Shown here: piece after piece, positions 1 to 64,000 of the stretch
Position numbering within the stretch: the first letter of the stretch is position 1
Layout: every line of letters starts with the position of its first letter
Source: Azolla caroliniana
Taxonomy: Eukaryota > Plantae > Polypodiophyta
Direction of reading: 5' to 3'
DNA: 64,000 bases
Assembly: GCA_043228905.1 (NCBI GenBank)
Contig: JBHGNT010000008.1
Location: 2,542,001-2,606,000, forward strand
Position numbers and translations under genes: made by a program
The notes under the pieces: model-generated
Seen by the model: the letters and a program-made list of their open reading frames with translations, nothing else
Told to the model about the DNA's origin: nothing
Databases searched by the model: none

Positions 1-1039
1 AATCAACAAGTTTTCTTGCTAGAGAGTTTGGGCATCCTCATGGAGGAGGTGTCCAAATACTCAACATTATTATACTTTTATTCTAGAGATAACAATTTCA
101 ACAAAGTTATGGCCGTGATGGAATGTTACCAGCACCAATGCCAACCTAGATTGAGTCCAAACAATGAATTTATTCCATGTGAGTGAGTACAATAAATAAC
201 ATTAATGGATATGCATGCAAGCATGTTTCCAATTGTAAAAGTGCCCTACCAAAGTCCTAGAGCCAACATCATCGATATTCATTGGTGAAATGTGCTTGAT
301 AGAAGGCGAAGTTGAATGCATAGAAGACAATGCCACAAACATGAAGATGAATGCATAACTTTGAGAAAGTTATATCACTTTTGTAATCTTTCACTTCAAA
401 CTATGTTGTGAGTCGTGACCTCTTTCACTTTGTGGAACTTTTTAAGTCTTACCCTCCCCCACTGAGCACTTGGTGTGCACGAAGCAATGGGAGGCACTTC
501 GAGGGTGGGTGTTCCATGATGGACACTAACTTTGTGAAGCATATATCATCATACATGTTTTGTTAATAATCATTTTCATATTATTATGATTGCCTTAAGA
601 ACAAGCTAAAGTGTTTTTCTACCCTTGAACCATGGATATTAAATTCATATTTTGGGTTGATGACAACCACAAATTTCTTAAAATATTAAACCCTACACTA
701 AACCCACTTGGTAAGACAACCCATACCCTTACACTTTATTGCAAAGCACAACCTTCACATCCAAAGCAACCAGACTGTCAATTTGGAATTTTATCAGTTT
801 CTCAAGATTCGCTTGTTCATAAAAACATGACGACATGTTACATCAAAATGGTGGGGACTCCTAAAACTCCCCTATATGATGCATAAGACAAGACTTTCAA
901 ATTGTGCCTCATGGCTTTTTTCCACACACAAGATGCACGTGCATTATTTGTATAGTGGGTCGGCAAGTGTATCAACTTTCTCACGGATTTCAACGAAGTG
1001 AGTTGTTAGTCAACAAAATGAAGTAGTGTACACATGTCC

Positions 1040-1480
1040 AAAGCGGTTCGAGTAACCCACTTTCATAATAGTGACATAATTGCCCCAAATGTTCGAGTAA
1101 CCTATTTCTATTAGTGGAATAAAGTGCTCTGAAGTTGGAATAACCTACGCCAATTAGTGGGTTCTAGTGCTTGGAAGCAATAATAACTTATATGAACTAT
1201 TTAGTGGTTTCACGTGCTCGGAGGTCGGAGTAAACTACTTACTTTTACTGGTGGTTTCAAGTGCTTGGAGGTGAGAGTAAACTACTTACTTTTACTAGTG
1301 GTTTCAAGTGGTCTGAAGTCATGGTAAACTACACTTCTATAGGTGGTTTCAAGTGCACGAAAGTTCATGGTAAAGAGGCTCGTTGCACAAACAAAGTGAT
1401 TAAGGTCTCGGATCCCAGAGTAAACCTTCTTCACCTTGTGGCTCTAAAGCAGGTCGAATCGTGGATGAGGGTAAAACCCT
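1040..1480. repeat. Degenerate ~46-bp tandem repeat
   Basis: Recurring GAGTAA(A/C)C(T/C)A..T...TAGTGG..TCAAGTGCT.GGA units, e.g. near-identical copies at ~1228 and ~1274. Boundaries approximate. Confidence 0.55.
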
Positions 1481-1801
1481 AATTCCATCAACCACTCATG
1501 CGGAGTGCTTGAACTTGAACCAAGCTCAATATGAGATAATGCATTTTGGGTTCAAAACCTTGACATAAACCCCACCTTGCCAATTATGGCACAAACATTT
1601 GAAGGAAGGCCTCCTATTTATCTACTCCTGAGGAAAATCTACAAAATAATAGTGAATTCTCATCATTTTTAGCAGAATCAAAAAACAAAAATAAATAAAT
1701 AAAATAAAAAAAATAAAATAAAAAAATCCAGAGCTGTCTATATTGACAATGTCAAAGATTAGTTAAAATTTAATAATAAATAGAAAGAAAATGGAATTTC
1801 A

Positions 1802-1805
1802 AAAA

Positions 1806-1876
<71 letters not shown>
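1802..1876. repeat. (AAAT)n microsatellite
   Basis: Read directly; lies upstream of the LecRK. Confidence 0.95.
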
Positions 1877-2084
1877 ACAAACATAATAGTAAAATTGCAT
1901 AGTTATCCTTTTCTTTTGGTACAGAGAAAGACAGGGGAAGGATAGAAAGACAGAAAAAACAGAGGATTCTTTTCTCCTTCTCCTTCTTCTTCTCCTTCTT
2001 CTTTATGCTCCATTCTTTCCTGCACACATTCCTTCCTTTCCTACCTAGACAGACAGAAGAAAAAACCCACACTTACTGCTAGGT

Positions 2085-4139
2085 ATGGACATGAATCTTA
2101 AGCATATGCCCCTTCTTCTTCTTCTTCTTCTTCTTCTCCTTCTTCTTGTGTTTACCTCCATAGCTGCTCGAGCAGAGGAACTGGAATTTGAGCATGCAGT
2201 CTTTGACAACAGCAACATAGCAGATCTGATCCTTGTGGTGGAGGATCCATGGTACCAAGGACAAGTGGTCTCCTACTCCAACTCAATAATCTGGCTAACC
2301 CCTGACCCAACCACAGCAAACCCTAAGGTGAACGACACGATCGGGAACCTCGGACGGATGGTGTACAAGGATCCTTTCACACTCTCCCCGACCGCCTCCT
2401 TCTCCACCTCCTTCACCTTCCAGATCGTGACGAATGCCTCGGTGTCGGGCAGCGGGATGGCCTTCTTCCTCTCCAATTCCTCGGTGGCCCCGCCGTATAG
2501 CCAGGCAGGTGCCCTAGGCCTAGTGACATACCAGAACACCACCAACACTAACCAGACCATAGCCGATCCGCCATACCCTTTCTTCGCCATCGAGTTCGAT
2601 ACCTCCCTAAGCCTCCTCTACAAGGACCCTAGCCTGAGCCACATCGGTATAGACATAAACTCGCTAGTCTCAGCCAATTATACCGACACGAATGACACCT
2701 CCTCGCCTCTCTTCCTCTACAACAACTACACCTTCACCACTTGGGTCGAGTACACCTCCTCTTCGAACCTTATCCAGGTATGGATGACCAACATCTCGGA
2801 CCCCGAAAACCCCCCTCCCCGCCCTCTCGATCCTATCCTTCATTACACTTACAACATCTCCAGCCTCTTCCACCAGCCTGTCTATGCCGGCTTCTCCTCC
2901 ACGAACCTCTTCGGCTTCGGGAATCTGGAGGGCTTGGCCTTGTATGCATGGAATTTCAGCATGACTGACCCAAATTCGGCCTCTTCCCCTCCATCCTTGA
3001 TGGTACTTGCGATCGCCTTACCTATTGCTCTCTTGCTTCTAGTCCTAGTTGTGATCTTCATTGTTTACCGGATGGTCTGGCGCGCCCGGCGGGAATCGGT
3101 GCAACATCTCGCCTCGCTGAAAATGACCAATTTCGCAGCCGATACCCAAGCCTTTCTGCTACGCTACCGATACAAAGAGCTTAAAAAAGCCGCTGCCGGC
3201 TTCTCGGAGGCCAACAAGATCGGCGAGGGTGGGTATAGTAGTGTCTATCTCGCAAAGCTACCCAATGGCTCCTTGTTTGCCCTCAAGAGGCTCAAGGATG
3301 GAGTGAAGAAAGAGCAAGATTTCGTGTCCGAGATCGAGATCATCAGCACTCTCCGCCATCGCAACTTGCTGGCATTGGAAGGATGGTGCTACGAGAAAGG
3401 CGAGGCATTGCTGCTCTACAAGTACTTGAGCAAAGGAAGCTTGGACCAGTACATCTTCGGGAAGAAGAAAGGGTCACTCGACACGGGTGTGAAATCGAAG
3501 ATACTTTCGGGGATCGCGGCCGGATTGGAGTATCTACACACAGGATTGGGGAGTTGCATCTTGCATAGGGACGTGAAGGCCGAGAACGTGTTGTTGACGG
3601 ACGATCTGGAGCCCTTGTTGTGTGATTTCGGCCTCGCGAGGCTCATCTCTCACAACCAAGAGGTGACCCTAACGGCCGTGGGCACGCCGGGGTATGTGGC
3701 CCCGGAGCTCGTGTACACGGGGAGGGGCACGGACAAGGCGGATGTGTATAGCTTCGGGGTGCTTGCATTGGCAGTCGCGTGTGGCCGCCGGCCCATCGAT
3801 CCGTCTCTAGAGCAACGAGAGCAACGGCTAATCGATTGGGTATGGCTTCTCCACCAAGAAGATAAGATCATGGAGGCCCTTGATTCTAGCATTGTACCCA
3901 CCCATGAATGGGCATGTGTGTTACACCTTGGTCTCACATGTTGTCATCCCAATCCCGATGGCCGCCCCACGATGAGACAAGTCATCCAAGTGTTGGAAGA
4001 GAAGACATTGTTGACACTACCCAACACTACGCCGACATATCCGATGTCCTCTGCTTGGAGCCAACTCAGTATCATATCTATGTCTCAATCTCAGTCTTCT
4101 TTACCGCCGGATTTGTCTTCCACAGACACAAGTCATTGA
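2085..4139 (+). CDS. L-type (legume) lectin receptor-like kinase, single exon, 684 aa
   Basis: Poly-Leu signal peptide encoded by (CTT)n; legume-lectin motifs FSTSFTF, FAIEFDT, HIGIDINS; TM helix; kinase motifs IGEGGY, HRDVKAEN, DFG, GTPGYVAPE. Confidence 0.95.
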   Translation: MDMNLKHMPLLLLLLLLLLLLVFTSIAARAEELEFEHAVFDNSNIADLILVVEDPWYQGQVVSYSNSIIWLTPDPTTANPKVNDTIGNLGRMVYKDPFTLSPTASFSTSFTFQIVTNASVSGSGMAFFLSNSSVAPPYSQAGALGLVTYQNTTNTNQTIADPPYPFFAIEFDTSLSLLYKDPSLSHIGIDINSLVSANYTDTNDTSSPLFLYNNYTFTTWVEYTSSSNLIQVWMTNISDPENPPPRPLDPILHYTYNISSLFHQPVYAGFSSTNLFGFGNLEGLALYAWNFSMTDPNSASSPPSLMVLAIALPIALLLLVLVVIFIVYRMVWRARRESVQHLASLKMTNFAADTQAFLLRYRYKELKKAAAGFSEANKIGEGGYSSVYLAKLPNGSLFALKRLKDGVKKEQDFVSEIEIISTLRHRNLLALEGWCYEKGEALLLYKYLSKGSLDQYIFGKKKGSLDTGVKSKILSGIAAGLEYLHTGLGSCILHRDVKAENVLLTDDLEPLLCDFGLARLISHNQEVTLTAVGTPGYVAPELVYTGRGTDKADVYSFGVLALAVACGRRPIDPSLEQREQRLIDWVWLLHQEDKIMEALDSSIVPTHEWACVLHLGLTCCHPNPDGRPTMRQVIQVLEEKTLLTLPNTTPTYPMSSAWSQLSIISMSQSQSSLPPDLSSTDTSH

Positions 4140-4308
4140 ATTGAATCATCATGATTCAGCATCATCATCATCAACATCTTCTTCTTCAAGCAAACTCATA
4201 ATTTGGACCCCTTTTTAAACAACAAAGTGTACATAAAAGGCATTATTCTTTTGTCGGCCTCATTCATACCCATTTATATAAAAGTTTAATACAAGATTTT
4301 GCCCATTG

Positions 4309-4608
4309 CCCATCCTTCATTCTTGAGAATAACCTTTTGTTTCTTTAGAGCTCTCCTTTGCATACGGAAATGAAAAAATGTAAACCATCCATCCTTCATT
4401 CTTGAGAATAACCTTTTGTTTCTTTAGAGCTCTGCATTGCATAAGGAAATGAAAAAAATGTAAACCATCCATCCTTCATTCTTGAGAATAACCTTTTGTT
4501 TCTTTAGAGCTCTCCTTTGCATAAGGAAATGAAAAAATGTAAACCATCCATCCTTCATTCTTGAGAATAACCTTTTGTTTCTTTAGAGCTCTGCTTTGCA
4601 TAAGGAAT
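4309..4608. repeat. ~80-bp tandem repeat, about 4 copies
   Basis: Unit CCATCCTTCATTCTTGAGAATAACCTTTTGTTTCTTTAGAGCTCT...GGAAATGAAAAAATGTAAA is repeated almost identically just 3' of the LecRK. Confidence 0.9.
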
Positions 4609-5991
4609 AATTTATGTAAAGAGGATTTTGAGCATACTGGTGATGAACGAGGAAGGGTATACGAAATTAGGACAAGAATATGGACACAATGAGAACGACA
4701 TGTTTTACGACATATACGCATACTAGACAAGGATGTGGCGGGTCTAGAGGTAAGGTAAGGGGGAAGCTTGGCCTCGTATAACAGGATGAGGATTTTCGAG
4801 AGAGGTAAACGGAGATGGTATGTGATAATCCATTCAAAACACATGTTTAAGAGTATGTGGTAATCCGTTCAAAACACATGTTTATGAAATAAATGACTGT
4901 TTGATTGTAGCAAAAGAGTTGGATGGCTTGGTTTTATATAGAGAGATCTCAATAGGATGACAAGGTTGTAGGAAAAAAATGTCTTAGGTTAGAGGCCAAA
5001 TTAAAGAAGGCCAAAATTAAGCTTCTTTTGCATGTCCCCAAGTTCACATGACACAAGAAGATGGTTGTCCTTCGGACTGAGAGGTGTGGTAGAAGATGTC
5101 CCCAAATCTAGAATGCCACCTCATCATTCTATAGGATGAATTCAGGGGGCATGGTGAAACCTTATGTCCTAATGTCATGTATACACACAACTATATTGAA
5201 AATGATCACATGATAGCATTTCACTAAATTAGATGGAACATTTAGCTATCACCTTCACTAGGTTGAATATGGCAAACTTCGAAGTTTTAATAATGAAATG
5301 TTATGATTCCTAGCTACAATGTTTTCCAAGATCACATAACATGACAAGAACCAACACAAGCTATTTTCTTAATGAAAAAAGGTCTGAAATCAATTCAAAA
5401 TATGATAAATGGTCTATGTCACAAGCTAAGTTCCAATGACATAGCATGTCCTTATAATCTTGGCCTACATCATTGACCCGTATGTATTGTACTCACATTA
5501 ATAGTTGTTCCTTGTCTCAACAAAGATTACAAAACTCACAATTAAATTTTGAAGAAAGGCAATAATGTAGTTCTGATGGATAAGGTCAAAACACATTTAG
5601 TGTGTATATTGCATAACCATCATCCTAGTTTGAAGAATGTGTGAGACTTGAGTGCCTTGTGGCCCTTACACAAATCATGTTCTTGATGGAAAAACAAGCT
5701 TATGGGTACATGAAACTCTAGTTTTCCATTCAAACGAAGAGCATTCATGTAGAGATGCTTATTGTGTGTCCTGTGATGGGTTGAAACGTTAGAGTAGAAA
5801 GATAGCTTCATTGCAATGTACATTATGTGATGGAAACTTGGAAACAAAATTTGCACTTCCTATAGACCTGTTCCAAAGAATCATGATATATTTGTAGTGG
5901 GAAAGAGAAGAGAGAGTGATGAACAATACATTGGATTTATAAAATATGATGTATGAGCTACACATGAGTCAAGATAAGATAAACTAGGAAG

Positions 5992-6205
5992 CAAAGGTAA
6001 CAAATAACATTAACCCAACTATGAATCAAAGGTAACAAATAACAGTAACCCAACTATGAATCAAAGGTAAGAAATAACATTAAATCACCTATGAACCAAA
6101 GCTAACAAATAACATTAAATCAACTATGAACCAAAGGTAACAAACAACATTAAATCAAATTGAAGTAAAGGTAAGAAATAACTAAATAAACTATGAATCA
6201 AAGGT
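5992..6205. repeat. ~35-bp minisatellite, about 6 copies
   Basis: Unit CAAAGGTAACAAATAACATTAA(C/A)(C/T)CAACTATGAA(T/C). Confidence 0.85.
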
Positions 6206-8047
6206 TATATTAAACTGCAAATACAAGAGGGCGAGGGGTTGGCCTTTATACAACTATCTGCATCCGTGTATTAAGCATGAATCCACATGCATTGATGGGG
6301 ACATTGAAAATATCCACTTCATTCAATGCAAGGTATCTCCCATACATTTACAATAAGGGTGGACTTTAGACACATTTGCAACAAGGAGTCTGTGTTCATG
6401 TACAAATAAGTGTGGTTAAGCTTAGTTACCATTAAAACATTCTTACAAAGAATTAAGTGCATCTCTTTAACTCAAATTCATAGGGCAAAGGCTTGGAAAA
6501 ATCTTTTGGCTGATTGGACAGATTTGCACAACCTATCAACCAATGCATATACCCTCCGATGAACAAGATTTTTTGGTACTTTGAACCATTTTGATGACCT
6601 CCATTGGGTAATGTCCAATCAATTGTGAGAAGTACCAAAAATCAATTGTGGGTAATGTTTAGCTTCTTCAAGCAATCTCTTTGACAATCTCCATTTGATT
6701 GTCTACAACTCAAGGACATTCCACTTCAGACTGACACTCTTCATTTTAAGTGCTTCTAAGCACTCTAGATTCGAATTCACAGCTTGTACATTGCTCTTTA
6801 TTGTGGATTTTCATCTCATCTTGAAGTTTCCCACTAGCAATATTTTACTAAAGTAGTATGATTAAGATCTTGTGGAGAGACATTTTGGATCCTTGGACAA
6901 TTAAACAAGACCCATCTTGACGTCCAACACATATCTATGGTGCTATGCTATGTATGACCAACCATTGCATCTCCACAAGGAAGGAAAGAAAATACCGAAG
7001 TGTTGAAAGTGTGCCAAAGATATCAATACACATGCAACAAATTGCAAAATCAATCAAATGCCATTCATTCAAATCCATTGAGCTAGAGAGCAATGCAACA
7101 ATTGATGAGGAGTAGTTTCGATACACATTTGGTGCAAAAGCAACAATTTGTATGCATTGTAACATGCCTCCCTCCACCCCCAATGATGTGTAAGGAAAAC
7201 GTTCATTACAAGATCTAGAATCAACCACTTTAGAGAACAATTAATTATCCCAATGCTTCATTCAACATATGCAGGAAGTTTGCTAAACTTATGATTACTC
7301 CATGTCTGTTTTTAGCAATCCCGATAATTTGGTCATGAATGTAAGTAGTTGTTTTAGTGAAACTAAACCTTGATGACTCAAAGATGAAGAAGATCTTGTT
7401 GGAATAATTACCATTTGTTTAAAGAAATGTTATCAAATTTGAGTTATGGAACATGTAACCATCCTTCATGGGACCATTCATAAATGAATGACTTACTCTT
7501 TTGAAGGTGTGATCTCTCTAAGAATATTTCCAAATTGTGCAATCCTTCATCAACTTTGTGGTCTCTAATACACAATAAGAACTCCATACATTTTGTTCCA
7601 TGGGCAGGACTGAGGAGAAATAATAAGAATCCACTTCCATGCCTTACAAGTGACTAACATGATTTATGGAATGCAACCAAACAAACAAAAATCCATTGCA
7701 ATAAGCATGATTTACATAAACATACAGCAAAAACAACTACATACATCTGAAATAAAGATGGTATATATATATCACCACAAAGTCTATATGCGATAGTCAT
7801 AGTTTATAATATATATCATAACATCAGAATGACTACATGTGCAATTAGCATGGTTGCAAAGATACACACAAATTGACCACATATGTAATGAACATGGTTG
7901 GCATCATAAGTTATAACAAATTACAACATCAGAAAATTAGTGCCAAGAGCAACCACCAGATTGTGTTTCATTAAATCAAATGAAATCTAGATGAGATAAA
8001 TCAAGACTGTCAAGGCCATCCATAGCCATCACATACATACTGATACA

Positions 8048-8105
8048 TGTACATACATACATACATACATACATACATACATACATACATACATACATAC
8101 ATGCA

Positions 8106-8138
<33 letters not shown>
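8048..8138. repeat. (TACA)n and (TA)n microsatellites
   Basis: Read directly. Confidence 0.9.
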
Positions 8139-8140
<2 letters not shown>

Positions 8141-8244
8141 ATGTGTAAGCATATATATGTGTCAATTTTATTGATGTGGATGTGCCTCTCTGATCTCATA
8201 CATACCATATATGTATGTGTGTATGTGAGAGCTTCTCTCTTAGA

Positions 8245-8655
8245 TCAGAACCAGCCATAGCTTTCATCAAAGTCATTAGAGAGAACAGAGAGATCGAGCA
8301 CTTGCGCGGGGCCGATCCACATGGCATTGATCGTGTGGTCATCGAGGGGGTATCCGGTGTTGGGATGGACAAGGACGGAGAAGGACCGTCGGTGTAATTG
8401 GATCCACGGCACGAAGGCGGCGAACTGCGCGGGCGTCTTGAGGTTGATCTCGAAGTTCCCGATGCCATGAGGGCCGATGGGATCGGCCCAAAACTTGACA
8501 AGAAGATGAGGGAAGGTTTCTTTGATTTGTGAGTGTAAGGATCGGGCCTCGGCGGCCATGGATTTGTTGCTTTGGAAGAAGTAGACGTGCACATCATAAG
8601 ACCTCACATGGGGAGCTTCGAACCTACTATGCATCTCCTGGCCTTGGGGTTCCAT
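8245..8655 (-). CDS. DOPA 4,5-dioxygenase-family protein (fungal/bacterial DOPA_dioxygen type), ~136 aa, intronless CDS
   Basis: Motifs YDVHVYF, PIGPH, FAAFVPWIQLHR, SVLVHPNTG, DHT..AMWIG..LDLS match the Amanita-DODA/bacterial family. ATG at 8655; the ORF track starts at TTG 8658. Confidence 0.85.
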   Translation of the reverse strand: MEPQGQEMHSRFEAPHVRSYDVHVYFFQSNKSMAAEARSLHSQIKETFPHLLVKFWADPIGPHGIGNFEINLKTPAQFAAFVPWIQLHRRSFSVLVHPNTGYPLDDHTINAMWIGPAQVLDLSVLSNDFDESYGWF

Positions 8656-10023
8656 CAAGGAGCAGCAGCTGCAGAAGAAGAAGAAGAAGAAGAAGAAGAA
8701 GAAGAAGATGATGATGATGATTTGACAATTCAGAACTCTGATAGAACTTTATTCCATGAAGAAGAAAGAAGAAGAAGAAGAAGATTATGATGATGATATG
8801 CTTGAGAATTCAGAACTCTGATATAACTTTGCGTTCTAAATTCCCTAATGTAGCTAACAAAAATAATCCTCTAGAGAATGATCTTTGTTGTAAAAACCTA
8901 TACAACTTTACGGTGATGGGTTCGAATCCAAATCCAAACAACTATATTGCATTGTAATTTGTGAGTATAGGCAAATGTGTCGAGTTCCAAAGGAACAATA
9001 TTCTTAGTGGGCATCAATTTGTATGCCCGGTAGTAAGTCAATGAACACTTGATTTTAGGGTACCTAAACTTGTCCATGTATTAGGACAATTGTTTTCGTT
9101 GTGCATAAACTTAAAACTTGAAGAACTTTCGTGGCGAGTGTTGCATTGAAGCCTCAACTCTTGATTTGAAACCACAATTTCGGGTAGGTATTTTTTTTGC
9201 TAGCATCCCAAGTTTGGATTGGTAGGTGTATATTTCCCTTCAAATCCCTTGTTTTTATCAATGTCCTAATTTGATGGATGAGACCCTCTAATTTGATGGG
9301 TCTCACCCCCCTCATTTCAAGTTAAGATGCATAATGAAGTATGATGCGGTTCAACTCCACCTTGTTGTGGCATCATATAAACATTTTTGTACCTTCTCAA
9401 TGCATTCCCTAAAGTACCAATATGTTAAAATGTATGAACTTTGTCTATGATCTTCTAAGTTTATCAATATTGTATGTGGATTCAATGATGTGATAGCTTG
9501 CCCAAAACATTTTCAACCAAGGATCAAGCAAAGGTAGGGATTTGTTTGGACCTACAAGTAGACAACCATCAAATATACATGGATACGTTCAATTGAGAAT
9601 TAAGGCTCATATCTTAAGTTTAGGTTAGACTAGTCACTAAATTTCTTCAATAAACTCAAAAGGTGGAAACCAATGAAAAATGAGCTTTTCTCATGGTTTG
9701 GGTCCTCATCCTACAAGCCACTATGTAGTGAATTCAACTTCCACTCCAAAGTGGTTATGAGTGGTCACCATTTCATGAATTTACTTTAGTGATTCAGACC
9801 ATTATACTATATGCATTCATGTTCCTTGTTTCTCGTTTATTAAATCTATTTGGCCCATTATTTAATGTATGGTCACTATATCCAAGCATTCTTAAGAAAG
9901 GTTTGTGAACACTTCTTCCTTGTTATGAATCCCACCCCCTACAAGTTATCATCTCCATATATCTATTAAGGGGTAAAAAAGGCTACAAGTAATCCTTGGT
10001 AATGAATCATTCTAACACGATTT

Positions 10024-13000
10024 CTAATCCCCCCAAGAACAATTTCCATTCATTACAAAAGGAAAACAATTGGAATCTTTACATATGATAACTCTCTCCT
10101 TCAGACTCGACACTTGGGACGAGGCCTCATGGCATTCAATAGAAAGCTTGGAATTCTTTATCAATTGAATTGACGATTGTTTAGGTGTACTTTCTAGTCC
10201 AAACTGGGACGATGGACTCTCAATATTTTGACATGATGTGGTATCCTTATCGAACATCCCTACCTTAATGGCATTAGGAGACATTGTGCATTCTTCTTTA
10301 TCTTCACCTAAAGATTGCTTACAGTTTCCATCAATCTCAATCCAGTTCATTTCATGGCCTTTCAACTTTCTAAGCTCATCCATTTTCATGGGATTGAAAT
10401 TCTTGTTAGATTTCCACATATGACCATCAACATACATGTTGGATATCACTATGAGAGAGGGTGCATTCCTTTGATCCAACCTTGCAATATGCTCAAACGC
10501 TCGACTACCAAGCTCTATATCACCCCACTGGTGGCAGGAGCTCAACACTGTGCTCCAAGTCACAATATCTGGCTCAAATGAATTGCTCTCCAAAATTTCA
10601 AAGAGGTCATTTAGACGTCCCGCCCGGCCAAGGAGATCAACTATGCAGTTATAATGTTCTAAATCTGGACTTATACCATAGTCTTTGCTCATCGCCTTGA
10701 AGTATCTCAGCCCCTCATCTACTAACCCAACATGGCTACATAGGGAGAGGACACTCACAAAAGTGATGCTTTCGGGTTTAATACCTTCGTCTTTCATTCT
10801 CTCCAGCATTGAGAATGCAATATCTATCTCGCCTTGTCGCCCACATCCAGTAATCAATGTGTTCCATGTGACAACATCCTTCGTTGTCATAGAATCGAAA
10901 ACCTCCAATGCATCCCCTATCCTACCACATCTCGAATACATCTCTATTAGAACATTGGCTAAGACAACCTTTACATTTTCGACCCCAGTAGCTCCTTCAA
11001 TTTGAGCATGGATTCGTTTACCCATTTCCAACGATGTAGTAGAGGCACATACTTTCAAAAGGCTCACTAATGTTATGCTATTTGGCAATAACCCTTGATC
11101 TTGCATTTGTCGGTATGTAGTGAAAACACTTTCTTTCTCTCCTTGGTCCGCACATCCAGAGATAACAGTATTCCATGAATATAAATCAGGTAATACCCCA
11201 TCTAATTGCATTTGCGTAAAACACTCAAAAACCTTATCCTCTAGTCTTTGTTCTGCATATCCAATCATCAATGCTGTCCACGATATTACATCTCGAACAA
11301 GCAATTGATCAAATGACTCCTTTGCTTCACGGAATAAGCCACATTTAGCATAAAAATCCACCAACGAGCTACCTACTAATGCATCCTTCTCTAACCCAAG
11401 TTTCACAATGTCAATATGAATTCCTAGACCTTCTGCCCAATGTTTTAAACTTGCCGATGCCTTCAAGCCAAATGCGAAACCGATTGCATCAGGAAGAATT
11501 CCATCCATTTGTATCCTTTTATACAAACTAAGAGCTTCACATGTAAGTCCATGGTCCAAATATCCAGCAATCAATGCAGTCCAAGAGACCACATTTCGGA
11601 CCTGAAGCCCATCAAATACTTCTTGTGCCTCCTCTAGCATATGTGTTTTTGCATACATATCCACCAATGCACTTCCTACAATACCACCATTCTCCATACT
11701 GTCCATGGCTATATCAGCATGCAATTTCCAACCCATTTGGACATTACCCAAATTGGCACATGCTTTTAGACAACAAACATATGTCGCTGCATCAGGACAT
11801 ATATCTTCTTCTGCCATTTGTTGAAGACACTCTAATGCTTCCTCGTTGAATCCATGTTCAACAAAGCCAGAAATTAGTGCCGTCCATGAGACCTTATCTC
11901 TTACTGCAAGTTCATCAAACACATAAAATGCCTCAGTGATTGAACCATATTTTGCATACATGTCCACCAAAGCACACCCAACAAAAGCATCCTTTTCATA
12001 GCTTTCTCTAACAATTTCATCATGCAATTCACGACCCTTTGCAAGAGTTCCTGTGGTGATACAGCATGCTTTTAGACCACAATTGAATGTGTATGCATTC
12101 AGTGGCATATTGGCCTTATGCATCTGCTCTATACAATCCAATGCCTCATTACCAAGACCAGATTCTACATAACCTGAGATTAACGTGCTCCATAAGACAA
12201 CATCTTTCACTTCAAGGTTATCAAATACTGCTCGGGCTTCGAAAAGCAAGCCACATTTCACATACATATCTACCAACATGCTACCAATGAATGGATAATT
12301 ATCCAACTCTTCTTCAACAATTTCGGCATGTAGAGCATAACCTTTCTCTAGAAACCCCAAAGAGCAGCAAGCTTTCAGCCCACAAAGATAAGTAACAGCA
12401 TCAGGTAACACACCCTCGGCTTTCATTTGATCCAGACATTTCAATGCTTCTTCACCACAACCATTATCAACATAACCAACAATGATTGATGTCCAAGAGA
12501 CTGTGTTTTGTGTGGGCAAATGATCAAATACATCTCGAGCCTCATGAATCCGTCCACATTTGGAATACATATCAACCAAATTGCTACCAACGAATAAATC
12601 TTCCTCAAAACCATCGACTATAATGTGGGCATGTACAACATACCCATTATCAATACATTTCGATCTTATACAAGCCTTGATCATAGCAAGAAAAGTGTGT
12701 CTACTAGGGCATACCATATCTAATTGCATATTATTGAACACATCGAAAGCATGCTGACATTCACCACATTCAACATATCCGTGAATGAGAGAAGTCCATG
12801 AATAATGATTCCTATATGGCAATCGACCAAAAACCTCTTCGGCATCAGATATGCTCTTGCAGTCCACATACATAGGGACCAAATAATTGCCAATATCTTT
12901 GTGAGTTTCCATGCCTTTCTCTCTTATGTAGTGATGCACACGTTTGGCATACAAAATGCTACCTTTCCTTCTGCATTTTTGCAAGATAGATATCAAATCT

Positions 13001-13197
13001 TTGACTGAGAGAGGGTCTTTGGAGTGATCTAGAAGGTCTAGAGATTCTTCTAAAGTGAGTGAATCCAACGAATTGCTGGCTTGATTGATCTGTTTGGGCA
13101 GGTGCGGAAACCTTGTGGATGCAAAACTATGGTGTGAGTATCGATCTGTCAGGGTGAAGTCTGCCAAAGGAGGTAGAGAACCCATCTCGAGTTCCAA
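10024..13197 (-). CDS. PLS-class pentatricopeptide repeat protein with E domain and degenerate DYW domain
   Basis: Many P-L-S triplets (LVDMY.KCG...EA..VFD....DVVSWTALI.GY); E-domain HYNCIVDLLGRAG; C-terminus FGLESTP...IKN..ECH...RVIICKD..C...NGNCSWGD. The exact start codon is uncertain. Confidence 0.92.
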   Translation of the reverse strand: MELEMGSLPPLADFTLTDRYSHHSFASTRFPHLPKQINQASNSLDSLTLEESLDLLDHSKDPLSVKDLISILQKCRRKGSILYAKRVHHYIREKGMETHKDIGNYLVPMYVDCKSISDAEEVFGRLPYRNHYSWTSLIHGYVECGECQHAFDVFNNMQLDMVCPSRHTFLAMIKACIRSKCIDNGYVVHAHIIVDGFEEDLFVGSNLVDMYSKCGRIHEARDVFDHLPTQNTVSWTSIIVGYVDNGCGEEALKCLDQMKAEGVLPDAVTYLCGLKACCSLGFLEKGYALHAEIVEEELDNYPFIGSMLVDMYVKCGLLFEARAVFDNLEVKDVVLWSTLISGYVESGLGNEALDCIEQMHKANMPLNAYTFNCGLKACCITTGTLAKGRELHDEIVRESYEKDAFVGCALVDMYAKYGSITEAFYVFDELAVRDKVSWTALISGFVEHGFNEEALECLQQMAEEDICPDAATYVCCLKACANLGNVQMGWKLHADIAMDSMENGGIVGSALVDMYAKTHMLEEAQEVFDGLQVRNVVSWTALIAGYLDHGLTCEALSLYKRIQMDGILPDAIGFAFGLKASASLKHWAEGLGIHIDIVKLGLEKDALVGSSLVDFYAKCGLFREAKESFDQLLVRDVISWTALMIGYAEQRLEDKVFECFTQMQLDGVLPDLYSWNTVISGCADQGEKESVFTTYRQMQDQGLLPNSITLVSLLKVCASTTSLEMGKRIHAQIEGATGVENVKVVLANVLIEMYSRCGRIGDALEVFDSMTTKDVVTWNTLITGCGRQGEIDIAFSMLERMKDEGIKPESITFVSVLSLCSHVGLVDEGLRYFKAMSKDYGISPDLEHYNCIVDLLGRAGRLNDLFEILESNSFEPDIVTWSTVLSSCHQWGDIELGSRAFEHIARLDQRNAPSLIVISNMYVDGHMWKSNKNFNPMKMDELRKLKGHEMNWIEIDGNCKQSLGEDKEECTMSPNAIKVGMFDKDTTSCQNIESPSSQFGLESTPKQSSIQLIKNSKLSIECHEASSQVSSLKERVIICKDSNCFPFVMNGNCSWGD

Positions 13198-15591
13198 TGG
13201 AGAAACAGAGGAAAGCCCTCCTCTGTTTCATCCTTCAGCATATCCTCATTCCTGCGGCTCAAAAAAAGTAAGTGAAAGCATCATCACTTCTCTTAATGTG
13301 CAGATAATCTTGATATGATATTATGAATAATGAGAGAGATACATCATCAATCTCTCCTTAATAAAACAGCATTTTTCAAGAGATCCCGGGTTCAAATCTC
13401 CATTTTCATCACTTCTTCCTATTGAATTTGCCCACCTCATTTGCTCTAAACAATAATCAATACAGATTCCACGAATTGTTCACTTCCTTTGCTCTAAACA
13501 ATCAACACAGATTCCACAACCATCTTAACTAACTATGACCCAAACTGCCAATTCACCCTCTCTGCGCGATTTCCCCCCTCTATTGTTTGCATTTGTAGAG
13601 AGGAGAATGGCCTTTTGGTCTGGTCACGGTAAAACTTGCGAGCGTTTCTTGTTCTATTTTGAAGTCGGAGCATGAGAAATGCACACGCCCCCCTTCCGTT
13701 TTCTACTTGGCATTCATCGAGTCTCAACTCCCCTCGAGGGGCCTAGCAAGAGGTATAGGCCCTTCGCCTTCTCTCCACAAGTTTCCCCTTTGCTGAATAT
13801 ATCATTTGGTTTTATTTGTGGATAGTTGGGATCATATCATTGCCGAAGATAAGAGCTGAAAGGTTTGAGAGTTTGTCTCTTCTAGGTTTGGAAATTTAAA
13901 AATCGTTCTATTTATCCCTAATTGTCCTTCGAAATTTCAAGAAATCATATTGCCAATAGAGAGAGATGGAGAGATTGCATTAAGAAGTTTGCAAGGAACA
14001 ATATTTTGGAAATGCTACGAATTATGTGGAAAATGAATGGGCTTCGATTTCAAAGCATTGTTGGGTTCAAGTTAAGTTATGAGCTTAGCCATAGCAATTG
14101 CCCAAAATAACTAATATTATGTAAGGAGCTTTATAGAATTCAAATGGAGGTAATCTAAACCATTCTCAAGGTGGTCCACACTAAGCAACAATATTTATCC
14201 CTACCAACACTTGTATAGCTTTTTTCTACAATATGCGCAAGTAGTTGTCATAATACTATTTTCAAGTGTTATAGCTTGAATGAAGGAGTTCACCAAGCAC
14301 AAAATATCAATCTATGATCATTTTACTCTGGTCAGGCTCAAATACTCCCCACTATGACAATAATGATAGAAATAAAAATCTCAAATCTCCACTTTCATGT
14401 CCTCTAGAATGATCAATAAGCTCTAGGTGTAGTATATGATGCATCAAAGCTCATAAACAAATACATATTGCAATGCCACAAATTGAAGTTCGATGTTAAC
14501 AATTTGTCATGTTCATCAACAAGTGTGTTCATGAGGAGAACTTAAGTAAAATTTTCTAGTTTGGCACCAATCCTATTTAGAACTTGGTTATATGACACTT
14601 CAAAGCATTATTTAAACTTACGCAAAAAGCCACAACTGAAGGTTTGGTTATTGCACATCCCATTTATGAAGGGATTGTTGAGAATTTGGATGAATGTGTA
14701 CACAATGCCATTGAAGTTCATTGTTGAGACAAATTATAAAATAGTTTTCCATCAATCAATGCTTTGGTTCCCCTCAAGTGGATTGATTCAAAATAATGAG
14801 TACAATGGTACGGCGGTCATGTGTAACAACATTAAGTCAATAACAAAATTTCAGATATGTCATATCTTTGTAGTTTTATTACATTAATTGTCTTTTATAA
14901 ATTTATTTGCAATGATTTGTTGCTCTTTTACACTGCCACATCGTAATAACAAAAAGATAAGATTCACACAAGGATGGTTGCAACAACATTAGCTTCTAAT
15001 TTTTACTACAAGTTCCTATAAATGATCTCCATATCGACAACACATTTGCCTCACATCCTTGGATAGCTTGTTTTTAGCACACTTTTTTAGTGGCACACTG
15101 TTGCTCAATCTTCCCATAAGCTTCACTTTTATACGGCTAATAATAGTGATGTGCTAAGATGGTATGAGGCAATGCTACACTTGGGTTCTTTCAACTACTA
15201 TTCATTTCAACATGGATACAAGAAAGACCTCAATGTCACCATGTAAATCTCCAAAGCTCATGCTCTACTTCTTCCTACCACATTGTAACTATTCCAACTA
15301 TAGGTACATTTGACCTATATACATCGTAGATGAGTGTATACATCATATCCATAGTCTAATCCTAGAGAGTTGGATTAGAGAGTTATCTCAGCATTCAACT
15401 TGGATCACACTTATCCTAGATAGCTTATCTATTATTTCATTATGATAATTTGAAAGCATCTACAATTGGGGAGATCATAATATTATGCCTTGCAAGGTCA
15501 GATCTTTTACATTGTATCAGGCTACTCATTGTCGTTTGAAATAACTGTAGAAGCTGACAAGAAAGATTAAATGCTAATTACAAATCCGCAA

Positions 15592-15625
<34 letters not shown>

Positions 15626-16523
15626 CGTCAATAAAAACTACATAGCTTTGTGAGCAAACCTCTATACCCAGAAGGCTTACCTTTATGCCCCATGTACCAG
15701 GAAATTCAATTTTAAGAACAGTTTACATTCAAGTAATCATACTATTTACATGCAAGTACATGATTCTGGGCATAATATATTTTACATCCAAAAGAATCTT
15801 TTTACCTGAAAAGATGCTTGTGAGCCACATTAGCAGCAAGAAGTGATGCAACACTGGGTTGTTCAACATGGTGAAGGACTACCTTCTTTACGAGTTGGTT
15901 TGTTCTTATACAGAAGGTATAATTGTTCACATATTTGAAAGGGTATTATTTGTATGGATAATCCTAATTGATCTGAGATATAAGACAGGGTTGTGGAGCA
16001 AGGCCCTAATATTTGAGGGTTTTTATCAAACTCATCAAGGGGTCTCATTGAATACCATTTCCTGCACATTATATGAAGCAAAAAATGACACTTTATAGAA
16101 TAAGCATGATGTAACATTCGTATTAGTGAGTCGAAGTAAGTAATCAAGATAAGACTAAATTAGATACAAATAAAATTACAGTGCATGATGTCATTAGTAT
16201 TTACATGAGTGAGCGGCCTTTAAATAGGTCTAGAACTTGTTGTCTATATTAAGGAACCCTATCTAAATTAATCTAGCAGTAGATTTGTGGGCTTTGTTGT
16301 AGGAGCATAGGAAGGTTTATGATCATAGTGGAAAATTACATCAGTCTATCCTAACTAGATTATCCTGACATGTACATGCTGTATTTTATATTTAAAAACC
16401 TGTCTAAAGTCATTGTTTGAATATTAGAGAGTTTCGAATGTAAAAATAAAGAGAACCCCAAAAAATAAATGAAAAAAACAAAATAAGCAGAAATTCAGAA
16501 CGTTCTAGATTTCAAACCCTTAC

Positions 16524-18164
16524 CTGATCACAGATGGGACAATAATTGCTCCTTTCCATCCATTCATAGATACAACCAAGATGGAAATGATGACCACACT
16601 GGGTACTTATTTTCGGATTCTCCTTTGTATAACCTGTCAGATAATTGTTTTACAACCGCATTATCCTCATAAATTATTTCTCAACAATAAAAGTTCAAAC
16701 CTTGCACAAATAAGCACAGAAAGCTATGAATCAGCTTCACACAGAAATAGATAAACATAAGATAATTCTCCGGGGAATTGCAAAGTCATCTATCTGTTCT
16801 ATACAAATTAAAATTGACTGAAATCCTATTCTCTGGGAGGATGAAGAGACAAGTTATCATATATAATGTGTGTTTTATTTTGATCGTATATAGTTAAGTA
16901 TATGTTGGCATAGTCATATCTATGATCAAGGGAGACAGATATAGAGATAACCATATCTCAGAGAAGAAGACACAAGAGACCACAAGTTTTTGAGTTGTTA
17001 GGGATGCATCATGTAGCAAAATGAATTAAAACATTGAAATAAACTAACATACCATCAAGACATGTTGGACAAACATCCTCATCTTCCCCAGACCACATTA
17101 GGGGCTCCACTCGTCCCATTGGTGTTGCTGATTGCTGTTTTTTATCGGGTGAGTCAGTCTTGTACCCTTGAGGCTCATCGTCATGATCTGCAACATTTCT
17201 TCTTTCTGCAGTTCTAATTAACTCACCAGCATCAATGTTGCTTTGCCATAAAGGTTCTGATTCTTCGCTATCCAACTGGCTTATACCTACTTTCTCACGC
17301 CCTGATACTGATCCATCTCTTTGTAACCGTATATATCTCCGATCAACATCATCGGGATATGGCCTTAAGAGAGGTCTGTATGTATCTGGAAAAGTATCAC
17401 CTGTTGTGGCCACCAACAGACCCGTTGAAGAGGGAGTTGCAATAGTTTGTATCGCAGAGACCAATTCATGACCATTAGAAGGGTGGAATAAAGCACCATA
17501 CTGTAGTCAGCAGAATATTTATTAAATGAAGTGCCATGTCAGTTATTCATGCATTTATTGACATCTACGTATTTGCAGCTCTCTCATTGACCATAACTAA
17601 TTGGTGTACTCATTGACATAGAACCTTTTCTGTGAAGATTATGTTGTCATAAACACAAATGAGCACAACCTACCGAAGGTACTCAAATCAATTATTTGGG
17701 TTGTTTAAACCAAGTAAGAGTAGATGCAGCTGCGGATTGACAAGCAATCCAACTCAGCGTTTATATAGTTGTGATAGGATCATGAAATAAATGCAATTTA
17801 TTTTTTAAAATGCACAGACATTAAAGGAATTTTAAGAAATTGGAATATTTGAAATAAATTTTACTTAGTTGTAATTCAAAGGTCTTCATGTAGGCAACTT
17901 AGTCAACAAATATTACTCGACGTATAAGCATTCATAAAAACAATCGGCATCAACACAGTTCATACAGCTTAGAACGCAGTACTGTTTTAACCAGGCCATC
18001 TTACATTGAATGTTAGAACCAATTTATTGGAAAGAATTTACCATCCTCATAAAAACATGCAGGCTGCGCCGAATGCAAAAGCAATGGCAATTTATCGATT
18101 CTGTTGGGGATGTTGTAAACTCAGCAATGTCTTCCCTCCTTGGGCAGCAACATAAAGCTCCCAT
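16524..18164 (-). CDS. RING-H2 E3 ubiquitin ligase with N-terminal myristoylation/palmitoylation motif; exons 18164-18042, 17500-17053, 16633-16524; last exon not resolved
   Basis: Starts MGALCCCP; conserved PDTYRP..RP.P.D motif; C3H2C3 RING EDEDVCPTCLDGYTKENPKISTQCGHHFHLGCIYEWMERSNYCPIC assembled across phase-compatible GT-AG introns. Confidence 0.9.
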
Positions 18165-19720
18165 TTCTTTGACTCTTGGAAAAGAAGCTAGTTTACACAA
18201 GGCAATTCTGAGAATACATCCATATTTACAAATCTCACAATCGTGATAGGAAAGATGTCTGTATAAAATAAATATAGTAGGGAAAATAACATGACCCCTG
18301 AGATTTTCTTTATTTCCCCAAATGCCTCTGCTCAACTTCCAAAGGACAGTAAAAGGGGATAAATTTACCATAGAAATTGCTCAAAAGGAGGTAGACAGGG
18401 GAATTTGGAGAAATAATGAAAGCTGGAGCCCATTTTGGAAGTAGTGGAAAACATAGGAGTATTTCACAGTCAGCTATTTGCAACACTAAAACCTTTCGAA
18501 TGATGGCAAATTAGAAAAACGTCCCCCACATGTAAACACCGCCACTTAATCTCTAAAATTCTATAGCAACAGAATAGTCTTCCTCTATTTCTAGTGAGAC
18601 ACACTGTTTGATCATGGTATTTATTCCTCGACATTACACGTTTATAAGGCCGCCCTTTTATATCCCTAAATTCCCTCAAATTTGCACGAACTTCCTCAAA
18701 ATGTTTGCCCCAATGCTCTCAATTGCGAGAGTGTTTGGAGAATGGATTTTTAAAGCTTCACTTATCCGGATGAATTTCATCTTCAATTATGTGGCCACTT
18801 CACAGCAGTTCTTACATTAGGAGATTGATATCTCTTCCTTCCATTCCTGAATCCTTCCTTGCACAGGAGGTATGGGTCTAGCCATTGTCAGTTGTTTACC
18901 CAATTTCACCTGAAATCGACCCTTTAAACAGCTTGAATATGTGCCAGGGAACGAAACAAAAGGAAGGTAAATACTAAAGGAAGAAGCTAGGTCAATATTT
19001 AAAGATCCAGAAAATTCACACATTATTCAAACAATCCCACAATATGCATACTCTAGTATCCCTGGTAGCAATGAGAAATAGTGAATCTATGGAGTAACTG
19101 AATACCAAAATTAGCATTTATGGTTACACATCAATCAATACTTATTACGCCCATCAATAAGATAATATTTCCCTTCATAATTTCTTATCATTCATCCTCC
19201 TCACTTTCTCCTTCTATGCTTCATGATAAATAGCTTTAAATAATAACTCTTTAGAATCAAAACCTTTATTTTGGCACGACTATTGCTATACTCAACGTTG
19301 CTATTTGTCTAATTTCTTCAAATCATTTTAGTCTCTTTTACAAGAAGGTGAAGCCCAGCCTTGTTGCCCTGCTGAGGACCAAGAACAAGAGTGAAGATAC
19401 AAACAAAACAGGAGGAATGGTTAACAGGGAAATTCTACAAGGCTGAGAAGCACTCGTTGGTGTATGATATTTCAAAAGTGCACCCATATAATTTGCTTTC
19501 CATGACCATGGCTCCCTATGTCTTTGCCATATGATATATGTGACTATGTCTCTATGTTCAGGTTTACTCAAAATCCTGCAAATTCATGAAGTTGAATATT
19601 CCTCTACCCATTAAAGATCATGGTATTAACTCTCTCTCTCTCTCTCTATGAATGGGTAAATACCCCATTTTTTGTTGTAAACCAAATATCTCATGGGTCA
19701 ATTTTGGTCTTAGAAGACGT

Positions 19721-19723
<3 letters not shown>

Positions 19724-19804
<81 letters not shown>
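19724..19804. repeat. (CT)n(CA)n compound microsatellite
   Basis: Read directly. Confidence 0.95.
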
Positions 19805-19808
<4 letters not shown>

Positions 19809-20341
19809 TAGTCGGATTTAGGACACAAACCTGATAGTTGAAGCTAGCGATGGTGGGAGGGGAGAGGGAAAGCGCTCCCTTCCCCCTCCATTACTTCCCC
19901 TTTCTCTATTCTATTCCCTCCTGTTTCGATCCGCTCTGTCTTCTTTTAGATTTGATCTCTGCCTCTGTCTATGCCTCTGCCTCTGTCTCTGTCTCAGACA
20001 ATCGTCGATGCATATGTATCTTGTTTGTGTCATCCATTGCGAGAGGCTTCCATTTTTTATATTTCCCCAAATACCCCTCACTATATTTTCCTTTATTCCC
20101 CAAATACCCCTCCCTGTATTTTCCTTTATTCCCCAAAATGCCCTTTGTCCCATCCCCTGTTTAGTTACGAGCAACAATTCATCCTCATTTCCAAGCACTA
20201 ACTAGTTCAGCCTAAACCCTCTCTCTATCTCTTCTTTTCGGCCCCGGACATGTTTCGTGAGTCTAAAAGATCGTGCCTTCATACCATTCCCCAACACCTA
20301 TGACCCTGGTTTCCACGCATTGTCAGTTCGGCCCTACATGT

Positions 20342-20890
20342 TGTTTAGATTGAAGAGGTTTGAAAGTCATTCCTTATGTGTGATCTTGATTAGTTTGATT
20401 GGGCAATGCAAGGCTTAAATGACACTCACCACCACCTTTGTGTACTCTCGATTGCAATAATTGCGAGTAAAATTCTTTGACATCAAGACTTTGTTTGCTA
20501 CTCAACTCCCACATGTATTACGTGAAAAAATGTTTTACCTTAAGAGGTTTGAACGCCTTTCTTCATGGATGTATGATCTTGATTGGCTAGAACGGGCAAT
20601 GGGAAGCTTCAATGACACTCACCACCACATTGTGTACTCTCAATTGCAATGATTGTAAGTAAAATTCTACTACTCAACTCCATGCATATTTACATGAAAA
20701 TATTTTAGCTTGAGAGGTTTGAATGTCGTTCCTCCTAGATGTGTGTTCATGATCGAGCAGTGTGAAGCTTGAATGACGCTCATTAGTGCATTATGTACTC
20801 TCAATTGCAGCAATTACATGAGTAAAATTCTTCAACATCAAGACTTTGATGTACTCAACTCCACACACATTATGTGAAAAAATGTTTTAA
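20342..20890. repeat. Three diverged ~170-190-bp tandem copies
   Basis: GAGGTTTGAA...AATGAC(A/G)CTCA...TGTACTCTC.ATTGCA...AGTAAAATTCT...TACTCAACTCC...TGAAAA occurs three times. Confidence 0.8.
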
Positions 20891-22374
20891 CCTGGGTTCC
20901 ATAAGTCATATATTGAATTCTAAGTGAATTCTACCTATCTTCCTTCCCCTTGTGGACTGATTCTAGAAATTTGGGGAAATAATAAAAATACGTAGGGTGT
21001 TTTGGCTTACTCCCGAATGCCCTAGCTCCATCCTTGTCCCTCTCATGCATTGATTCATTCTATTCTCCCTTCTATATCACCTTTCGTGTGTTGATCGAGG
21101 ACATTGAAAATAGAAGTTCAGGGTTAATTGAACATTGAATAAAAAAAGGAGAACATGTTTCCTCAAGTGACAAGAATATTTGAACAACTAATTATGGAAT
21201 GCCCCGAATGTGAGGACATTATACATGAATTATAGGAGATCATACTAGGTTTTATTGGCTTTCGGGAAAGTCTAACAAGGACAAAATCATTGTTGACAAG
21301 ATTGGGCATATTTTGCTTTTCTCATCTACTCGTCCACATAGCCAATTGTCATATAAATCCCAAAGAGTGAATTGTGAAAACAAACTTAGTTTTTTGTTTT
21401 TTATTTTCACACATACATGCAACTCGAGGAGAGTGCTTTGTAACGATTGATCGGTTCTATGGATCATGTTGGCCTCCCTTTATGTCAACATATCATCGTT
21501 GTCACCTCTCTTTGCAATGTGCAATTAATACGTGATTCTTGATGCTTGAGAATCTTGCTAATGAACATTATATCTAATAGATTGATGTGTGTGGGATGTT
21601 GCAACAAGCAATATTCAGTTCGCGAGTTTGAAACTCAAACTCCTTCAAAAAATCAAAAACTCGAATCAAACCCGTCTACGAAACCATTTAAGAGACTATC
21701 AAACCTGAGTTGTTTAAAAGTAGACTTTGTTGAAGCACTACTATTATTACACACCCCACCCAATTATAGGTTTATTTGACAACAACTACAAAATATCCCA
21801 TTGATGCAAGGTCCTTTACATCGACAAACATAAGAGCAATAATGGGTTGATTGGTGTTTATGGGATTGAATGCCATTTTTACAAGTGACTACTAATCTTG
21901 TATCATTTTTCTGTTGAGTCTCTTTGATGGCTATCATCTAAGGCTGAATAAGAGTGTATAACTTTGATTACGATGTCGTGAAGATTTTCGGCAATAGTGT
22001 GAAAATCCGATAAAACGTACGAAATCGAGTATGAATCACATAATACAATAATTGTGAAGATAACATTTTTAATATCTAAGTACAAAATGATGGAGGTTTC
22101 GAATGCACTTTATTACACGAGAAATGGACAACTAAATGTCAAGATATGAGGGTATAAAGTTTGTGAAAAGAAAAGAGAAAATTGTGAGATATCCCACATA
22201 GGCACGACAAATACGACTCTCATCATATATAAGGTGGAGCAAAAGATATTATCTTTGTGTCTATGTGTGGAGCATAGAGAGTTCAAGGTAACTTGAACTA
22301 AGAGTGGAGGTGGGCTAGCTACTCGTAAAGGGTTTTGGCCAACCAAAACCGGACCGGCGATGGAGACGGTGAAC

Positions 22375-22709
22375 CGACGGCATCCGGCGAGGCACCGGTA
22401 ACCGACGGCATCCGGAGAAGCACCGGTAACCGACGGCATCCGATGACGGCACCGGCATCCGGCGAGACATCGGTAACCGACGGCATCCGGCGACGGCACC
22501 AGCATCCGGAGAAGCACCGGTAACCGACGACATCCGGCGACGGCACCGGCATCCGGCGAGACATCGGTAACCGACGGCATCCGGCGACGGCACCGGCATC
22601 CGGCGAGACACCGGTAACCGACGGCATCCGGCGAGGCACCGGTAACCGACGGCATCTGGCGAGGCACCGGCATCCGGCGAGGCACCGGTAACCGACGGCA
22701 TCCGGCGAC
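22375..22709. repeat. GC/CpG-rich minisatellite built from CCGGTAACCGACGGCATCCGGCGAGGCA and CGGCACCGGCATCCGGCGA modules
   Basis: Read directly; it explains the overlapping repetitive ORFs at 22113-22814. Confidence 0.9.
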
Positions 22710-22757
22710 TATATAAATAAATATATAAATATATATACAAATATACATATACAAGGA

Positions 22758-22826
22758 GGAGAAGTAAGGATTCGAACCTTGCACCTTCAAGTTATGAGTC
22801 AATTGGCTTACCATTAAGCCATGCTA
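22758..22826 (-). pseudogene. tRNA-Met(CAT)-like degenerate sequence (pseudo-tRNA or SINE-like head)
   Basis: Minus strand reads TGGCTTAATGG (A-box-like), GACTCATAAC anticodon loop, GGTTCGAATCC (B-box/T-loop). The acceptor stem does not pair. Confidence 0.55.
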
Positions 22827-25145
22827 TTTAGTTAAAATTATATTTCTATCATTGTACTTTTACATGTAAATTCTCATACGTGAGAGCTAAAATGAGTGAC
22901 ATGGTTATCATGCACCACATGTAATACATAAGCGCCAAATGGCAAACATGCAATTTATGCATGTCTTGTACCCTCACATGCATCAATTGCATGAGAGCAT
23001 CTATAAAAGAAGGAAGGGGGAGGAGAAAAAACACGGTTTTTTTTTATGAAAATTAAGAGGAAGAAATTCGTTATCAAATTGATCGTGTAACTTGTTTCTT
23101 AAATCTAAAGTTAAAAGTTCAATCAATCTCTCTCAATCGTGTAATCTCAACTTCTCTCTTTCCCAATCTATCTTAAGTACTTTCTCGCTAAAGCTTGTAT
23201 CGACTCTAAATCCTTCTGGTCCAGAACCCCAGCGGTTTCGCCTCACGATCCGCGCGTAGTGACGGATCTTCACGACAACGGATGGCGACAGACTTTAAAA
23301 TGTAGTTGGCATTCTAATTGCCACTTGTAGCAAAGGTCTTCATTTGAAGAGTTTTAATTGGGGGGTTGCCTTTGGGATTAGCTCTAACGCAACGTGGACT
23401 AACAAGTTGCAACAGGTAATTGCTTCTTTTGCATGTTAAAGAGGAAGCTAATACTCATTATTTCATACAATATCAATTCGCTTATCGCAATTGGAGTTAT
23501 TGACAAATTTTTTCTCAATGTTATTTGACATCAATACAGTGAGTGTTTGAATGATGCACACTGGTCAACCCAAAATAAGAGATAGAGACCGTTTTCCTAT
23601 TTATGAGGGGATTGCATCATAATTGGGATATGCACAATGATTTTGTATTTGATGTTAGGCATGAAGTCAAAGCATATCTACGAAAGTTGAAAGGGAGTAC
23701 TAATGTGATAGCTTTCTGTATTGTAACAAGTAGAAATTCATTCGTTAGTGGAGTGTTCATCTTGCCAACTGACAATGTCAACACGTTCGATTACTAGTGT
23801 ACTGTAGTGGGAAACCATACAATTCCATTGTGGTACCAATTGTAAGTAGTGTTTTTTCACACACATTTATTAATATAATTTCATATTTCCACACACACAC
23901 ACACACACACATTGATAAGTCCACATGGCACTCCATTTATGAAAGGTGATGATGATTGTATGTATCTGTGTATGTATGCATGCACGACGTGTCTATTATA
24001 CACCAAATCATAAATAGGGTTGATAAGGGAATTGCGACCACGAATAGTGCAGGTGTGCGATATGCACCGTCTTATTTGGATTTTTTTAAAAATGCGCATT
24101 GGAAAAAGCTGTCAGAAGTCACCCAACTCTGAGTCCTTAGTAGCCCAAACCTGTTAGAGGTTGCCCAATTCTAAATCTTCGGTCACCCAACTATGAGTCC
24201 TCAATCGCCCAACCTGGTCAGAGGTTTCCCAACCTTGTTAGATCTATCACATTGATGCTTCATTCACATCCCCTTTGTTTCTATCTTGTTAGATCTATCA
24301 CACTAATGCCTCATTATTCTAGGATTTGAAGGACACTTTTTGCAGGGTTTGATGTAAATTCATAGGCTTTGGAGTATGTTCTCTGCATGTATTGATGTAC
24401 ATTCATGTGTATGCATGCTGGAAGCCGATTTCTTTATTTCTTCATCTTCTTCCCCTTTTGGGGTTTTCAGTATGCTTTCTCTAGTTGTTATGGTCATCGA
24501 TGCTAGCTTTCTTTTGAGGTTTATGACAACCACCATTTCTTGCACAGAATTGAATTAACTCTATTAAATTGAAAGATAATTTTTCCTGCAGGTTTTATGT
24601 CGTACATTCATGTGCATGCATGTCCTAGTTTATGGTGCACAAAAGGTAAAAGTACCACCCAATGCAAAATGAAAGAGTTATTTTTTAGACTTGAATATGA
24701 AAAAATTGCACTTTTGCAAGTGGATAAATGGAATTTCTATGATGGTTACTTCTCAATATTTGATAGGTGAAAGAATCTTGAAGCACAAGGTTTTGCATGG
24801 GCATTGCATGATGAGATACAATTGGTAGAAAGACAAATTTCAATATGATTCTAGAATATGTTAAAGAAATAAGGTACTTCTTACTTTTGATCAGAGTTTA
24901 GATTATCTTAAGGAATATGTTTCTTAATTGTGTATTGTATTACTCCCAACAATTGAATGCATTCTAAACTGAAGACATGTTAAACCCAAAAAACTGTTGG
25001 GTCTATCCACTCAAGTGGAGCCCACGACATGGAGACGGCTGAGAGCCGAAGGACCGATTGAGAGTCCATTGCTCAAACTATTGGGAGTCAGTTGAGCACC
25101 GAATTGGCTTAGGGCCAAAAAGGTTAAAAGTTATAGTTATATTTA

Positions 25146-26170
25146 GGGAAAAGTACCAAGATACCCTTGGAAGTTCGTCTATTTACCAGAATGCCCCTAG
25201 AAGTTCCAAATTGACCAAACTACACCTATGTCCAAAAAAATACACTTTATAAAGTAATTATACACTCAAATCTACAAGCCCTATTTACCAGAATACCCTT
25301 CAAACACAAATTTCTTTACTTAAGCGATTCTTTGGGTCCTTTGTACCTAACATTGTAGTCTTTCTTTTCTTTCTTGTTCATTGGGTTGGTCAATCGTCTT
25401 CATTATTAGGATATGGGGTTACCTTGTGCATTACTAGATATTTTGTTGAGTCGATAGATATATTTTATTTTGTGGATATTTTTGGAATTACACTTTTTGT
25501 AGACGGGTCAAAATTAACATGTAATTATTACATTTCGATAAGTATTTTTGGTTTGCAAGTATTTTTGAAATTGATGAGATGGAGGAGATTGAGTTGTGAT
25601 TGCATTTTGCTAACAAAATTTAGTGTAAAATCATGAAATTTGGTTTAAGATGGCCTTTTAATAGCAAAGTGTTATGTGATATTTCGTTTAAAATGACACT
25701 TTGGTAGCAAAGTTTTTCGTGAGATTTGGTTTAACATTTTGGCCGCAAATTCATGGAATTTGGCTTCAAAATGGCATCCCAATGGTAAAATTTGGTGTGC
25801 GATCAAATGTTTTGGTCACTTCAATCACAAATTTTGGTTTTATGGGATTAAGCTAGTATAACTCGGTGTAAATTCATAGAATTGGATTTTAAGGTGACCT
25901 TTCAATTGAAAATTCTGATAATTTAGTTTGATTTATGATGTATTTTGAAAAATAAAAGTGGTATAAATTGGTCAAAATAGGTATATAGTGGCATTATGGT
26001 AAATAAGTTTAGCTTTAAGGGTACTCTGGTAAATAAGGCTTGTAGATTTGAGTGTATAATTACTTTATAAAGTGTATTTTTTTGGACATAGGGGTACTTT
26101 GGTAAATTGGAACTTCCAAGGGCGTTATGGTAAATAGACGAACTTCCAAGGGCATCCTGGTACTTTTCCC
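25146..26170. mobile_element. Non-autonomous Mutator-like element (MULE/MITE)
   Basis: ~155-bp TIRs beginning GGGAAAAGTACCA and ending TGGTACTTTTCCC; perfect 9-bp TSD TTATATTTA (25137-25145, 26171-26179); no coding capacity seen. Confidence 0.92.
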
Positions 26171-26981
26171 TTATATTTATATATGTATATGTATACCCTT
26201 TTTCTTTTGTATGTTATTTTGGTGTGCGTGTGTGAACATATGTATATAAAAAAAGGAGGAAACATAGTGGGACCTGATTTTTTGAGAACAGCAAAGAGAA
26301 AAACAGAAAATAGAGAAGAAAACAGAAAACCAAAGAGTGAGAACAAGAGGAAGAGCGTTCTACCGAAGTGGAGATAGAGACCTATGAGGGGTTGGTCATG
26401 CTGTCAGAGAACCACGATTGTATAACACCTCTCCTACCTACTCGCATCAGGTTCCTTCGTTTCGTGTTGTTTTCTTGTTTCCTATTTTGCTAGTTTTTCT
26501 ATCCACCTAGATGGGTGAAGAATTGTAAGGTTATTTTCTTGTTGGTTTATCCACCCAATCAGGTGAGGATCGTAGCCAAGGTTGTTGCCTTGAGGCTAAT
26601 ATATTTCCTCTAGTCAAAAACCTAGAGAGACTACACTCAGTTGTGCTTATTGTTGTTGTATCCACCCAATCGGGTGAAGATTGTAGCCAACGTTGTTGCC
26701 TTGAGGCTAGCACATTTATTGTGCTTATTGTTGTTGTATCCACCCGATTAGATGAAGATTGTCGCCGAGGTTGTTGCCTTGAGGCTAGTACATTCTGTCT
26801 AGTCAAAACCTAGAGAGTATGTACTCAATTGTATTCACTATTGTGTAGCCAAGGTTGTTGCCTTCAGGTTTGCACCTTCCTCTAGTCAAAATCTAGAAAG
26901 GTTGTACTCAGTTGTAATCTTTGTTGTTTTATCCACCCAATCGGGTGAAGATTGTAGCCAAGGTTGGTACCTTGAGGATAG

Positions 26982-27219
26982 TGTTGGTAATATGTCCCTC
27001 CAGTGGGAGGAACCGACTGTTCGGAAGTAGCCGACAACCGATAGTCGACAGTCAAAGAGTCGACACAGAGAGTCGATTGTTTGAACAGATTATTATTATT
27101 ATTATTATAGTAATCATAATAATCAATGATATGTAGCAGTGGCTACAATTGTAAATAGCCCATACGATGTATCGGTAGATATACATTTAGGGCAAATAGA
27201 TGTGAATAGAGAGCTGTGC

Positions 27220-27284
<65 letters not shown>

Positions 27285-27523
27285 AGAGAGAGAACGACGC
27301 CATAGCTATGTGCGTAATAGTAGACGCTAAGAACCCTGTGTGGTTGATACACTCATAATCAAAGTGTTGTAATCTCTGTCCTTGACATCCACTATATAGT
27401 GAAGTGTTTCCTCTCCCATGGTTTTCTCCCGTTTTAGGGTTTCCACGTAAATATTTGTGTATTGTGTCGTTGTGTATTTTCAGTATCATTTGATCTTGTG
27501 GTTTTACGAATCTATTCTCAACA
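26982..27523 (+). repeat. Copia 5' LTR
   Basis: TGTTGG...TCAACA; matches 46151-46668 with multiple substitutions, a longer (AG)n and a 13-bp indel. Confidence 0.95.
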
Positions 27524-27526
27524 ATA

Positions 27527-27538
27527 TGGTATCAGAGC
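27527..27538 (+). promoter_or_regulatory. Copia primer-binding site (initiator tRNA-Met)
   Basis: TGGTATCAGAGC, 3 nt after the LTR. Confidence 0.93.
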
Positions 27539-27551
27539 TTGAGGTGCAAGC

Positions 27552-29937
27552 ATGGAAGGAGGTGTGAGCGGCTTCCCAGGCATGACAGTTCTAAACTCAC
27601 AGAACTATGCAGACTGGAAGATAAAGATGGAGGACCTTCTCATAGTCAAGGACTTGTACGAGCCAGTCGACAGAGCAGATATACCAAGGGGGGTATTGGA
27701 GTCGGATTGGAAACTTCTTAACAGAAAGGTGGTGGCCACCATCTGACAATGCGTCGACGTAAGTGTCTTGCAACATGTGGCGAACGACACAAATGCACAC
27801 GAGATGTGGCAAAAGTTGTCGGGTCTATATGAGAGGAAGAACGCGCTCAATAGAACCTCACTGATGAGAAAGATCGTACGGCTGAAATACAGGGACGGTG
27901 AGAGCATTGTCGAACACATCAACACATTCATGGGGTATGTAAATCAACTTGTTGCAACCAAGTTTCCCCTGGATGATGCGATGGAGGCCATCCTACTAAT
28001 GTGCACACTGCCGGATAGCTGGGAGAACTTGGTGGTCACTCTCAGCACCTCTTGTCAAGAAGAGAACTTGTCTTTACAAACCGTAAATACAAGCATCCTA
28101 AATGAGGAGGCAAGGAGGAAGGACAAAGGAGTCCTGTCCTAGTTGGAGTCGAATGTTACACAACATTCGGACAGAGGAAGGAATCAGTAAAGAAGTCCAC
28201 CAAGGAGAGAAAAGTCCCAAGCCAGATCGAAGTCCAGAGGTAAGCTAGTATGCTTTTATTGTGGTAAGCCTAGACACTTCTAGAAGGACTGCCGACACAT
28301 GAGAAAAGACAAGGGTGTCGGAAACAATGTCGAACCCAAGAAGATTCCTGATGAGAAGAACACTTCTGCCATTGCTACGAGCAATGAAGAACTATTGTTC
28401 ATATGTGAACAGACAAGCACAAATCTTGCAAGTGAAGAATGCGCTTGGGTGATCGATTACGGGGCATCGTTCCACATAACTCTGTCGAGAGAGTATTTCT
28501 TGACTTACATAGTCAGAGCTCACGATTATGTGAAAATGGGTGATAGTGGAGAGTGCAAGATAGCCAGAGTTGGAAGTGTCTGCTTGACGACGTCGATAGG
28601 GTGTCGACTGACTCTGAAGGATGTTCAACACGTCCCCGATATTAGATTGAATCTGATATCAACTGGAAGGTTAGATGACGAAGGCTATAGTGGTAGCTTT
28701 TGGAATGGTAAGTGGAAGTTTTGCCGAGGAAATCTTATAGTGGCCTGAGCACAAAAAGAAGACACATTATATATGATGCATGCCCGATTGTGCAAATCAG
28801 ATGTAAATGTGGCAGCCGACTCAGCAGGAGAGAGATGGCATAAGAGGCTAGGCCACATGAATGAGAAAGGAATGCACCTGCTAGCCGACCAAAAGCTTCT
28901 ACCAGAAGTCAAGGGAGTGCACCTGGAGAAGTGCATCGACTGCTTGGTCAGAAAGTAGAACAGATCAACATTCCACACAAGACCACCAAGAAGAAGAGAA
29001 GTTGCATTGGAACTAGTACACACGGATGTGTGTTATGTAGATGCTCCATCGCATCAAGGTGGACAATACTTTGTGATGTTCATCGACGACTATAGTCGGA
29101 AGACATGGGTCGTCGTACTGAAGTCGAAGGATCAAATACTGTCGGTTTTCAAGGATTTCCAGGCTAGAGCTGAATGAGAGTCGGGTCGGAAGTTGAAGGT
29201 TGTTCGAACCGACAACGATGGTGAGTATAGAGGGCAATTTGAGGAATACTGCATGTGCCAAGGTATTTAGATCGAATACACAGTGCCAAAGACCCCAGAG
29301 TTGAATGGGCTTGTAGAGAGGATGAATCGAACAATCATGGAGACGGTAAGGAGCATGCTCTCTCATGCAAAACTGTTGAAATCCTATTGGGCTGAGGCGA
29401 TGTACACAATTGTTTATATGATCAACAAGTCTCCCTTAGTACCATTAAAGGGTGATGTCCTACAGAGAGTGTGGACAGGGAAGGATGTCTCCTACCAACA
29501 CTTGAGGGTGTTCGGATGTTTGGGGTATATGCATGTACCGAAGGATCAGAGGTCAAAGCTCGACAGTAAGTCGAAGGCATGCATATTCATGGGATACTTG
29601 GAAGAAGAGTTCGGTTATAGGCTATGGGATTTGGTCGACAAGAAGGTAGTGAGAAGTCGGGACGTAGTCTTTCTTGAAGATAAGACGATTGAAGACTGGA
29701 AGCAACAGAAGCGGATACGACTCCCCAGTCAACCCCGACTATCGTCGATCTAAGGTTAAGTGAACCAACAACGTCGGCTGTTCGGAGACGGCCAATCGAC
29801 ACAGCCGAATCCGAGTCGGTTGACTCAGAGAGACCGACCGACTGTGAGTCATAGTCGGTAGAGTTGCTAAGGTCAATTGAAGAGTATGAGTTGGAGTCGT
29901 CCAATCTGGAGATGCCGATTGACGTGCAGGAACCCGA
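27552..29937 (+). pseudogene. Copia gag-protease-integrase, with stops
   Basis: NYADWKIKMEDLL, zinc knuckle CFYCGK.RHF.KDC, WVIDYGASFH, WHKRLGHM, TPELNGLVERMNRT, FGCLGY; several in-frame stops. Confidence 0.92.
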
Positions 29938-31081
29938 AACACATTCGCGTTCACAAGTGGAAGGATTGTGCATTCCATTTGTAGAATCTTCTTGAAACTA
30001 TTCAAATATACCCTCTCAACAAAAATTGGATACACTAGTATCACATGTTCCACAACTTGATTAGAATTTGCAAATATAAAAATACATGATAGGTCTACGA
30101 GTGGAGATCATTAGAAATCATGCAAGTTTGGACGTGTTGATAAGTTAATGTAGGCATAATAAAGTTCAACAATGGCTCAATATGTCACTAATGTGCGGCA
30201 TGGGAAACACTAAGTTAAAGACTTATATTAATTTGGTAAGTTTTTTTTTTTCAAAGTAAAGCTACTTTCCCATTAGTTAGGAAGGGAATTTGGTAAGTTT
30301 TACAAAAATATGAGGTGTACTTGTATCCATACTAATAAAATGAGTTATAATTTATACTTTGACCCATACGTGCATGTATATAATAGTGGACAATGTAGGA
30401 TAGTGCACCTTAGGATAATGTGATTGGAATAACTAACTTATTAAAGTATTCAATACTTGTATTTAAAGTTGATCTAATCTATTCCTCAGTTTGTTCGTAT
30501 GAGATCAAACCATATGTATATAATTATGGACAATGTAAGACAGTGAACTTTAGGATAATGTGGTGGAAATAACAAACCTATTAAGGCTTTCATACTTGTA
30601 TTTAAAATTGATCTACTCTATTGCTTAGGTGATTCACACAGGATCAAACTCCGAACGATAACACTAGTGGAACTACAAGCGTATAAAAACATGCGGATAA
30701 CGCTACTGGAACCATTATCAACACACTACACAATCTAAGCAGCAATGGAATAGAAACATAATAGTTTTAACAATAGAAGACAAAGATCCATAATAACAAC
30801 ATGGACAGTCATGGCAACAATTCTACGACCATGTTATGTTAAGGTAAACTTGGACCAAAATCAGCCTCAATTTAAACTAATTCATGTTTCTCTAGAAATT
30901 TGGTAGTCAACTATGCACGCGGTGAAACCAATGTCATAAGTCTACTAACGAAGTATATAAAAATAGAATTGAAACATATAGAAGATTATAAAGAATAGAA
31001 TCCACCAAGTAAAACCCAAAATTTGTATTAATAATGTGAAATCCAAACATATCGTCAATGTCATTCTCTTCATAGAGTCTA

Positions 31082-34000
31082 TTACATAGCAATCAATTCA
31101 TCAATGTCATTTTCTTCATCATCCTGTGTAGAAGTCTCTTCGGCTATACGTGCATTGGCTTCCCCTGTTAGCTGAGCCAACGAAATATCTTCTATAAGCT
31201 CATCAGCAAGCTCTATTAGCTCCCCCGGTTCCCCGGCTAATGGAGGAATAGGCTCTCGTGAAGCATGTTGAAACCTTTTTGTATCAGCGAGGTTCTTTGC
31301 ACCAACCTCCTCGTCTCGGTTTGGGCACTCCCACAAAGCCTTAATCCTCATGTTTATAAATATAACTTGCTCCTCGTCCTTCTCCAATGCAACTGTGTTT
31401 CTAAAGAGCTTCAATGCACATGCAGACGTCGTTCCTGTGAAGAAAGTAAGAAGAAGAATTAGTTCTCAAACAAAAAAGATTCGGTATTGGTTATCTCAAG
31501 ATCGTTACCCTAGTTCGAGGAATACCTGTGCCAGAAAAGAGATCTAATATCCAGTCTCCTTCGATAGAAAACATCTCGATCAAGCGCATCATAAGTCGTT
31601 GAGGTTTTTGGTATGGGTTGACAAGTCCCCGTTCTATCGTGGTGACATGTCGCAATTTCCGTGTCACTGTTGGATATACCAATAGATTTGAACCTCCCAC
31701 TTCATTAGAATGCTCCTTGATTCTTTGTTTCTTAATTTCATCGAAGTAGCCAACTGTGATGTATTCAATGGCATTAACGAACTGAAAGGTTGGCCCTCTA
31801 TTTACATTGGTTTTTATCCTATAAAAAATAATACATTGAGTTAAGAATAGATTGAACAATCTTAAGAAATGCAATATAGTGAATGAGACCTATAAATAAT
31901 CCTTACCATGTAAGGTTCTCGATGCCATGGCAACGAGAACTCAAAGCTTGAGCTACCGAGTACCCTTGGTCCATACTATGAAAGACAACTATTCTCCACA
32001 AGGATGCAGTTGTTAGCTCAGCAAAATCCTTGACCATCTTCTCCAACTGTTTAAAACTAAACGGTTCATCGTTGTATGATGACCCAACCATTCAAAATCC
32101 GTAAGGAATATCTGCAATCATTAGCGTATATTCCTTCTTTGGAACCTTTTGGATCATGTCAACGACATCGCCGCAAACCACATTGTAGTAATGATCTCTC
32201 GTAATATCTTTTTTGTGGCTAAATTTTTTAAAGGAGCCATCTTCCTCCATTTCGTATGCCTTGACTAAGCGACGATCCTTTTCTTTTCTGGCTCTCTCAA
32301 GATGTGCAAGGAAGGATGTCGGGAAATCGTTTATATCCTTAACTTCTCCTTGTTTCTTGCCACGACATGGTTTCTAATAGAAGCAATAGGACATCAAGTT
32401 TTATTATACAAGCTCTACATATGATGAAAGCGTAATGAAAAACCACCAATACTAACCCAATCCTTGAATGCAATAAAATACTCCGATAACGCCTTATATG
32501 AAGACGTTAGAGGATAATCCTCGGTCACTTGTTCCCAAGTTATACATCCAAGTTGTTTCATCAAAACTTCTTGGATCTTCATGTACACCTTATGATTGTG
32601 AAATTAGAAAATGAGATTAGAACTTTGAATTGCACCATATAGACTTCAATATCAGTATTTGAAAGACTTACTTATTGAACTTAGTGACCATTTTTTCAAG
32701 GCTTCAATCTTTGGCCACAACCCTTGACAAAACAGACACAAGAAGCTGCTCATCCTTAATACCTTGCATCACTCTCCACAGAGACAACTTCATGTCGTCA
32801 ACCGCTTCTTCAATTGTCAAGTCAATTTTCTTGGCCGCTTGTGATTGAGGGTCAACCTTACATTTTTTTTGTCGTTGACCCTTGACCTCCTTATTCTCCC
32901 ACATTGAGAAGATTTGATCTTGTAGGTTCCATACTTCTCCATCTCTAAAGGCCAGTTGAAACCAAGACTCATACTTTCGAAGACCATCGGACTTAACATT
33001 ATCATCTACCACAATGCCAACTTCATGCAAGCATTGACGTCGTAGGCCTGGATGTGGCTTCACACCAAACTTTTGTTTGACGTCCAAATACTCATGATGG
33101 AAGAACCTTATACGCTCAATCAACGACATTTTTTGCCTATAGTCATTATCATTATTGTGGTCCCATGCCAACAGCTTCGCCTCTTCAGTTGTGAGACCCA
33201 TGTAAATTTTGCACTCGGCATACTTGAAGAAGAAAGTTGTTGGATGTTCTCTCACAAGTTGCCGACGTGCCTCCGCTGAATGCGATCCACCAATGACAAA
33301 GTAATTATATTGATCATGCTTTCTTATATCAAAATCTTCAATGGTTTCACATTCTTCAGGATCCACCAGAACAGTAAAAGGCACCACATTGGCATGAGGA
33401 TTAATTGTCATTTTTATCTTGAGATTTTGAACATGCATGCGGTGTGGCTCTCTAATCTCCAGTGGTCTTCGTCCTGTTTTTTCATCAATAGGGGGCCGAT
33501 GGATGTGTCTTATAGGAAAATTAAACACTTGTCCTTTCCTTACCAATTTACGTTGCATTAACTCTCTCCGTATCTTATTCTGCTCGGATGACAACACACC
33601 CGATGCCAGCTTAGCTCCTGGCATCCCCTTAGTGTCCTCATCTTCATTTTCACTTGATGAGTCGGAGTCCGACATTTTGGTGGTCTTCTTTTTTGGTGGT
33701 CTTGATTGTACTTTAGATGCCCTTTTTGTGGCCTTCACTAGGGAGGGCAATGGCTCCCTTAGAGTTACATGGCCTTGTATATAAGGCCTCAAAGTAACAA
33801 TAAGGTTTTGTGAGCTTTCAAGATCTTTTTTGAAAGCTTCTGGCCCACAAGATTCCTTTGCTAGAAGATCTTCAGAAAGGAACACTTTACGTACGCCCTT
33901 AGAGCACTCTATCATTACAAGTATGTTGGCTGAATCTGCATCTTCGTAGTCAAATTGTAGAATATGGTCATACATAAATGGGGTTTCATTTTCAAGCTGC

Positions 34001-35372
34001 CCCTCGCCCTTCTTCTTGGCTGTATACAATACGACTTTTTTCTTGGTGTCGACGTATTGCATACACCATTCCTTGTTCATTAGATCACGGTCAAGAAGGT
34101 CTTCACCTCCAGTAGTTGTTACTAGTTTCTTTTGGCTAACCTCAATGTGTGATTGAGATTTTGTCTCCTCGTTGAAGAGAAGCTTTTTTCCTCTCTTCAT
34201 GGTCTTGGGAGCTATTAGGGTCTGTGTTTCAATTGGAGAACCCTGTATGCGGAGCTTTATCTTCTTCACAGGTTGGTCCGACAAGTTCTCAAACGACCTA
34301 TTTAAGAAAGGACATAAGTTAGGTAGTCACGTAGATTAAGATTGTATATTAAAAGTCAAATAATTAGATGAAGAAATAAACTAGCAGGCGATTTGCGGTA
34401 AACTATAAAAACCAATCATGCATTGATTGTACATGGTAGTCCTATATTCAGAAATCTATTCTAGTAAGGGCTATTCAACTTAGAAAATATATATCTTAAT
34501 AAGTATACAAGGATATATATTGTCTTGAAGGGCACATATGGCTTATATTGATTCCATATCCATATTGTAGAGAATTTGCATATGATAGACTTGAATTTGG
34601 TATCCTAAAGGTAATTTGTGGGTTATTTTGTACTAATTTAAGCTATACTAGGTCATAAAACCTTTATAATTAAGGCCCCTATTTTTTACAAAATAAGGCA
34701 AATCACCCTAAAAAAAGACTGATTTTGACAGAAAAGTTTGATATCTTTTCACACAATACTAAGTTGTTGCCCCAAAGACACAATATTCCTCTTTCAAGTT
34801 CTTGTTTTATACAGGGACTCGATACGTCGTATCGAGTTCATGTATAAAACACAAACATAATCCAGGAGCTTGATACGTTGTATCGAGTTCCTTTGTAAAA
34901 GAGGTACATAACACAGGAACTCGATACGTTGTATCGAGTTCCTGTATAAAACACACATATTATACAGGAACTCGATACGGTGTATCGAGTTCCTGTATAA
35001 AACACAAATATTATACATGAACTCGATACGGCGTATCGAGTTCCTGTTTAAAACGCAAACATAATACAGGAACTCGATACGACGTATTTTAAAACACAAA
35101 CAAAATAGAGGAACTTGATACGACGTATCGAGTTCCTGTTTAAAACAAAAACTTTAAAGAGGAACTCGATACGTCGTATCGAGTTCCTGTATAAAACCTA
35201 AACATCACACAAGAACTCGATACGTCGTATCGAGTTCATGTATATTGTTTGTGTTTTATACAGGAACTCGTTACGGCGTATCGAGTTCTTGATGCTAAAA
35301 CATATTTACAAAAATGTCCACAGTGTTAGAGGCTTACCTGGAGTCCTTGCACTCGATTTTCTTTGAAGACAT
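31082..35372 (-). pseudogene. ParB/Srx-like domain fused to beta-class N6-adenine/N4-cytosine DNA methyltransferase; exons 35372-35338, 34297-32672, 32595-32457, 32373-31907, 31818-31526, 31434-31082 (971 codons)
   Basis: ParB-like YFVIGGSHSAEARRQL...AWDHN; MTase motifs in beta order: VVCGDVVDMIQKVP..YTLMIADIPY (motif IV, 32101-32112), WIKTN, NPYQKPQRLMMRLIEMFSIEGDWILDLFSGTGTTSACALKLFRNTVALE (motif I). All intron phases are compatible. Lesions: TGA at 32704-32706 and 32092-32094, and an AG->AA acceptor at 32596. Confidence 0.88.
34812..35291. repeat. Array of ten 31-bp palindromes at 51-bp period inside intron 1 of the ParB-MTase gene
   Basis: Consensus CAGGAACTCGATACG-N-CGTATCGAGTTCCTG; starts 34812, 34863, 34914, 34965, 35016, 35067 (truncated), 35108, 35159, 35210, 35261; ~20-bp A-tract spacers. 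Confidence 0.95.
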
Positions 35373-35470
35373 GGTTGATATTTGTTGATTTTTAGGCGGA
35401 GATCTCGCTATCGTGCTTCGTGCTCTGTGTGCTCTTGTGTTTCGTGTGAGTGAAATATGATGAGGTCTTC

Positions 35471-36120
35471 CTATTTATAGGGATTGACCATAGTGGTTAA
35501 AGTAACCACAATCAGCTTAACCAGGGTTGGCAAGCATGAGGTTACTTAGTTAGTAACCACAGTCACATTAACCTAAGTAACTTGTGATTGCATTAATGAT
35601 TACAAAGTCAAACTAACATATTGATGAATATTTTATAGTCAAAATAACTTACAATGACTTTGAAGGTCATGAAGGAAACAATGATAGAGGTTCATGAATG
35701 AACCAATGATTGATTACTCAAAGCAACATTTTTATGACTCTTAATTGCTTTGTATTGAAGATGTGGGCATGAATGAACCAATGATTGAAAAGTCTTATAT
35801 TTAAAATGGTGGGCATTAATGAACCAATGACTGAGAAGTTTTATATTAAATATGGGCGCCATTAATTAACCAATGATTTTAACTTTAATCCAACATATAT
35901 ATGGCTTGGTAATGATTGTAATTATATTATACTTGATTAACCTTCATATAGACTAGTTTATGTAATTATTAATATGTTAAATACAATAACTATATTAAAA
36001 ATAATATTTTTTACGCATTGTATTAATATAATATTAAATAATATAGACATTGTATTGAGGGAGCTTCTGTTTAGAGAGGAGTTTATGTTTAGAGAGGAGT
36101 ATATGTTTAGAGAGGAGCTT
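35471..36120. promoter_or_regulatory. Putative bidirectional promoter of the TIR element
   Basis: Minus-strand CTATAAATAG at 35471-35480, ~100 bp upstream of the MTase ATG; four AT(G/T)AAT(G/T)AACCAATGA CCAAT repeats (~35694-35876); three TGTTTAGAGAGGAG repeats (36068-36117) before the plus-strand ORF. Confidence 0.5.
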
Positions 36121-36180
36121 ATTAGTTTTTTGCCTTAGCCTAAGCACATAACTTAAAGAGCTCTGTCTAGACCTTAAGCC

Positions 36181-38119
36181 ATGAGTGAAGATTCACCGTT
36201 CTCGATTGAAGAATATTGTTTGTCGATAGACTCACCATTTTCTATTGAAGAATATTGTCTGTCGACAGACTCACCATATTCTATCGAAGAGTATTGTCTG
36301 AGCTCATCTTCACCTACAACGAATGTGAATAATGACACATGTGAAGAGTTCTCTATTGAAGAATACGACATTAATAAAGATACGGAGAATGAAGGTAGTG
36401 CCAATGAAACATCGAATATCATGGGCGATGGTCACAACAAAGAATTGGATAGTAACAAGGTTACACCAACTTCTATGCAGGAAGAGAAATCTGTAAGCCC
36501 TATGCATATTAGAAGAATCCCACGAAGAATTCGTCTATCTAGATTTAACTTGGTGACATCAGATAAACAGATTGGATTTGATGTCAAAAAAATATGATGT
36601 GCTCGTGGTTGTATGTCTATGATTGGAAAATCAAAGTTGCGAGAATTAAGGCGATACTATTTTTCGATGACTAGTGATGAGCAAGACACTTACCTCGGGT
36701 CACATATGCAACTAGTGTCTGACAAATGTACGGGGATCAAAGTATCATCCGAGTATTATATCTTCCATGCGCAACAGATCTGTAAAGTTGCATTCAAAAT
36801 TGCATTATGTGTTAGTAACATGCAGCTACATAGAGTACAACAACGTCTACTTAGCGGGGATCAGATGCTCAATTGTAAAGAGGTTCCAAGTATGAAAAGT
36901 GCAATTGGAAGACATGGTATTGGTTGGATGAAAACTTACTTTCAGTTAAATTGTGAAGTAATTCCCACTACATGTAGGATGCACCTTTTTGATAATTACA
37001 CACGTCGGGAAGTTTATGATGTCTATCGATCTGATATGGTGGGCTCACATAATAAGTCTGTCACATATAGCCAATTCACAAGATTATGGAGAGCTCGGTT
37101 TTCAAATGTTATCATTCCACATAAAGTACACATGGGGTATTGCTCCATTTGTGCAAATCTTTGGTTTAGGGTCAACCTTTGGTTGCTAGTTATTACTTTG
37201 TATGCCGAGTACAATTGTCCATGGAGCTAAGCAAATGCCAATTGAGAAGAAAGGACAGTTGCAGAGTGACTTGGTATCGGAACAAAAATGGTTATGGCTC
37301 CAAGCCTTAGAAGAAAAAAGAAAGCATGTTGAGGCCGCCAAGAAATATGCCGCACAACAAGACACGTCATGGTGGGATGTATTTTATAGTGATCAGAAAG
37401 GAATTATAGACAATTGTGTATTTGGTGATAATTGGAATATGGAAACGCCATTCACATGGTCGCTGCAACACGATCGTGTAAATAGTACTCTGGAGCAACT
37501 AGCAAATGCGATTAATGATAGTTTGGTCCATCCACAACAAAGAGACATTTATGTGGGACCAAGGATGACCAAAGCAGCCGAAGCTAGATGGCAAGGCAAT
37601 TTGCAAGAGCTCACGGCGAGGATGTTGATTGCAACGCCGACTGATGAGAATTCACATGGCCACCAATTTTGGGTTGGTAAAATTCTAGAAGTGTTAATGC
37701 ATGAAATAGAAAACGTTATCAAGTCTATAAACGTTCATTGGTACAACACTAGAAGTGCAAATGATTTTACAGGTAAGTATACATTGGAGATGATTGAATG
37801 CCCAACAAGAAGGGGAGGTAGGAAGAGGAAGCGAAACATTCGTAACACCTCTACCCTTGATATCTCTTATGTGGATATCATCGTGTACGACTTCACACTT
37901 ACAAAAGCCGGACGATTAAGGAAGTCAACAATAGATATAATAAAAGAAAAATTACCAGGTCTACAAGGTGGCTCAAGTCAAAGGCAAACGAGATCTGCTA
38001 CATATAATCTAGAGTCAAACCATTTGGTTTATGACGAAGATAATGCACTAATTGGTACATCCGAGGATGACGAGGAGGAATCGTCATTGTATATTAGTTA
38101 TAGTAGTGATTCTCCGTAA
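36181..38119 (+). pseudogene. Transposase-like gene of the TIR element, internally deleted
   Basis: N-terminal C..GC...LR..YF....EQD.YL / QIC..AF..AL.VS / W...YF..NCE..P....HL....R.EVY..Y / FTRLW...F.NV.IP....G.CSICANL; in-frame TGA at 36595-36597; frame switch near 37160 where a catalytic core would be expected; C-terminal FWVGKI...VHWY...F.LT..GRL domain. Family call is by recollection of pattern. Confidence 0.62.
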
Positions 38120-38414
38120 AGGAATGATCATGAATGTATTTTTGGCTATTAAGTGTAAATACATTCCGCTTGTAACAAATCGAGTAATATTAAAGCATGT
38201 GTTTTGAATTCTTATGATTTCTAAAAAATGCACTGATTGGTACATCCGAGGATGACGAGGAGGAATCGTCATTGTATATTAGTTATAGTAGTGATTCTCC
38301 GTAAAGGAATGATCATGAATGTATTTTTGGCTATTAAGTGTAAATACATTCCGCTTGTAACAAATCGAGTAATATTAAAGCATGTGTTTTGAATTCTTAT
38401 GATTTCTAAAAAAT
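38042..38414. repeat. 185-bp direct tandem duplication of the end and 3' UTR of the transposase-like ORF
   Basis: TGCACT(A/G)ATTGGTACATCCGAGG... at 38044 and 38229, nearly identical. Confidence 0.93.
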
Positions 38415-39089
38415 CGTTTCTTATAAAATAACATTGGTTGTAAAGTTTGTGATATAAATTGAGAATGTAACTTTTTGAAATTCCTCTTTTTTTAGTTACT
38501 TCTAAATCACGAAAATAGTGGATTTTTAACCTTTTTCATAGTATGTTTGAACATGTATGATACTAGTATCAATGTGTTTTGTAAAATCATTGGAAAAGCC
38601 CTAAAATCAACCAAAATTTTCCTTATCCTTCCACTTGTGAACGCGAACGTGTTCCGAGCGAAGAGAAGAGTTGGCAAAGACATTCGAAAGAGAGGCAACA
38701 ACGAGTGGAAGGAGATACCCACTCAGAGAAAGGAAAGCACTGACAACATATGGCAGTCAATACATCCTCTTGACTGATGAAGGTGAACCAGAGTGCTATT
38801 GTCATAACTAGACTCGAACCCATAACCTTTTGTTACACGGGTCGAGACTTTACCATTAGGTTATGAATTGTAATTTGAAGGATATTATTTTCATTTAGGT
38901 TTTATTGGGAAATTGATGTATATTCCAGATTTCTCTGGAACATTCTAGAAACTTCAGGAGTATTCCTGAAGACACTATAAAAGGAGGCGCAAGGCATTAG
39001 TTCGAACCAAATCGGTTCAACGCCAGTCTTAAGCCTTCTAACCACTGTTGTATATCTTCCTTCATATAATACATATATCTTTCGCATCA

Positions 39090-39127
<38 letters not shown>

Positions 39128-39361
39128 ACTCATTCCTTCTCTCAAAGTTCGACACCTCTCATAGTACTAATCCTTCTCTGTCTTAGTACTATTCCCCGAC
39201 AATAGTACTAATCCTTCTTTTAGTACTAATTCCTTCTCTGCCTTAATAGAGTTCCTGACAGTTTGAACCGATTTCTCGGTGCCTGTCTGGTCTTTTCTCT
39301 CCCTCTTCCTTCTGTCTCCCTCCTTTCCTATTAATCTCTTATTTCCCTTTTCCTTCATCCC

Positions 39362-40531
39362 ATGGCCACCGTTAGCGCTGAAGAGTATCAATCCGTTTTC
39401 TCGGAATTTCAATGCTTGAAAGAGAAGTTTCATGCTTTGGAACAAGAAAATCAACGCTTGTTGGGGGATCTTCAGCAAATTTCCTTAGAAAAGCAGCAAA
39501 CGCAACAACAGCATGGGGAACTTGCGTTACGCGTGCAACAACTCGAAGCAACCATCGTAGCAATGCAACAACAAGGGCACGGAGCACAAGGGATTCATAA
39601 AGAACCCAAGATTGGCCTTCCCACGAAGTTCGATGGAACGCGATCGCAGTTTAGAGGGTTTCTTAACCAGGTACGGTTAGTTATTCAAATGCATCCGTCC
39701 CGATATCCCACCGATGCATCACGAGTGGGTTTAGTAGGCACGTTGTTAAATGGCTCAGCATTAGCATGGTTCACTCCGCTACTAGAAAAGGAATCTCCAG
39801 TACTAAATAATTTTGAAGAATTCATAAGTGAGTTTAAAGCATGTTTTGGAGATACTGACAGCATAAGGACTGCAATCAACAAAATCCGGCGATTACGCCA
39901 AGGTGACCGTCCAGCCTCCGCATATGCTGCAGATTTCCGCCTACTCGCCGCCGATATCCCCTGGGATGATCAAGCATTGATGGAGCAGTTCCGCTATGGT
40001 CTACGCAACGATGTCAAGGATTTACTCTTGACTTTCCCTGAAGAGCCAAAATCATTAACAAAAGCAATCAGTCGAGCGGTCAGATGTGACAACCGCCTCT
40101 TCGAGCGACGTTCGGAACGACAATTTCAGATGCCGAGGGCAAGATCCGAGCCTACCTATGCCTCAGTGGTAGCGAAACCTTTTCAAAGGGAGTCACATAA
40201 TGCGCCTCCAGTAAGTACTCCAACTCCAATGGAAATTGACACTACACGTCGTCGTGGGCCGCTATCGGAGGAGGAAAAGCAACGACGCCGAACAAACCGA
40301 TTATGCCTTTATTGCGGTGGACCAGGGCATATCGCGATAAACTGTCCCCATAGACCAAGAAGGCAGGTAAACCAAGTCGTTGTTAGTTCTGACTATACTA
40401 AACCCGAGTCTATTTCAGTAGGAATCTCTGATAGTCCTCATAGTCATAATAGTCCTAATAGTACTAATAGTCCGAATCTCGCAAACAAATTTGATGTCCT
40501 TAGCCAATTAGAAGAAGAGTTAAACGACTAA
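39362..40531 (+). CDS. gag: Gypsy Gag (coiled coil, capsid, CCHC knuckle)
   Basis: KIGLPTKFDGTRSQFRGFLNQV, LRQG..ASAYAADF, PTPMEID, CLYCGGPGHIAINC. Confidence 0.95.
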   Translation: MATVSAEEYQSVFSEFQCLKEKFHALEQENQRLLGDLQQISLEKQQTQQQHGELALRVQQLEATIVAMQQQGHGAQGIHKEPKIGLPTKFDGTRSQFRGFLNQVRLVIQMHPSRYPTDASRVGLVGTLLNGSALAWFTPLLEKESPVLNNFEEFISEFKACFGDTDSIRTAINKIRRLRQGDRPASAYAADFRLLAADIPWDDQALMEQFRYGLRNDVKDLLLTFPEEPKSLTKAISRAVRCDNRLFERRSERQFQMPRARSEPTYASVVAKPFQRESHNAPPVSTPTPMEIDTTRRRGPLSEEEKQRRRTNRLCLYCGGPGHIAINCPHRPRRQVNQVVVSSDYTKPESISVGISDSPHSHNSPNSTNSPNLANKFDVLSQLEEELND

Positions 40532-43500
40532 GTCCAGCCAAAATAGGAGCCGTTTGGTTGGACAGCCCTAGATCTGTGCAGCCCATTAGTGGTTCCATTC
40601 CCTCTAAGCAAGTTAGTGATGTGTTCGTAGCCCAAGTAGCAGTTAGTACTAAAAGTACCCCTCCAGTACATACCTTAGCCCTTCTAGATTCCGGAGCTAA
40701 TTCTTGCTTCATGGATAGGAATTTTGCCCGAGCTCATCAGATATCTCTCAGAAAGCTCCCATGTCCAGCCTCAGTAGTAGTCATTGATGGTCGTCCCATT
40801 GCTTCTGGTAATATCATAGAAGAGTCGGAACCCGTTAATATTGTCCTAGATAACTTAACATGTGTAGTATCATTTAATATTATTAGTATTCCAGAACATC
40901 CCATAGTTTTAGGATTACCATGGTTCGAGTTACATAACCCAGACATAGATTGGAGGACAAGGGAAATCCGGTTGCGACAAACCCAAGGATCTACCCAGAA
41001 GGTTGCAACCATTTCGCTACGTCAGTTGCGTGAGGAAGGGCGCAAGGAGGAAATGTTTCTCTTCGCAATATCAGTACAACCCTCCAGCACCACCAAAGAG
41101 GAGTCCACCGTTCAACTTCCCGAGAAGTATCATCAGTATGCTGATGTGTTCGATAAAGTACAAGCCAACACACTTCCTCATCATCGGCCGTACGATTGCG
41201 CCATCGACTTACAACCGGGAAAAGAGCCGCCATGGGGGCCGATCTACAATTTGTCACCAACCGAGCTAGAAGTCCTTCGAGCCTATATAGAGGAGAATTT
41301 GGAGAACGGTTTCATTCGGCATTCGAAATCTCCAGCCGGCGCACCCATTTTCTTCGTCAAGAAAAAAGATGGCTCGCTTCGACTCGTTGTAGATTACCGT
41401 GGCTTGAATAAGGTCACAGTAAGAAATAGGTATGCTCTTCCCCTTATCTCAAGTCTTTTAGAACGGATCAACGGTGCCAGGTTCTTCACGAAGATCGACT
41501 TACGAGGAGCCTATAACCTCGTACGGATCCGACCAGGAGATGAATGGAAGACCGCGTTTCGCACCAGATATGGGCACTTCGAGTATACGGTCATGCCGTT
41601 CGGACTCACTAATGCGCCGGCAGTCTTCCAGCACATGGCGAATGATATATTTCGAGATCTCTTGGATGATTTTTTGATCATCTATTTGGATGATCTACTG
41701 GTTTATTCAAAGACCCAAGAAGAACATGATTCTCATGTACTATTAGTACTAAAACGACTTCGAGAACATGGTCTGTATGCAAAGTTAGAGAAATGTAGTT
41801 TCGGGTGCAACCAAGTGGAGTTTCTCGGCTATGTCATCTCCTCAGAAGGCATATCTATGGACCCAGCCAAGGTCAAAACGGTGATAGAATGGCACACTCC
41901 GCGTTCGGTGCGGGATGTGCAATGCTTCCTAGGCTTTGCAAATTTTTACCGGAAGTTCATACAAAATTACTCAAAAATTGTGCTGCCTCTCACACAGCTC
42001 ACCAGGAAGGGACAATCATTCATTTGGTCTAAAGAGACGGACATGGCTTTCGAGAGTCTTAAGAAGGCGTTTACATCAGCTCCAATTTTAGGTCATGTGG
42101 ATCCGGAAAAACCATTCATTATCGAAGCTGACGCATCGGATTTCGCATTGGGGAGCATTCTGTCACAACAAGGTAACGACGAGAAGCTACATCCTGTGGC
42201 TTTCCACTCCCGTAAGTTTGACGCCGCCGAAATCAACTACGAAATTCATGATAAAGAGCTATTAGCAATAGTTGATTCTTTTATGCAATGGAGGCATTTC
42301 CTGGAGGGATCTCCTCATCAGGTCACTGTATTCAGTGACCACAAGAACCTTGCCTACTTTCAAGATGCTCGTGTATTGAATCGACGTCAAGCTCGGTGGG
42401 CCCACTTCCTCACACGCTTCGACTTCAAAATTACATATCGTCCGGGGAAGCACCAAGGGAAGGCAGATGCATTATCACGGCGTTCGTATCTAACACCACG
42501 TCCCGGTGAGCCAGCTTTCGATAACCAGAAGCAAGTAATCTTGGGTCCAGCACGACTGCAAGCAGCACAGGTCTTTGACATGCCCGTGGATTCCGACATT
42601 ACCAATACTATACGTGAGAACTTGAAGACTGACGCTTTCGCCCAAGCTATACTAGCACAAATTGACCCCTCTCGAGCGTCATGTTCACAATCACAATCAC
42701 CAGGTACGGATTATCGGCAATTCAAATACTGTGATGGATTACTCTTCTTTAAAGAACTTTTGTATGTTCCTAATGGTTCTTGCCGCCTTCGAGTAGTACA
42801 AAACTGCCATGACACATATACAGCAGGACATTTTGGTAGTACTAAAACATTAGATTTAGTACAACGATCATTCTGGTGGCCCCGTATGCGACAATTTGTC
42901 GAAGATTTTGTTCGGACTTGCGATACATGCTGTAGAGCGAAAATGCCAAGACATCATCCATATGGTTTATTAGAACCATTACCAATTCCAAGCAAGCCAT
43001 GGCAATCCATTGCTCTTGACTTCATTACAGATCTTCCAGTCTCTAAGGGATTCAGTGCGATTCTCACAGTGGTGGATCGATATACGAAGATGGCTCATTT
43101 CTTACCATGTACTAAAGAAATATCTAGTGAAGACACCGCCGAAATTGTCATGCGGGAAGTATGTCGGCATCATGGACTCCCTGATAATATCATCAACGAT
43201 CGTGGACCCCAGTTTGTGTCAAAATTCTGGAAGCACCTTTTTAAAATGCTGAAGGTCACTTGTAACCTCTCCTCCGGCTACCACCCACAAACCGACGGTC
43301 AAGCCGAACGAACAAATCAAACACTGGAGCAGTATCTGCGGTGCTTTCTCAACTATCATCAGAATGACTGGGCAGATATTCTTCAGTTCGCCGAATTTGC
43401 CTATAATAACGCTATCCACGCATCGACTAAAGTCACGCCATTCTACGCTTATACAGGATATCATCCCCGGTGGTGTGTCCTTGAAACCCCAGAAGTGTCC

Positions 43501-44115
43501 ACAAATCCTTGCGCGGAGGATCGTTTGGAGCGGTTACACAAGATACAAGCGGATTTATCTACTCAACTCCAGCAAGCTCAACAATCACACAAGGACTACG
43601 CAGATCGTCATCGACTTCCATCCAGTTTTAACATTGGAGATCGGGTGTGGCTGCTACGACGACACATCAAGACTACTCGCCCATGTGAGAAGTTGGATTA
43701 TCGGCGATTAGGTCCTTTCCGTATTATCGGGAAGATTAATGATGTCGCTTTTCGTCTCGAGCTACCTCCGCAACTTCGGATACATCCGGTGTTTCATAGT
43801 TCTCTCCTCGAACCCTATCACGAGAGCACTATCCCAGGACGTACTATACAACCACCACCTCCTATCGAGCTCGAAGATGGACCTGAGTATGAGGTCGCTG
43901 CCATCCTCGATTCCAAGATTGTTCGCAACAAGCTCTACTATCTAGTCGATTGGCTAGGATATAGTCCCAGCGAGCGTACTTGGGAACCGATCGAGAATGT
44001 GACCAATGCTCGTGCTCTTCTAGAAGACTTCCATCGACGATATCCCGAGAAACCGGGTCCTCAATCCAAAACGACTCGTGGAACTCGTCGTTTTAAAGGG
44101 GGGATAGTGTCATAA
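40519..44115 (+). CDS. pol: Gypsy Pol (protease, RT, RNase H, integrase, chromodomain) in the -1 frame relative to gag
   Basis: LLDSGA, YLDD, EADASD, HHCC-type zinc motif plus DDE integrase, GPF, chromodomain YEVAAILDSKIVRNKLYYLVDWLGY..SERTWEP; the frame is open from the slippery site at 40519. Confidence 0.94.
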   Translation, partial: VKRLSPAKIGAVWLDSPRSVQPISGSIPSKQVSDVFVAQVAVSTKSTPPVHTLALLDSGANSCFMDRNFARAHQISLRKLPCPASVVVIDGRPIASGNIIEESEPVNIVLDNLTCVVSFNIISIPEHPIVLGLPWFELHNPDIDWRTREIRLRQTQGSTQKVATISLRQLREEGRKEEMFLFAISVQPSSTTKEESTVQLPEKYHQYADVFDKVQANTLPHHRPYDCAIDLQPGKEPPWGPIYNLSPTELEVLRAYIEENLENGFIRHSKSPAGAPIFFVKKKDGSLRLVVDYRGLNKVTVRNRYALPLISSLLERINGARFFTKIDLRGAYNLVRIRPGDEWKTAFRTRYGHFEYTVMPFGLTNAPAVFQHMANDIFRDLLDDFLIIYLDDLLVYSKTQEEHDSHVLLVLKRLREHGLYAKLEKCSFGCNQVEFLGYVISSEGISMDPAKVKTVIEWHTPRSVRDVQCFLGFANFYRKFIQNYSKIVLPLTQLTRKGQSFIWSKETDMAFESLKKAFTSAPILGHVDPEKPFIIEADASDFALGSILSQQGNDEKLHPVAFHSRKFDAAEINYEIHDKELLAIVDSFMQWRHFLEGSPHQVTVFSDHKNLAYFQDARVLNRRQARWAHFLTRFDFKITYRPGKHQGKADALSRRSYLTPRPGEPAFDNQKQVILGPARLQAAQVFDMPVDSDITNTIRENLKTDAFAQAILAQIDPSRASCSQSQSPGTDYRQFKYCDGLLFFKELLYVPNGSCRLRVVQNCHDTYTAGHFGSTKTLDLVQRSFWWPRMRQFVEDFVRTCDTCCRAKMPRHHPYGLLEPLPIPSKPWQSIALDFITDLPVSKGFSAILTVVDRYTKMAHFLPCTKEISSEDTAEIVMREVCRHHGLPDNIINDRGPQFVSKFWKHLFKMLKVTCNLSSGYHPQTDGQAERTNQTLEQYLRCFLNYHQNDWADILQFAEFAYNNAIHASTKVTPFYAYTGYHPRWCVLETPEVSTNPCAEDRLERLHKIQADLSTQLQQAQQSHKDYADRHRLPSSFNIGDRVWLLRRHIKTTRPCEKLDYRRLGPFRIIGKINDVAFRLELPPQLRIHPVFHSSLLEPYHESTIPGRTIQPPPPIELEDGPEYEVAAILDSKIVRNKLYYLVDWLGYSPSERTWEPIENVTNARALLEDFHRRYPEKPGPQSKTTRGTRRFKGGIVS

Positions 44116-44397
44116 CTAGACTCGAACCCATAACCTTTTGTTACACGGGTCGAGACTTTACCATTAGGTTATGAATTGTAATTTGAAGGATATTATTTTC
44201 ATTTAGGTTTTATTGGGAAATTGATGTATATTCCAGATTTCTCTGGAACATTCTAGAAACTTCAGGAGTATTCCTGAAGACACTATAAAAGGAGGCGCAA
44301 GGCATTAGTTCGAACCAAATCGGTTCAACGCCAGTCTTAAGCCTTCTAACCACTGTTGTATATCTTCCTTCATATAATACATATATCTTTCGCATCA

Positions 44398-44445
<48 letters not shown>

Positions 44446-44583
44446 ACTCATTCCTTCTCTCAAAGTTCGACACCTCTCATAGTACTAATCCTTCTCTGTC
44501 TTAGTACTATTCCCCGACAATAGTACTAATCCTTCTTTTAGTACTAATTCCTTCTCTGCCTTAATAGAGTTCCTGACAGCTAT

Positions 44584-46140
44584 GAAGAAGCCATTGCCGA
44601 CGAGCACAGAGAGAAATGGCTAAGCACGATGCAAGACGAGTTGGAATCCTTGCATGAGAATTACACCTACGACTTGGTAGAGCTGCCGAAAGGTAAGAGA
44701 GCACTCAGGAATAAATGGGTCTACAAGGTGAAGATTAGAGAAGCCGATAGTGAGCCTAGGTATAAAGCCTGCATAGTGGTGAAGGGTTTTCAACAGAAAA
44801 AGGGCGTCGACTTCGACGAAATATTCACACCAGTCGTGAAGATGACATCCATTTGAACTGTTCTGAGTATAGCAGCTAGTATGGACTTGGAGATTGAACA
44901 GTTGGATGTCAAAACCACATTCTTACACGGGGAGCTAGAAGAAGAAATCTTCATGCAGCAACCGGAAGGCTTTGAGGAAAAAGGGAAAGAGAACCTGGTG
45001 TGTCGACTGAAGAAAAGCTTGTACGGTCTGAAACAAGCTCCACGCCAATGCTACAAGAAGTTCGAGTCCTTTATGATGGAACACCGGTTCCAGAAAACAC
45101 AGGCCGATCACTGTGTGTTCGTCAAAAGGTACGAAGAAGGAGACTTCTTGATTCTCTTGTTATATGTTGATGACATGTTGATAGTCTATCAAGACACAAA
45201 GAAGATCAGAAGCTTGAAGAAAGCACTAAGAAGGTCGTTTGCCATGAAAGACCTTGGACCGGCTAAACAAATCTTAGGAATGCACATAGTTTGAGACAGA
45301 ACTCAAAAGGTGTTATGGTTGTCACAACAAAAGTATGTGACGAAGATCCTAGAAAGGTTCAACATGTCGGACGCAAAGCCGGTCGGCTCGGTGTTGCCGA
45401 CAAATTGCAGGTTGAATGTGAAGCGGTGCCCGAAAGGGGAGAAGGAGAAGGACGAGATGAGGAAGGTACCATATGCCTCGGTCGTTGGCAGTCTAATGTA
45501 TGATATGGTTTGTACAAGACCAGACATAACATTTGTTGTGGGAGCAGTAACCCGATATATGAGTAATCCAGGAAGAGAACATTGGGTAGCGGTGAAGTGG
45601 ATACTCATGTACTTAAAAGGCACCTCAAGGGTGTGTCTAGGGTATGGTGTCAGAAAATCTGTGCTGGAAAGTTTTACCGGCTCGGACATGTCGGGAGATG
45701 TAGACTCAAGTTGATCCACGTCAGGGTATGTGATGACCTTTGGAGGGGGAGCAGTGTCGTGGCAATCACGACTACAGAAGTCTGTAGCCTTGTCGACTCC
45801 AGAGGTAGAGTATATGGCAATGGTAGAGGCCGGCAAAGAGCTGATCTGGATGAGAAATTTTCTCAATGAGCTAGGGATGAAGCAGAGGGAGTTCTTGCTT
45901 CACTATGATAGCCATAGTGCCATACATCTTGCCAAGAAGGTTGCATATCACTCCTGAACCAACCACATATAGAGAAGGTATCACTGGTTGCGGGAGAAGG
46001 TCGAAGAAGGAGAGTTCACACTTGTGAAGATCCACATGGATAACAATGGATCCGACATGCTCACGAAAAACCTACCTATGGATAGACTTAAAGTCTGTCA
46101 ACAGAAGACAGGATTGACTGACTCCCTCGCACATGAGTGA
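44584..46140 (+). pseudogene. Copia RT-RNase H, with stops
   Basis: KWVYKVK, QLDVKTTFLHG, LYGLKQAPR, YVDDML, SVALSTPEVEY; premature TGA/TAG codons. Confidence 0.93.
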
Positions 46141-46150
46141 AGGGGGAGTT

Positions 46151-46668
46151 TGTTGGGAATATGTCCCTCTAGTGGGAGGAACCGACTATTCGGAAGTAGC
46201 CGACAACCGATAGCCGATAGTCGAAGAGTCGACACAGAGAGTCGATTGTTTGAACAAATGATTATTATTATTATTATTATTATTATAGTAATCATAATAA
46301 TCAATTATATGTAACAGTGGCTACAATTGTAAATAGCCCATATGATGTATCAATAGATATACATCTAGGGCAAACAGACATGAATAGAGAGAGTTGTGCA
46401 TAAGAGAGAGAAAAGGAGAGAGAAAACAACGCCATAACTGTGTGCATAACAACAGACGCTAAGAACCCTGTGTGGTTGATACACTCATAATCAAAGTGTT
46501 GTAATCTCTGTCCTTGACATCCACTGTATAGTGAAGTTTTTCCTCTCCCATGGTTTTCTCCCGTTTTAGGGTTTCCACGTAAATATCTGTGTATTGTGTC
46601 ATTGTGTGGCCGCGTTATGTATTTTCAGTATCGTTTGATCTTGTGGTTTTACGAATCGATTCTCAACA
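46151..46668 (+). repeat. Copia 3' LTR
   Basis: Follows the PPT; TG...CA; homologous to 26982-27523. Confidence 0.95.
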
Positions 46669-47083
46669 GATAGTACATTACATTTCCTCTAGCCCAAACC
46701 TAGAGAGGTTGTATTCAGTTTGTAATATTTGTTATTCTATCCACCCGATTGGGTGAAGGTTGTAACCAAGGTCATTGCCTTGAGGTAGATACATTCGTCT
46801 AGTGAGGTTGTATTCTGTTGTACTAAAAAAATATAGTGAAGTTGTTTGGAACCTACGGTTCCCGTGGTTTTTCCTTATTTTGGGTTTTCCACGTTAAAAT
46901 TTTGGTGTACTCTCATTTTCGGTTTCTGGTTTCATTTAGTGTTAATTGTGCTTGAAGTTTAAATCATCCCAATTCAGTCCCATATTCCCAACAAAAACAC
47001 CACTCATAGACTTCTCTCAATGGCTTGTTTTCATACTAGCAGTAGCAAGGCTTTTGGGTAGTTACATTTAGTTTGAGTGATTC

Positions 47084-47630
47084 TATTTGGTCTTCTTGTG
47101 GAGATCAAATCATCCGAATCTTGATTATTCTTTTTCTTGTATCAATTTGTTGTGGACAAATCCTCTCATCAAATATCAAATCTTGTTATTGAGCATTGTG
47201 ATTGAGCACTTCTAATAATGTTTATAAATTTCTTGTCAATTTATTCTTACATGTTGGGCATTTCTGTATTTGGTCTTCTTGTAGAGATAAAATCATCCGA
47301 ATCTTGATTATTATTTTTCTTGTATCAATTTGTTGTGGACAAATCCTCTTATCGAATATCAAATATCAAATCTTGTAGTTGAGCATTGTGATTGAGCACT
47401 TGTAATAATGTTTATAAATTTTTTGTCAATTTATTCTTGCATGTTGGGCATTTCTGTATTTGGTCTACTTGTAGAGATCAAATAATCCGAATCTTGATTA
47501 TTATTTTTCTTGTATCAATTTGTTGTGGACAAATCCTCTTATCGAATATCAAATATCAAATCTTGTAGCTGAGCATTGTGACTGGGCACTTCTAATAATG
47601 TTTATAAATTTTTTTGTCAAATTGTTCTTG
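47084..47630. repeat. Three ~185-bp tandem copies
   Basis: TATTTGGTCT.CTTGT.GAGAT.AAAT.ATCCGAATCTTGATTATT...GAGCATTGTGA...TAATAATGTTTATAAATTT, three times. Confidence 0.88.
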
Positions 47631-47902
47631 CATGCTACCTTTTGTATCCTACCTACATCCAAAACAAATTCCTTCTAAACCTTGCCTCCGTCTATATTCT
47701 AGGTTGCTTCCATATGACAAATCATGGGAAGAAGTGCTTTTGCATCCAATCCATGTACTTGTTTTTTCTTCTTTTGTTGTGTTTATGTGCCACTACATCA
47801 ATGGATGTTTGCCTATTCTGAGCCTTTCTCAAAAAATTTTGACCTTCCAAACCTGGCATTATTCTCGATACGATCAATAAGCTGCCTCAATTGACTGTAA
47901 TT

Positions 47903-48097
47903 GGGAATGGGCATGGAGGTATGTATGCTGCACATTGGGAATGATAGAGAGAAGCAACAGGCTGAGGCTCTCAAGGAAGCTGGTCTGACAACATACAACC
48001 ACAACCTAGACACATCAATGGAATATTACCCGAAAATCATCTCAACAAGAAGCTATGGTGAAACACTACAAACTTTGAAGTTTTTTCGAGAAGCAGT
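47903..48097 (+). pseudogene. BIO2: Biotin synthase (BIO2/BioB) internal fragment
   Basis: GMGMEV(C)[42 protein letters not shown], with the radical-SAM BioB YNHNLDT motif; 4-nt and 2-nt insertions; no flanking exons found. Confidence 0.82.
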
Positions 48098-48643
48098 TGG
48101 GGCAGAATTTTATGTGAAAATAGTTACTTGATGTTCATCTAACATCCCACATTGTTACTTGGATGTTACAAAGGTGAAGCAATGTATAATTCTTTGCAAA
48201 ATATAGTTCACACACTGTTGTTAGTAATGCAAAGGGGCAATAAAAAAAAATGTAATAATGTGCTTAATCATGAATAAAAAGACTAAAATTTAAATTATTA
48301 TTTTTGTCATACCCTTGTATATTCCACATATTATGATGGATTCATGTTTTTCGTGTGGAGAAATTTAATTATCCAGATGGAACAATTGAATGGTTTGCGT
48401 ATGCCGAGCAACATTGTGTATGTTTGATGAGAATATGGTTGTGTATATTGACAAAACTGCAACAAAAGGATTTACAAAAGAAATAAATGCATGTTTGCAT
48501 ATAGAAGCAGCAGTACATAGGTAGCAGCACATATATGAGAGATTAACATGAGTTGCAAGATGACATGTTTTTTATGTATATTAATTAATGTCCACGTGGG
48601 TGTTTTTTTAAAAGACATGATGTTATGGTAGTGGCATGCAATT

Positions 48644-48925
48644 CATATATGGCTTGTAGATCTATGTACTCATGAATACGAAAAGTAAATTACCAAATAG
48701 TGTTTCTTTGAAACGACAATCTTGGTGTGTAGCACCGAAACCTAACTTGGAAACCTTTCAAGGAGGCAAAAAAGGAAGGGAACATATATGGCTTGCTTGG
48801 GCATCTATGTATTGAGGAATACGAAAAGTAAATGATCAATAGTGTTTCTCCGAAATGACAATCTCGGTGTCTAGTGGCGAAAACCTAACTCGGAAACCTT
48901 TCAAGCAAGCAAAAACCCAAGGGAA
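48644..48925. repeat. ~140-bp direct duplication
   Basis: CATATATGGCTTG...GAATACGAAAAGTAAAT...AACCTAACT.GGAAACCTTTCAAG occurs twice. Confidence 0.8.
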
Positions 48926-49428
48926 CATGGAAAAAACATGAATGTTCATTTGATGCTAAAAACAAAAAGCACATGTGTCTAGTTGTTTTGAGTGTACCAT
49001 TACAGTATGTATCTTATGAAAAGACACCATGTTCTAGTTGTTTGAGTGTCCTTTTCTCGATTTGATCATAGTTGTGCGCTCATGACCTTTTGCAAAGGAT
49101 CAAGCGCTCTCAATTTATGAACGACTTTTTATTTTGGGACCCTTGAAACAAATACAAAGGTCACCAATTATGAGTTTATACACAAGTAGTATCATACAAT
49201 TCTAGTAAAAAAAAACAAAAACATGTTCCATTAATAAAAAACAAAAAAATTAGAGTGCGACACAAGGATTCGAACCTACGACCTTAGCAAGCTATTTACG
49301 TACATATTCATATATCATACAATTATATGCTAAAAGTTTGGAGAATTTATAGAAATAGCCCCCCCCCCAAAACGCTTATTCGAAATACATACACTCTCAC
49401 AGAGAGAAAACCAAACGGTCGTGTGGCG

Positions 49429-52400
49429 ATGGCGATGGCGATGGCGATGGCGATGGCGGACGAGAGCTCTTCTTCTTCTTCTTCTTCTTCTTCTTCTTCT
49501 TCGTTCTTCGCTTGCTACCTCCTTCGTTCTCTGAATCCCCGCTTCCGGAGCTCCACCTACATCGGGTAAAACCTCCGTTCCCACTGTCTGCTTCTGCCAT
49601 TTCTTATTCTCTTTTTCTTCCTCTCTATCGTTATCTTTGATGCCTTGACAGTTTTGTTTCATCCGATCGCATCTCATTCATATCTGTGTATTACGTCTTT
49701 ATATAGCTCATGCTGTAAGTTATTTCTGTGTCAAAGGCTCCGTGTTTGTTATCGATCGATCGATCTTCTTGTCGCTTTATCTTTCCAGGTTCACTGTAAA
49801 CCCTAAGCGTCGCATCAGACAACATAATGGAGAGATATCCTCGGGTGCTAGAAAAACGAAGAAGAAACGACCCTGGGAAATGATTCTTTGTGTGTATGGT
49901 TTTCCTTCAAACATACATGCTCTCCAAGTAAGCAGAAAGATCATTCCTTTCTATTTTTCCTTTAATTTTCTTTCAGCATGCTTGCGTCCTTGAAAATACC
50001 ATATTTTCTTGGTTTTTGTGCATTTCTTCAACATGCAGGCATTACAAAGATCTATGTTTCTTTTAGGGTGTTACAGTGTTTTAGTTTCTAGGTCAGATAT
50101 CTTTTTTGTTTCTTTTTCTTTTCAGTGTTGTCTTATTTGTGCTTTATTTCTGACATTTCTTCAACAGTCAATGTGTTTTATTTGGTTTTGCATTAGGATT
50201 TTACGACTTCAGATATTATCTCAAACTGTCCTGCCTCTATCTCACTTTCTTTATTTCTTCGTTCATCTCTTGCTTCTCTAAGTGTGATATACAGAGATTT
50301 TATGTTGTTTCAGGCTCTATGTCAACTGCATCTTTCCTTTCTATGTCCCGTTTTTTGTTCTGTACCTATTATGTCTATGTTTTCATTGACTCTCATACAC
50401 GGTTGTTGTTTCATTTAGCCTTTTGTACACGTTTTAGATTTTCGGTCAACATGTCTTATTTATTTTATCCATGTAGTTTTTCTTCGTTTTTGTGTTCGCT
50501 ACAGTGATCTGTATTTCTTTGTGCCAAAATGTCCTCCTTGATCTTATCCGTTTTTGGTTCTTTTTCTGTTGTTAATAGTTGTTATTATCAACAGTTTGAG
50601 TGGGCCTGGCAACATCCTTTCCAATCAGTAGCAGTTAGAGAAGCAGCCAGTGTTCTCAAACTGGCCCGAGGACCTTCAGGGAAAGTTACGCTTTTGTATA
50701 CGATGCTCAATTTACCGGAATGGAAAAGGTATGATCGTTAGTAATTAGCATTATATGCTATGTGCTGTATCTCATCTCACTATCTGGTTTCCATTGAAAT
50801 CTTGCATATAAATTTGCTGTCTGAATCAAATATCAAACATTTCTTACATGATAACAGAACAAAATTTAAGATTTATTCTCGTTCTCATTTTCTGGATTTC
50901 TTTGAATTATACATTTCCAGTGTTAATTCAACCATGAGTATATTTTTCTTCAAAAGATTGTTCTAACATGCGACAGTAAAACTAATGTGCTGTGTCTTAT
51001 CGGAATGGAATAGGTATGATAATGAAAAGTTACAGGTGACTACACATTATATGCCAAGTATTGCATTTTCATATCCCTTTCTGGTTTTCATTGAATTTGT
51101 GTGTTGACATTTGTAGTGTGAATTTAATAATGAACGTTTTACAAGCTAAAATTGCAAGGCATGTGTTGCGTATCTATTTTTCTGCTTTTTATTCTGTATA
51201 CACATTTGCTCCGCAAGAAATTGCCCTACATGCAACGTAATGAAGAACTAATATGTTGAATCCATCGTTTTTCTGGACTTCATTGAGCTCCTGCATATTC
51301 TCGGTGAACATATTCGATGTGAACACTACCACTCATGTCTTGCATCCATCTCTTTTTCTGGTTCTCATTGAATATGTAAATATATCGTTGCAGTCTGAAT
51401 TTAACAGTGAATATTTTATCAACAAAGCATCTTCCATTAACGAAAGGTTGCCCTAGTCTTCCTTCTCAAATGCATGTGAAAGTTGGAACATTGGATGAGC
51501 TTCCATTCCATCATATCGATTTCCAGGCATCTGATGAACATGAAAATGGAAGTGATTGTGACTCTCAGGATGATGATGACAGTGCCAAAGAGAATGGTTA
51601 TCAGTGTTTGAAAAGTGCAATTTCAGCTAACGGTATTAAATCTTCACCTAAGTGCATTGAATTTATTTGTATATCTCAGTGTTTAATATTTCTTATTTTA
51701 AAACATCTTACAGTTTCTGGGAGTATTTTGTATTTCAATTTCCCAAATGTAGAAATATGCGAACTGTGAATTACACTAACCTTTTGTCTTTTTGTCATGA
51801 TGATGACGGCTACAATCCAGGGCATTGTCAGTATGGAACTGTGAAACATGGGAGGCTTGATGAATATTCCTGTATGCCATCGAATGTGTTGGCAGAAATT
51901 TCCAATACTATTGCTCATTTCAGCTGTGATGATCCCTCTGAAAAGCCAAAGAGGCGAGGCTCTTCAAAACAAAGCAAACCTGACAGCAAAGATGTAATGT
52001 GTGTACCGAAATCAAGTCAATTTTGTAGAAATGGTGTTATGAATGGAAAAAGTGGTCAGCTAAGGACAAGGGACAGCAGTAAGTCAATGGAATTTAGCTG
52101 TAGTTTGTCCAGAATCCCATCACAAGAAGTGTACGAGAGCAATTCTCTACTACAGAATGGAATTCAATCACATTTAACAGGGCTACATTTCTCATCTATG
52201 AAAGGTTTTGAAGAACCTTTACCAGATAAGTCTCTAGATTTGCTGCAAAAAGATAATCAACAGCATTCCACCGAGGTACTTCATGTATCTAGAGAAGATC
52301 ATGCAATGTCGTTATCATATAACACCTACGATATATCTTGTACGACAAATAATGTTGTGTTGGACATAACACAATTGTCTCCTCTCTGGTCTCCATCTCC

Positions 52401-52728
52401 TGCACCAGCCCATGATAGTAATAATAGAGGTATGAGAGGCGTTGATATTTTAAGTGAAGAAGATAGTATGAGGAAGGTAAGATGTTCATTGAGCTTTTCT
52501 CCCTCCTGGAGATCAAGATCCGTACATTTAGGAGATGTGTTTTCAAGTCACTCCTTCGATGAAGCTATACCTGAAGATGGTAAATGCAGCACTAGCTTGT
52601 TTCATAGCATCTGTTCAGATTCCCCACTACGGCATGAAAAACAGACCTCTGTTTCAATACAAGAGTTCCTTCCTGGTAGGAAACAACCTATAGTGATTGA
52701 TCTTACCGATTCACCTATTTCAAAATAA
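49429..52728 (+). CDS. SLX1: Structure-specific endonuclease subunit SLX1 (GIY-YIG); exons 49429-49565, 49789-49927, 50595-50728, 51394-51632, 51821-52728 (last intron tentative)
   Basis: [17 protein letters not shown]|[29 protein letters not shown]....ALQ|FEWAWQHP; phase-compatible GT-AG sites; C-terminal VIDLTDSP (SIM-like). Confidence 0.9.
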
Positions 52729-54881
52729 TGTTGACAATGACCTAAATGAGGACAACCTCTAATTTGTTTAGTTCATTTGTAGACATAAGTTAAATAACAT
52801 TTCCTGTTAATGTATATGATGGCTGGAATCTCTGTGGTCCTACTCAATTATCCATAACCCCATTCAGAAACATTTTCATTTTCCTTCTATTGTACTAGTT
52901 CCATTGATGTCCTTCCACATGCTATCTATGGTTTGCTTCTAATCATGGTGTACATCATAATTAGAAGTGGCCGCTCTAAAGGTTTCCATCCATCAGCCAT
53001 GATTCATGATTCATGTCATGTGATTGCATCATCCATTTGTTGCCCATGCTATGATCTGATCGCTCATCTCCTTTGACATGCAATCTATGATTTTCTTCTA
53101 TCAATGTATGTATTTTGTACCCCCATGAGTTGCAATGCATAAAGTTCCCATTCTCATCATGGTTCATGTCATTTGATAGTATCATCTGTTTCTTTCCTAG
53201 ATTAGGTAGGATTTGGTCCTTTATCCAATAATTAATGTATGGCCAGTTGTCTTACGCTATCATCTAACCCAATGTCTTATTTGGTTTCATAAAACACTCT
53301 TTTGAAGAAGTCATAACAATGACAATGTCTTGGAATGTGAGAACCAATGGTCAAGAGAGAGAGTAGAGATCAAACATCAGGTCTTTCTTCTCAAGTTTGT
53401 GGTTAAGTAAACCTAGAGGTAATTTTTGCCACCATTGCATCTCAACGGAATAGGATGTTGGGGTTGGAAGAATAGGTTAGTTGGGAATGTTGCCCACTTT
53501 ATACTAGATTTGTGGATATTTGAGTTCCTACTAGCCAAAGGTGAGCAAAGAGAGAAACAAATGATAGTATCTTGGAACGTAAGAACCAATGGTCAAGAGA
53601 GAGTAGAGATCAAGTAACTAGAGGTAGAGAATACTCAACTTAACAAGTAGTTGAAGGTAATATCTAGAAGTCGTTTTTGCCACCAACACACCTCAACTTA
53701 ACAATAGGGCATTGGGGTTGTAGGAATAGGTTAGGTGTGGAGGCTGCCCAAATTATGTCCAAATGTGAGGATATTTTTTATTCCTATTAAGTAGAGGTAA
53801 GTAAAGAGGGAAACAAGATGATTCACTGTCAGTAAGACTCCTATGCTGTCATTGCATTGAAGAACTCTTTTGAAGACATGGTTAGTCCTTCGATGCTCCC
53901 TCTTATCACACATTTTCTACTAAGAAGAATATCATATGCTGAATGATGGATTTACATATGCAAATGTATTTTATTATTAAAAACAATCATATCACATAAA
54001 TGTGATCATTAATTTACTAGATAAGTAAAGTCAAGAAAAGAGATTGTCATGCATTACTCGAAAGGTTATCTACCCTAATATATTTGTGTGTTTTGTGTAA
54101 TTGGTGACACACGCTCATATTGATGTATGTATGTTATGGCGAATGTCAATGATCATGGATCACGCTTACTTTGAATTTTCTAGAGATCGAATGCATTATG
54201 ATTACAACTCAGCTACTTTGAGGCCAAAGAAAATTTCTTGAGAAGAAATTATATGTACACAATAATATGAACCAAAGAGACTACTTATATTTGTATTATT
54301 GTTGTTGATACATTCATCATGATTATAGATTCATTTGAAATTATTTCACCATTGAAGTTCTCAAAAAGGGAAAAAGTCACGGCTCCCAAGTATACATACT
54401 TATAAAATGGTTTAATAGGTGAAGCAAAAAAGTTTGAATTAGAGTAAAAGGATAGGTCATTGAGATAGACGTGATCATCGGTTTAATTGAGAACGGTGGG
54501 AAGTGTAAGTTTAAAAGCAACGAGGTTGTTTCAGTGATCCATTGGATGGGACAATCTTGGTTAAAACTTAAGGTTGTAGTCTAACTCTAAGCACTTGAAA
54601 TGCATTCAACATGTGTTACTCAAAGAAAATGCGGTGGCTACAATCACAAAATGTAAAACATGTGCGTATTGCATTTCGTATGTTTCAAGTAAATAAATTT
54701 GAAAGGGTCTTATGAGAATTCCTTGCCTTTCTCTCATGACTTCCTACTCTAAAGACACTTAAATATTAGTTTACTTTCTCCCTTTCTCCTTTTTTGCGTA
54801 CCTAGAGATAATGCAAGCCAAGCGTTCATCTCCCTTTCTCTCCCTCTCTCTAGGTTTTGACTTGGAGAAAATATGTATCAT

Positions 54882-54918
<37 letters not shown>

Positions 54919-56419
54919 GGACCTTTTGACTAGCTTGTCCGTTACTTCCAGGTATTATTTTTGTTGAAATTTTGAATATATGTTCATGACCTTTTCATAA
55001 CCTATTCTTATCACTTTACACTAAATTTGCATCAACATTCCAAAGATGCCTAAAATCCTTGGCATGGCCTCATACCCTTATAATGGTTCACTAAACATTT
55101 ATCTCCACAACTATTATGGAATTGGTAAATTATCTTAAATAATATTTTATGCATGAATTATCATGTTACCGCCATCATATGTGGGGCATTGTATTTTCTA
55201 GTACCAACTACGAGTTTTCCTTACCATAAGATGTATTTGTTAAATGAGTTAACAACATCGGGAAGATCTTAAGAACCTTGGGGATCTTTGTGCTTGCGTA
55301 CCTTATGGATCAGTGATTTTAAACTAGACTAATACATTTGAGGAAAAGAAAGGCCATGGATGGTGTAAAACAAATTCCTAGCTCTATGGTTGGTCTAGTC
55401 CATTTTGCTATTCGTGTAGCTCATTTGGTGCTATCTTTTCACTGTCGGCCAATGAAATCTATTTGGCATAATAAATTAGTTCAATGTAAAAAGCAATTGT
55501 ATTCACGTTATGACACAAGTGAACTTTTCATTATTCTACTTGAAAATAATTAGCATTTATGAAATAACCTTATTATGTTCTACACAACCCATTCTAGAAT
55601 TTTTTGTTATTATGTTGTGTAGTTTTTTTTTCATTATTTGTATGGAAATCAATTGCATAATAATTGTGGCTCATCTTCAATGACCAAAGGAAAACAATGC
55701 CAACACATTGATAAGCAGTGCAACAATTGTTAGAATCCTTGAACATTTTCTAGAGACTTGCCCAAACAAATGAGAGTTGTGACACAGAGAGTTAACTCAT
55801 TAGGTTCCAACAACAGGAAAATCCCAAACGCAGTAAGGTCATGAAAACTTATGTCTACATCTAAATACCATCTAGAGCTTTTCATCGTGATTGTGCAATA
55901 AAAATACATGAATTTGGATCATATCCCAAATTTCCCACAAAGTACAAAAGAACATGGACATTGTGAAGAAAGCTTTGTGTGCTAAGTTAGAGCTCTTAAT
56001 GTGGTGGATGAGTCTCATTAATATTCTTGTTTTATATGGCAATCTAGACTCTAGAGTATCTAACAAAGATGCTTGATGAAAACTATGTTGCTTCATCCGA
56101 CACTCTCATAGTTACGACAAAATTCAATAGACATTATGGCTGCAAAGGATTTACGCTCACACCGGTTGTTTACGCTTGGAGATTACGAAGCATACAATGG
56201 ATTGGTCACTTTAAATTCAGAATAAAGACAATGTTTGTCACATTTAAGTTCATAAGTGTAAGAAGTAGTCGACCATCAACTTTGGTCATATATTCAATCG
56301 ATGTGATGTGTAAAAATATCCTTGGTGACATAAACGCATGCGTAAGATCATGAATCATGGTTAGAAGTCAAGAAATATTGAAAGCGAAGATGAAGATAAT
56401 GCATGGGCATACTCAAGCA

Positions 56420-58065
56420 CAAAAAGTACACGTAAGGGAACTCTATACGCCTATATACAATTCCTTTTTATTATTTTACATAGATGTACCAATATGTGGC
56501 TTTGGAGTGTTAATAAAATTGCATTTGAAAATAAAGATATGTCAAGAACCATTAATCTAGGCATAGTTAACCATACACGTAGGCATAGAAATACAATATA
56601 TGATGCCGATGCAAATGTTTTCGCATATTTTACACATGGGCCAAGAGAAAAGTGTGTGGGTTGCACCTGCAAAAGATTAAGATATCGAAAACACGTGGTG
56701 CAACAATACTAGCTACTTTGAAAGGGGGAAAGTAATAAAGTTACGAAGCGGTGAGGTCATGGCTGAGGTAAGTATCGTTGGGCCATAGTGGGAGGGTTGA
56801 AAATGTGACGACTTACACAAGACAAAGGATGTGGGGTGTGCAATAATTTTCTAGAATCTCTATCTAGAAATTTGTCTAATCTCTTGTATTTTTTGAGCTT
56901 AAAAAAAAAACAAAAACAAAATATGATCTATGTTTCAAGGCCAAGAAATATGAAAGAAAATAAGAGAGAGAGGGAGAGAAGGGAAATGTTCAGGCAATTT
57001 CCTCAAGGGAAAGAGAGCCCATTTCCCTATTCTAGTATGCCGTTGACACGTAGCATGTTTGGCAAATGGCTCTCCCCTTCCCATTAAGGCAAAGACAAAG
57101 TGTAGTGCATTTGGGTATGGTGGGGACATGAGGTTGTCAATCCCCCTCTTCCATTATCGATAGACTCAAAATCTCTACAAAAAAAAAACTAGGAAAAAAG
57201 CATCGTGGCCCAATGCCATGATAGCCCATGTACCATATGTGTGTTGTAGCACCTCATCGCCACCTAAGGCACAAGAAGTTGTTAGTCCAAGGTAGACTGT
57301 CTTATACCTTGTAACAAACCTCTAGGACCAATGCGTCATGCCCTGTAACTCTAACTAGAATCATAATCTCAACCAAACCTTTGGAATCAACATATTTATG
57401 TTGCATAAATTCAATTGGGCAATGTATCACTCCTAACTATGCATATTGCTTCTTATAAACCCACTTTGGCAAAGAGTTGGTTCTTGGGAGGGTCATGAGC
57501 TCCAAGCTACAAGTGACAAACGAGTGCCACCCATTGCAAACCTATGGGGTGAGGCAATCCTCTACCATACCACACGTAGCTAAGCATATATGGTGGTCCC
57601 CACACCACACCAAGCTGCACATATATTGTGGTCCCCATACCACATCTAGCTAAGGCATATATTGTGTCTCGCAAATATGATATGTGTCGAATCGTTCACG
57701 TGATGTGGGGGGAGGGGTATGGTAGATAGGTAGAGATAGGTAGCTTTTTTTAACATCTATCGGAATGGACCTGGTGTTGTTGGAGCAGACATTTACAAAA
57801 CAAGCGGTTGCTGTCAGGGAGGAGCTTGAGTGACGGTGTGTGTTTGAGTGTGTGGATTTGACCGAAGAAAAAAGAGAGGGAAGTTGCCAGGTGTGAAGGA
57901 GGATATGGGTGAAGTTAAGTGAAGCAACAGTTGGCATAAAAAGGGTAGGGCTCCAGACAAAGGCCCATTTTTATATATAAAAATATATTAAGTAAATAGA
58001 AAAAAGGTGTCTTCCCCCACACACACCCCCCTTCCCCCTTTCCTTTCCTCTCTTTATATATATAC
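56420..58065 (+). promoter_or_regulatory. NAC upstream region with clustered ACGT-core (ABRE/G-box-like) elements and a TATA box
   Basis: CACGTG at 56692-56697 and 57697-57702; ACACGTA near 56428, 56575, 57047, 57573; TATA-rich tract at ~58053. Function is inferred. Confidence 0.45.
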
Positions 58066-58291
58066 ATACACACATGAAGCATCAAAAATATTGAACCAAA
58101 AACTCATCCAAAAGACAAAGACCATATTGACAAAGAAAAACCACTCCTAGGCTTGAACCCAAAAAACAAAGACACACACACACAAAACACACATACATGC
58201 CCACAAACAACTCTTCCAATTCCCTTCCAAATTGAGAGCTATAACATAATTTTTTCTTTCCTTCTCATTCAAAATCCATCCTTCTTCCACC

Positions 58292-59867
58292 ATGAGGGCT
58301 GAATTGGGCAAGGATCCAAGCAGAGCCCCTCCATCCCAACTTAACTTGCCTCCGGGCTTTCGATTCTACCCGACGGACGAGGAGCTCGTAGTCCACTACC
58401 TATGCAAGCGATCCGCGTCCGAGCCTTTCTCCGTGCCCATCATTGCGGAGGTCGAGCTCTACAAGTTCGACCCTTGGGATCTCCCTGGTATGCAATCCAT
58501 TTCTTTCTTTTCTTACAAACCCAATCTTTCCTCCAAATTGTGGCCTAATCTACATGTAATTAGACTCTAAATTAAGCCCCAATTCAGTCTTAATTGGTGT
58601 CATACTAAGGAGTGGCTCTAGACTAGAGTTTCTCCACCCCAAAGATCCCTTCAATTTTGTCTTGTGTGTTTTTTGGTCCCCTGTCCTTACACTTAGTTCC
58701 GATTTCTCGCGACTCAACCGAGGCTTGACTCGGATTCTTTTTTGCGTTTTCAGAACGAGCTCTATTCGGTGAGAGGGAGTGGTATTTCTTCAGCCCCCGT
58801 GACCGCAAGTACCCGAATGGGTCGCGCCCGAATCGAGCGGCCGGAGCCGGCTATTGGAAGGCCACAGGGACTGACAAACCCATATGCACCAACATGGGCA
58901 CCAAGAAGGTTGGGGTCAAGAAAGCCCTTGTCTTCTACAAAGGCAAAGCTCCCAAAGGTGTGAAGACCAATTGGATCATGCATGAGTATCGGCTCGCGGA
59001 CAGCGCCACTCGGTCTGCCAAGCGCAAGGGCACACTAAGGGTGCGTTCACACTAGTGCCTTCGTGTTTTAACACTTCTCTCTATGAAGGATGTGGGTTTC
59101 ATATGGTCTCGCGTGTTTTGTTTTTACACCCCCCCCTCCCCAGGCTTATTATGATGTGTGTTAATGTTATTCTTTCTTGTTTTTTCTTTTGCCAGTTGGA
59201 TGATTGGGTGCTTTGCCGGATTTACAAGAAGTGCTCCGGTGCTAGCAACAACATGCAAAAAACTGCGAAAGAACCACGATGTGAGTCCTCGAGTTTTGAT
59301 GATGCGGTGATCGATTCATTGCCCGATGCTGAAGAAGATACATCGGAAGCACACGAGGCATTCGATGACAAAAGAGGAATCCTTAATAGTATAGGTGGAT
59401 CGGGCCGCGATTTCGCTTGGAAAACAACTGAAGCAACCACTAACCAAAGTGTTGGGAAGGCACAGGGAGCCATGATACCACCACCCTTACCAACAACTAG
59501 CTACAATCAATATTATTACAATCACCACGGTTCTTTCAACTCTTGCACTCAACAACAAACTCCGAGCTCATTGGACCTTTCACACCCTGTGTCCAACGAG
59601 ATGAGCCACTCGGCACTTGAATCTTCGTCTGCCCAAGAAGATGATTCGGTTGTCGAGAGCGCCTTCAATACGTTTCCCACGTTTAATGCCAACACAAACC
59701 ACACCCTTCCATCTTCCGGGTTTTATGGCTATGACCTTGGGCTTCCGAGCCCAACTTCTTCAATGCTTGGAGGTAGCGGACTAACTGACACAGATGCCTA
59801 CTTTCAATCATTCTCCCAACTCCTAGACAATAGAAACTCCCTCTTAATGTGGGATTCTAGGGTGTAG
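58292..59867 (+). CDS. NAC transcription factor, ATAF/stress-NAC-like; exons 58292-58487, 58754-59040, 59196-59867
   Basis: [104 protein letters not shown]; canonical three-exon layout. Confidence 0.96.
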
Positions 59868-62800
59868 TCCTCTCTTACTTGTTCATTAGCCCCCCCTATC
59901 CGCCCCCTTTTCTTATACAAATCTTTAACCCATATAGGTAGTGAATTCTACATGCAAGGATCAAGGGCCTCCAAATTTTGTAAATTATATAGAATTAAGT
60001 TATCTTCTTTGTAAATGACCCTTCCTTTGTGCATGTGTGTGTGTGCAGATGAATGTAGGTTTGTCACATTCCCTTTATGTTTCCATGACCACTTCGATAA
60101 ATGACATCGATTGGTCTTTCCAACTATAAAAGAAAAGCTATCTTATCTTCTTGCACTATTGATCGAACTTTGGATGTGCTTCCATTGAAAATGTGTGCGA
60201 TGAGATGTATTTTTTGGTTGAACCCTAGATGCCTATATATGTTGCAAGTATGTGTGTTGCGAGAGGGATTTTGACGCTAGATGTACACGCCTACATATAT
60301 TTGCAACAACTTTTTTCTTACAGAGCTAATAATTGCTTTAAAATTCAATATCTATTAAGGTTGGTGGTGCACCTTTTTTTTCGAACGAAAAGGATGATGT
60401 TTTTCACGAGAAAGATGTATTGAAAGTGTAAGACTATCAATGTTTGAAGGCAATTTACATCCACTCTCATGTCTTATGAATTACCAAAAGCTAATGATAT
60501 GAATGTTTATAAATTTTGAGTTTCATTTCTTTGCCTATTGTTCTCCACCCTTGTCTTGATCGCCTGAGCGCTTCTTCCATTGACCATAAGTGTTGCCAGT
60601 ATGAAATTAATGCTCATTAGTCAAATGATCCATCCCCCGTTCAAAGATTTCAATTCCTTGTCCAAATGCTCCCCTTCATACTATTATTGTTAAGTGTGGA
60701 TTCAATGGCTACATTGACTATTTATGTTTTCCTTTTCTCCGTTAGCACTTCTATGGTTTTACTATTGTCTTTTGGAAGTTCTCTTGTTTTCTCCCTTTCT
60801 CTCCTTTGCTCCCTCACATAAGCTTTCATTCCCTTGGGCAGTGGGATTGCCTTTGTCTTTTTTTACTTCCAAGATCCTTATGAGCCCCATTTTAGGCTCT
60901 TGTGTTTTCTTCTTTATCTCTTCACCCATAAGTCAAAGTAAAAACCTTGTCATGACCTTATGAATTCCTTTTGGTGTTTTCTTGGAAATACAGATTATTT
61001 TGACCCCAACTATTGATTTAGACATCGTTGAGTAACTATGGCATCATGTAACAATTCCCTATCATAACAATGTTTGACACTTTCTTTGTTGAGGATTTGT
61101 ATTCTCATTTCGAAACTTTCTTGGATATGCTAGAGGACGTCTTTGACGTTTTTAGCAACTCACAAAGTTATATACTCATTAATCCTAACATGGAATATAT
61201 ATCATTACGAAGACATGATCTTGTTGTCCGTCTAATACTAGGAACTACATTCATCGTTGACACATTCGTGATGTTTGAATGAAATGAGCATCTTTTGCAC
61301 GATTATATTTGTTTCTCTAACAATGTCTATTCTCCACGTGTTCCTTTTTTTGTAATTCCATTGTTACGAATAGTTCTAAGGACCATGAAGTGAACCACAA
61401 TTGGGGGCATTGTTGTCAAATGTGTTAGTTCAACCAAATCTAGTTACGAATTAACAACATTGGTATTCGATATTACATATGTCTTAGGCTTTAGCTAGTT
61501 TGTATACATCAATTGACATGGGTCCCTAGTTGAAACCTTACCAAGAATATGATTAGATATTTTGGAAACTAAAACAGTAAGCTTGTTTATTTTCAATAAC
61601 TTTTACATATTCTTTGTCAAAGTTCGAGGTTTTGATGATATCAAAACTAAGATTAAGCACATAGTGATACCATAACACACACATAAGTGATAATACGAAG
61701 GTTAATTCACAATACTTCAAAATGAATTTCTACTAATTAAAATACATAATTACTAGATGCTCTATAATTAAAAAATGTGATGTTGTAATGGGTCCATATG
61801 GGAGTGTAATTAGCTACTTATGCTTCAAATTAGAAATTGAGAATATCTTACTTGATAAAGCTGCTTTCTTACTAAAGTTTCTTGTGATTAGGCATTGTGT
61901 TTGCTACATAGCCAGTTTGTTTGATCATGAAATTAATTGATTATCACACAATTTATGTGTACTACCTAAATGTATCTTGCACCTAGATAATGCTTACATT
62001 TTCCCTCCTTACTTGACCTTTGCCAAGCATGCATAGGTAGTGTTGAAAATAATCAAACATACATATTTAGTTTTGAATATATATAAACATAATTTGGTAA
62101 GTTTCCATTGATTTAAAAACCAAATGTTCAAGTTTGAAGATTACAACAACAAATACCAATTGACATTTTCAACTTCTCTGTTCGTGAAGTTTTAAAATTT
62201 TAAGAACCATGAAAATGGAGATGTACCTTTGAATTACCCCTTGAATCATACTGAAAAGTTGAAAACTATCCTTAATATTATTATTGACATTATCTAAACA
62301 CCTTATTATTATTAGTACAATCGTTACTTTCCATGCTCTTCACACCTGATACTACAAATTTGTTCAATTTAATAATTAAAAACATAGCTTTCAAGCTCAA
62401 AACTATCTCCTCCTCAAGATTTAGAGAGAGAATAATGATTTCAAATTGCACATGGTGTGGTCTACTCAACTTTTCCATCACTCCACACATCCCAGTAATC
62501 TTTGACAAGGTAAGGTCATAGATAAGAGAAAGTGTCCATATGACATTTTAAAATTTGTACAGGGATCCATAGATGTGTCAAGCTCAATGTCCATGTGGAG
62601 TGGTGGCATTGACATTTCGATACAATTGATGTATTAAGCATAGAGTATGGTATGCATGTGTGATGCATCTTTGGTAGAGACCTAATTTAACAACCTTTAG
62701 GTTGGAAAACAATGCCTCGCTATGTTATGAACTAAATGAAGTTTAATTTCTTGGATCCCCCAAAACATACATGGACATGCATGTGCATGTGCATGTGCAA

Positions 62801-64000
62801 GAACAATTAATTGTGAGCACACAATCTTACTCATGTGCACAACCTTGGTATCTTTGACATATCTAAACCTCTCATCTTCAACATCTGGTCAATTGATGTG
62901 TTTGATTGAAAAGTCTATCATACTTTTTCACGAGGGAGAGAAATTTCAAGGCATACATGTGAACATACATTTAGTTCCAACTAAAAAGAGGTACTAATGG
63001 ACTCATATCCCACCACTTATTCGTAGCATCATTGAGATTCAAAAGTCAAAGCTACTTTTCAAGATATTTTCGTTGTTGGTGGCTATTTTTAATGGCAAAG
63101 AGAGAAAGGGAAAATGCCTTCGTTTGGGTACACCAAAACAAGCTTGTTAAACCCAAGTTAACAAATCCACCCTTTGGGTATCTAGTAAATGTTTGAGACG
63201 ACAAGTATTATGGTAAATTCCCGGAGCATTTTTGGTGTTTCTCTACTCTTGTTTTGTTACAAACTTCGTCATCAAACTTTATTAGTATAAAAAACTTAGT
63301 CATCTTTACTTGATTATGGTAAAGGGTTTCTTTTAACACACGACCATGTTACTAAAGAGTTTGTTTTGTTTGTTGCGCATATTAATTTTAGCATGCCTCT
63401 TAGTTTTATTGGTCATGGTTACATCGGGAGGTGTGTCTTGGCTCTTGATAAGTTTTTCATTTATGTATACAAATTTGCGCGATATTTCCCTTTCCCAATC
63501 TTTGTAAAGGATTATTCACATAGCCTCAAGTAGACTTTGTACAAATGCATATTATCTTATTGTATTGTGCGTACGTGTCATAACGATCCCATAAAATAAT
63601 ACTAGATGTCACAACTCAGCTTCATCATTGTATGCAACACTTAACTACAAAAAAGTATTGCGTGACATTGACTGCTCTCCTATATCCATGTATACTTTTG
63701 TTTAACGTGTAGGCATTACATGTATCCTTGTGGACCTATTGGGTTTAGGTTTGGCATCCATTTTCCTTAAATTATATAGTGTTATTCATCTCTACTTTTT
63801 GATAAGCAAACAATTAATATAATGTCATTCTAGATCCAAGCATTGCATTTCAAATATATAGTCTTTGATAAATATTATAGCATGTAAGCCCTTTTACGTG
63901 TTGCACATCCCATAATGTTTCATGAAAGGATAAGGACCAACTAATCAAGTGTCATTTTAGATTCAATAAGTTTTTCATTTCCATGTACAGGGTGAAGGGC

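Follow-up and report, generated by a model that had tools for sequence, protein, structure and literature searches.

A dead Sola1-like transposon of Azolla caroliniana with a ParB-fold methyltransferase gene and a palindrome array in its predicted first intron

Among described systems, the nearest parallel to the Azolla caroliniana transposon analysed here is Sola1-1_Ec32 of the brown alga Ectocarpus, a Sola-type element with a 4-bp TSD that tends to end in A and with an accessory gene, on the strand opposite to the transposase, that joins a ParB-like domain and an N4C/N6A methyltransferase in one protein (PMC12477816). Its termini read AACCG as against AACAC in the Azolla element, those of Sola2-1_Ec32 being different again (GGCGG); it measures 21.5 kb with 282-bp TIRs, whereas members of the plant family have ~7.6-9.4 kb and TIRs of 29-37 bp; its accessory protein has 1104 amino acids against 970 predicted here, the two being compared by description; and its host is a brown alga, whereas the plant family occurs in land plants and Chara (PMC12477816). 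Self-modification has already been hypothesised for Sola1-1_Ec32, so that the suggestion in an earlier note on this DNA that the architecture might be undescribed falls away; a target array, a selection test and a motif analysis are reported here for the plant family and are not part of the available portion of the Sola1-1_Ec32 account (PMC12477816). The two-gene ParB-methyltransferase transposon architecture is not new, and the plant family represents, in land plants, a kind of element that is known but uncharacterised.

The Plavaka (EnSpm) elements of red algae, with the accessory genes PAG2 and PAG3, likewise combine a ParB-like domain and adjacent inverted-repeat arrays with a PF01555 methylase, and self-binding together with self-modification has been proposed for them; according to the available part of that source they differ in having ParB-2OG oxygenase and methylase-SET fusions, encoded by separate genes, and a transposase of another superfamily (10.1101/2025.02.11.637652). 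A literature search found no test of the transposon-borne ParB-methyltransferases of algae. The VANDAL elements of Arabidopsis, which belong to the Mutator superfamily, serve as a functional model only. They too have a transposon accessory protein, VANC, whose target motifs are arranged in tandem in non-coding sequence, but VANC causes 5mC loss and its targets vary widely, whereas the palindrome core described here is conserved (PMC5735166). The enzyme itself resembles M.RsrI, M.MboIIA, CcrM and phage PF01555 proteins in fold, in QKP and in having motif IV before motif I, but identity is ~23-32% and the plant family has DIPY, introns and a ParB fusion; no close phage donor was found and, phage methylases being only ~23-32% identical, none is named. 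Prokaryote-type beta-class enzymes of eukaryotes include N4CMT of bdelloids, which has a chromodomain (PMC8885841), and DN4MT1 of Marchantia (10.1101/2021.02.12.428880), yet both are encoded by host genes, have SPPY/TSPPY and write 4mC and, in the accessible text of both sources, neither is described as transposon cargo. A link to these two enzymes finds no support in this analysis, as motif IV differs and neither is among the named matches.

The window, a stretch of 64,000 nucleotides of A. caroliniana DNA, holds a copy of this family between TIRs that are identical at 28/29 bases. The left TIR (29938..29966, forward strand) starts with AACAC and is recognised by TIR matches in related loci, while the right TIR (38625..38653, reverse strand) pairs with it. 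CCGA stands on the outer side of each, as a left TSD copy at 29934..29937 and a right copy adjoining the right TIR at 38654..38657 (both forward strand), and the empty site, a joint of 29933 with 38654 that shares four letters, was found in 4/4 DNA runs. When the Copia flanks are translated separately, the left one stops at ...IDVQEP and the right one resumes in matching phase at ...YILLTDEGEPECY, so that a single Copia frame was split by the insertion. The earlier note had proposed both a DNA transposon with 29-bp TIRs and a Copia frame restored by removal of the 4-bp TSD, and both proposals hold, although the frame also has an older stop of its own, upstream. TIR matches with at most six mismatches occur at 10/80 related loci. 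AACAC termini are found in the window copy, in 10 loci and in the relative L034, and the base beside the left-type TIR is A in 6/9 loci and in the window copy, a weak bias. No TSD was obtained when one was looked for in the L034 flanks, which we take to be a collapsed assembly. CACTA and Chapaev elements have CAC termini, and either identity is rejected since the termini here are AAC.

The transposase gene (36181..38119, forward strand) is broken by a stop at 36595-36597 and by the loss, between 37161 and 37181, of residues ~345-620, which hold the DDD core (DUF7869). Deleted with them are IDGMD, LDN and GHTHDHID, presumably the Sola acidic catalytic triad, which are present in 9/9 full-length transposase relatives. 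The element is a Sola1-like DNA transposon, as placed by its 4-bp TSD, its AAC termini and the triad of its relatives. The C-terminal domain of the transposase has matches only among unnamed eukaryotic clusters, PHROGs yielded none for the protein, and the transposase core has a dN/dS of 0.073 (Nei-Gojobori; 4 of 45 pairs unsaturated). Repeat analysis of the window also revealed a 185-bp tandem duplication (38042..38411) that overlies the 3' end of the gene.

The accessory gene is predicted to comprise six exons, all on the reverse strand. The 35-nt exon 1 (35338..35372, with ATG at 35372) is preceded in the window copy by a TATA-like box at 35479, and a similar 35-nt exon lies 5' of the first palindrome in 7/11 relatives examined. 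Exon 2 (32672..34297), delimited by fold and by relatives, encodes an N-terminal region, an acidic linker and ParB/Srx-fold and helical domains (about 33618-32707); exon 3 (32457..32595), whose junctions are common to relatives, encodes a helical linker; and exon 4 (31907..32373), again placed by the junctions of relatives, carries motif IV (DIPY) and a linker. Exon 5 (31526..31818) contains NPYQKP together with motif I (DLFSGTG, which an intron interrupts), and exon 6 (31082..31434), whose GT-AG junction is kept in 16/16 relatives, contains the end of the SAM-binding region, an acidic tail and the stop. Indeed, four GT-AG introns are conserved in 16/16 relatives, 14 of which are open through to the natural stop. 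The exon model follows this conservation; in two runs presumed to be RNA, which gave 2 and 0 contigs, no splice joint was seen, and this says nothing about expression. The window copy has an in-frame TGA in exon 2 (32704-32706), a premature TGA in exon 4 (32092-32094), where 44/45 motif-bearing loci have an Arg codon, and an exon 3 acceptor changed from AG to AA; at 32596 the reads have the base typical of the family. For exon 2 a net frameshift was considered and rejected, the defect there being the in-frame stop. The copy is dead: its transposase is without a catalytic core and its accessory gene is interrupted by two stops and has lost a splice acceptor. The head-to-head layout of two divergent genes reported earlier is therefore correct, but both genes are broken in the window copy.

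Relatives of the element place the accessory gene within the family as a whole. The earlier note had held that copies without the methyltransferase gene would mean capture, and that a dN/dS near 1 would count against its reading. The DUF7869 transposase is head-to-head with the accessory gene in 11/11 loci whose sequence extends 2800 bp or more upstream of the ParB core, so that every long-enough relative has both, and dN/dS by Nei-Gojobori on unsaturated pairs is 0.039 for the ParB core (26 of 703 pairs), 0.039 for the motif IV exon (52 of 595) and 0.062 for the motif I exon (41 of 496), values that come from sets in which most pairs are silent-site saturated and from contigs that are likely consensus-like, many of one assembly series. 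These per-exon values are used in place of whole-gene ones, for which just 2-21 of 91 pairs were usable. By this sequence comparison, the ParB-methyltransferase gene is carried as cargo throughout the family and is under purifying selection, and one-off gene capture is rejected on these grounds; bacterial contamination is rejected by the introns and the plant neighbours. Named homologues come from Chara, Riccia, Diphasiastrum, ferns and Ginkgo. In 4/4 DNA runs, thousands of divergent contigs cover 30/30 bins of the stretch, a depth that does not equal copy number.

ParB, as named earlier, is upheld by fold and not by Pfam, a search of the window ORFs having detected no ParB. The predicted model of the ParB region (pLDDT 76.5) has seven Foldseek matches with E up to 0.001, every one of them ParB or Noc (best E 1.5e-4), and in structure comparison PadC reaches Z 9.3 (rmsd 2.9 A over 99 residues), all five chains with Z of at least 8 being ParB/Srx-type and including the repressor KorB (Z 8.7). 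On the modelled structure, the ParB/Srx fold of the accessory protein is confirmed. The ParB arginine box for CTP is GxxRxxA; its place reads GGSHS(A/T)EA in 14/14 relatives, which departs from that pattern, and no ParA partner gene is present, as there are two genes only between the TIRs. Replacement of the arginine box and absence of ParA make CTP clamp loading doubtful. A search of viral contigs for a relative of the ParB core confirmed 0/26 pattern matches, and the core has no match in PHROGs.

Predicted intron 1 contains nine 17-bp palindromes TCGATAC-N3-GTATCGA and one half-deleted copy with a 51-bp period (34819..35284), as against 0.01 matches to TCGATRC-N3-GYATCGA expected by chance. 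The phased array noticed earlier in the methyltransferase intron is real and conserved, and behaves like a protein-binding site. The palindrome lies within the intron-1 zone of 20/24 loci with enough upstream DNA, at a density of 171 sites in 38 kb of this zone, the other 286 kb having 17. A 3-bp spacer separates the two halves of the palindrome in 146 cases, with at most one case at each other length, the bases of the variable position match in 134/147 sites, and copies are three, four, five or six DNA turns apart, varying by subfamily, only 2/150 spacings of up to 66 bp falling between whole helical turns. The fixed 3-bp spacer and whole-turn spacing suggest a protein-binding array. Simulation of the spacing gave 0/200,000 draws for 38 classes in 20 clusters, a result that treats the spacings as more independent than they are, the 51-bp unit being inherited; with only the four spacing classes counted, the chance is about 0.003-0.06 by our own arithmetic. 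It is probable that the accessory protein binds this array. The 199 palindrome sites include 93 mismatches, 39 of them CpG transitions and 24 other C>T/G>A changes; such 5mC-type decay implies that the genomic copies were 5mC-methylated there and that any protection is incomplete or short-lived at most.

The best explanation overall, a tentative one that is close to evenly balanced, is that the window holds a dead copy of a Sola1-like family whose ParB-methyltransferase binds its own intron array and marks the element. Intact members carry a six-exon gene for a protein with a ParB fold and a beta-class amino-methyltransferase. This protein would bind the palindromes that stand at helical intervals in the first intron of its gene and would put methyl-adenine on the DNA of the element, and this mark would help to keep both head-to-head promoters active. 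Should the protein be bound and active, the analogy with VANC tips slightly towards self-activation or anti-silencing as the effect. The array is, however, directly downstream of the accessory-gene TATA box and ~0.9 kb from the transposase start, and a first intron so placed is the usual position of an autoregulatory operator; with KorB among the fold matches and 5mC-type decay in the array copies, this fits a protein that binds and marks the array for feedback or timing, repressing both promoters or flagging transposition-competent copies, rather than for anti-silencing. We consider this unlikely, since repression alone needs no methyltransferase held at a dN/dS of about 0.04-0.06, and since VANC, the sole characterised plant precedent in the accessible account, binds tandem targets and removes silencing (PMC5735166).

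The marking proposed in the preferred reading concerns the methyltransferase domain. The ORF containing exon 5 matches PF01555 at 35.4 bits (cut-off 26.7; E 1.4e-8), in line with the earlier assignment, motif IV is N-terminal to motif I as in beta-class PF01555 enzymes, and a relative whose domain is intronless aligns structurally with PF01555 models at TM 0.82. The catalytic motif had been given as DPPY or SPPY, but reads DIPY at 43/45 loci, where the canonical form would be (D/N/S)PP(Y/F); a literature search found no paper on DIPY. DIPY, NPYQKP and DLFSGTGT are invariant across 14/14 spliced relatives, other streptophytes have DFPY, DLPY, DVPY or DAPY, and DLPY occurs in 2/6 phage genes examined, among the full-length ones. 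The methyltransferase is somewhat more likely active than not. That motif IV is non-canonical, with a second residue that varies among streptophytes, and that DAM domains carried by DIRS transposable elements are thought inactive (PMC4738411, as far as available), would suit a non-catalytic domain retained as a DNA- or SAM-binding aid to ParB array recognition; this is distinctly unlikely, given that the Asp, Pro and Tyr of motif IV, QKP and FxGxG are invariant in 14/14 relatives and that DLPY exists in full-length phage genes.

If the enzyme is active, its mark is quite likely to be 6mA rather than 4mC. Several CG sites fall in each palindrome (CpG o/e 2.07 in the array versus 0.62 in the window), the PF01555 fold has repeatedly changed target (PMC8885841) and Marchantia has 4mC at CG (10.1101/2021.02.12.428880), so 4mC written at these sites could block or compete with host CG methylation; but in the accessible sources SPPY or TSPPY is the motif of the known 4mC writers, whereas that of the accessory family begins with Asp, and M.RsrI, M.MboIIA and CcrM, the solved sequences nearest to the Ginkgo homologue, are adenine enzymes, which makes this very unlikely.

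Transposase, ParB core and palindrome class sort into the same three groups, which indicates shared descent only, not co-evolution, and does not single out the binder. Against the main reading, the transposase co-descends with the array and so could be its binder. It is nevertheless improbable, to the same degree as 4mC, that the transposase or a host factor binds the array, or that it positions nucleosomes, while the accessory protein acts elsewhere: A-rich tracts between the palindromes would likewise yield a 10-bp rhythm, but the motif is not in the TIRs and is scarce outside intron 1, and the red-algal elements, with a different transposase, also have inverted-repeat arrays beside the ParB gene in the available account (10.1101/2025.02.11.637652).

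The preferred reading, binding and marking by the accessory protein, can be extended to a streptophyte Sola1 6mA circuit, with cooperative loading on one face of the array, spreading and a 6mA shield against host 5mC silencing, an extension that we regard as doubtful. Also against the preferred reading, streptophytes are said to be without abundant 6mA (10.64898/2026.05.21.726589), so that it is not apparent which host factor would read the mark. The plant family is a compact test case for elements of this kind, having intact frames, a 17-bp candidate site at whole-turn spacing and many genomic copies. An active enzyme would write 6mA (or 4mC) in land plants, for which the reality of 6mA is contested, and would give transposons a second route to self-protection besides VANC. 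If the 6mA circuit were real, lineages from Chara through ferns to Ginkgo, which have lost the host 6mA system, would have retained a true, locus-restricted 6mA writer, and the circuit would provide a programmable self-targeting methylase.

The transposon is an insertion of 8716 bp (29938-38653) that has 29-bp terminal inverted repeats (TIRs) matching at 28 of 29 positions and the target-site duplication (TSD) CCGA on both sides. It interrupts a decayed Copia element whose flanks lie in a single reading phase, and the corresponding transposon-free site is present in all four DNA runs, so that the ends and the host frame described in the earlier note both hold. Across these four runs the stretch including the Copia flanks matched 2,551 to 17,332 contigs per run at 85-100% identity, figures that are not copy counts; with all 30 bins covered, repetition extends to every part of the element. 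The window represents nuclear DNA of a land plant: it carries a legume-lectin receptor kinase (2049-4139), an ORF of the DOPA 4,5-dioxygenase family (8245-8748) and an intronless PPR-E-DYW editing factor (10024-13227). A chromodomain-bearing, Tf2-like Gypsy element (39335-44115), in which gag and pol remain as long open frames, is nested in the same Copia, beginning near 38798, some 145 bp from the right TIR. Elsewhere, a G+C-rich tandem array with a 47-bp unit (22367-22708) overlaps two ORFs, the one scanned giving no Pfam match.

The transposase gene (36181-38119, forward strand) matches nine proteins of 905-932 amino acids at 67-85%, all of which contain the motifs IDGMD, LDN and GHTHDHID; DUF7869 was found in each of the three relatives scanned. 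Judged from its AACAC termini, 4-bp TSD and these transposase motifs, the element appears to fit Sola1 as exemplified by Sola1-1_Ec32 of Ectocarpus, which also has a 4-bp TSD but AACCG termini. The window copy has a private stop and lacks residues ~345-620, that is, the entire catalytic core. The C-terminal domain of the transposase (37600-37960) is conserved, and the ESM Atlas yields only unnamed animal clusters as matches (score 0.92).

The accessory gene has six exons on the reverse strand (35372-35338, 34297-32672, 32595-32457, 32373-31907, 31818-31526 and 31434-31082), totalling 2913 nt, or 970 codons plus a stop. When 16 of the 80 related loci were aligned, picked to cover the identity range, the GT and AG of the four 3′ introns were kept in all 16 and the natural stop was reached with an open frame in 14. 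Exon 1 (35 nt) is predicted, and 7 of 11 relatives show an exon of that length as well. In the window gene itself, stops interrupt the frame at 32704-32706 and 32092-32094, and the acceptor at 32596 is lost. Pfam detects no ParB domain in region 33618-32707; the region nevertheless folds like ParB/Srx, as the earlier note had proposed, all seven Foldseek matches at E ≤ 0.001 being ParB or Noc, and VIA-align giving Z scores of 9.3 to PadC and 8.7 to KorB. The C-terminal domain is, again as proposed, a beta-class amino-methyltransferase, in which DIPY, NPYQKP and DLFSGTGT are unchanged in all 14 spliced relatives. The N-terminal part of exon 2 (33619-34297), conserved among relatives (~27-71%) and with no Pfam match, could represent a further, third domain, for instance a chromatin reader. 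In a related DIPY subfamily from environmental data (P0045-P0052), a single unbroken frame encodes the entire methyltransferase domain, which is handy for expression. Another protein, P0144, joins a SAM domain to the ParB-like region.

Every one of the 11 loci whose sequence extends 2800 bp or more upstream of the ParB core has transposase and accessory gene head-to-head, which speaks against a one-off capture. These loci were found through that core, so the result means that the accessory gene travels with the transposase; carriage by every such transposase is not implied. On the unsaturated minority of pairs the dN/dS of the accessory gene is 0.039-0.062, as low as that of the transposase core (0.073) and not near 1, and among saturated pairs median pN is still 0.17-0.25. 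At one related locus (L032, 4033-5946) the 3′ two-thirds of a transposase shares the strand of the accessory gene and stands downstream of it, in contrast to the customary head-to-head order, owing to rearrangement or misassembly. Another (L034, 180-7773), complete at 7.6 kb, is bounded by 37-bp TIRs of its own (AACACCGG...) and has one strong palindrome instead of an array. A profile-free search returned 353 relatives up to E 0.001. The 30 proteins looked up by name, 28 among the 150 listed matches and 2 from another search, comprise 9 from Chara braunii, 4 from Riccia sorocarpa, 4 from Adiantum nelumboides, 2 from Ginkgo biloba and 11 environmental sequences, with none from flowering plants among the named matches; the Chara, Riccia and Ginkgo homologues are known here from their protein sequences. 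Diphasiastrum, the fern Ceratopteris and a second Adiantum species supply further relatives, and among named proteins the one from Ceratopteris is the best match to the accessory protein (57%).

The phased array noted earlier consists of nine palindromes (TCGATRC-N3-GYATCGA) within predicted intron 1, against 0.01 expected. The core CGATRC-N3-GYATCG recurs in the same zone of 20 of the 24 loci that have 1400 bp or more upstream, and there are 171 core sites in 38 kb of intron-1 zone versus 17 in 286 kb elsewhere, 10 of the latter forming one second array. This array (L016, ~4750-5650), whose palindromes belong to another class (CCGATGC/TCGATGC), lies after an accessory gene without its last exon and is probably a nested related element. 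The variants TCGATAC, TCGATGC and CCGATGC track the three main groups into which transposase and accessory protein each fall, the two palindrome halves co-vary in 134 of 147 sites, and 146 cases have a 3-bp spacer. Site-to-site spacings cluster at 30-33, 39-43, 49-54 and 63 bp, and of the 150 spacings no longer than 66 bp (33 sequences) only 2 fall between whole turns. Array unit length differs between subfamilies and helical phase is retained, which is the best evidence that a protein would occupy adjacent sites along a single face of the helix; the pattern does not single out the protein concerned.

The favoured proposal is that the array, which adjoins the two divergent promoters, is the likely binding site of the ParB-fold protein, and that the accessory methyltransferase would write a local 6mA mark favouring expression and transposition of the element. 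Feedback control is the first rival. Adenine is the predicted target because Asp is the first residue of motif IV and because of the nearest solved enzymes; the competing reading is 4mC writing. Against self-marking, DIPY is a non-canonical motif IV, and a non-catalytic methyltransferase domain is a further rival. Also against it, the CTP arginine box is absent from the accessory protein and 63 of 93 mismatches in array copies are of the 5mC-decay type; the array may instead be bound by something other than the accessory protein.

The architecture, once thought possibly undescribed, is already present in Sola1-1_Ec32, where a 1104-aa ParB-like plus N4C/N6A methyltransferase lies opposite the transposase (PMC12477816). 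ParB-linked adenine methylases are listed in chlorophytes, chytrids and haptophytes in PMC4738411, and PMC4455052 and PMC5751038 give classification context. Retrotransposon DAM enzymes are the subject of 10.64898/2026.05.21.726589, whose accessible text mentions neither ParB nor Sola; Sola is described as rare among active plant elements in the accessible text of PMC12973397, which does not mention 'fern'. No description of the phased site, or of this architecture from land plants, came up in the literature search, whose scope did not extend to Iyer et al. 2011, to Repbase reports, to subscription journals or to closed bioRxiv supplements (e.g., Bostrychia Supplemental Table 6), any of which could contain one. 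The feature is real, the window copy is dead and the family is living: the element belongs to a kind already known and represents it in land plants, adding a streptophyte range, data on selection and a candidate site that is both defined and helically phased.
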